In this document: positions 1 through 51,014 of the stretch, in pieces
Numbering within the stretch: the stretch's first letter is position 1
Layout: each line of letters starts with the position of its first letter
Assembly: GCA_032718475.1 (NCBI GenBank)
Contig: JAUCBJ010006771.1
Location: forward strand, 1 to 51,014
DNA: 51,014 nucleotides
DNA from: Nemertoderma westbladi
Taxonomy: Eukaryota; Animalia; Xenacoelomorpha
Direction of reading: 5' to 3'
Translations under genes and position numbers: made by a program
The notes under the pieces: generated by a model
Databases searched by the model: none
What the model saw: only the letters and a program-made list of their open reading frames with translations
Told to the model about the DNA's origin: nothing

Positions 1-362
1 TTACACCCATAGTCAAAAATTGCACATATGAAATTTATTTCAAATAAAAAATAGATCTTTAGATAAAAATATATACAGTAAGTAGTGGGGGAGGAGACTA
101 ACCAGGCCCGTGCACTTACGGTTAGCCATTCCATTATTTAAGTTAATTAATTTGTGGGGCGAGCCACGAAGTTGGCGGAGCCCGTTATAAGTACATGTAA
201 AAGTAACTAAAAAGTATTAAATAATTAAACGTTTCCCTGATAAAAATATTTTTCTAAAAAATATTGTTAAAGATATTTTTCTACTGCCCGTACTGAAATT
301 GGTATATTAACAATAAATAGTATTATATGATAACATGAGTTATGCCAAAAATAATCCAATTA

Positions 363-3191
363 TTATAAAAATCTGTTAAAACTGCAGTATTTTATAAGGT
401 CTACATCCCGTGCTAAAATATTACTAAAAATATTAATGTTTGGGGCTGATGCAGCATTAGAAGGTAGGTCGTTCCACATACTAACTATCCTATTACAAAA
501 ATGTTTCTGACAAATTTGTAGGCGGCAAAAATTGTGTTGCAATTTATATTGGTGACCTCTAAGACCCCTTCGTGAAGCAAAGCTAAAAAAATCATCAAAA
601 TTCATTTGCACTGCACCGGTGATTATAGAGTAAACCTGTTTTAAATCAAACACATGACGTCTAACTTCGAGTGGTTGTAAGTTTAAGTACTCAAGTCTAT
701 CTAAATAAGGCACCATGGTTAATTTACATCTAAAAAATAATCTGCGCGTAAAATATCTCTGTACGTGTTCGATCAGATCTATATGTCCTTTGGTAAAAGG
801 AGACCAAATTACTGTACAATATTCCAATAAGGGACGCACGTAAGATTTATAAGCACAAATTAGGGCTGCCATATTACGAGTACGAAAACATCTAAAAATC
901 ATATTGATTACTTTAGTTGATTTCAGAGCACGCTCATGGCAATGTTTATTAAATTTAAAATCAGAAGAAATCGTAACTCCCAGATCCTTACAATCATCCT
1001 CTGCTTTAACAAGTTTACTATCTAGAAAATATTGCTGTTGAGGGTTATTGTAACCTAAATAGAGCACTATACATTTGTGTGGAGCGATTTTCAACTGCCA
1101 TTTATTAGACCATTCTGTGATTTTGTACAGGGACTGTGATATCAATAAGTGGTCGCTGGATGCCGCATATATTTTGACGTCGTCAGCAAATAGTTTACAC
1201 GATAACCCTAAAGTAAAAATATCCGGTAAATCGTTAATAAAAAGCACAAATAAAATTGGACCTAGTACGCTACCTTGTATGGTGCCCGACGTAACTGGAC
1301 TATAATCCGAGAAACTACTACCAACTAAAATACGTTGTGATCTATATGCGAGAAAAGCCTTTAACCAATAAAATAAGTCACCTACTATACCGTAAGAAGA
1401 AAGTTTACATAAAAGTTTTTGGTGCACAACAGAATCAAAGGCTTTCGCAAAGTCTATGTAGATTACATCAACAGTGCACTTTCTATCTAATAATTTAATC
1501 CAATCCTTTGTACATTCTAATAGCTGGGTACATGTAGACTTATTTTTTAAGAAGCCATGTTGGGCCTTATTAATTAATTTGTTAGTAAATAAGTAATCAC
1601 ACAAATCTTGTTTAATACACTGCTCCATAATTTTACACGCAATACAAGTCAATGAAACGGGTCTGTAGTTATATGGGTCACTCGAGTTTCCTTTTTTGTA
1701 CAACGGGACAATAATAGCTGTAGACCAAATTGAAGGAAGGGCATGTGATTTAAAAGAAATATTAAAAATAACAGATAACTGTAAAAATAAAACTGACGCT
1801 AAATTACTGAATAAAATGCACGGAAAACCGTCAGGCGTACGACTTGTTTTAGAACCTAATTTACGAATAATTGAGAAAACACGATCAACTGAAAAATCGA
1901 CTTTAGAAATATATACAGATTGCGGGACCCTCCGCGTAAATGTAGGGCAATCGTTATTATCAATATTAAAGTTGTCTGACAGAACCTTAGCGAAAATATC
2001 AGCCTTGACGGCATCATCTACAATTGTGGCACCATTAATTGAAAGAGGTGAAATTCCTTGTCTAGATTTGCACTTTAAGTTTACGTAATTAAACAAAACA
2101 TTCGCCTTTCCACTGTTTAGAATTTTATATTCTCGTAAACATTCAGATCGGAGAATTGCCTCCGACAGTTCCTTACAACAACGGTTGTAATCTGATTTAC
2201 CGATCTCCGTGTGGCGCCGGCGCCAAAGTAACTTTTTCTTTCGTTGTAGTGCGCGAATGTGATGTGGGTACACCTTTTTCTTAGTGTTTAGTAGTTTGTA
2301 TGGTACAAATTTATCAACACCGTCTTTAAGTACTGTTGAAAAAACGTTCCAAAATTCATCAATCGTACTGCACGAGTCAAAATTGAGGTGCCAATTAATG
2401 TTCGAAATGTAATGGGAAAATCCTACAAAATCAGCATTTTTAAAATCGTAAAAACCCAAATTGTTAACTGGAATTAAAATGTCTGGTCCTAAAGTATAAA
2501 AGTTTACTATTGAGTGGTCACTGGTTGAAAAAGTATGCCCTACTTCAACATCAGACACAATTGATTCGTCAGAAACTAAAATTATATCTAGAATATTATC
2601 CTCACGAGTGGGTCTTGTAACCAGTTGATCAAAACCATTTTCTAAAATAAATAAAGAAAACTATTCGTAGTTGTGGCTTGATGGGTAATTAAAATCCTTC
2701 CAGTTAAAATCAGGCAGATTGAAATCACCTACCACGAGACATGGTTGGGTGACGTCGCACAGCGATGAGATACATTGCCTCAGTTTGCAGTCCAGTTCCA
2801 ACTTCTCCGCTCTCTCTTCTCCGGTTTCAGAATCTGGGGTTCTGTAGGCACAAACCATACGGAAAGGAGTCGACCCGAGAAAATCGACAGCGACCACCTC
2901 GAGTCCATCCAGGTTGTTAGGGAGAGGCACATTCACACAACGAATGTTGTTGCGCACCAGTATTGCCACCCCGCCGCCAAGAGAGGGGCGATCTTTTCGA
3001 AAAACCTGATGCTGTTTGAAACCCACCATTGAATCAGTGACCGATCCGTCCAACCAAGTCTCGGTGATAGCGAGGACGTCGTAATTAGAGGAAACGATCA
3101 AATGTTCGAGATCATGTATCTTGTTTTTCAGCGATCTAGAGTTCAGTAGACAACATTTCAGGCGCGGATCTGTATTGCCTCCTCCCCTCTC
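363..3191 (-). pseudogene. LINE ORF2 (AP endonuclease + reverse transcriptase) with one in-frame TAG
   Basis: Endonuclease motifs LLNSRSL, AITETWL, GDFN and SDH; RT motifs NYRPVSL, IDFAKAFD, QGSVLGP and FADD. ORFs 2661-3101 and 363-2558 share a frame and are separated only by TAG at 2661-2663 (NYE*FSLFILENGFDQLVTRPTRE). Confidence 0.92.
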
Positions 3192-4420
3192 TAGTTTTCC
3201 TCTTGGTCGGCAGAAGTGTTGTTTTCTTCGGTTGTCGCCTGTGCTGGAGATTTAGCGGCGGGCGTTGGCAATCTCCACTTCCTATCGCGTTTCCATTTCC
3301 CATTCTCGTCCGGGGTATACCGCCAAATAGACCCGTCTTGCCGTAAGCTGTAACTCTCCGAGTCGAGATCAGCCGCTAAGTTTAGTTGTTGCAACGTTTT
3401 CTTCCGTTCTCTAAACAGCTTCAGTTGCTCCTTAGATTGACTCGGTCTGATTTTTAGGTTTTTGATTATTTCCGGTAGGCCTACAGTTCCAGAACTCTTT
3501 GCTTCTTCGAAACCCGACCGAAAGTTCCGCGCTTCGCTTTCCGAAGTGAAAGTAACTTTCACAATGCGCTCCTTATCATCGGTTTGTCGCCCCAGCCGTT
3601 GAAACTCGTTTATCGAAGAAGAGTTTACATTGGATGCCACACAGACATCGTTTACCACTTGTCTGTCGGCCGCCAGGTTCGCTGATTCAGGCAAACGAGA
3701 GATTATCACCTCTCTTTTCAGTTTCTCTGAAGATAACGCTTCTTTAACTGAGGACTCCACAACTTGTGACAGCACAATGTTATTCCGTGCCGAGTTCCGA
3801 GATCCGCGGGTTCGAGCCTTCCGGCTTTTCTTTTTGTTTCGTCGCGTTTCCCATTCTCCCTCGTCGTCGCTGACTTCCTCGCTCTCCTCCGCTGACAAGT
3901 CGGAGTCGCAAACTACCCCGAGATGTGCTTTAACGGAACCGATTTCCGCCACTACTGATTCGATGAGTTTCGTTTGATTTTCGACAATGAGTTTTAACTC
4001 GTTTACAGTTGATCGATTGCTCGTCGCCTCCTCCTCTGCCGCAGTGACCACTTGAACGAAGGTTGCACACTTGCTGCAAAACCATTTAAATTGGCTGTAC
4101 CTGTTAAACTTTTCGAGTAATTCGGAAACAAGTTTATACGACGGAAGTGAAATGTTCTCACATTTGGCGTGGAACCAAACCTTACAACCGTCACATGTAA
4201 TACCGTTGTCTTGATCCTGTACCAGGAAGGAACATCGTCCGCAATTATATGTGCTTAGGTCGGCTACGCTGCCGGCACGTGTACCGGGTTGCGCAGATTT
4301 GTGGACTATGCCGCCACCAGCCGCTCTAGGAGAAGTTGTTGGCGTTGCAAGTCGAGCAGAATTTCGAGGAGGAACAGTAGGTTGGCGAATAGTTTCTTTG
4401 GGTCGGCGCGTTGTCGCCAT
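3191..4420 (-). CDS. LINE ORF1 with PHD finger and coiled coil
   Basis: CGRC...CDGCKVWFHAKC...WFCSKC PHD pattern; RLGR...RIVKVTF motif typical of CR1/L2 ORF1; directly upstream of ORF2. Confidence 0.88.
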   Translation of the reverse strand: MATTRRPKETIRQPTVPPRNSARLATPTTSPRAAGGGIVHKSAQPGTRAGSVADLSTYNCGRCSFLVQDQDNGITCDGCKVWFHAKCENISLPSYKLVSELLEKFNRYSQFKWFCSKCATFVQVVTAAEEEATSNRSTVNELKLIVENQTKLIESVVAEIGSVKAHLGVVCDSDLSAEESEEVSDDEGEWETRRNKKKSRKARTRGSRNSARNNIVLSQVVESSVKEALSSEKLKREVIISRLPESANLAADRQVVNDVCVASNVNSSSINEFQRLGRQTDDKERIVKVTFTSESEARNFRSGFEEAKSSGTVGLPEIIKNLKIRPSQSKEQLKLFRERKKTLQQLNLAADLDSESYSLRQDGSIWRYTPDENGKWKRDRKWRLPTPAAKSPAQATTEENNTSADQEEN

Positions 4421-4557
4421 TCCCGGTAAAACAGTTCAACAGTTTGTGATATTTAAAACAAACCAAATTTAAAAATTCCGTACGGCAATATCGGTACGGG
4501 TATAGCAGTATTCAATTCAGTTTGCAGTACTCCAGTAATACAAGTCAGTCATATGTC

Positions 4558-4593
4558 CCTGAGGAAGGACCCCGTAAGGGTTCAGAAATATTG
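4558..4593 (+). ncRNA. Degenerate minimal hammerhead-ribozyme-like motif (Penelope-type)
   Basis: CTGAGGA, then hairpin GGACCC-cgtaa-GGGTTC, then aGAAATATTG. Stem I is weak and the stem II closing pair is mismatched. Confidence 0.35.
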
Positions 4594-4603
4594 CAACAAT
4601 CCT

Positions 4604-6238
4604 AGTAGGTCAGTTGTATTGTAAGTGCATACTGGTACCGTATTTTATTTTGGATATAGGCTACGGCCTATTTAGATCAACTTATGTAATGTTCTGTGCA
4701 ATATTGTGTCTGGTACTTACCCTGCAGTTAAATCCAAACCGACGGTTACGACGGTAGGCCCGTATGCTAAGTGATTTTTTTGTGCGCCGAACGCGACGCG
4801 GCGCAGAAAAAAATGTGCGCCTGCGCAGTCGAAAACAGTGCAAAATCCGCGTGCGCAGCAGAAAAACTGCGCGAGATTGGCGCGCGCAGCAGAAATTCTG
4901 CGCGAGATTGGCGCGCACAGCAGAAATACTGCGCGAAATCTCCTACCACGTACCTGCCTGCCTACTGCTGTACTGGCAGACTGGCCTAAAGCACACCAAG
5001 CAGCCAAGTAGCAAGTAGGCAGTTGTAGGAGGCTTATTATTTCAGTATTTCTTACAGTCAGACAGTCTTATCTGTATTGTCATTACACTGTTACCGGTAG
5101 TCGGCATACTGCCTGACTGCCAGGGGTAGCGGGTAGGTCTACTTACCGGTACTGACTTAGTGCTGTAGTGCAAGTCTGAGCCGTGCTATCAATTTTCTGC
5201 GCCTGTCGCGCCGCGCTCTAAATTTTCTGCGCCTGCGCGCTGCACGGCGCTGCGCGGCGCTGCGCGGCGCTGCGCTGCGCTCTCAATTTTCTGCGCCTGC
5301 TCCAAATTCTGGAAAAAATTGTGCGCCGAACGCGTTCGGCGTACATGCCCTACTTAGCAGAATGGACGGTAGGTAGGTCAGTTGTATTGTAAGTGCATAC
5401 TGGTACCGTATTTTATTTTGGATATAGGCTACGGCCTATTTAGATCAACTTATGTAATGTTCTGTGCAATATTGTGTCTGGTACTTACCCTGCAGTTAAA
5501 TCCAAACCGACGGTTACGACGGTAGGTAGGTCAGTTGTATTGTAAGTGCATACTGGTACCGTATTTTATTTTGTATATAGGCTACGGCCTAGTTAGATCA
5601 ACTGATGTAATGTTCTGTGCAATATTGTGTCTGGTACTTACCCTGCAGTTAAATCCAAACCGACGGTTACGACGGTAGGTAGGTCAGTTGTATTGTAAGT
5701 GCATACTGGTACCGTATTTTATTTTGTATATAGGCTACGGCCTAGTTAGATCAACTGATGTAATGTTCTGTGCAATATTGTGTCTGGTACTTACCCTGCA
5801 GTTAAATCCAAACCGACGGTTACGACGGTAGGTAGGTCAGTTGTATTGTAAGTGCATACTGGTACCGTATTTTATTTTGTATATAGGCAACGGCCTAGTT
5901 AGATCAACTGATGTAATGTTCTGTGCAATATTGTGTCTGGTACTTACCCTGCAGTTAAATCCAAACCGACGGTTACGACGGTAGGTAGGTCAGTTGTATT
6001 GTAAGTGCATACTGGTACCGTATTTTATTTTGTATATAGGCAACGGCCTAGTTAGATCAACTGATGTAATGTTCTGTGCAATATTGTGTCTGGTACTTAC
6101 CCTGCAGTTAAATCCAAACCGACGGTTACGACGGTAGGTAGGTCAGTTGTATTGTAAGTGCATACTGGTACCGTATTTTATTTTGTATATAGGCTACGGC
6201 CTAGTTAGATCAACTGATGTAATGTTCTGTGCAATATT
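4604..6238. repeat. 153-bp tandem repeat, ~6.6 copies, with a MITE inserted after the first copy
   Basis: TCAGTTGTATTG recurs at 4610, 5378, 5531, 5684, 5837, 5990 and 6143. Confidence 0.95.
4759..5365. mobile_element. Non-autonomous DNA transposon (MITE), ~607 bp
   Basis: Imperfect 14-bp TIRs (CCCGTATGCTAAGT / ACTTAGCAGAATGG); TSD (G)ACGGTAGG at 4750-4758 and 5365-5373; subterminal GCGCAGAAAA motifs on the left and TTTTCTGCGC on the right. Confidence 0.82.
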
Positions 6239-6259
6239 ACAAGGTAGGCTACAACATAA

Positions 6260-7025
6260 GCATATATATAGGCCTAACACCTAGCCTATATTATTATATT
6301 TATATAACAGTATAATATCCTACTCATACTCATATAGTATACCAGTAAAAGGGACTAGTAGGTACCAGAGTGATATATTGATATATGGCTCAGTTACAAA
6401 GTCGGCGTCGCTTACAAAGGCGGCGTAAAATGCTTGTACATATTTTTATATATACAAAATACAATACATATACGTATATATATATATATATATATAATTG
6501 AACTCAACCTACAGTACAATCTACTAATACCAACTATACGTATATATACATACAGGTCTTCTGTATTGTATATATGTATATACAGTATACTGTGTATCAC
6601 CATACAATATTATATTCTAAGGACCTAATATTTACTTTGAATATTGTAGTTATTAGTGAATTTCAGGAATGATGTATTTTTGATGCGTTATGTCTCTGCC
6701 ATAATGCATATTATGAATGATATATACCTACATTATTATATATACATTTGTATGTATAAATTGTAAATATATATGCATATATATATACTGTAGTACAATG
6801 TTCTTTTCTTATAGTCTACATTTTTTTCAGTTTAAATTTTTTGATGTACATACAGTGCAGGACCGTATATATATAGTATGTGTTGTATATATATGTATAC
6901 ATATAATATATATATTTGATATATATAATATATATATGCATATATATATACATGTACCGTACCTTTTATGTTATATTGTTATAAATATGTCATATACTGT
7001 GGTGATCTAATATAATATATTGCCT
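6260..7025. repeat. Low-complexity (TA)n-rich tract
   Basis: Dense TATA runs. Confidence 0.8.
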
Positions 7026-7199
7026 AGGTTAACAAATTTGTTGTGTTTTGCACAGTAACCATCGGTTAGGATTTAACTGCAGGGTAAGTACCAGACACAA
7101 CAATTGTTGTGGTTCTAGTTTTCCATGAAAGAGTTGAAATTTTTTTCGAATTTTTTTATATGTTGTTCATTTGAACCTAAAGGGTACAGAAACAAAAAA

Positions 7200-8283
7200 T
7201 CACGATTGGGCGACATCAATTTCTGGTAGCTGGTCTTGCTGGTCAATCATAGTTTGGCAAGTTGGTGTTGCCCGCAATACGAGATTCCATTCAGCTTCCG
7301 ATGCATCAGCTACATCTGTTGGTAAACTTCCGAGCAGAAAACCACTCGCTATTGAAAATTTAGGGGGCCGTTTAATACTTTTATTATTCAACGAATGAAG
7401 ACAATGTAGACAGATTACATATGTAATTGTACCTTATGTGTTTCTATAAAACCCATGAGGAGATAATAACGCCCCATTTAATCAAATATCAACATGTTGG
7501 GCCGAGTAGCTCTCTAACAAAGGCGTTGGATATTGAACTGTTGGAGATAATTTTGTTTGGAAAATTGAAATGATTTGTTCATCAAGCTCTTACTCATTGC
7601 TTAATTCATGACTTACAAATTCGTCACAAACGCAGCATGTTCTTAGACCCATTCCGGTATCACCCATACATTCAGCCATTTTATCCCATACTTTTTGACG
7701 CTCTTCAAGTGTTGGGATATATATAGTATCAGGAATAATAATGGAAGAAGTATGGCGTTTATTAATGCGATGTTGTTCAACAGCCTCTAGATTAGAACCA
7801 GGGTTTCTGTCACGATGTTGTGCTGCAGCCTCTCGATTAGAACCAGGGTTTCTCTCACGATGTTGTGCTGCAGCCTCTCGATTCGAACCAGGGTTTCTCT
7901 CACGATGTTGTGCTGCAGCCTCTCGATTCGAACCATGGTTTCTCTCACGATGTTGTGCTGCAGCCTCTAGATTAGATGGAACCAGGGTTTCTTTCACGAT
8001 GTTGTTCAACAGCCTCTAGATTAGAACCAGGGTTTCGCTCACGATGTTGTGTTGCAGCCTCTCGATTCGAACCAGGGTTTCTCTCACGATGTTGTGCTGC
8101 AGCCTCTCGATTCGAACCAGGGTTTCTCTCACGATGTTGTCCTGCAGCCTCTCGATTCGAACCAGGGTTTCTCTCACGATGTTGTGCTGCAGCCTCTCGA
8201 TTCGAACCAGGGTTTCTCTCACGATGTTGTGCTGCAGCCTCTCGATTAGAACCAGGGTTTCTCTCACGATGTTGTGCTGCAGC
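7200..8283 (-). pseudogene. Decayed Helitron/Helentron-like Rep-helicase N-terminal fragment (DUF6570-like)
   Basis: One frame read through three stops gives TCCVCDE...LLSPHG...ICLHCLHSL...PPKFSIASGFLLGSLP...ASEAEWNLV, which resembles the conserved pre-Rep domain of Helitron-like proteins. A basic 14-aa repeat precedes it. Confidence 0.7.
7768..8283 (-). repeat. 42-bp coding minisatellite (~12 copies; AAAQHRERNPGSNRE)
   Basis: Direct periodicity; a 4-bp insertion near 7976 shifts the frame. Confidence 0.95.
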
Positions 8284-8999
8284 AGAAATCCTCCCCGTGA
8301 CTACCATACTCTCGATTGGCAGCTATATCCCGTCGGGAAGTTCCTCTTCGATCCCCTCTCCTGTTCTCGTCCTCGAACCAGTACATCCTGTACCCTTCTC
8401 CCGGCATATGGTATATCTCGCCAGGCTGTGTTTCTCTGGGGCGACGGCAATCTCCCGGAGTTCGACCCCACTGACTCTCTAACTCCATCTCTACTACTGA
8501 CGGTTCTCTGTCCGTCCTCGCTCTCCGGTCGCTTGTAGCAACGCTTCTTCTATTTTCTTCACTCCTTCTCTCTTCAGTGTAGCGTTCTCGCTCCTGAGAT
8601 CTCTCTTTGACCTCCCAGTTAACTGTTCTTCTTCCGTCTTCCGACTGGGCTCAACGTCTTGTCGCTCGCCCGCTCACGGCGCCAACCTCTCTCTCTCTCT
8701 AGCCGGTTGGATGCTGCTGGGGGATATTCGTAATCCCCCTACTGTTCTCCGTCGTCGGGTGCCGCGGTTCACCTAACTCGCCCCGCGCATTATCCACCGA
8801 CGCTTGTGGGGCATTTTCTGCCCCCCCCCCTTCTCACCACTAATCTCTCGTGGTGGGGCGCCCGTAGCCCTCCCCCCCCCCCCCCCCACTCGCCACCTAT
8901 TACTTCACTACTTCCTACTTCGCTTCTACGCCCCCCTCTAGTTGACGCGTTGTCTCTACTGTGGCTGGGTCTATTTACCCCCGCCTCTCTCTCTACCAC

Positions 9000-9135
9000 T
9001 GCGTGGCCTTGCAGGTTCCCGTCGCGTTGACTCACTCCCGTTGCTCCCTGCCTAACTACGTGGCCTTGCAGGCTCCCTTTGGGGTGACTCACCCCCGCTA
9101 CTCCCTGCGTACTAATTACGTGGCCTTGCAGGCTC
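9000..9135. repeat. Degenerate ~59-bp repeat (three CGTGGCCTTGCAGG cores)
   Basis: Cores at ~9002, 9059 and 9119. Confidence 0.7.
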
Positions 9136-9283
9136 TTGCTGGTCGGACCACCTATGTTTCCTGCCTTCGTATTAATTGTACCGTTACCAACAATATTATT
9201 ATCTAAATTATTTAAATTATTTTGTTCTGAATCAGGATTATTATTTAGAATATTCTGCGTATTTAAATTAAAATTTTAAGTAT

Positions 9284-10087
9284 TTAAAAAAAACGGTTAA
9301 ACCAGTCCTGGGTCTGTCGTCCGGTCCCTGTAAGTGGGGTATTAACAAACGTTTCCATTACTCCTGGCTCCTCGTAAATACTACCCAGGCCAGCCTCACT
9401 CACAGATAATCCCAACTGCGCCAGTTCTAATCGGCGCCTTTGCTTAGCCTGATATTGCATAAGCCCCCTCAGACGGGTATGCATATCATCCCGCATACGC
9501 TTTCCCGCTCTCTCTCTCACTCTCTCTCTATCCTCTTGCAAACTTTGGTTCGCTATTTCTATCTCTCTCGCCTCCCGCTCTCTATGCTCATTCGTTTCTC
9601 TCTCTGCCCTCGCTACCTCTCTTGCTTCTCGCTCTGTGCGCTCGTTCTCTATTTTCGCCTCTTGCTCCTCGCGCTCATTTATCTTACTCTCTTCCCGCTC
9701 TCTACAGTTTCTCGCCACCCTCTCGGCTTTCCCTCTACATTCCCTCGCTAACTCTCTTTCTTTCTTTAATAACGCAGTTTCCTTGTCCAGCTGCCTCTCT
9801 AACTCTTTCTGGTCTAGCGCCACCATGTCTAGTTGACACGCCAGATCTATCTCCAACACCCTTCTTGCTTTTGCGGAGGATGTAGCAGACTTATCGGTCG
9901 CGACGGACTCCTGTCGCCTCTCTGTCCTACTAACTTTCCCCCACTTTCTGGGGTTCTCGCTAACCGACGAGACCAAATCCTCGGGGTAAACCTCGGGTTC
10001 ACCCTCGTGCGGATCCGCCCAACCCACTAACTTAATTCCCCTAGCATCCACTAAGTAAGGCACTACGTACACTACTTCAGGCTCCAT
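9284..10087 (-). CDS. Orphan E/R-rich coiled-coil ORF, probably TE-derived and 5'-truncated
   Basis: 267-aa ORF whose frame stays open upstream right into the satellite edge (~10160); no recognisable domain. Confidence 0.4.
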   Translation of the reverse strand: MEPEVVYVVPYLVDARGIKLVGWADPHEGEPEVYPEDLVSSVSENPRKWGKVSRTERRQESVATDKSATSSAKARRVLEIDLACQLDMVALDQKELERQLDKETALLKKERELARECRGKAERVARNCREREESKINEREEQEAKIENERTEREAREVARAERETNEHREREAREIEIANQSLQEDRERVRERAGKRMRDDMHTRLRGLMQYQAKQRRRLELAQLGLSVSEAGLGSIYEEPGVMETFVNTPLTGTGRQTQDWFNRFF

Positions 10088-10160
10088 AACCCCGCATCGC
10101 CACAGTTCAAATAGTTCGGTGGCGACCCCCCTCGCTCTCTCACTCGCCAGTTCTCCCTGA

Positions 10161-13100
10161 CAGTCAGTCAGTCAGTCAGTCAGTCAGTCAGTCAGTCAGT
10201 CAGTCAGTCAGTCAGTCAGTCAGTCAGTCAGTCAGTCAGTCAGTCAGTCAGTCAGTCAGTCAGTCAGTCAGTCAGTCAGTCAGTCAGTCAGTCAGTCAGT
10301 CAGTCAGTCAGTCAGTCAGTCAGTCAGTCAGTCAGTCAGTCAGTCAGTCAGTCAGTCAGTCAGTCAGTCAGTCAGTCAGTCAGTCAGTCAGTCAGTCAGT
10401 CAGTCAGTCAGTCAGTCAGTCAGTCAGTCAGTCAGTCAGTCAGTCAGTCAGTCAGTCAGTCAGTCAGTCAGTCAGTCAGTCAGTCAGTCAGTCAGTCAGT
10501 CAGTCAGTCAGTCAGTCAGTCAGTCAGTCAGTCAGTCAGTCAGTCAGTCAGTCAGTCAGTCAGTCAGTCAGTCAGTCAGTCAGTCAGTCAGTCAGTCAGT
10601 CAGTCAGTCAGTCAGTCAGTCAGTCAGTCAGTCAGTCAGTCAGTCAGTCAGTCAGTCAGTCAGTCAGTCAGTCAGTCAGTCAGTCAGTCAGTCAGTCAGT
10701 CAGTCAGTCAGTCAGTCAGTCAGTCAGTCAGTCAGTCAGTCAGTCAGTCAGTCAGTCAGTCAGTCAGTCAGTCAGTCAGTCAGTCAGTCAGTCAGTCAGT
10801 CAGTCAGTCAGTCAGTCAGTCAGTCAGTCAGTCAGTCAGTCAGTCAGTCAGTCAGTCAGTCAGTCAGTCAGTCAGTCAGTCAGTCAGTCAGTCAGTCAGT
10901 CAGTCAGTCAGTCAGTCAGTCAGTCAGTCAGTCAGTCAGTCAGTCAGTCAGTCAGTCAGTCAGTCAGTCAGTCAGTCAGTCAGTCAGTCAGTCAGTCAGT
11001 CAGTCAGTCAGTCAGTCAGTCAGTCAGTCAGTCAGTCAGTCAGTCAGTCAGTCAGTCAGTCAGTCAGTCAGTCAGTCAGTCAGTCAGTCAGTCAGTCAGT
11101 CAGTCAGTCAGTCAGTCAGTCAGTCAGTCAGTCAGTCAGTCAGTCAGTCAGTCAGTCAGTCAGTCAGTCAGTCAGTCAGTCAGTCAGTCAGTCAGTCAGT
11201 CAGTCAGTCAGTCAGTCAGTCAGTCAGTCAGTCAGTCAGTCAGTCAGTCAGTCAGTCAGTCAGTCAGTCAGTCAGTCAGTCAGTCAGTCAGTCAGTCAGT
11301 CAGTCAGTCAGTCAGTCAGTCAGTCAGTCAGTCAGTCAGTCAGTCAGTCAGTCAGTCAGTCAGTCAGTCAGTCAGTCAGTCAGTCAGTCAGTCAGTCAGT
11401 CAGTCAGTCAGTCAGTCAGTCAGTCAGTCAGTCAGTCAGTCAGTCAGTCAGTCAGTCAGTCAGTCAGTCAGTCAGTCAGTCAGTCAGTCAGTCAGTCAGT
11501 CAGTCAGTCAGTCAGTCAGTCAGTCAGTCAGTCAGTCAGTCAGTCAGTCAGTCAGTCAGTCAGTCAGTCAGTCAGTCAGTCAGTCAGTCAGTCAGTCAGT
11601 CAGTCAGTCAGTCAGTCAGTCAGTCAGTCAGTCAGTCAGTCAGTCAGTCAGTCAGTCAGTCAGTCAGTCAGTCAGTCAGTCAGTCAGTCAGTCAGTCAGT
11701 CAGTCAGTCAGTCAGTCAGTCAGTCAGTCAGTCAGTCAGTCAGTCAGTCAGTCAGTCAGTCAGTCAGTCAGTCAGTCAGTCAGTCAGTCAGTCAGTCAGT
11801 CAGTCAGTCAGTCAGTCAGTCAGTCAGTCAGTCAGTCAGTCAGTCAGTCAGTCAGTCAGTCAGTCAGTCAGTCAGTCAGTCAGTCAGTCAGTCAGTCAGT
11901 CAGTCAGTCAGTCAGTCAGTCAGTCAGTCAGTCAGTCAGTCAGTCAGTCAGTCAGTCAGTCAGTCAGTCAGTCAGTCAGTCAGTCAGTCAGTCAGTCAGT
12001 CAGTCAGTCAGTCAGTCAGTCAGTCAGTCAGTCAGTCAGTCAGTCAGTCAGTCAGTCAGTCAGTCAGTCAGTCAGTCAGTCAGTCAGTCAGTCAGTCAGT
12101 CAGTCAGTCAGTCAGTCAGTCAGTCAGTCAGTCAGTCAGTCAGTCAGTCAGTCAGTCAGTCAGTCAGTCAGTCAGTCAGTCAGTCAGTCAGTCAGTCAGT
12201 CAGTCAGTCAGTCAGTCAGTCAGTCAGTCAGTCAGTCAGTCAGTCAGTCAGTCAGTCAGTCAGTCAGTCAGTCAGTCAGTCAGTCAGTCAGTCAGTCAGT
12301 CAGTCAGTCAGTCAGTCAGTCAGTCAGTCAGTCAGTCAGTCAGTCAGTCAGTCAGTCAGTCAGTCAGTCAGTCAGTCAGTCAGTCAGTCAGTCAGTCAGT
12401 CAGTCAGTCAGTCAGTCAGTCAGTCAGTCAGTCAGTCAGTCAGTCAGTCAGTCAGTCAGTCAGTCAGTCAGTCAGTCAGTCAGTCAGTCAGTCAGTCAGT
12501 CAGTCAGTCAGTCAGTCAGTCAGTCAGTCAGTCAGTCAGTCAGTCAGTCAGTCAGTCAGTCAGTCAGTCAGTCAGTCAGTCAGTCAGTCAGTCAGTCAGT
12601 CAGTCAGTCAGTCAGTCAGTCAGTCAGTCAGTCAGTCAGTCAGTCAGTCAGTCAGTCAGTCAGTCAGTCAGTCAGTCAGTCAGTCAGTCAGTCAGTCAGT
12701 CAGTCAGTCAGTCAGTCAGTCAGTCAGTCAGTCAGTCAGTCAGTCAGTCAGTCAGTCAGTCAGTCAGTCAGTCAGTCAGTCAGTCAGTCAAGTCAGTCAA
12801 GTCAGTCAAGTCAGTCAAGTCAGTCAAGTCAGTCAAGTCAGTCAAGTCAGTCAAGTCAGTCAAGTCAGTCAAGTCAGTCAAGTCAGTCAAGTCAGTCAAG
12901 TCAGTCAAGTCAGTCAAGTCAGTCAAGTCAGTCAAGTCAGTCAAGTCAGTCAAGTCAGTCAAGTCAGTCAAGTCAGTCAAGTCAGTCAAGTCAGTCAAGT
13001 CAGTCAAGTCAGTCAAGTCAGTCAAGTCAGTCAAGTCAGTCAAGTCAGTCAAGTCAGTCAAGTCAGTCAAGTCAGTCAAGTCAGTCAAGTCAGTCAAGTC

Positions 13101-16100
13101 AGTCAAGTCAGTCAAGTCAGTCAAGTCAGTCAAGTCAGTCAAGTCAGTCAAGTCAGTCAAGTCAGTCAGTCAGTCAGTCAGTCAGTCAGTCAGTCAGTCA
13201 GTCAGTCAGTCAGTCAGTCAGTCAGTCAGTCAGTCAGTCAGTCAGTCAGTCAGTCAGTCAGTCAGTCAGTCAGTCAGTCAGTCAGTCAGTCAGTCAGTCA
13301 GTCAGTCAGTCAGTCAGTCAGTCAGTCAGTCAGTCAGTCAGTCAGTCAGTCAGTCAGTCAGTCAGTCAGTCAGTCAGTCAGTCAGTCAGTCAGTCAGTCA
13401 GTCAGTCAGTCAGTCAGTCAGTCAGTCAGTCAGTCAGTCAGTCAGTCAGTCAGTCAGTCAGTCAGTCAGTCAGTCAGTCAGTCAGTCAGTCAGTCAGTCA
13501 GTCAGTCAGTCAGTCAGTCAGTCAGTCAGTCAGTCAGTCAGTCAGTCAGTCAGTCAGTCAGTCAGTCAGTCAGTCAGTCAGTCAGTCAGTCAGTCAGTCA
13601 GTCAGTCAGTCAGTCAGTCAGTCAGTCAGTCAGTCAGTCAGTCAGTCAGTCAGTCAGTCAGTCAGTCAGTCAGTCAGTCAGTCAGTCAGTCAGTCAGTCA
13701 GTCAGTCAGTCAGTCAGTCAGTCAGTCAGTCAGTCAGTCAGTCAGTCAGTCAGTCAGTCAGTCAGTCAGTCAGTCAGTCAGTCAGTCAGTCAGTCAGTCA
13801 GTCAGTCAGTCAGTCAGTCAGTCAGTCAGTCAGTCAGTCAGTCAGTCAGTCAGTCAGTCAGTCAGTCAGTCAGTCAGTCAGTCAGTCAGTCAGTCAGTCA
13901 GTCAGTCAGTCAGTCAGTCAGTCAGTCAGTCAGTCAGTCAGTCAGTCAGTCAGTCAGTCAGTCAGTCAGTCAGTCAGTCAGTCAGTCAGTCAGTCAGTCA
14001 GTCAGTCAGTCAGTCAGTCAGTCAGTCAGTCAGTCAGTCAGTCAGTCAGTCAGTCAGTCAGTCAGTCAGTCAGTCAGTCAGTCAGTCAGTCAGTCAGTCA
14101 GTCAGTCAGTCAGTCAGTCAGTCAGTCAGTCAGTCAGTCAGTCAGTCAGTCAGTCAGTCAGTCAGTCAGTCAGTCAGTCAGTCAGTCAGTCAGTCAGTCA
14201 GTCAGTCAGTCAGTCAGTCAGTCAGTCAGTCAGTCAGTCAGTCAGTCAGTCAGTCAGTCAGTCAGTCAGTCAGTCAGTCAGTCAGTCAGTCAGTCAGTCA
14301 GTCAGTCAGTCAGTCAGTCAGTCAGTCAGTCAGTCAGTCAGTCAGTCAGTCAGTCAGTCAGTCAGTCAGTCAGTCAGTCAGTCAGTCAGTCAGTCAGTCA
14401 GTCAGTCAGTCAGTCAGTCAGTCAGTCAGTCAGTCAGTCAGTCAGTCAGTCAGTCAGTCAGTCAGTCAGTCAGTCAGTCAGTCAGTCAGTCAGTCAGTCA
14501 GTCAGTCAGTCAGTCAGTCAGTCAGTCAGTCAGTCAGTCAGTCAGTCAGTCAGTCAGTCAGTCAGTCAGTCAGTCAGTCAGTCAGTCAGTCAGTCAGTCA
14601 GTCAGTCAGTCAGTCAGTCAGTCAGTCAGTCAGTCAGTCAGTCAGTCAGTCAGTCAGTCAGTCAGTCAGTCAGTCAGTCAGTCAGTCAGTCAGTCAGTCA
14701 GTCAGTCAGTCAGTCAGTCAGTCAGTCAGTCAGTCAGTCAGTCAGTCAGTCAGTCAGTCAGTCAGTCAGTCAGTCAGTCAGTCAGTCAGTCAGTCAGTCA
14801 GTCAGTCAGTCAGTCAGTCAGTCAGTCAGTCAGTCAGTCAGTCAGTCAGTCAGTCAGTCAGTCAGTCAGTCAGTCAGTCAGTCAGTCAGTCAGTCAGTCA
14901 GTCAGTCAGTCAGTCAGTCAGTCAGTCAGTCAGTCAGTCAGTCAGTCAGTCAGTCAGTCAGTCAGTCAGTCAGTCAGTCAGTCAGTCAGTCAGTCAGTCA
15001 GTCAGTCAGTCAGTCAGTCAGTCAGTCAGTCAGTCAGTCAGTCAGTCAGTCAGTCAGTCAGTCAGTCAGTCAGTCAGTCAGTCAGTCAGTCAGTCAGTCA
15101 GTCAGTCAGTCAGTCAGTCAGTCAGTCAGTCAGTCAGTCAGTCAGTCAGTCAGTCAGTCAGTCAGTCAGTCAGTCAGTCAGTCAGTCAGTCAGTCAGTCA
15201 GTCAGTCAGTCAGTCAGTCAGTCAGTCAGTCAGTCAGTCAGTCAGTCAGTCAGTCAGTCAGTCAGTCAGTCAGTCAGTCAGTCAGTCAGTCAGTCAGTCA
15301 GTCAGTCAGTCAGTCAGTCAGTCAGTCAGTCAGTCAGTCAGTCAGTCAGTCAGTCAGTCAGTCAGTCAGTCAGTCAGTCAGTCAGTCAGTCAGTCAGTCA
15401 GTCAGTCAGTCAGTCAGTCAGTCAGTCAGTCAGTCAGTCAGTCAGTCAGTCAGTCAGTCAGTCAGTCAGTCAGTCAGGTCAGGTCAGGTCAGTCAGGTCA
15501 GGTCAGTCAGGTCAGGTCAGGTCAGGTCAGGTCAGGTCAGGTCAGGTCAGGTCAGGTCAGTCAGTCAGGTCAGGTCAGGTCAGGTCAGTCAGGTCAGGTC
15601 AGGTCAGGTCAGGTCAGGTCAGGTCAGTCAGGTCAGGTCAGGTCAGGTCAGGTCAGTCAGGTCAGTCAGTCAGGTCAGGTCAGTCAGGTCAGTCAGGTCA
15701 GGTCAGGTCAGTCAGGTCAGTCAGGTCAGGTCAGGTCAGTCAGTCAGTCAGGTCAGTCAGTCAGTCAGTCAGTCAGTCAGTCAGTCAGTCAGTCAGTCAG
15801 TCAGTCAGTCAGTCAGTCAGTCAGTCAGTCAGTCAGTCAGTCAGTCAGTCAGTCAGTCAGTCAGTCAGTCAGTCAGTCAGTCAGTCAGTCAGTCAGTCAG
15901 TCAGTCAGTCAGTCAGTCAGTCAGTCAGTCAGTCAGTCAGTCAGTCAGTCAGTCAGTCAGTCAGTCAGTCAGTCAGTCAGTCAGTCAGTCAGTCAGTCAG
16001 TCAGTCAGTCAGTCAGTCAGTCAGTCAGTCAGTCAGTCAGTCAGTCAGTCAGTCAGTCAGTCAGTCAGTCAGTCAGTCAGTCAGTCAGTCAGTCAGTCAG

Positions 16101-18465
16101 TCAGTCAGTCAGTCAGTCAGTCAGTCAGTCAGTCAGTCAGTCAGTCAGTCAGTCAGTCAGTCAGTCAGTCAGTCAGTCAGTCAGTCAGTCAGTCAGTCAG
16201 TCAGTCAGTCAGTCAGTCAGTCAGTCAGTCAGTCAGTCAGTCAGTCAGTCAGTCAGTCAGTCAGTCAGTCAGTCAGTCAGTCAGTCAGTCAGTCAGTCAG
16301 TCAGTCAGTCAGTCAGTCAGTCAGTCAGTCAGTCAGTCAGTCAGTCAGTCAGTCAGTCAGTCAGTCAGTCAGTCAGTCAGTCAGTCAGTCAGTCAGTCAG
16401 TCAGTCAGTCAGTCAGTCAGTCAGTCAGTCAGTCAGTCAGTCAGTCAGTCAGTCAGTCAGTCAGTCAGTCAGTCAGTCAGTCAGTCAGTCAGTCAGTCAG
16501 TCAGTCAGTCAGTCAGTCAGTCAGTCAGTCAGTCAGTCAGTCAGTCAGTCAGTCAGTCAGTCAGTCAGTCAGTCAGTCAGTCAGTCAGTCAGTCAGTCAG
16601 TCAGTCAGTCAGTCAGTCAGTCAGTCAGTCAGTCAGTCAGTCAGTCAGTCAGTCAGTCAGTCAGTCAGTCAGTCAGTCAGTCAGTCAGTCAGTCAGTCAG
16701 TCAGTCAGTCAGTCAGTCAGTCAGTCAGTCAGTCAGTCAGTCAGTCAGTCACTCAGTCAGTCAGTCAGTCACTCAGTCAGTCAGTCACTCACTCAGTCAG
16801 TCAGTCACTCAGTCAGTCAGTCAGTCACTCACTCAGTCAGTCAGTCACTCAGTCAGTCAGTCAGTCACTCAGTCAGTCAGTCAGTCACTCACTCAGTCAG
16901 TCAGTCAGTCAGTCAGTCACTCAGTCAGTCAGTCAGTCAGTCAGTCAGTCAGTCAGTCAGTCAGTCAGTCAGTCAGTCAGTCAGTCAGTCAGTCAGTCAG
17001 TCAGTCAGTCAGTCAGTCAGTCAGTCAGTCAGTCAGTCAGTCAGTCAGTCAGTCAGTCAGTCAGTCAGTCAGTCAGTCAGTCAGTCAGTCAGTCAGTCAG
17101 TCAGTCAGTCAGTCAGTCAGTCAGTCAGTCAGTCAGTCAGTCAGTCAGTCACTCAGTCAGTCACTCAGTCAGTCAGTCAGTCAGTCAGTCAGTCAGTCAG
17201 TCAGTCAGTCAGTCAGTCAGTCAGTCAGTCAGTCAGTCAGTCAGTCAGTCAGTCAGTCAGTCAGTCAGTCAGTCAGTCAGTCAGTCAGTCAGTCAGTCAG
17301 TCAGTCAGTCAGTCAGTCAGTCACTCAGTCAGTCAGTCAGTCAGTCAGTCACTCAGTCAGTCAGTCAGTCACTCACTCAGTCAGTCAGTCACTCACTCAG
17401 TCAGTCAGTCACTCACTCAGTCAGTCACTCACTCAGTCAGTCAGTCACTCACTCAGTCAGTCACTCAGTCAGTCAGTCAGTCAGTCAGTCAGTCAGTCAG
17501 TCAGTCAGTCAGTCAGTCAGTCAGTCAGTCAGTCAGTCAGTCAGTCAGTCAGTCAGTCAGTCAGTCAGTCAGTCAGTCAGTCAGTCAGTCAGTCAGTCAG
17601 TCAGTCAGTCAGTCAGTCAGTCAGTCAGTCAGTCAGTCAGTCAGTCAGTCAGTCAGTCAGTCAGTCAGTCAGTCAGTCAGTCAGTCAGTCAGTCAGTCAG
17701 TCAGTCAGTCAGTCAGTCAGTCAGTCAGTCAGTCAGTCAGTCAGTCACTCACTCAGTCAGTCAGTCACTCACTCAGTCAGTCACTCAGTCAGTCAGTCAG
17801 TCAGTCAGTCAGTCAGTCAGTCAGTCAGTCAGTCAGTCAGTCAGTCAGTCAGTCAGTCAGTCAGTCAGTCAGTCAGTCAGTCAGTCAGTCAGTCAGTCAG
17901 TCAGTCAGTCAGTCAGTCAGTCAGTCAGTCAGTCAGTCAGTCAGTCAGTCAGTCAGTCAGTCAGTCAGTCAGTCAGTCAGTCAGTCAGTCAGTCAGTCAG
18001 TCAGTCAGTCAGTCAGTCAGTCAGTCAGTCAGTCAGTCAGTCAGTCAGTCAGTCAGTCAGTCAGTCAGTCAGTCAGTCAGTCAGTCAGTCAGTCAGTCAG
18101 TCAGTCAGTCAGTCAGTCAGTCAGTCAGTCAGTCAGTCAGTCAGTCAGTCAGTCAGTCAGTCAGTCAGTCAGTCAGTCAGTCAGTCAGTCAGTCAGTCAG
18201 TCAGTCAGTCAGTCAGTCAGTCAGTCAGTCAGTCAGTCAGTCAGTCAGTCAGTCAGTCAGTCAGTCAGTCAGTCAGTCAGTCAGTCAGTCAGTCAGTCAG
18301 TCAGTCAGTCAGTCAGTCAGTCAGTCAGTCAGTCAGTCAGTCAGTCAGTCAGTCAGTCAGTCAGTCAGTCAGTCAGTCAGTCAGTCAGTCAGTCAGTCAG
18401 TCAGCCAGCCAGCCAGCCAGCCAGTCCGTCAGCCAGCCAGCCAGCCAGTCCATCAATCAATCAGC
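10161..18465. repeat. Giant (CAGT)n tetranucleotide satellite (~8.3 kb) with variant blocks
   Basis: Pure CAGT interrupted by (GTCAGTCAA)n at ~12786-13160, GTCAG-rich variants at ~15476-15752, CACT variants at ~16750-17790 and a degenerate CAGC/CAAT right end. Confidence 0.97.
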
Positions 18466-18499
18466 CAACAATTCTTATTATTACAGTAATGAACCTCTC

Positions 18500-21400
18500 G
18501 GTTCCAACTAGTGATGGCGTCAAGGCGCCGTTAAGCTAGTCGGAAGTCGTCAATCAAATGTATGTTCCCTCAACAATGTTTACCTATGGACAGAAGGGAA
18601 GTGTTATTTACCTATGGTCAGAGAGGATTGAGTATTAAGATGTTATAACATCCGATATTTATAAACCGGTACTATACTTCATACTACATATAGATAATAG
18701 ATAATACACAAATAAACGGCACTAGCAGATAGGCCTAATCAATATACAAAGATAACAGCTACCGGTACAAAACCCAACACCAAAACCTCACAAAGACACA
18801 CCTCACACACTTCCCCCTCAAACGAAACCACTATGAACAAGTTTTACATCCTGTAAATGAACAGATCGACCATCTTGTAGAATAACCACATTTGTAAATG
18901 GCCTTCACTAACCTTTCCAGGTTTATCCCACCGAGAGTTTAACTTTTTTACTGCACCTCGTTCCCGTACCAATACCATATCGCCCACCCTTGGACACCCC
19001 ATTTCTGTCCAAGGCTCTGCCCAATCAGTAACTGGTGGATTACATATTACTCCTGTAACTTGCTGCAATGGTGATGTTCCTGTAGCGTCATGTACAACTC
19101 GATTAAGTTCATATACTGCTTTATTCAAATTATCATACCAGGGACCAGACATACATCTGAGACGGTCGTTTAAAGTTCGATGGACCCGTTCACAAATGGC
19201 ATTGCCTTGCAATACCAGCTTTATCTATTATCTGCTTAAAAACCTGACCAATGAAGTTTTGACTTCTATCAGATAGCAATACACGAGGTGGGCCAAATTT
19301 ATAAACCCAGTTGTCTAAAAACGCCGCCCCAACAGTAGCAGAGTCTGTTTTAATAAGAGGTACAGCCACAAGATATCTTGTAGCATGGTCAATTATAGTA
19401 ACACCCAACTATATCCTGAGCACTGTACAGGCAATGGGCCAACCAAATCGATTGCAACAAATTCAAAGGGCGAGAATGCAGGTGCCGTCGGAAATGTTTC
19501 TGTTCGTGGATGAAATTGCTTATAACCTTTCTGGGAAGCACATACACGACATCTATTTATAATGGATTGGATATGTTTTCGCATATCACGACACCACAAA
19601 CCAAATTGTAAAACGCTCAAACGTGTCTTCTTGACCCCAAAATGCCCAGCTTCATGATACTGTGTCAAAACATCCAAAACTTCATGAGCTGGAATCACAA
19701 CACGGTTATAATAACGAATAATGCCTCCAGCAATATAATAATTTGTAGGCAATTCTTTGTTTAGAAGTTCCATTAATGCAGGATCCTTCGACTGACACTC
19801 TTCCCAGTTTGCATCCCGTATTCCTGCTACAGTAGCATAACATCCATAAGATGACATGAACTCTGGTGCCTCAGAATTGAGGGTTGAATCTATTACTGAC
19901 CGACTTAACGCATCAGCAATTACATTTTCACAACCACGGCTTTGAATAATTTCAAATCGATAGCTAGCCAGTTTATCACGCCATCGAGCCTGTCTATCAT
20001 TATGTGTCCGACCTCGAACCATACTTAACAAAGGTTTATGGTCTGTAAATACTTGAAACTCACGACCATACACATGGATGGAACTTAAGAATTGCCCAAT
20101 GCAGCGCAAAAAATTCCCTGTTAGTCGTTGAATAATGCCTCTGTGTTATGGTCTGTAAATACTTGAAACTCACGACCATACACATGGATGGAACTTAAGA
20201 ATTGCCCAATGCAGCGCAAAAAATTCCCTGTTAGTCGTTGAATAATGCCTCTGTGTTGGAGTGAGTTTATGACTAGCAAATGCCACTGGGTGCCAATTTC
20301 CGTCGCACTCCTGCGATAACACTGCCCCTATTCCAATTGAAGATGCTTCTGTTTCCAACCGAAATGGTTTTGTAAAATCAGGGAGACATAGAACCGGATC
20401 ATTCAATACACAGTTTTTCAATTCCTGGAATGCCTGTTCGCATTCTTCTGACCATACAAACTACAGCTACTGACATAATAACACATAACTTTGCTACTGG
20501 CTGATTTTGTGCTGCATATAAAGGACTAGCAATAGAAGCATATACAGGAATGAAACGGGAGTAAAAAGAGCACATTCCAGTGAAGCTCATAACCTCTTTA
20601 GGGGTAGTTGGGCGTGGATAATTGTAAATCGCCTGAACTTTCTTTGGATCAGTACGGGTGTTTCCATCTTCAACAATAAAACCAAAAACATGAACGGACT
20701 TGCGGCCAAAATAACATTTTGCAGGGTTAAGTTTTAATTGGTCATCCCGTAATCTTATAAAAATATTTTCCAATGAAATAAAATGTTCATCTAAACTTAT
20801 ATCAGGAACGAGAATGTCATCAAGATAAGGAGGTACTTTTGCAGTAGCAATGTGTGGTTTTAATGATTGTAATGTATCTTTCAATTCACGTTGAAAGTTT
20901 GGTGGTGAGTTATTCCAACCAAATGGAAGAACAGTAAATTGCCAAAGACTATCGCCTGCTTGAAATGCTGTCTTAGGGCGAGATTCCTTTGAAATCGGCA
21001 TCTGCCAATATGCAGACTGTAGATCCAGGGTTCTAATCACTTTTGCCCCAGCCAACTGATCAAGAAGGTCATCAATACGAGGAAGAGGGTGATTATCTGG
21101 AACAGTAACCTCATTACGTTTTGCGTAATTAACACAAAAACGCTTCGTAGCATTATTTTTAGGAACCAACAATGCTGGGAAGGACCATGGTGATTTACTT
21201 GGCTCCACTTCGTTCATCCGAAGCATTTTTGTAACATGTTCCATAATTTAAGCTTTTTCTTCAGGACTGCGACGATATTGGTGAAGAAAAATAGGTGCTG
21301 CATCTCCTGTTTCGATATCGAAAGAAGCAGTAGCATGAGTTCCAATGTCTTCTTCATTTCTTGCAAAGATATCAGAATATTGCCACAATAAATCACACAA

Positions 21401-22630
21401 TTTTTTCTGTTCAACTAAACACCAATTAGGTAATGTAAACTGTGTTAGAAACGATTCTCTTTATATATATTTGACCTTTCTGTCATCACACCACAGAATA
21501 GAATTTCCATATTTCCAAAATCAATTACAATTAATTATTTTTTTCAAAATATCACGCCCAATTACAGCAAAGGAAACATTTCGAACATAAGCAAACCAGT
21601 GTTGTGATTTATGTCTATTCAAGTTTACTTCAAACAAACCATACATTGAAACTGTAAAATGTTTATTAGCTAAAGTAGAAAAATCACGGCTGGGTCCGAT
21701 GCGAAAATCCAAAGCTGCATCCCTGAATTTGTTCAAATCAGGCACAAAACTAATATCGGACCCGGTATCCACCAGAGTTTGACAAGGCTGCCTAATAACC
21801 GAGAAATAAACTAGAGTTGATTTGGCTGACAACGATGTTTTACCCAAATCACTGACAGCCCCTATTCGTTCTTTGTTCTACAAACAGTAGCGATATGACC
21901 CTTTTTCTGGCACTTAAAACATGTCAAATCCCGCCAACATCTGTCTTTTTCGTGTCCTTTCTTACCACAAATCTCACAAACTTTTGAAAGATGTCGAATA
22001 TGCACCGCTGCAAACGCATGACAACTTTCTTCATCCAGTAGAGTCTGAACGAAATTGGCGATATCAACAGAGGGTTCCTGTGGAAACTGAAATCTGGAAA
22101 TCGCCATGCTGAAACTGTAGTACGCACCCGAAAGTCGAACGAGTCAATCAGACATTGAGAAATTGCATGATCTCCGAGTGACAAATATTTCGCCTAGTGC
22201 TGTAATTTAGTTAAACTTGTAAATACCTCTGACGGTTGAGCCGTCTTCAATGCAGCAAATTCCGAACTTGGATCTGTTGGTCGTACCAAACGCCGCCAAT
22301 CCTCTTCTATCGCCTTTGTTGCTGTTTTGTATGTAGTACGGCCATTGCTTACCTTACTAGTTAACACTTACTTACTAGTTACAACTCATCCGATAAACAA
22401 TGAGGAAGTAAAGCAATCCGCGTCTCGTCACTCAATTCTTTATCAGAACTTACACATTTTGAAAGGAACCATGCCTCTACTTGCATCTTCCATACATCAA
22501 ATGACAAAGACAACACTGATAGCACCGGTATATTCGGTATATTAAGATAAGAGGAGGTCTGCGCAACAAGCTGTTGTAGTATCATGGAAGGAGGTTCTTG
22601 AGAGGGATGTTGAAGATGGCATGGCACCCT
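18500..22630 (-). mobile_element. Decayed Ty3/Gypsy LTR retrotransposon (gag-PR-RT-RH-IN plus probable 3' LTR)
   Basis: Two CCHC knuckles (CEICGKKGHEKDRC, CFKCQKKGHIATVC), protease LVDTGS, RT YLDD, RNase H (FTDHKPL, IADALSR) and integrase (HFGVKKT..CRVC, IDLVGPLP, GNAICERVHRTL). PPT GAGGGGGAAG at 18810-18819 is followed by TG. Many frameshifts; 5' LTR not found. Confidence 0.92.
20036..20256. repeat. 110-bp tandem duplication inside Gypsy RNase H
   Basis: TTATGGTCTGTAAATACTTG... starts at both 20036 and 20146. Confidence 0.92.
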
Positions 22631-23172
22631 CCCAAGCGGTCCCTTTAAGGCCCAGTAAGAAATCCATACGGGTGCATTGGTCCCACTCCCCAGATCTTCA
22701 TGTCATCCTCGGAAAAGAGCTCTATCTCATTCTGCAAATTCTTGCATCTCCAGATGGAAGCCAGTCACCTCGCGCGTTGCTCCCCCTGTCTCTGGGAACA
22801 GCACTTCATCCGGGCTCACTATCGAACAGTGTCCCAAATGTGTATTGTCTGCTCTCACACACCTGGTATCCTGGGGTGCTGGGGTGCTGGTATATGTGCC
22901 AGTGGCATCTTCCTCCAAACCGCACAGTTCCCATCTCACTACAGTCGCATCTGTGGAAAGGGCATCCCCTGGTCTCATGGACCCAACCGCATCACCAGTT
23001 TATAATTGGATATCTGGTGTGTCCAGTGATATTATGTGGCTGTTCTAGCTGACATCCAAAACTGAGCATCCCAAATCCACACTATCAAGATTGAGCAGGA
23101 CAACAGGTACATGATCCTGCACCTTTCTGAATCACACACACAGGCTGGCATGTACCAAAGCATTGGGAATAA

Positions 23173-26100
23173 TACTACTACTACTAGGTCGAGCGAACTC
23201 GGACAGTGGAAATGAGATCCTTCCAGGCTTCCCGATTCTCCATAGTTGTCGCAATTTCGTTTCTCCCAAGTTCAGTATCCCTTTCAAGTTGATCTATATA
23301 TGTTATGGCAGGTCGTCCACGACTACGCTTTCCATGAGTTGGTTGCCAGAGAAGTAGATCTGGTATGACCTCGTCTTTACTTCGCCAGCAGTGCCCACTG
23401 AATCTTAATCTGCGTTCACGGAGGGTGGTTGATACAGGTGGTATTGTACCATAAAGCTCGGCGTTTGTCATGTGTTGTCTCCAGCTGATGTTTAGGGCTG
23501 CCCTTAGTAGTCTTGTGTAGCAACCATCAATTCGTTGTTCAAGTGATTTAGTCAGTGTCCAGGTCTCACCCCCGTATAAAAATACACTTTCCACTGTGGC
23601 TCGAAAGAACTTGGTCTTCAGGTGCCTGGAGAGATCTGATTTCCAGATGGTATCCATTTTTGATAGAGCTACCCAAGCCTTTGCTTTCCTAACTTCTATG
23701 TCCTTTTTGCTACTCTCTATCCATGATCCAAGATACTGGAAATCATCGACCTGCCTTAGTTGATTATTATCAATGGTTGTCAAGTTTCCATCAACATTAA
23801 AGGTCATGAATTCGGTCTTGGTATCATTTATATGCAATCCAACCTCCTTAGCAGCCCTCTCCACTTTATTTAGTAGAAGCTGTGCATCTGCTAGCGTATT
23901 AGAGAGCAGGGCGATGTCATCCACAAAGTCGGTGTCTGTGACTGTAGTTGCCAGATATCTACTACTTCTGCATTCTTGAAGTGTGAATCCCAGATCTTCA
24001 CCCTTTGTGGCCGTCCTCATTGCGTAATCCAGCACAATTACAAATAGTAATGGTGCTAATGTGTCACCTTGCAGTACGCCAGCCAGGATTGAGAAAAACT
24101 CAGTTTCACCATCTGGTGAGAGTACCTGCGCTTCTGTGTCACAATATAGCAATCCAATGCCAGCAACAATTACTTCTGGTATTTCATAAGCTCTTAGGAT
24201 TTCAAGCATTTTACCTCTATGGATGGAGTCGAATGCCTTCTTGAAGTCCACAAAAGTCATGACTGCGGGGAGATTCTTTGACTTAATTCCTTCAATCAGT
24301 CTCCGTAGTGCAAGTATCTGAGCTATTGTTGATCTACTTGGTCGAAATCCGTTTTGGCTCTTACGCAGTAGTTTCTCTATGTGTGGCCTAATCCTATATA
24401 GAATCATTTTATTGTATATTTTGGCAGCTACCACAAGCAGACAGATCCCACGATAGTTTGTTGGTATGCCGAGGTCTCCTTTCTTGGGGAGAGGCTTTAG
24501 TTGACCTTTAGTCCAAATTGGTGGTGGCTTTTCCCCTTTTAACATCCGGTTGCAAACATTCAATAATGGTCTATTTAGCACTCCGGTTTTCCATACCTCC
24601 ACTGGGATTTCATCTAATCCACTCGCTTTATTATTGGACATGCTTTTAATGCTTCTTTGGAGTTCGGCAGGTGTGAAGTCCCCTGTTTCTATAGGTAGTG
24701 TCTTGTCATATATTTTCCTTGTAGGGCTGACCTCGATGTTTGGTGGCTGCCCAAGCAAGTTGCTGAAGTGATTTTTCCAATTCCCAACACGTTCTTCAGG
24801 ACTATCGGCTTTGAGGCGCCCCTTTGCACAACTTTTCCGACCAGATACCTCATTTACAGTTTGCCAGGTAAGTCTTGATTGTTGCTGTATGTGAGCAGTT
24901 GTAATTGCTTCAGTTTTATCCTGTATGTACTTTTCCTGGCTGATGTTGTAGGCCAATTTAAGATCGTCCTTAGCTTTCTCAACCTTGTTAATGTTTTCGG
25001 TTGTTGGTTGTTCGGTTTTAACTTTGTAGATCTTCTCTCTTACAAGTAACCTCAGAGTTTTGCCATGGCACATACTGTTTTCGTTTAGGTTTCTGGGGGT
25101 TATGCCTCTTAGCTGATTCCTTGTGGGCTGTTATTATATTCTGGTATATTGAATCGGTGGATTGGTCTTCATCCATTGACTGAAGTGCTTCAAAGTGGTT
25201 TTGAACTTCTACTGTATAAGCATCCTTTACAGCATTGTCAGTTCTGAGTTTCTCCCAGTCATAGTTGATTTGCTTGCTTGTCCTGGGTTTGCTGGCTCTC
25301 AAACTGAGTCTGATCTCTGCAGTCACAATTCTGTGGTCCGAACCAATTAGGTTGAACGAGCTGTATGCCTCGCAGTTGATCATGCTATTTCTCCACTTTT
25401 TGTTTATAAGGATGTAATCCAGTTGTGCTTTGGTTCCATTAGGGTATTGAAAGGTCCATAGCTTCCCTTTACTCTTTTCGAATGATGTGTTTTTTGGTAT
25501 CAATTCACATTCTTCCATTAGGTCTAAGAGTAAGTACCCATTTCTGTTAGAACTGGTGTTATAGGTGTAACCCTTGATGTCTTCTGGGCCAATTTGCGCA
25601 TTCAGGTCACCAGCAATGACTTTAACATTGTGTTTCGGGATGTCCTTAATAAGTCCAGTCAGTTCTTCATAAAACTTGACTGCTTGTTCTGGCTCTGATG
25701 CATTGGTTGGACTGTAGCAACATATAACTGTTGTCTTGGGATTCCCATCAAATGTTGCGATCATAACCCTGGAATTTATAGATTCGATGTTGTTTAGGGT
25801 CTTAAGTGCAAATGGGCTTAGCAGAATTCCTACTCCACCAATTGATGCATTGGCCGAGTTTCTTACTGCTGAGCTTGTTACTAGCGTCCATCCATTTCCA
25901 ATGTCATTGTACTTCATGGCAGTGTCTTCATGACAAATCCGGTGTTCTTGGATGCAGATGATGTCGATGTTATATTCCATTGCCAGAGCGACCATGTCAC
26001 CCTGTTTGCTCTGTGTTTTCAGCGTGCGTGCGTTCATTGTAGCAATCTTTAGTGTCTTTTTACATTTCAACAGGTTGGTTCTTCTTTCTTCTCTGTCTTC

Positions 26101-26700
26101 TGTTCCAGTAGCCAATTTATCGAACCCAGCCTGGTGTACCACTGAGGGACGCGGTCCTTGTTGACCCGGGCGACGACCGAGCCGGTATTTCTCCTGGAGG
26201 GTTCTCATACTCATATCTTTCAGTTGCGGGGGTAAACCGCTTGTGGTCGCAACTCCTACAAGCGTCTTCGCAGTAGGTCGCCGTTGGTTGATTACCTTCC
26301 GCCGACCTTGTCAGCATGTCTAGCCGTTGGTTGATTACCTTCCGCCTATCCATGGCCTACAGCCCTGCTGCCGACTGTAGGGGTCCATTTGTTACACCCT
26401 GAACCAAGTGTGCCTCCTGGGTTAGGTTACCTAACACTGGTAGAGGAGCATCCAGTATAGACAGCGCGGGGCTTGTATTATCTCTAATGCAGATGCGTAT
26501 CAAGCCTTTGCCTTCAATGGTGCCCTAGGCGCTATAGCCCTCAATGACTTATTTAGTTGACGGGGCTGAACCAACCCACTCTTGATCAACTAAATAATGA
26601 ATAGGCTATGCTTATCGGGCCTGCCCTACTGGGCTGACAGCTACAGGTAGTACCACATTACTGCCATAGTTGTAGCAGGATCTGGGGACCTGACCTGACC
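23173..26700 (-). mobile_element. RTE-clade LINE
   Basis: Single APE-RT ORF; the stop codon runs straight into a (TAG)n tail at 23173-23186; C-terminal RSRGRPAITYIDQL motif. 5' boundary approximate. Confidence 0.9.
23184..26214 (-). pseudogene. RTE ORF (AP endonuclease + RT) with one frameshift near 25030
   Basis: ATMNARTL, CIQEHR, GDLNA and SDH in 25018-26214; NYRGI, VDFKKAFD, GVLQGDTLAP and FVDD in 23184-25073. Confidence 0.92.
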
Positions 26701-27099
26701 CCATAACAACTATAACAATAATAACTTTCATAATAACTTTCAGAATAATAACTTTCATCTTCTTCCATAAACTCCTCGATCTCCAGTTCCCTTCACCAGA
26801 CTCAACTCCTCTATGATTTGGTAATCATTTGTATGGGCCGTTTGCACAGTTCGTACTTAAGACTGAGTTGTTCCATGAAGTCCTTATTGATGATTGTTAT
26901 CCGATCTGTAACGCTTATCCAGTGCCTCCAACGCATCCATGTATGCATTGCCGGAGTTACCTTTGTAACAATGGATCGATCTTCTTTGTTTATCTCCGAG
27001 ATATAGGTATACCATTTCCAAACATTGATTATTTCTGTATATCCCACCTCGGTTCAAAGTGTTTCTTGGATCTCAGGAAACTCGTAGAATCTCCATAGA

Positions 27100-27240
27100 T
27101 AGATGGATTTATTTATACATTATGTAAAAACAATAACAAATACACCAAACAATGTACCGGTATAAAGGTATTGTCCAACGTAACATATAGGAGTACCCCT
27201 AAAGCTTTTCAGGTTATTTCCAAGGGGTCCTTTATGTTAC
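27100..27240 (-). mobile_element. Short 3'-end fragment of an L2-like LINE
   Basis: Minus-strand GGACCCCTTGGAAATAACC...AGGGGTACTCC stem-loop similar to the one at 36197-36244, followed by AATAAAT and short tandem tail-like units. Confidence 0.45.
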
Positions 27241-27573
27241 TTGGTTACAAATACAATATTACACTACGCTAACCTAAAACCAATATAGAACGTAATTACG
27301 CTATGTACATGTACAACTTTGCAGCTTTGTATCCCCAATTTAGTCATTGAGAGGTGGTTTTCCAGTGCACCAATTATATTGACATCCATCGATGTGGGTT
27401 TACACATAGTGTTAAAATGTCCAGTGGAACTGCCGATGTATGAGGGATCCACTTGGATTTCAGATCGATGCGCATTATCTCGCCGAGGTTGTTGTGGTAT
27501 TGATGTACTCTGACCAGAGAATGCTGATGCTCGATGCCTTTTCAGGCTCACTCTCTGCCATTTGCCTGTCAAT

Positions 27574-27830
27574 GAATGGGAGAATCTTTTAGGCTCATTA
27601 AGCCAAGGAATGCCTGTTCAACACCATGGGTGATCTTCCACAGTAAACCCTTCCACTCTGTTTCCCAAGTTGCCTTGTTTCCCATTTATCGACCACTGAA
27701 GGATGAAAGCCGGGGTTGGGCTAGGCTGCAGCATTTAAAGCACTGTGCCCAAACAGTGCTGCCCCATCTAGGGATCGAACCCGGGCTCCGTAATCGGAAG
27801 CACAGTAATGTCACCACTAGACCAAGCTGC
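27574..27830 (-). mobile_element. tRNA-derived SINE with a conserved central domain (Meta/MESC-like)
   Basis: A box TGGTCTAGTGG, B box GGTTCGATCC, central GCTTTCATCCTTCAGTGGTCGATAAAT; 11-bp TSD TGCCTGTCAAT at 27563-27573 and 27831-27841. Confidence 0.88.
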
Positions 27831-28114
27831 TGCCTGTCAATTGGATCTGCTTCACCTTCTTGGTTCTCTTCCGGGATGAATTCTGGGTCTGGGGGAGAGA
27901 GTTTGGAGGTTCTAAGGGTAGGTTTCCTTGAAAGGAGTTTTCTCCAACTCTAGGATTGGAATAGGGTGGTACTTTTGCACGATCCCCTTTTCCTTGTTCT
28001 CCCTCCAATGACAATTCGTCTGTTTGACATCGATTTATATAGGTTTATACGGAGTGTTGAAATGTCCCGGTGCGCTGCGATGGGGGATCCACCTGGATTT
28101 CTGTTCGGCGCCGG

Positions 28115-28758
28115 TTACTTTGTTATGAGTCCATACGGACAGTCATTCCCGCCTGTTGTAGGTGGGTCGCTCTGTGAGTTTGTGGAGATTGTGCTACAAA
28201 ATCTAGACTCGGATTGTCCAATGGATTGATGGTCTCTCCTCTTAGCTGACTGTCTCGTAGTGACTGTGGAGGCGGTCTCTGCTCCACTTTCATGTTTGCG
28301 ATACAAATGTTCCATGTATTTTTTAACAAGTTGCGATTTGAGGATTTGGGTGTGTTGGTTCCGGAATTCGTCAAGGTGTTGTATATGTTCCTTGAGTTTC
28401 AGTTTATTTTTGCTGTTGTCATTCGGGATAATGTTGTTGTATGCCCTGGTCGACAAATCGTATTTGCGGATAGCATTCTGGTATTTGTTGCAGTTGGTGG
28501 AGGATCTCACTGATTGAGGAGTACGAACGCCGCAACAGAGTCCTGATCCTAGAGCTGGCCCCTGTGATGAGCCATGTGAGAGTTCTGAGTTAGCGGGCAG
28601 AATTTTGGACATTGGGTTCCAGGGTCTAATTCGGAGTTGGTTATCACTCGTAGTAGGCATTTCCTCCATTTATTTGGATTCTGCTCATCCAGCGATGCAA
28701 GCGATGGCGTAGAAAAGTTACTTGTAGGTATCATATTAGGATCTGTCGACTCGGACAT
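28115..28758 (-). pseudogene. Unassigned decayed ORF, possibly a retroelement N-terminal region
   Basis: Overlapping ORFs of 69 and 184 aa with a helical K/Q-rich segment; no diagnostic motif. Confidence 0.25.
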
Positions 28759-29409
28759 TAATTCTAAACGGTCCCTGGTTCGTTCCCTTTATTTCAACTT
28801 CGATGTTTTAGATTCCTTCCTTGACTTGGGTTAACTCAATTGGTGTAATCGATACGTCCATTCCTCATAGAGACCATTAAGGGGGGGGGGGGGGGGGGGG
28901 GGTATACCCCCCCTTGAACCTTTTTTTTAAATGGCTCTCAATTAGTGTTAAATGATAATATTGCTATTTAGTCATGGTCAACCACTGTATGGAAGGCCAA
29001 ATAGCCTTTATAGTAAAATTTGAAAATTTGTGGCCTCCTCCTAGCGGCTGGCGGCTGAATTAAAGATTTCACTAAAATTGCTACTAGTCCCTAAATTTTG
29101 GTGCAAATTTCTTGAAACCAACTTTTTTGGACTCAGCGTGATCGACTCTACAAAAGTTATCTTATAGAATTTTTAATTAGCCAATTTTATTTTAATTAAT
29201 TAATTTAAATAATTAATTATCATATTTTTAATTAAAAATGGCTAATTAGAAAAAATGGTAATATTTATCAAAATTCCATAAGATAACTTTTAAAGAGCTT
29301 CCAAAGCTCGTTGGAATGAGCCATAAACCAAGAAAGTTGGTTGAAAAATGACGGAGAAGTAGTAATTTGAAAATGAAAAATGTCATTCCGAGAAAATGCC
29401 CTTCAAAGT

Positions 29410-29953
29410 TGTTGTGGAGAATCTTCCTAGCCACTTTTTACTTGGAGAAAAACACTTCCTGTACGAGCCCACACTTTATACAGTGTAATAACAGTTTTAT
29501 TGTAATTATATGTTACACACAGTTATTAATTAGAGACAATCACAGAATGCAAATATTAACGAGTGGGAGACACTCGTCAGAAATAGTGTTTCCACCACGG
29601 CTATTTCTCTATCCCCGCTCTCTGGGGGGAAAGAGTCAAAACTGGGGCCATAATGGAGAAACTACTTTATCTTATCAATTATCATCTCTGCCATTCCATG
29701 TGGCGCGGGCGGTGGCATTCTGTGATTGGCTCGCTCCTTCCTACATTACAAACCCATCACCATTAACCAATAATAACATCCCTAGTACTAGTTGGGAGAT
29801 TGCCAAGATGCCCTTACTTCGATTTCCTACTTATATTATCAATATTGAATCTAAAGTCGTTATATTGAATGGGGCGAGCCTTAAGGTCCTTTACAACGTT
29901 TTGAGAGAGGATAAAACTACTTTGTTATATATATCATCATTTCTTTCGTTACA
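29410..29953 (-). repeat. BEL/Pao 3' LTR (544 bp)
   Basis: TGTTGTGG...CGTTACA; matches 44693-45239 apart from about four substitutions and one small indel region. Confidence 0.96.
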
Positions 29954-29963
29954 AACTCCCCCC
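29954..29963 (-). other. Polypurine tract
   Basis: GGGGGGAGTT on the minus strand immediately before the 3' LTR TGT. Confidence 0.85.
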
Positions 29964-30381
29964 AAAGTTAAGCTTGCTAAACTTTCAACAACAAAAAAAA
30001 CAAAGAAATTATTTTGTACCAAAACTATAAAACCACCTTATGTTAAGATCAATTAAATTTAGCAATGATTATATTAGATATACCACACAACACTATTTAT
30101 ATTTTGTTTATTTTGATCGCTTCCAGCCAGTCAACTATTCGCCAACATGGATGGTAAACTCCCATGAACATTTCTTGGGGCCCATGTCGCCTACTGGGTT
30201 CATTTTCGCTCACGCAAAATTATAAAAAACTTTTACAAAATTCAACGACCAAAAGGCTAAAGGCTTGCAGCAGTAGGACAAAACTCAGTCCAAAATAACA
30301 ACTAAAAAAAAACAACTAAAATTAACAAAGGGATTAAGTAAAGAGCTGACAACTCATCGCTGTTATCACTATTGGTGTCAT

Positions 30382-30893
30382 TTAAATTCCGTATGAGTCC
30401 GCTTTCGACAAGGTATCCTTGGCAACTTGGTCATACTCCCGCGTACCCGCTAGGCTCCACCATATATATCTGGGGACCGACGTCGGCCCCTACAGCCGCC
30501 AGGGTTATAGTCGTCAAACGGCCGTATACCCGAGTACAGGGAGCGAGGGTGTACGTATTCGCGAACTTCCAATGGAACGCGGACTCCGTAGGATTCCCGG
30601 TAATCCGCCATCTCATCCCGCGCGTATTCCACGAGCATTAAATAGTCTGTTAGTAACCCAGCGACCGAGGCACCAACACCTTCCTCTAGGTGGAACAGAC
30701 GGGTTATCGACTGCACATCCGTTTCGTGGAGTTTCGATTGGATGAATTTCTCGACGGCCAGAATGACTCCATCGCTTCCTCGTAACGCCACGATGGTGCC
30801 GTTATTCTCCACCGCTTTCTGAGCGTACTCCACTTGGAAAACTTTACCGTCCAGAGAGAACTGCGACGCAGAAAGATCGTAATCTGATCCCAT
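30382..30893 (-). pseudogene. PSMA3: Intronless 20S proteasome subunit alpha-7 (alpha type-3) homolog inside the LTR element; frameshifted and internally deleted
   Basis: YDLSASQFSLDGKVFQVEYAQKAVEN, DGVILAVEK..SKL, VGASVAGLLTD and YVH..SLYSGIRPF match the PSMA3/Pre10 signature. After a frameshift at ~30515 it continues TTITLAAVGADVGPQIYMVEPSG. A third frame gives REYDQVAKDTLSKADSYGI*, which resembles the C-terminal helix. Confidence 0.9.
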
Positions 30894-31596
30894 TAACTCA
30901 TATCATATCGTAATATAACTGGTACATAAAATCTTTACTTAATCAAAGTCTCTGACCTAATTTACAGTAATAAGTTAAAGACCTATTAATCTACATTTAT
31001 TATACACCACGTATCGGAACATTTAGTGATTAAATTAAATTTCTCGAAATATTTAAACTAATTTTAATTTATTTATGTTACTTTTTTACACACAAATATA
31101 TAAACTCATTCACAAACATAATATCCAGATCACGGATGGGAGACTTTAAGAGCCCGCTCCCCCCATGTTCCTAGGACCTCCTGGTGCCCTGTTAATTTAA
31201 CCGTTTAAAATCCCCAGGGACGTCTCCCTACTGTTTTGGGAAATTAAATAAGGTTCCTCCGTATTTCAACGGAACCATATGAATGGGTCTTATTCACACC
31301 TGCCCATAATGGCATAGTTCTGTCTGTCGTTATTGACAAAACACTTAGTTTAATTTAATTAATTAATTCATTCATCATACATTCATAATCATAAATTATT
31401 CAAATGTTATTAATATTATTTAATATCACCACTATTTATTATATTAATTTCGCATTACATCACTCAAACTCACATTCATTCTAATTTATTAATTATTATA
31501 TTTCAAAAAATATGAAATCGAGAAACATAATTTAAAAACTAGGCCTATTAATCTACTTACTAAATCCTATACCCTCCCCCCTTATGTTACGAGATT

Positions 31597-33108
31597 TTAA
31601 ATAGCTTGCTCAAGCAAGCAACATTTGTTTACTGGTCTTTTCACTGTCTTTTTACCACTGTTTACAGTTTTTAATTCGACGGTCCAGACATGGCCGTCCG
31701 ACCCTGCGAAAGTATTTATGACCCTCGCTAATTCCCAGTCGTATTTAGATAAAGTATCTTCTGTCACCAGTACGAGATCGCCTGGTTTCAAGTCACAGCG
31801 TTCTGTGCGCCATTTTTGTCTAAAGTGGAGGGTTGGGAGATATTCCGACATCCATTGTTTCCAGAATATTCGACTAATCTCTTGGACAACCTTCCACCGC
31901 TTCCTGCTATACAAATCATTCTCGTAAAACAGATTTCGGTTTATTATCTGAACTGGTTTACCCATCATCAAGTGGCTGGGTGTAAGCACTTCATAAGAAG
32001 AAGGATCGTCGGTTGTCGCGCTAAGTGGAAGTGAGTTTATAACGTTTTCAGCCTCAGCAAAAACTGTACGCATTTCATCTTCATCTATACATCTGTTTCT
32101 AGTCGAAACCTCAATAATACGTTTACAACTGCCTACCAGTCGTTCCCAAACGCCTGAAGAGTGGGGGGCATAAGGGGTATGGAAGTGCCACTCAATCTCC
32201 TTGCTGTTTGTCATAGCTCTAACTTCCGATGATCTGACAGCCTGATATAACTTTTTTAATTCCTGGCTGGCACCAACAAAGTTTGTACCATTATCGGAAC
32301 TTATTCTCTTTATGCCCCCGAACCTAGAACTAAATCGACGGAGCGCGTTTATGAATGCGCTAGCGCTAGCATCTTTAATTAACTCAAGGGCTAAAGCTCT
32401 TGTGGTATAACACACGAAGATGCCTCCCCATCTCTTCTCGTACCTCCTCCCTACTTTCACATTTATGGGACCAAACAAATCTACGCCCGCATTGGTAAAC
32501 GCTGGTTGGAATGCAGTTACTCGTCCAGGCGGTAGCGGCGACATTATTTGTTGAACTCGTTCTCTTTTAATACCCCGGCAAATCACACATTTTGCCACAT
32601 AACCTTTAATACGATGTCGCACTGCAGGTATCCAATATTTTTGACGTATTCGCGATATCGTAGCCTCCACACCACCATGTAACACCGTACAATGTGCTCC
32701 CGCTATGATTTTACCAACTATAATTGAATCCTTAGGTATTATTATGGGACTTGTTGGCACTATTCCACTGGGCGCATTTAATAGACGCGATCCTAAACAA
32801 ATTAAACCGTCCCTCATGATGGGACTGAATGTTCGTAGGTTACTGTCATGGCGTATTGTCTTTCCTGCCGTTAACAAGTTCACATCGGATTTGAAACCCT
32901 CTCTCTGGGCATGCCGCAATATTGCCCACTCTGCCCCCTTAATATCAATCACAGGCTTTGTTGAACGATCCATACGGAGACGCACCAGTGCTCGTAGGTA
33001 TGCTACGCGTTTGCAAGTTCGATACCAAGTGTCATCATAACGAAGGTCTTGTTCAGTAGGGGTAACAACATCAGTTAACATGTTGGCCATGTTAATCATG
33101 TTGGCCAT
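31597..33108 (-). CDS. BEL/Pao integrase (HHCC, DDE core, DUF5641-like C-terminus)
   Basis: AHCTVLHGG..CVIC, GVDLFGP, SDNGTNFVG, GVWERLV, FWKQWMSEYL. Frameshifted relative to RT-RH near 33100. Confidence 0.93.
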   Translation of the reverse strand: MANMINMANMLTDVVTPTEQDLRYDDTWYRTCKRVAYLRALVRLRMDRSTKPVIDIKGAEWAILRHAQREGFKSDVNLLTAGKTIRHDSNLRTFSPIMRDGLICLGSRLLNAPSGIVPTSPIIIPKDSIIVGKIIAGAHCTVLHGGVEATISRIRQKYWIPAVRHRIKGYVAKCVICRGIKRERVQQIMSPLPPGRVTAFQPAFTNAGVDLFGPINVKVGRRYEKRWGGIFVCYTTRALALELIKDASASAFINALRRFSSRFGGIKRISSDNGTNFVGASQELKKLYQAVRSSEVRAMTNSKEIEWHFHTPYAPHSSGVWERLVGSCKRIIEVSTRNRCIDEDEMRTVFAEAENVINSLPLSATTDDPSSYEVLTPSHLMMGKPVQIINRNLFYENDLYSRKRWKVVQEISRIFWKQWMSEYLPTLHFRQKWRTERCDLKPGDLVLVTEDTLSKYDWELARVINTFAGSDGHVWTVELKTVNSGKKTVKRPVNKCCLLEQAI

Positions 33109-35353
33109 TCGGCTTTGTTAGGTAAGAAAGGCGGACCATGTTGCCATAAATTCTCGTCTTTCTTGAAATGAACTCCACTAACTCCTCTGGACAACATATC
33201 TGCCGGGTTTAACTCTGTAGGGCAGTAATGCCAACCATCCAACTTAGTCGTTTCTTTAATTTCTGCTGCACGATTGGCAACAAAGGTTTTAAACCTACGT
33301 GATTCATTTTGAATATAATGGATGACAGTTGTAGAATCCGTCCAATAATGAGCAGGTCGAGGAATTTGTAATGCGAGTTTAATTTGTCGTAGTATTCGAG
33401 TCCCTAAAAGTGCTGCCATAAGCTCCAAACGTGGTGTACGAACTATTTTCAAAGGAGCAGCCCTCGCTTTACTATAAGCCAGTCTTGTATCTCGTCTTCC
33501 TTCAGTCTGGGCAAGGTATACAACAGTGCCATAACCTTCATCTGAAGCGTCGCTAAACACATGTGCCTCAATCGCTGTCATAACTCCATTAGAGAAATAT
33601 GGCCTGGGGATACTTACACGCTCCAGCTGTCGCAAACTATTTATCCACGCCTCCCATCGGGTTTGGATATATTCTGGAAGGTGATCTTCCCAAACTACCT
33701 GCAGAATGTAAACTTCTCTGAGAATCTGCCTACCAACCAGCGTAATGGGTGCGAGCAGGCCAAGTGGGTCATATATCCTCGCAATGAAGGATAAATAAGA
33801 ACGTTTGGTATGTAAAATGGTGTCAGTAGGTTCCAAGACATATTCAAAGGTATCAAGTGGCCGATTCCACAATATACCTAAAGCCCTGGACTCTCCACTG
33901 TTCGACATACCTTTAAGAATGGGTTCCCTAGACTCAACAATGCCACTGGGAAAGTCGCGGTTTTCATTGCAACCTTTTGACAGATCCTCTGATCCAATTG
34001 GACTCACAATTTGATCAGACATAACCTTCATGAAGGTTTCAGAATTTGATATGAACTTATGTAATTTGAAACCACCCTTCTGAAGGCAATCTCTCGCTCC
34101 TTTAGCCATAATTATAATTTCAGTTTCCGTATTTTTGGAAGCCATGCCATCATCGACATAAAAATCATTGGTAATCATGTCCCTCACCTCTGCCGTACAA
34201 GTATCGGCGTGATCAATGGGAACTTGTCTCATCGACATTGTAGTGGTGCAAGATGAATCTTTAGCCCCAAACATGTGCACCAGCATTTTAAAAACAGTTA
34301 CTGGTACCTTTTCATCAAGGTTGTCTTCCTCACACCAGAGGAAACGAAGGCTCTCTGTATCTTCTGGATACACCTTCACCTGGTGGAACATTGCTTCCAC
34401 GTCACACGTGAAAGCAAAAATCCCACTCCTAAATCTCAATAAAACATCAAGACCAGTATTGAAAATATTTGGCCCTTCAACTAAAAATCATTAAGACTAT
34501 GGCCTAAATAGGTCGCTGCCGCATCATTAATCAGGCGTATCTTTCCCTTCCGCTCTTCCCATACTACATGTAGAGGAAGATAATAAGTTCTAGGAGTTTC
34601 TGGTGTTCCCACTGGAACCCTTACCGCCCATCCTTTATCCAGATACTTTTCAATGACCGCCTGAATAGCTGCTTGTCGTCCTGGTATTTTATGAACCTTT
34701 TGCCTAAGTTTCCTTAATCGATTTTCTACCATCGTTCTATTGTTTATTAAAGGTTCCCCGGGATTTTTCCATAACATTTTAGTTTGATAATGACCATCGA
34801 CAAAACGAATTGAATCTTTTATAGTCTGTAAAGCTCTATTATCCTCTGGAGAGTTTGCCAAAGTTGAATCGTAAAGCCCCTCAAAATCTTGGTTGAAAAG
34901 GGATTCCAGATCTCGTTCGGTTCCAACATAATGAACTGACCCAGTCTTTATTTTATGGTGACATAGCTCGCTGTCAGAATCCACATGATTCGTTACTGCA
35001 GCTGCATTGGCTTCTTCTTTTGGCAGGGTACATTTTGGCTGAATTATTGGATCCGTTTGAGTAACAGAATTTATAGGACCCATTACCACCCATCCAAATG
35101 GTGTTCGTTCTGCTTTGGGCATATCCAGCTCACTTCCCCATCTTTCCTCAAATACTCGGTGAGCTAATAAATTATCTACCCCAATTAGTACAGTAACTTT
35201 AGGGATGTCTACAGGTGGATGTTCAAACAATATATTTTGTAAGTGCGAGTATCGTCGAACTTCTGTTTCATTAGGACTCGACCCAATAACTCCCAGATTT
35301 GGAATTACTGTTGCATTAGATACTTTCATCGAAAAACTATTTCCTTTATGTAC
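33096..35353 (-). pseudogene. BEL/Pao protease C-terminus, RT and RNase H (frameshift at ~34483)
   Basis: VLIGVD, TPFGWVVMG, SLNDF/LVEGPN, DVEAMFHQV, FYVDD, IYDPLG, FSDAS, PRLELMAA, WTDS, NPADMLSRG. Confidence 0.94.
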
Positions 35354-35824
35354 TGAGTTAAATTGATTGATTGATTGAATTTTTTCCCATATAAAAATAC
35401 ATACTGCACAATACTGAAATAATATATATAAATCACAATTTACCGGTAATTTATTTTACATTGTTTTATGTAAATTATGTAAATTAATGGATGGTAATAC
35501 ATTTGTTTGAAATTATATAATAAAATTGTCTTGCCTAGGTATCATAAATGGTCTAACTCTGTACAGTAGTTTACAATAAATCACGTGTACCGTATATACA
35601 TACATTAAACTTGAAATAAAATAAAATTTACAGTTTAAAATATATCTGTTACGTAGCTACAGTTTAAAAAGTAGTATCACATACGTACAGTAAAATTTAT
35701 TTAACAAGGTACAATAAAATACGAACACGTAGTTTAAAACTTTTCACATATTATGTATAGTAAAATTAACTCAGAGTATCAGTACGTAACTACAGTTTAA
35801 AAAGTAGTATCACATACATACAAT

Positions 35825-36145
35825 GAAATTTATTTAACAAGGTACAATAAAATTTATTTAACAAGGTACAATAAAATTTATTTAACAAGGTACAATAAAA
35901 TTTATTTAACAAGGTACAATAAAATACGAACACATAGTTTAAAATTTATCACATATGTACAGTAAAATTAACTCTGAGTCTCAGTATAATTTTATACAAT
36001 AAAACAAGGTATACAAAATAAAACAAGGTAGACAAAATAAAACAAGGTAGACATCAATAAAACAAGGTAGACAAAAATAAAACAAGGTAGACAAAATAAA
36101 ACAAGGTAGACATCAATAAAACAAGGTAGACAAAAATAAAACAAG
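35825..36145. repeat. Minisatellites in the LINE 3' UTR (AAATTTATTTAACAAGGTACAATA and AAAATAAAACAAGGTAGAC units)
   Basis: Direct periodicity. Confidence 0.85.
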
Positions 36146-36444
36146 CAGAACCTTAAAATAAAAAACAAGTAGAAAATGTGCAATATTAGATTAAAATGGA
36201 GGGATAGCCTTATGAGGTTTCACCTCGTTTCCATAAGGGTCCCTGTGCTCTATGCGGCAGACAATATTATTTGCACCAAAATTGTAATGAAAATGGAATG
36301 GCGCCAATGAAATGCTAAAAGTAACTGAAAAATACAATAAAAAATAGCAATAAATGCAATAATAAAAACACTGTAATATATAAAATATAGCCTATAAAAT
36401 AAATAATTATGAAGTTCAATAAAATACAATGTTTGTTATGTTAA

Positions 36445-39400
36445 TTAATAATCATAATAAATGTATTCATTTGCATTTTCGCTTAGCAGCTGCTGTAGGT
36501 AGTAGTCTTTGAGGTTGTGTTTGAACACTTCTAAAGTTTTCACGTTCGTTAAGCTTTGAGGCAGTTCGTTCCAAATTTTTGGGCCCAAGTAAGTGAACGC
36601 TTTCTTGCCGCAAACTGTCGTACAATGGGGGAGCGCAGCTGATGACTCAGTAGAACGCAGTGAGTGTGTTTGACAACGAAGGTTAACGAGGTCTGACATG
36701 TAATCGGGTGATATGTTGTTAACAATTTTGAACATATGTGATGCTATAACTGCCTTTATTCTTTCGTTTAGAGGGAGCCAATTTATTTCTTTGAAGTGTT
36801 GGATTCCGATATGTTCACGAGGACCGTAACCAAGGCAATATCTGACACATTTCCTCTGTAGTGCTTCCAATTGCTTACGAAGGCGTTGAGTTATGCTGTA
36901 AAACCAAGTAGATGCGGCGTAATCGATATGTGGTTGTATCAGTGTATTGCATAGCAAACGTCTTGTATAGTAGTCTAGTAATCCGCCATATCTATGTAAA
37001 AACTTCAATCTATTGTTACATTTCTTTATTACCTTTGTGGCCATCTCGGTCCCACTTAGATGTTGGTCTAGCACGGAGCCAAGGTAAGTGACCGATTTTG
37101 CATTTTTTATACGTTGCCCACCACAATAGACTTCTAGTTCAGGAGAGGAAGCTATCTTTTGGTGTGTTCCAATGAGTATGCTGTAGGTCTTATCAAAGTT
37201 TATTGTCAGTTTATTTTGTACACACCAGTCGAATACTCTGTCCATTGTTGAACTCAAACTTTTAGAAATTAATTCTGAGTCATCATTGGTTTTTATTAAG
37301 TTTGTGTCATCGGCAAAGGTTGGGTCCAGGGTGTCATCCTCTATTACCATGTGGAAGTCGTTAGTGTCTCCTTGGTACAGTAGAACTCCCAAGATAGATC
37401 CCTGGGGAACACCATTTTTAATAGGTTTAGTCTCCGATCGTGTGTTGCCAATAGCAACGAACTGTTGTCTACCAGAAAGATATGATTCGAACCAATCTTT
37501 TGTTTTATTGGTAGCGCCCATAGCCTTTAGTGTTTCTAACAATATTATATTGTGATTCACACAGTCAAAGGCTTTTCGAAAGTCTATAGTAACCATACCA
37601 GTGAGTTTGCCATTGTCCATACCATTTCTAATAGCGCTATCTACAAAGATTAATGCCGTTTCAGTTGAATATCCCTCCCGAAAGCCCGACTGAAGTTTAT
37701 TTATTAGTTTGTTATTGATATAGTGGTCTTGTAGCTGGTTAAATGCAACTCTTTCAAGTATTTTAGACATTATTGGAAGTAATGAGAGCGGGCGAAAGTT
37801 TCCTCTCTCTAGTCGCGAACCACTGCTTTTATATGCAGTCTTTACACGAGCAATCTTGTAACTTGTAGGGTACTTAGTGGTTATTATAGATTGGTTAATA
37901 ATATGCAGTAGGGGGGATATAATGACTGATAACCCATCCTTTATTATCTTTGCCGGTATCTCATCCGATCCAGTGGCTTTAGAAACATCAACCCTAGAAC
38001 ATATTTTGTAAACCTCGTCATATGTCGTAGGGTGTAATTCGAAAGAATTTTCCACAACTCCCAGTTTTTTGTAATAGTCCACCACCTTCGGAATATCGTA
38101 GTTTCCACTAGGTGGCGGCAACTTACTTACGAGCTCATCTGCTATTGTTAAAAAGTAATCATTAAAATAATTACATACATCTTCGGTGTTGCTACATATA
38201 TTTCCGTCTATTTTAAGAACGGTAGGAGTTGAGGGATCCTCTTTTATTTTTTTTGAATGGGGGCCAATGTCTTTCAATGCTTTCCAAAGTTTTTTACTGT
38301 CTTTACCAGCCAATGCAATTTTCTCTTTGATATACGCAGTCTTCTTCTTTCTAATTATAGTTGTAGTTTCATTGCGGGTTTTTTTTTAGAAGTTGTTCAT
38401 CATTATGGCTGCGTGTCTCTTGGAATCTATGGGTTTGTTTATTTCTATTAATAATGGCTTCTTTGACCTCAGTATCCACCCAGGGCTGAGAATGACATCG
38501 AACTCGATACTCGCGTTTGGGTGCTAGTTTATCTAGAGCAGTATTTAGAGCTAACGTTAAAATATTGGTTGCCTCATCCACATCGGTAGTAGTTGCTATC
38601 TTATCTATTTCTCTATTGTTATGCAATTCGAATATAAGTTTCTCAGCAGTATATTCATTATAGGATCTACACTTGATATATTTTGGTTCCTTAGGACAAC
38701 ATTTTTTACGTTTTCTAGTTGCAAACACCATGTAATGATCACTTAACGTATCCTTAATTACTCCAGAAGTAATTACCATATTTGGGTTTGAAACAAAGAT
38801 ATGGTCCAATAATGTAGCAGTTGTTGAAGTTACTCGAGTTGGCTCCCGTATTAATTGAACTATACTGTTCGACTCACAGAATTGCAATAGTTGTTTCAGG
38901 TTGTTATCGATATGTTGTATTCCTAGTGGATTTTTGACTATCTCACCCGTTAATGGATTTATCACAGACATCATATTTGTATTAGTATCACCCATTATTA
39001 TTACCTCTTTATAGCGTGATAAATCACCTGCAGTTATTTCGAGGTTTTCGAATATAGAATAGTCAGCATCGGGTCTATAAATTACTCCAATGAGTATCGG
39101 TTTCGTCTTAGGAAGGTATAATTCGCCAATTAACAGTTTAGAAGGAGTGTCATATGACTGGGGCTTCACCTCAAATGGTAAGTGTTTACGTACATAGAGT
39201 GCAACCCCCCCTCCATTCCCAGTTCTGTCTCTCCTATATATATCATATCCATCAATATTTACTTGTTGGTTTGTTATTGAGTCATCTAGTTTAGTTTCAG
39301 TTATTGCAATAACATGGATAACTGGAGGGTTCAACATTACATTTAATTCATGTACTTTATATCGTAGACTGTTTATGTTTATATGAAGAAAGTGTATTCC

Positions 39401-39499
39401 ACTCCGTTCAAAGTTTAATAGCCAGGGGTATGGGTGTGAGCCAACTGAATGTTCCTCACATGTGGTAGCGAGGCAGTAAGAAGCATCTGCAGTAGGTAG
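36445..39499 (-). pseudogene. LINE ORF2 (APE + RT) with a frameshift in an A-run near 38380
   Basis: FLHININSL, AITETKL, GDTN, LDHI, SDH; NFRPLSLL, IDFRKAFD, GVPQGSILG, FADD. Confidence 0.92.
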
Positions 39500-40558
39500 T
39501 CAATCTAGACGTTCAGCTTCGTTTCTCGTCACATCCAATCTCGTGGATTGTGATCGTTGGCGGGAGATACGTCGTTTCTGCCTAAATTGATATTCCATCT
39601 CGCGTTCAAATTTAGACAAATCTTTGTTGAAATATAATCGGTTGCTACCAACTACGAATACCTTCCGGGATATAACCTTCAATGCCTCTTCAATGGAATT
39701 AAATGTAAGAAGCAGTGGACGAGGGTTGTTATCCTGTCTTGGTTTACCTAGTCGATGGATTCCATAGTAGGGTAATCTTTCATTCAGAGACTCTTCTAGG
39801 AACTTATTATCAGCTTCACGCTGCATAGCTGTGTTACTTGCACCATCGCCAGGTACTCCATGTATAATGACATTCCGTTTCCGTTGGTCATTAAGTCGGA
39901 TTACCTTCTCTATACTGTTACTAGAGGGTTCCACCTTTTGTTGCACAATTTTCTTATTTAAGTCTTCCAAATGTTTTGCGTTGCGTTTTACAATTTCCAC
40001 CCATGTACCCCCACTATCTTCATGACCATCATTCCCGGTAGAAGGGGGAGGAAATGATGCAATGGACTCAATGTTGTCCACTTTCGATTGTAGTTTGACA
40101 TAGTTTGCGTCTACCTCATTCAAAAGTGTCTCAATTTCACAACGAAACACCGACAATTCACGTCCCACAACTAGCTTTTCCTCACCTTCTATTTCAGTTA
40201 GTGAACGAATGTTATCTTTGACGGTATTCTTTGTTGATTCTACTTCTTGGTTGAGTAGCAGGTTGTCATCCTCCAAGGTAACAATATGATTAGCTGCACA
40301 GAACCCACAAGCAAATTTTTTGGTAGCGAAATCGTTTTGTTTGGAGATCTCGACTGGTACAGAGATTTCTGTCCAAACAGATGTGCAGAAAGTGCACTCA
40401 ACACTGGTCCTTACAAACTTCTTGGGAGCAGCCGAGGGATTAAGGGTTGTCTTTTTTTGTTTATCGATTTTTCCGGTCCCGGTTGTATTGATAGAGTTGC
40501 GCCTTCCACTTCCACCTTGCGCTTGGCGACTTGAACCTTGGGATGGCGACAAATCCAT
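39500..40558 (-). CDS. LINE ORF1
   Basis: CTFC...CGFC, coiled coil, RKRNVIIHGV, RLGK..PRPLLLTF, YFNKDLS. Confidence 0.88.
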   Translation of the reverse strand: MDLSPSQGSSRQAQGGSGRRNSINTTGTGKIDKQKKTTLNPSAAPKKFVRTSVECTFCTSVWTEISVPVEISKQNDFATKKFACGFCAANHIVTLEDDNLLLNQEVESTKNTVKDNIRSLTEIEGEEKLVVGRELSVFRCEIETLLNEVDANYVKLQSKVDNIESIASFPPPSTGNDGHEDSGGTWVEIVKRNAKHLEDLNKKIVQQKVEPSSNSIEKVIRLNDQRKRNVIIHGVPGDGASNTAMQREADNKFLEESLNERLPYYGIHRLGKPRQDNNPRPLLLTFNSIEEALKVISRKVFVVGSNRLYFNKDLSKFEREMEYQFRQKRRISRQRSQSTRLDVTRNEAERLD

Positions 40559-40737
40559 TATATATATAACGGTATATAGTTAGAGATTACAACAATGGGT
40601 CTTTTCAACTTCAACTTTCATAAATAGTAAAATATTGAGTGGCAGAAATAAAATGTAATTGAAGTAATTGTGTCTGCGTGGCGAATTCATTTGAATTGTG
40701 AGATCAGAGTGAGAAATTGTGAGAAATTCATTTGAGT

Positions 40738-43700
40738 GACAGCTCACCATGGTGGCGGTTGTGTTCGTATGTTCATTTCTCAAAGTTGCTAAATCTAAAT
40801 TATATTTTTCTCCCTTAAGATTTAATCTATCACTCACTTCCTTATCAATTAGGGTCAAGGTAGATCCAAGGTCTTAAAGGGCATATGTACTTACCCCTTT
40901 GTTACCCGAACTGACATTGATGGGGACAATTTTTAAATAAACCTTTCCCAGATTTACAGTCATACAAATCCCAGAGTGAGCTGTCAAGTTATTTATTTTA
41001 GCCAGGGAATTATCCACCTTGGAAATATTATCTACATTTTGAATTCTTTCCTGTTCGGGTTTAATACTAAAGGCATCCATTCTTTGCCTCTGATACTCTA
41101 TGGGGCCACAATCCTGGGCATTGTCTCTAAAATCACTAGACCCACTCCTGCGGTATCCAGCTGCTGGGGACCTAGATAGACTGCGATTTGGAGTCCACCT
41201 TCTAGAATTCCACCGGTTGAAACAATTTCGGCCAATATGTCCAGTGGAGAGGCAAAAACGGCACAATCTGTTCTCCCTTATGTAATCCCATTGCTCATTC
41301 TCTGGTGCACTCCGCCACTGATCACACTCAACCGTCATATGAGAGTTATTGTTTGGATGAAGACGACATCGTGAGTTTAAATCACAAATATTCAAATGCG
41401 ATCTCTGGTTAGAATGTTCCGTACGAGAATTTGACGGTGATTGTTCACTACTAAATGTGACTTGTCTTTTAATAGAAGGTTTAGCGGCATTACTAAAACC
41501 ACCGGATGCTACAAACACATTGGATTTCACAGAATTTCCTTTTGATTCAAAAGCTCTCCTTGGAATATCTTCTCGGGATCTCCGATAATTTTCCTCCCTT
41601 TTGTCCACCGGTTTTACTCGATTAGTGCGAAAACGTTCCTCACTGTATATGGGATCATTCATAATCTCAGCTTGATCTTCCAAAAATTGAGCAAGTTCAA
41701 ACAACTGCGGTTCCCGGTTATACCTACTCCTAATTGTCGCCGCAGTTTTCCTCCATTTTCCCCTGGCCCAATAAGGAAGAACCTCTACTAGCTGTCGCAT
41801 ATTATTAAGTGAATTAAGTTCATGCGGCATGCTTAATTCAGTAAGGGCCACCAATGCTTTATTCACTTTATCAGAAAAATCTCTAAAATTATCTTTTGTT
41901 TTAATTTTGTTATTTTCAACAAGTCTATCGATAGTAGCCTGGACAATCAAACCCGGATTTCCATAACGCTTTTCTAAAGCGCTCCATGCTAAAGAAAATC
42001 CATCCGTCAGCCCAGCATACTGTCGAACGACTTGATGCGCCTTACCTTTGGTATAAGCCAAAAGATAATTCATCTTTCTGACCATGGAAATATTTTTATT
42101 TAATATTTCCTCGGTGTAAAGATGCCGAAACTGTATATATTCTTCCAGCTCTTCACCATCAAAGGTAAAGGGTTCTATATTTGGAAGCTCCAGTTTCATT
42201 TTAAGGGCTTCCACTACAGCGTCAATTTGATTATGGCTTGGTTCATTTAAACTGACTACCGGTACATCATTTGGCCTACCTCTACCACCATTATTTGAGT
42301 TATCCCCGGATCCTTCTCCAGGATCCCCCCAACCAGATCCTCCGTTGCCTCCGGGTTGTCCGGCGTTTCCTACATAGACCCGCCTTTCATTTTCATCTAT
42401 AACTCCAGCTCCAGGAGGTTTACTAACCCTAGGCCCATTAGGCCTACATCCCCCCAAGGTTGGATATTTTAACCCTTCAAAACTTTGACCGGTAATAGGC
42501 CTACTTATATTACTTACATTTAATGGTACTGAAAAGCCTGCCTGTTGGTCTACTGATGGCCTACCTGACATACCTGTATGTTGACTACCGGTAGGCCTAT
42601 ATATCGCAGTATTCGCGGTACCGGTAGCATCGCTAGGCCTACTGCCTACATTTATCTTCCTATCCAGGCCTACACCAACCGGTACTTCAGTACTTCATAA
42701 CTGGTTCCCAAATGCCTACTGCTACTACTGTATTGGGGTACATACCTGCCCAATGGAATAAAAGTATCTGCTAAAGGCTGAAAGGGTTTCTTCCTAACGG
42801 TACCGGTACTTTACTTGACTTAGCGCTTACCGGTACTGCTAGCCCCAGTTCTAATTTACTGCTTTCACCTTGGCCTACCACTGGTACGGGTGCAGTTATT
42901 GGTACTATATTTTGCGCAGGCCTACTTGTATCGTGATGTGCTACCGGTACCGGTGCGTTACGCGAAAATCGATTTAAACACTGAGAATCATATTGCTCAG
43001 CTTCAGATGATTGGGTTACCGGTACAGGTTCCTCACATTCACTAACCGCATCATCATATGTACTCAGGCCTACAGGGTGACGGCTATGGTCATCTACAGT
43101 ATAATACTGTACGTTTTCATAATTCCTATCGATACCTGATTTCTGATTAGGCCTACTTATTGTACTCTTTGGTCGCAATACAAAACCGTCACTGGAATTA
43201 GATCTTGGCCTAGCATTACTAGCACCTCTATCACAACCTTGCAGTTGGTTCTGTGTTTTGATTGGTTGATAAACATCTGCATTATGTAAATTATTTTCAA
43301 CTTCACCTGCCCCTTTATTTGGCGTAGTAAATGTCCTTGGAATAAATCCTACTGTACCTGGGGGATTCTCTGCTGTTATAGGGCTAATAATCTTAACTGA
43401 TGTACATGTTCGTTTATCGGGTTTGTGGTACATTGGCGTTTCATGGGTCAAGACACTGTCAATCTCTGGGATGCGGTTTACATAGGTTAATGTGTCCATA
43501 GTAACCATTTCCCTCGGTTGGGTTTGTTTACCACTACTAGTCTCGGATTGCAATTGGGATATATAATTTTCAGCCTCTATTAATTTAATTTATCTCGCTA
43601 TTTTGTCACACTCATCTTGGTCATCACGCTCTCGTCTACGTTCCTTACGTTCCCATTCTATTTTGTTTTCCCTATCTTTAAGGGCCTTTATTTTATCCTC

Positions 43701-44642
43701 TCTCTCTACCTGCTGCCTATACCTAATTATCTCTGAGGAACGGGTAGATCCCGCAGCAGACCTAAGCTTACTCCCCCCCCAGATAATCCCCCTGGTTACT
43801 CACATCAATTTGTGATACCGAATCTTCGGGGTTTAAGAGAGGAATTTCGCCTTCGGCCATTGCTAGGGGTTGTATCCCTTCCTCGTTTCCTACTAGGGCA
43901 TTTTGGCTTTCCCCGACAGCGCTTGGAGAGGTACTTCTGCGGATCTCCTCCAGGTGGGTTTTAACCCTGGCTTGGATTTCCTGCGACCGCGATACCTCTC
44001 CACACGCAACTAAATGCCTACAGTACCTATTAATAAAGTCATAATCCTCACCATATTGCGCCGAGTCACTAGGAGTTACCATAGTTTGAAATCCAAAGAA
44101 CCTTCATTCAGCCCTCTTGAATCTTCGATGGAGTTCTGTTGGTTCCATAGTCTCCTCTAGCAGCACGTTGCCTCTGCGCGATGTCTTTGGTCGTACATCT
44201 GGATCTGATGACATCCGCCCCTCCAGACTCTGTTGAAACGTCGAAGTTCCTTGTTGAACCGTTGTTACCCCCTGCCCCAATGAAGGGTTTAAGTCTCGGG
44301 GCGCAATGGGTACAGTAGATTTATACCCAGGTTTCGCAGCATTCGCCACCCCCCCCCCCCCCCAGATTCCGAGATTACCTTGCTTCTTCCCTGTATTCCA
44401 ATTAACGATGGTCTCGGCTTCTGTTTTAGAGTTTCAAGTCTCCTTATGGGTTCACTTCTGGGTGGTGGGGGCGTACGGGCAATTTCTTGCCCTTTAGCAA
44501 TCCGTCCATCCTTTTCTAAGACTTTCCGAGATTGTCCCAAAAGAAATTCCCCCTCGTTTCCGATAGGTGGCGCTCCGTGAGAAAACTTTCCCGTTCCATT
44601 CGCGTCACTCATCGTGCGAATATTATTTCCTCCAGATTTCAA
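40738..44642 (-). pseudogene. BEL/Pao gag and protease N-terminus, disrupted by stops and frameshifts
   Basis: DUF1759-like LPNIEPFTFDG..EEYIQF...AWSALEKRYGNP; knuckles CRLH..H..EC and CRFCLSTGHIGRNC; protease TYAL*DLGSTLTLI with TAA at 40874-40876. Confidence 0.88.
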
Positions 44643-44692
44643 CTCTTTTATTCTATGTCACTTCTCCAAGCAGGTGAATTATTTCTGACTTT

Positions 44693-45239
44693 TGTTGTGG
44701 AGAATCTTCCTAGCCACTTTTTACTTGGAGAAAAACACTTCCTGTACGAGCCCACACTTTATACAGTGTAATAACAGTTTTATTGTAATTATATGTTACA
44801 CACAGTTATTAATTAGAGACAATCACAGAATGCAAATATTAACGAGTGGGAGACACTCGTCAGAAATAGTGTTTCCACCACGGCTATTTCTCTATCCCCG
44901 CTCTCTGGGGGGAAAGAGTCAACACTGGGGCCATAATGGAGAAACTACTTTATCTTATCAATTATCATCTCTGCCAATCCATGTGGCGCGGGCGGGCATG
45001 TGGCGCTGTGATTGGCTTGCTCCTTCCTACATTACAAACCCATCACCATTAACCAATAATAACATCCCTAGTACTAGTTGGGTGATTGCCAAGATGCCCT
45101 TACTTCGATTTCCTACTTATATTATCAATATTGAATCTAAAGTCGTTATATTGAATGGGGCGAGCCTTAAGGTCCTTTACAACGTTTTGAGAGAGGATAA
45201 AACTACTTTGTTATATATATCATCATTTCTTTCGTTACA
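44693..45239 (-). repeat. BEL/Pao 5' LTR (547 bp)
   Basis: Matches 29410-29953. Confidence 0.96.
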
Positions 45240-46704
45240 AAAGTTTAACCATCCCGCCAAAATTGGCTGTCTGTATTCTGGTTGGTTAATTATTTCTGGC
45301 ATGAAGGATGCACACCAACGAGCTAAAATGTTCATTACTGAGGTTTTCGGGGTCGTTGATTTCATTTCCGATGTCAGTTTTAATTTTTGGTGGAATATAG
45401 TCTATCTGTCTGTCTGTCGGTCTTCTGTCTTTCTTATACTTTGACGGACAGAAAAACGGAAAAATTTCATACGGAAAACAGTGATAACTCGAGAACTGAA
45501 AAAGGTCTCACTAAGCGGTTTTCAGATTTGTAATCCTCATTAAATTCTGCTCTAGGTGAAATAAAGAAACAATAATTTGAAAATATTACCTGAGGGGCGG
45601 TATACCCCCGCTTAAATAATGTGAATGATTAGAGTCTGTAAATAAATCAAGTGTATAGTTTAATCAATCTTTACCGGTGCCGGTGGAGCATGGAAGCAGT
45701 TTTCACTGTCTAGTACTTCTAACTAGACTGTCTAGTCCGTGTCTATCATAAGTCGGTCTGAAGGCTATTGGAAGTCCGTCAGTAGTAGCTGTGTCTATCC
45801 CTTATGATGCCTGGTGTCATCATTGCCCAATGCCTTTTCAGGCTCGTACTAAGCTGACTGGCGCCACTCCACTGTCCATTGGGTGCCTGTCAGTCGTTGA
45901 GAGAATGCAGCAGTGATGCTGCATATCACTCCATCGGGTCAGTAGTAAGTCAACCCTCTGCATACCATTCACCCCTCGCAATCCCTTTCTGGTTGGTCCT
46001 CAGGCAAATCAAGCAACTTAGTTCGGGGTTTGTCGGTTCCTAACAATGCCTGGTGTCATCATGGCTCAAATTCTTTCAGGCTCATACTAAGCTGACCAGC
46101 GGTGCTCAGGGTCTGCTATCCCTTTGGTTCCAGGCTAAGCTTAGGCTGTGTAATTTAGGAACTCTACCTGAAGCCAGATCGTATTTATTCTTGGAACTCT
46201 GGGCCCCTTTTTAAGCGTGGTGAGTGTCTGTTTTCTGTTCAGTTGTCCGTCAAAACCGCCGTAACTCAAGTAGTTTTAACTTTATAAATTTCTGGTCTTT
46301 TGCACATTGTGTTCGGGACTTTTTGGATTATTCATATTTTAAAGTTTATGAATTTTATATATGCCCTGCACCAGAATTGAAAATAACGCGAACAAGATGG
46401 GTGATAATATCATTTGGAAACTCTTCTGTTTTGAAATCATAAATGACATCATATACATACTATACTACTACTATACTACTACTATACAATGTGAAACAAA
46501 ATAATATGATACTTACTTAATAATATGTACAGAAATACAAGGTAAACTTAGATAGATCTGATTCAGCTAAGTTGCAGCTAACAGGCGTTGAACTGGTCTT
46601 AGTAAACACCTTATAAGTCAGTGAATAATATATTTATTTAGCATAGAGTTACAGAGTCTTTAATTGTAGGAGTTGCTTCTACATCATTATAGAACGTCTC
46701 GATT

Positions 46705-46887
46705 TTAACACAACGAGGAAGCAGAAATCATCAACAACAAGGTTGTAAGGAGAGTAAGAAGAGATCTAACCCCAACGCCAGACACGTACCAAGGCGGGAT
46801 GCAAGTGTATTTACCATCGTCGTAAACGTAGTACAAATGGTTACCTTGAATAACGCATTCACAGCGTCCTTCTGCTCCTACCTTCAC
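46705..46887 (-). CDS. Candidate host terminal exon: Cys-containing segment plus hydrophobic C-terminus (GPI-signal-like)
   Basis: TTTTTAAG acceptor directly upstream; peptide GRCECVIQ...YTCIPPWYVSGVGVRSLLTLLTTLLLMISASSLC*. Confidence 0.4.
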   Translation of the reverse strand: MKVGAEGRCECVIQGNHLYYVYDDGKYTCIPPWYVSGVGVRSLLTLLTTLLLMISASSLC

Positions 46888-47700
46888 CTTAAAAAAGTTA
46901 TATTATTAATATTATTTTATTGACAATATGAAATAGTTGTAATGAATTAAAGAGCACCAAGTAACAACAACTAGTAGAATAGACAAGAATAGCAGTGGTG
47001 AAATTGTCGAGTTATACTGTAGCTGTCCAGAAATACTTAAAAAATAGGGAAGTAATTCAACTACTCTAATAGATACTAAGCTGTATAGGGTGGAGCATAT
47101 TGGAGCAGAAAAATGTTAGTAAATTATATATCGTATTTGGTATGTAAATAAATAAACAAGAAACTAATAATAATACAGGGCACTGATTTTCGCAGACTGT
47201 GCGGAAAATAATATACGAATTACACAGGTGGTTATGGTGTTTATAACTAATCTTAAAGTAAAAGTAAAGATAATTTTCTTCTGCCGTTACGCCAGGGATT
47301 ACGCAGAAAGTCTGACGACTTATTTCCCATGCGGACCCCTAGAACTTTACTCCCCAGAAACTAGTAAGTACTCATTTAGTTTCCACTTTTTTTTCTTTAC
47401 ATATTTCTTTAATTACGGGCAAACAGGACAAAGCCCTATATCCTGCCCTCACGGGTTTGTATATAATACACCACCAATAACATATTAAATATAATGATAT
47501 TAAATATAAATATATTATTACTGTACAGACTGATATTTGCAGCGCAGACACCCAGCTTGGGCGCCGGTGAATATCCCACCCGGCCACCCTCCTAACAGTC
47601 GAATCTAAGAGTAGGCTATATTCCACAATACCCAGTTACTAATGGGGGTAAGATAAGACAAACATAGCTAGATTAGTTCTACGAAATACAACAAATAAAT

Positions 47701-47933
47701 ATGAATAGTTATACTGTAGGGCTTACGTACAGTACATAATGATAGTACAGTTCCAACCAAAAGTCATTGCTCTCAATAATTATGAATAGTTATACTGTAG
47801 GGCCTACGTACATAATGATAGTACAGTTCCAACCAAAAGTCATTGCTCTCAATAATTATGAATAGTTATACTGTAGGGCCTACGTACATAATGATAGTAC
47901 AGTTCCAACCAAAAGTCATTGCTCTCAATAATT
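47701..47933. repeat. 76-bp tandem repeat, three copies
   Basis: ATGAATAGTTATACTGTAGGG starts at 47701, 47782 and 47858; the first copy has 5 extra bases. Confidence 0.93.
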
Positions 47934-47999
47934 TTTACTCAGTATATATTAGATATAATTTATTTGATCAGAAATATTAATTTGAAATTTAGTTTATTA

Positions 48000-48444
48000 A
48001 TTATAATTTGAACTGAAACTAAATCGTTTTTTGTCCATTACATATTTTGATACTGCATTTATTATAATTATTATGATCAGGTCTTTGCATTACTGGCCGT
48101 GTAGGATTGTTTTTAGGGTGATGGATAAGTTTAGTGAGTTTAATTTGTCGACTAGATTATGGCGGTGACTGCCGAATTCAGGGCAAGAAAAGAAAAAGTG
48201 GTGTGGTGTTTCCCGATCTAAGCAGCAGAACTCACACATAGGGTCATCAATTAAGTGCCTCTTAAACATATGGTCTGCAAGAAAACTAGGTTCCAGGCGA
48301 AGCTGGGCTAAGATAATCTGCACCATTCGTGTACCGGCATTAAAATTAGGATTGTCCTTTATAGTATTGGAGAGATTGTATTTAAGAAAATGTGGTAGTT
48401 TTGCCTGCATAATAGGGGAAAGTGAATTCCAGGAACTGGTTGTC
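48000..48444 (-). mobile_element. 3' fragment of a LINE ORF2 with a C-terminal Cys/His motif
   Basis: WNSL...LAQLRL..S.LADHMFKRHLIDDPMCEFCCLDRETPHHFFFSCPEF. Confidence 0.8.
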
Positions 48445-51014
48445 ACGACGTAATATATTCGAATATAGTTAAATAACTCTGGAAGCCCTGTGTTTTCTGA
48501 GTTGTAACACTGTGTACAAATTGGGAATAGTAACCCCAATTGTCTCACACTTTCTCAAGTCACTGGCACTGTCTCCTCGAAAGTTATAACCTTTTAACTG
48601 GTTCTGTAGGAAGTAACATGAAAAAACGCCGCTTATAGCCTAAAAACACACTACGACGTATTATATTCGAATATAGTTAAATAACTCTGGAAGCCCTGTG
48701 TTTTCTGAGTTGTAACACTGTGTACAAATTGGGAATAGTAACCCCAATTGTCTCACACTTTCTCAAGTCACTGGCACTGTCTCCTCGAAAGTTATAACCT
48801 TTTAACTGGTTCTGTAGGAAGTAACATGAAAAAACGCCGCTTATAGCCTAAAAACACACTACGACGTAATATATTCGAATATAGTTAAATAACTCTGGAA
48901 GCCCTGTGTTTTCTGAGTTGTAACACTGTGTACAAATTGGGAATAGTAACCCCAATTGTCTCACACTTTCTCAAGTCACTGGCACTGTCTCGTCGAAAGT
49001 TATAACCTTTTAACTGGTTCTGTAGGAAGTAACATGAAAAAACGCCGCTTATAGCCTAAAAACACACTACGACGTATTATATTCGAATATAGTTAAATAA
49101 CTCTGGAAGCCCTGTGTTTTCTGAGTTGTAACACTGTGTACAAATTGGGAATAGTAACCCCAATTGTCTCACACTTTCTCAAGTCACTGGCACTGTCTCC
49201 TCGAAAGTTATAAACTTTTAACTGGTTCTGTAGGAAGTAACTTGAAAAAACGCCGCTTATAGCCTAAAAACACTACGACGTATTATATTCGAATATAGTT
49301 AAATAACTCTGGAAGCCCTGTGTTTTCTGAGTTGTAACACTGTGTACAAATTGGGAATAGTAACCCCAATTATCTCACACTTTCTCAAGTCACTGGCACT
49401 GTCTCCTCGAAAGTTATAACCTTTTAACTGGTTCTGTAGGAAGTAACATGAAAAAACGCCGCTTATAGCCTAAAAACACACTACGACGTAATATATTCGA
49501 ATATAGTTAAATAACTCTGGAAGCCCTGTGTTTTCTGAGTTGTAACACTGTGTACAAATTGGGAATAGTAACCCCAATTGTCTCACACTTTCTCAAGTCA
49601 CTGGCACTGTCTCGTCGAAAGTTATAACCTTTTAACTGGTTCTGTAGGAAGTAACATGAAAAAACGCCGCTTATAGCCTAAAAACACACTACGACGTATT
49701 ATATTCGAATATAGTTAAATAACTCTGGAAGCCCTGTGTTTTCTGAGTTGTAACACTGTGTACAAATTGGGAATAGTAACCCCAATTGTCTCACACTTTC
49801 TCAAGTCACTGGCACTGTCTCCTCGAAAGTTATAACCTTTTAACTGGTTCTGTAGGAAGTAACATGAAAAAACGCCGCTTATAGCCTAAAAACACACTAC
49901 GACGTAATATATTCGAATATAGTTAAATAACTCTGGAAGCCCTGTGTTTTCTGAGTTGTAACACTGTGTACAAATTGGGAATAGTAACCCCAATTGTCTC
50001 ACACTTTCTCAAGTCACTGGCACTGTCTCCTCGAAAGTTATAACCTTTTAACTGGTTCTGTAGGAAGTAACATGAAAAAACGCCGCTTATAGCCTAAAAA
50101 CACACTACGACGTAATATATTCGAATATAGTTAAATAACTCTGGAAGTCCTGTGTTTTCTGAGTTGTAACACTGTGTACAAATTGGGAATAGTAACCCCA
50201 ATTGTCTCACACTTTCTCAAGTCACTGGCACTGTCTCCTCGAAAGTTATAACCTTTTAACTGGTTCTGTAGGAAGTAACATGAAAAAACGCCGCTTATAG
50301 CCTAAAAACACACTACGACGTATTATATTCGAATATAGTTGAATAACTCTGGAAGCCCTGTTTTTTCTGAGTTGTAACACTGTGTACAAATTGGGAATAG
50401 TAACCCCAATTGTCTCACACTTTCTCAAGTCACTGGCACTGTCTCCTCGAAAGTTATAACCTTTTAACTGGTTCTGTAGGAAGTAACATGAAAAAACGCC
50501 GCTTATAGCCTAAAAACACACTACGACGTAATATATTCGAATATAGTTAAATAACTCTGGAAGCCCTGTGTTTTCTGAGTTGTAACACTGTGTACAAATT
50601 GGGAATAGTAACCCCAATTGTCTCACACTTTCTCAAGTCACTGGCACTGTCTCGTCGAAAGTTATAACCTTTTAACTGGTTCTGTAGGAAGTAACATGAA
50701 AAAACGCCGCTTATAGCCTAAAAACACACTACGACGTATTATATTCGAATATAGTTAAATAACTCTGGAAGCCCTGTGTTTTCTGAGTTGTAACACTGTG
50801 TACAAATTGGGAATAGTAACCCCAATTGTCTCACACTTTCTCAAGTCACTGGCACTGTCTCCTCGAAAGTTATAACCTTTTAACTGGTTCTGTAGGAAGT
50901 AACATGAAAAAACGCCGCTTATAGCCTAAAAACACACTACGACGTATTATATTCGAATATAGTTAAATAACTCTGGAAGCCCTGTGTTTTCTGAGTTGTA
51001 ACACTGTGTACAAA
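48445..51014. repeat. 208-bp satellite, more than 12 copies, running off the window
   Basis: ACGACGTA recurs at 48445, 48653, 48861, 49069 and onward; copies are near-identical. Confidence 0.97.

Follow-up and report, generated by a model that had tools for sequence, protein, structure and literature searches.

The stretch of Nemertoderma westbladi DNA that was analyzed (GCA_032718475.1, contig JAUCBJ010006771.1; 51,014 nt, called the window below) holds a BEL/Pao LTR retrotransposon on the minus strand, running from 45239 to 29410 (15,830 nt with a LINE inside, about 10.5 kb without it) and flanked on both sides by the 5-bp TSD ACTTT (5′ side, 45240 to 45244; 3′ side, 29405 to 29409; sequence comparison). 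Other mobile elements were read from translations at 363 to 4435, 9284 to 10171, 18844 to 21247, and 23184 to 26310; the types there are two LINEs (one of them with a PHD-like ORF1), a gag-like frame, and gypsy-like pol pieces. Repeats of SQSV in all three frames point to a 4-base satellite at about 10150 to 18480 (about 8.3 kb), which yields three spurious frames of ~2,800 aa; tandem repeats of a 208-bp unit, most copies being 96 to 100% alike, fill 48436 to 51014. No host gene was seen in the translations of 1 to 42000.

The 5′ LTR (44693 to 45239; 547 nt, TG...CA) and the 3′ LTR (29410 to 29953; 544 nt, with AATAAA at 29501 to 29496 and TATAAA at 29480 to 29475) align with 538 matches, 4 mismatches, and 7 gap columns (divergence, 0.7%). 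The element had been described as intact-ended, which holds for its ends; behind the 5′ LTR of this decayed copy no TGG-type primer-binding site was found, and the protease region carries the LINE. The domain order (Pfam and motif reading) is DUF1759, CCHC, DLGST, YVDD, PF05380, PF17921, rve, and DUF5641. The gag region (40877 to 44612; DUF1759, CCHC knuckle at 41263) changes frame in this copy and is followed by the start of the aspartic protease region (40583 to 40873; DLGST motif), truncated by the LINE. The latter (about 5.3 kb, 35460 to 40780, approximate boundaries from translations and Pfam, minus strand) comprises ORF1 (39503 to 40579), an endonuclease (38372 to 39499), a reverse transcriptase (RT; 36448 to 38385), and a tandem-repeat tail; a TSD of this LINE was searched for and not found. 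The element’s pol continues in two frames with RT (YVDD at 34160) and Pao-type RNase H (PF05380) at 33099 to 35455, and ends with the integrase (31597 to 33117; PF17921, rve, DUF5641), which has its own stop at 31597. The best full-length relatives of the integrase are ~40% identical (374 matches among 7,999 candidates), too distant for testing common cargo.

Between integrase and 3′ LTR, the PPT-like tract GGGGGGAG occurs three times, directly past the integrase stop (31574 to 31581), at 31164 to 31157, and as the polypurine tract before the 3′ LTR (29956 to 29963); the whole window has five such tracts, four of them within the element. The tracts at 31581 and 31164 possibly mark earlier 3′ ends of the element and stepwise 3′ growth, to judge by sequence. 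AACAT stands within 2 letters before each of these two tracts, and a GC-richer island (31300 to 31120) surrounds the middle one in an otherwise AT-rich spacer. Neither of the spacers that flank the frame described next is LTR-like (13/200 and 144/200 shuffles reached the observed score). An antisense (plus-strand) stop-to-stop frame of 234 codons covers the 3′ LTR (29352 to 30056) and has no Pfam match.

A frame of 147 aa on the gag-pol strand (30450 to 30893, minus) lies between the integrase stop, 700 nt ahead of it, and the PPT/3′ LTR, with the second PPT-like tract upstream of it, and follows an integrase that runs complete to its own stop. As the preliminary description proposed, it is of the PSMA3 type: residues 2 to 127 match proteasome alpha-7/PSMA3 (human and mouse chains, 114 bits, E 4e-32), the best non-alpha-7 alpha chain scores 70.6 bits, which makes alpha-7 the closest among the alpha paralogues, and the Pfam matches are PF10584 and PF00227 (the latter covered at positions 2 to 103 of 189). 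Its base composition also stands out as described, with 52.9% GC and a CpG o/e of 1.33 against 29.4% and 1.03 upstream and 33.8% and 0.61 downstream, and with a GC3 of 0.565 versus 0.33 to 0.40 in gag/pol. Relative to PSMA3, the first ATG of this cargo is out of frame, five codons are missing near 30563, a frameshift falls near 30515, the C-terminal part is lost, and the last 20 of the 147 residues are out of frame. An out-of-frame PSMA3 remnant (30440 to 30515, minus strand) extends the match to about residue 157 of 254 (search over a 1.8-kb region, E 6e-4 to 8e-3). The cargo had been drawn as far as 30382; PSMA3 homology is present, and its significant part stops near 30440 (30440 to 30382, E 0.55 only). 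What is left falls short of a complete alpha-subunit fold of ~250 residues with its conserved N-terminal motif.

Ahead of the cargo frame, three short upstream frames begin with ATG at 30927, 30906, and 30901, and 30894 to 30927 (minus strand) is a weak candidate for donor 5′ flank taken along in the capture (its alignment score of 30 was reached by 0 of 48 control tiles, the best of which scored 29). On the 3′ side, an A-rich 20-mer (15 A, 30114 to 30095) may represent a signal or what decay has left of a tail. A proline kept in all 114 animal PSMA3 relatives compared is replaced in the cargo; we take its role to be in gate opening. The AlphaFold model of the unchanged 147-aa frame has a mean pLDDT of 64 (residues 110 to 129 below 50), and its top matches among known folds are alpha-7 chains (TM 0.40 by target length); the predicted product would span roughly the N-terminal half of the alpha fold and no more. 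Human alpha-7 self-assembles into heptameric rings, according to published abstracts; from the model, ring formation by a half-fold product is unlikely.

Whether this segment belongs to the family was examined in contigs of four (X1 to X4) of the six public runs listed for one organism, from three studies, X1 and X3 being one sample. Contig depth, which is not copy number and was used solely to show that cargo and integrase are repeated and travel together, was 558, 199, and 158 over the cargo and 451, 165, and 171 over the integrase in X1, X2, and X3 (cargo/integrase ratios, 1.24, 1.20, and 0.92; two studies); X4 is without depth over most of 31105 to 33300. A single X3 contig (record 20) covers 30694 to 33078 and bridges integrase and cargo. 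LTR contigs are deeper than cargo or integrase contigs, and two X1 contigs run from the LTR end (29410) into other flanks. The element itself sits within a very high-copy repeat (28900 to 29404 and beyond 45245; summed depths of thousands in X1 to X3), uninterrupted copies of which supply the empty site of the insertion; in each of the four runs, contig ends left open at 29410 continue as sequence resembling, by eye, that past the 5′ LTR.

Since the deep cargo and integrase contigs differ by 1.3 to 1.9% from the copy in the window, they represent the majority form and not this copy. Over 30530 to 30910, element-type contigs of all four runs align to the window without a gap, and the pieces listed for 30306 to 30525 (X4), 30314 to 30773 (X2), and 30348 to 30669 (X3) are likewise free of gaps. 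The preliminary description had noted frameshifts and deletions in cargo, gag, and pol of this copy, and broken frames are seen in all three; those of the cargo are not private decay, because deep contigs of all three studies have them in common. By comparison, the break in frame that separates RNase H from integrase looks private to this copy, since the deep X1 to X3 contigs differ there (joint at 33078 to 33098). The proteasome-like segment is family cargo, broken in the majority form. This agrees with the proposal of capture long before this insertion followed by propagation within the family; the check suggested alongside it, whether the frame is intact in other copies, returned majority-form contigs with the same breaks. 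A minority of intact copies may exist alongside, as contigs drop rare variants and the comparison rests on the contig pieces listed (40 of 203 difference rows, 15 of 18 joints, and 24 of 436 loose ends); no third contig type over the frame occurs among the 16 listed of 23 contigs.

Each of the DNA-like runs also contains one contig of a second PSMA3-like type (1.2 to 2.4 kb; depth, 15, 5, and 22 in X1, X2, and X3), for element-type/second-copy depth ratios of 36, 40, and 7. Over 30563 to 30894 it differs from the window at 34 to 38 of 332 nt (~89% identity) with no gaps or joints, it is intron-free over 111 codons (DNA-like contigs), and its loose ends are identical in all four runs. At codons 11 to 100 (40 of 41 difference rows; X1 and X3 used, X2 omitted for a missing row), 80 of 90 residues are identical to the cargo. 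Its identity averages 61% against 114 PSMA3 proteins of animals (all with at least 245 residues, from the best 120 of 269 relatives), which are 78% identical among themselves, and of the 38 positions at which the cargo has left the most common animal residue, it shares 29. None of the 6 sites that vary among its contigs changes an amino acid (under neutrality, P is about 0.001 or less), which marks it as a constrained gene, possibly a specialized proteasome subunit. It carries a two-residue insertion missing from the 114 relatives.

Contigs of the second copy align with only one piece of 28900 to 33300 and with none of the LTR or integrase, and their depth is equal to or lower than that of the flank contigs. 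The comparison had a floor of 80% likeness, and neutral flanks as diverged as the second copy’s silent sites would be ~70% alike; since flanks below 80% would escape comparison, the second copy may itself lie in an old element. It could be a host paralogue, the sole PSMA3 of a lineage that evolves fast, or a gene once carried by an old element. No public protein closer than 58% over at least 100 residues was found (250 alignments among 284 proteins); the best relative reached 58% among the best 120 of 269 and 54% in a set of 14, with no close one among 150 of 1,989. Related metagenome loci (n = 54) were 31 to 44% identical over long matches, and 0 of 7 viral stretches with related sequence was confirmed. 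In a tree of 50 rows (quick method), the branch of the cargo is long and no sister to it is reliable; of eight proteins looked up, only a plant alpha subunit was named. One protein (P0147) has the N-terminal part of a kinase fused to PSMA3 in one contig and is likely an assembly chimera. The find thereby exposes, in the second copy, an unusually divergent, constrained alpha-7.

Cargo and second copy are separated by 17 to 19 silent and 11 replacement differences (transitions, 22 of 30; dS, 0.33 to 0.38), and the dN/dS comparison suggested in the preliminary description gave a pairwise value of 0.14 to 0.17, with both branches mixed. Under a model of a neutral element and a frozen donor, with all 11 replacement differences put on the element branch and a dN/dS of 0.5 expected, P was 0.005 to 0.013 without transition bias (rejection), 0.03 to 0.13 with it (borderline to no rejection), and 0.11 to 0.22 counting both bias and donor polymorphism; overall, neutral decay after capture is not rejected. 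A selected phase is possible in that the model favors neutrality by assigning all replacements to the element. Among the 10 differing residues, the element alone is off the animal norm at 5 (the invariant proline among them), the second copy alone at 1, and 4 are ambiguous. Variants among element-type contigs (4 silent, 5 amino-acid-changing; P 0.14 to 0.31) are compatible with neutrality.

Most of the divergence from animal PSMA3 predates the capture, because the majority of the unusual residues are common to cargo and second copy and the second copy is itself so far from other animals. That divergence had earlier been taken as a measure of time spent in the element, a use that the shared residues do not support. 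As read from the sequences, the order of events is the split of cargo and second copy (dS as above), then the breaks, then the spread of the family (1 to 2%), and then this insertion (0.7%).

One run differs from the others in character. An X4 contig from 30184 into the 3′ LTR stops at 29462 with 23 non-genomic T (plus strand), a candidate poly(A) site 34 nt past AATAAA and 13 nt past TATAAA, in genomic sequence that is not A-rich. Another X4 contig, over 30502 to 30982, continues as 47 foreign letters exactly at an AG (30984 to 30983), a candidate splice acceptor (30982 to 30984, minus strand) 89 nt before the frame, with the three short upstream frames in between; by chance, AG is expected at about one junction in 16 to 20. 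When 30 of the 47 foreign letters were compared with the window, there were 0 matches at ≤3 mismatches (best ungapped, 19/30) and thus no donor exon in the window, and three 16-letter forms of this end were not found in the literature. It is possible that the 47-nt end is a splice donor in a leader absent here, a trans-spliced leader, or a deleted DNA derivative. X4 also inverts the depth order seen in X1 to X3, with about 1,500 to 4,500 for the second copy and 264 for element-type contigs. Together these single contigs of one study, in a run labeled “DNA?,” suggest that the library is RNA, that the message of the element is spliced and polyadenylated in the LTR, and that the second copy is well expressed.

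The explanation we lean toward is that a BEL/Pao family captured a truncated PSMA3-like segment once, from a divergent intron-free host alpha-7, and that this segment broke before the recent spread and is now a passenger. The segment inside the element, linked to the integrase in deep contigs, would be the captured piece, and the low-depth, ~89% identical copy in the same organism, with its silent-only variation, would be the host donor or its close kin. Capture may have proceeded by a reverse-transcriptase template switch or by 3′ read-through, with sequence added behind pol and none replaced. The breaks of the majority form are common to three studies; the slot may be transcribed as a spliced, LTR-polyadenylated message (one run), and any protein is predicted to be a half fold that forms no ring. 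The pairwise dN/dS speaks against the passenger reading, being below the 0.5 expected if the donor alone were constrained, and pure neutrality leaves unexplained why a useless 1.6-kb segment, possibly with a splice site, stays at full frequency.

An unlikely alternative is that the cargo was once a selected accessory gene (ORF3), a full-length divergent alpha-7 made from a spliced message and, e.g., disturbing proteasome assembly and sparing Gag-Pol, which has since been lost or truncated in the sampled subfamily. The env position with a complete pol, the candidate acceptor together with the poly(A)-like end in the LTR, the silent excess relative to the second copy, the 127 codons that remain open, and the typical origin of ORF3s from spliced messages (available text of PMC5408684) would all fit such a past, but the breaks are family-wide in deep contigs, the invariant proline is gone, three upstream ATGs stand ahead of the frame, transition bias and donor polymorphism can account for the silent excess, and no third contig type has appeared among the 16 listed of 23. 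We regard as doubtful, too, the fuller proposal in which a BEL/Pao lineage recruited a divergent alpha-7 that interfered with proteasome assembly and was expressed, in the manner of env, from a spliced message; the silent excess would record a selected phase, and the second copy would perhaps be the same gene kept by the host. If true, no earlier case of a retroelement using a proteasome subunit would exist. For the present-day family, the role as ring, scaffold, or modulator of proteolysis raised in the preliminary description is not supported, given the same breaks, lost proline, and upstream frames and the half fold.

That the second copy is an intact element-derived gene (a domesticated older cargo copy, or a sister subfamily) and the broken family its decayed relative would suit its intron-free 111 codons with the same unusual residues, the lack of reach of the comparison to flanks below 80% likeness, and the distance of the closest public protein. 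This is rather improbable given that its contigs share one piece with 28900 to 33300 and none with LTR or integrase, that its depth is at or under that of the flank contigs, and that fast-evolving intron-free proteasome retrogenes are known in hosts (available text of PMC1839131). Distinctly improbable is retention of the cargo for its RNA, whereby ~89% identity to an essential host gene would make small-RNA silencing of the element costly. The idea of a silencing cost stems from plant gene-capture work. Coding breaks are tolerated here while the segment keeps its full frequency and high CpG, and the donor is under purifying selection, as this reading would have it; one difference per ~9 letters, however, restricts cross-targeting, and no measurement here separates an RNA role from neutral carriage. 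A one-off processed pseudogene in this single element copy, for which the LINE insertion already suffered by the element and the A-rich 20-mer might be cited, is barely credible and contradicted by the data: the segment occurs in deep contigs of three studies, 1.3 to 1.9% from this copy and in one case bridging to the integrase, and it is 10 to 11% from its nearest relative, compared with 0.7% between the LTRs.

Belpaoviridae have LTRs of 0.2 to 1.2 kb, a length of 4.2 to 10 kb, and a primer-binding site for tRNA-Arg or tRNA-Gly (PMC8742986); the element agrees with them in LTR size, a nucleocapsid-bearing Gag, PR-RT-RH-IN with Pao-type domains, and a PPT before the 3′ LTR. Its layout of LTRs, PPT, gag, PR-RT-RH-IN, and an extra gene 3′ of pol is that of env-bearing Belpaoviridae as given in the available text of PMC8742986 and PMC3118150, except that the extra gene there is an envelope protein and here a fragment of a proteasome subunit. 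No proteasome-carrying retroelement was found in the published literature searched (most subscription papers and Repbase lay outside the search), in line with the preliminary description, and “proteasome” is unmentioned in the available main text of PMC5131818 and PMC3118150. A proteasome subunit as LTR-element cargo is apparently undescribed; the capture process itself is known, and on present evidence this is not a retroelement making proteasome rings.

As far as the available text of PMC5131818 goes, LTR-mediated retrocopies of animals are partial, co-transcribed, and re-amplified (a mosquito case is flanked by BEL18_AG, and maize Bs1 is cited). The cargo resembles them as a partial host gene in an LTR element, re-amplified with common differences and lesions and likely co-transcribed. 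The apparent absence of a clear poly(A) or TSD would be a further likeness; an A-rich 20-mer is visible 3′ of the cargo. In the 15 Drosophila cases of the same source, the retrocopy replaced part of the element’s ORFs, whereas here the integrase ahead of it is complete and its depth matches that of pol. The element offers an animal example of a host gene fragment behind an intact pol carried through the spread of a family. Drosophila also has testis-expressed intron-free proteasome alpha retrogenes, which, as intron-free duplicates in a host genome, are a model for the second copy (available text of PMC1839131).

Bdelloid rotifer LTR elements carry non-env ORF3s (GDSL esterase, DEDDy exonuclease), described as expressed from spliced messages (PMC5408684, available text); like the cargo, with its possible splicing, they are cell-type genes that occupy the env slot of an LTR family. 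Those ORF3s keep catalytic residues and are common to several element lineages, whereas the majority form of the cargo is broken, with a ~89% identical relative in the same organism; a functional ORF3 is an intact frame under purifying selection, and here the breaks are common to the deep contigs. A donor-like gene, a broken cargo, and a candidate spliced message within one organism make the origin of ORF3s and env-slot genes, and the persistence of useless cargo, testable at an early stage. In retroviral transduction (v-src), a host gene is added 3′ of the replication genes and is expressed from a spliced message; the cargo is alike in position and in the spliced reading, and the difference is that the gene captured there is functional and selected.
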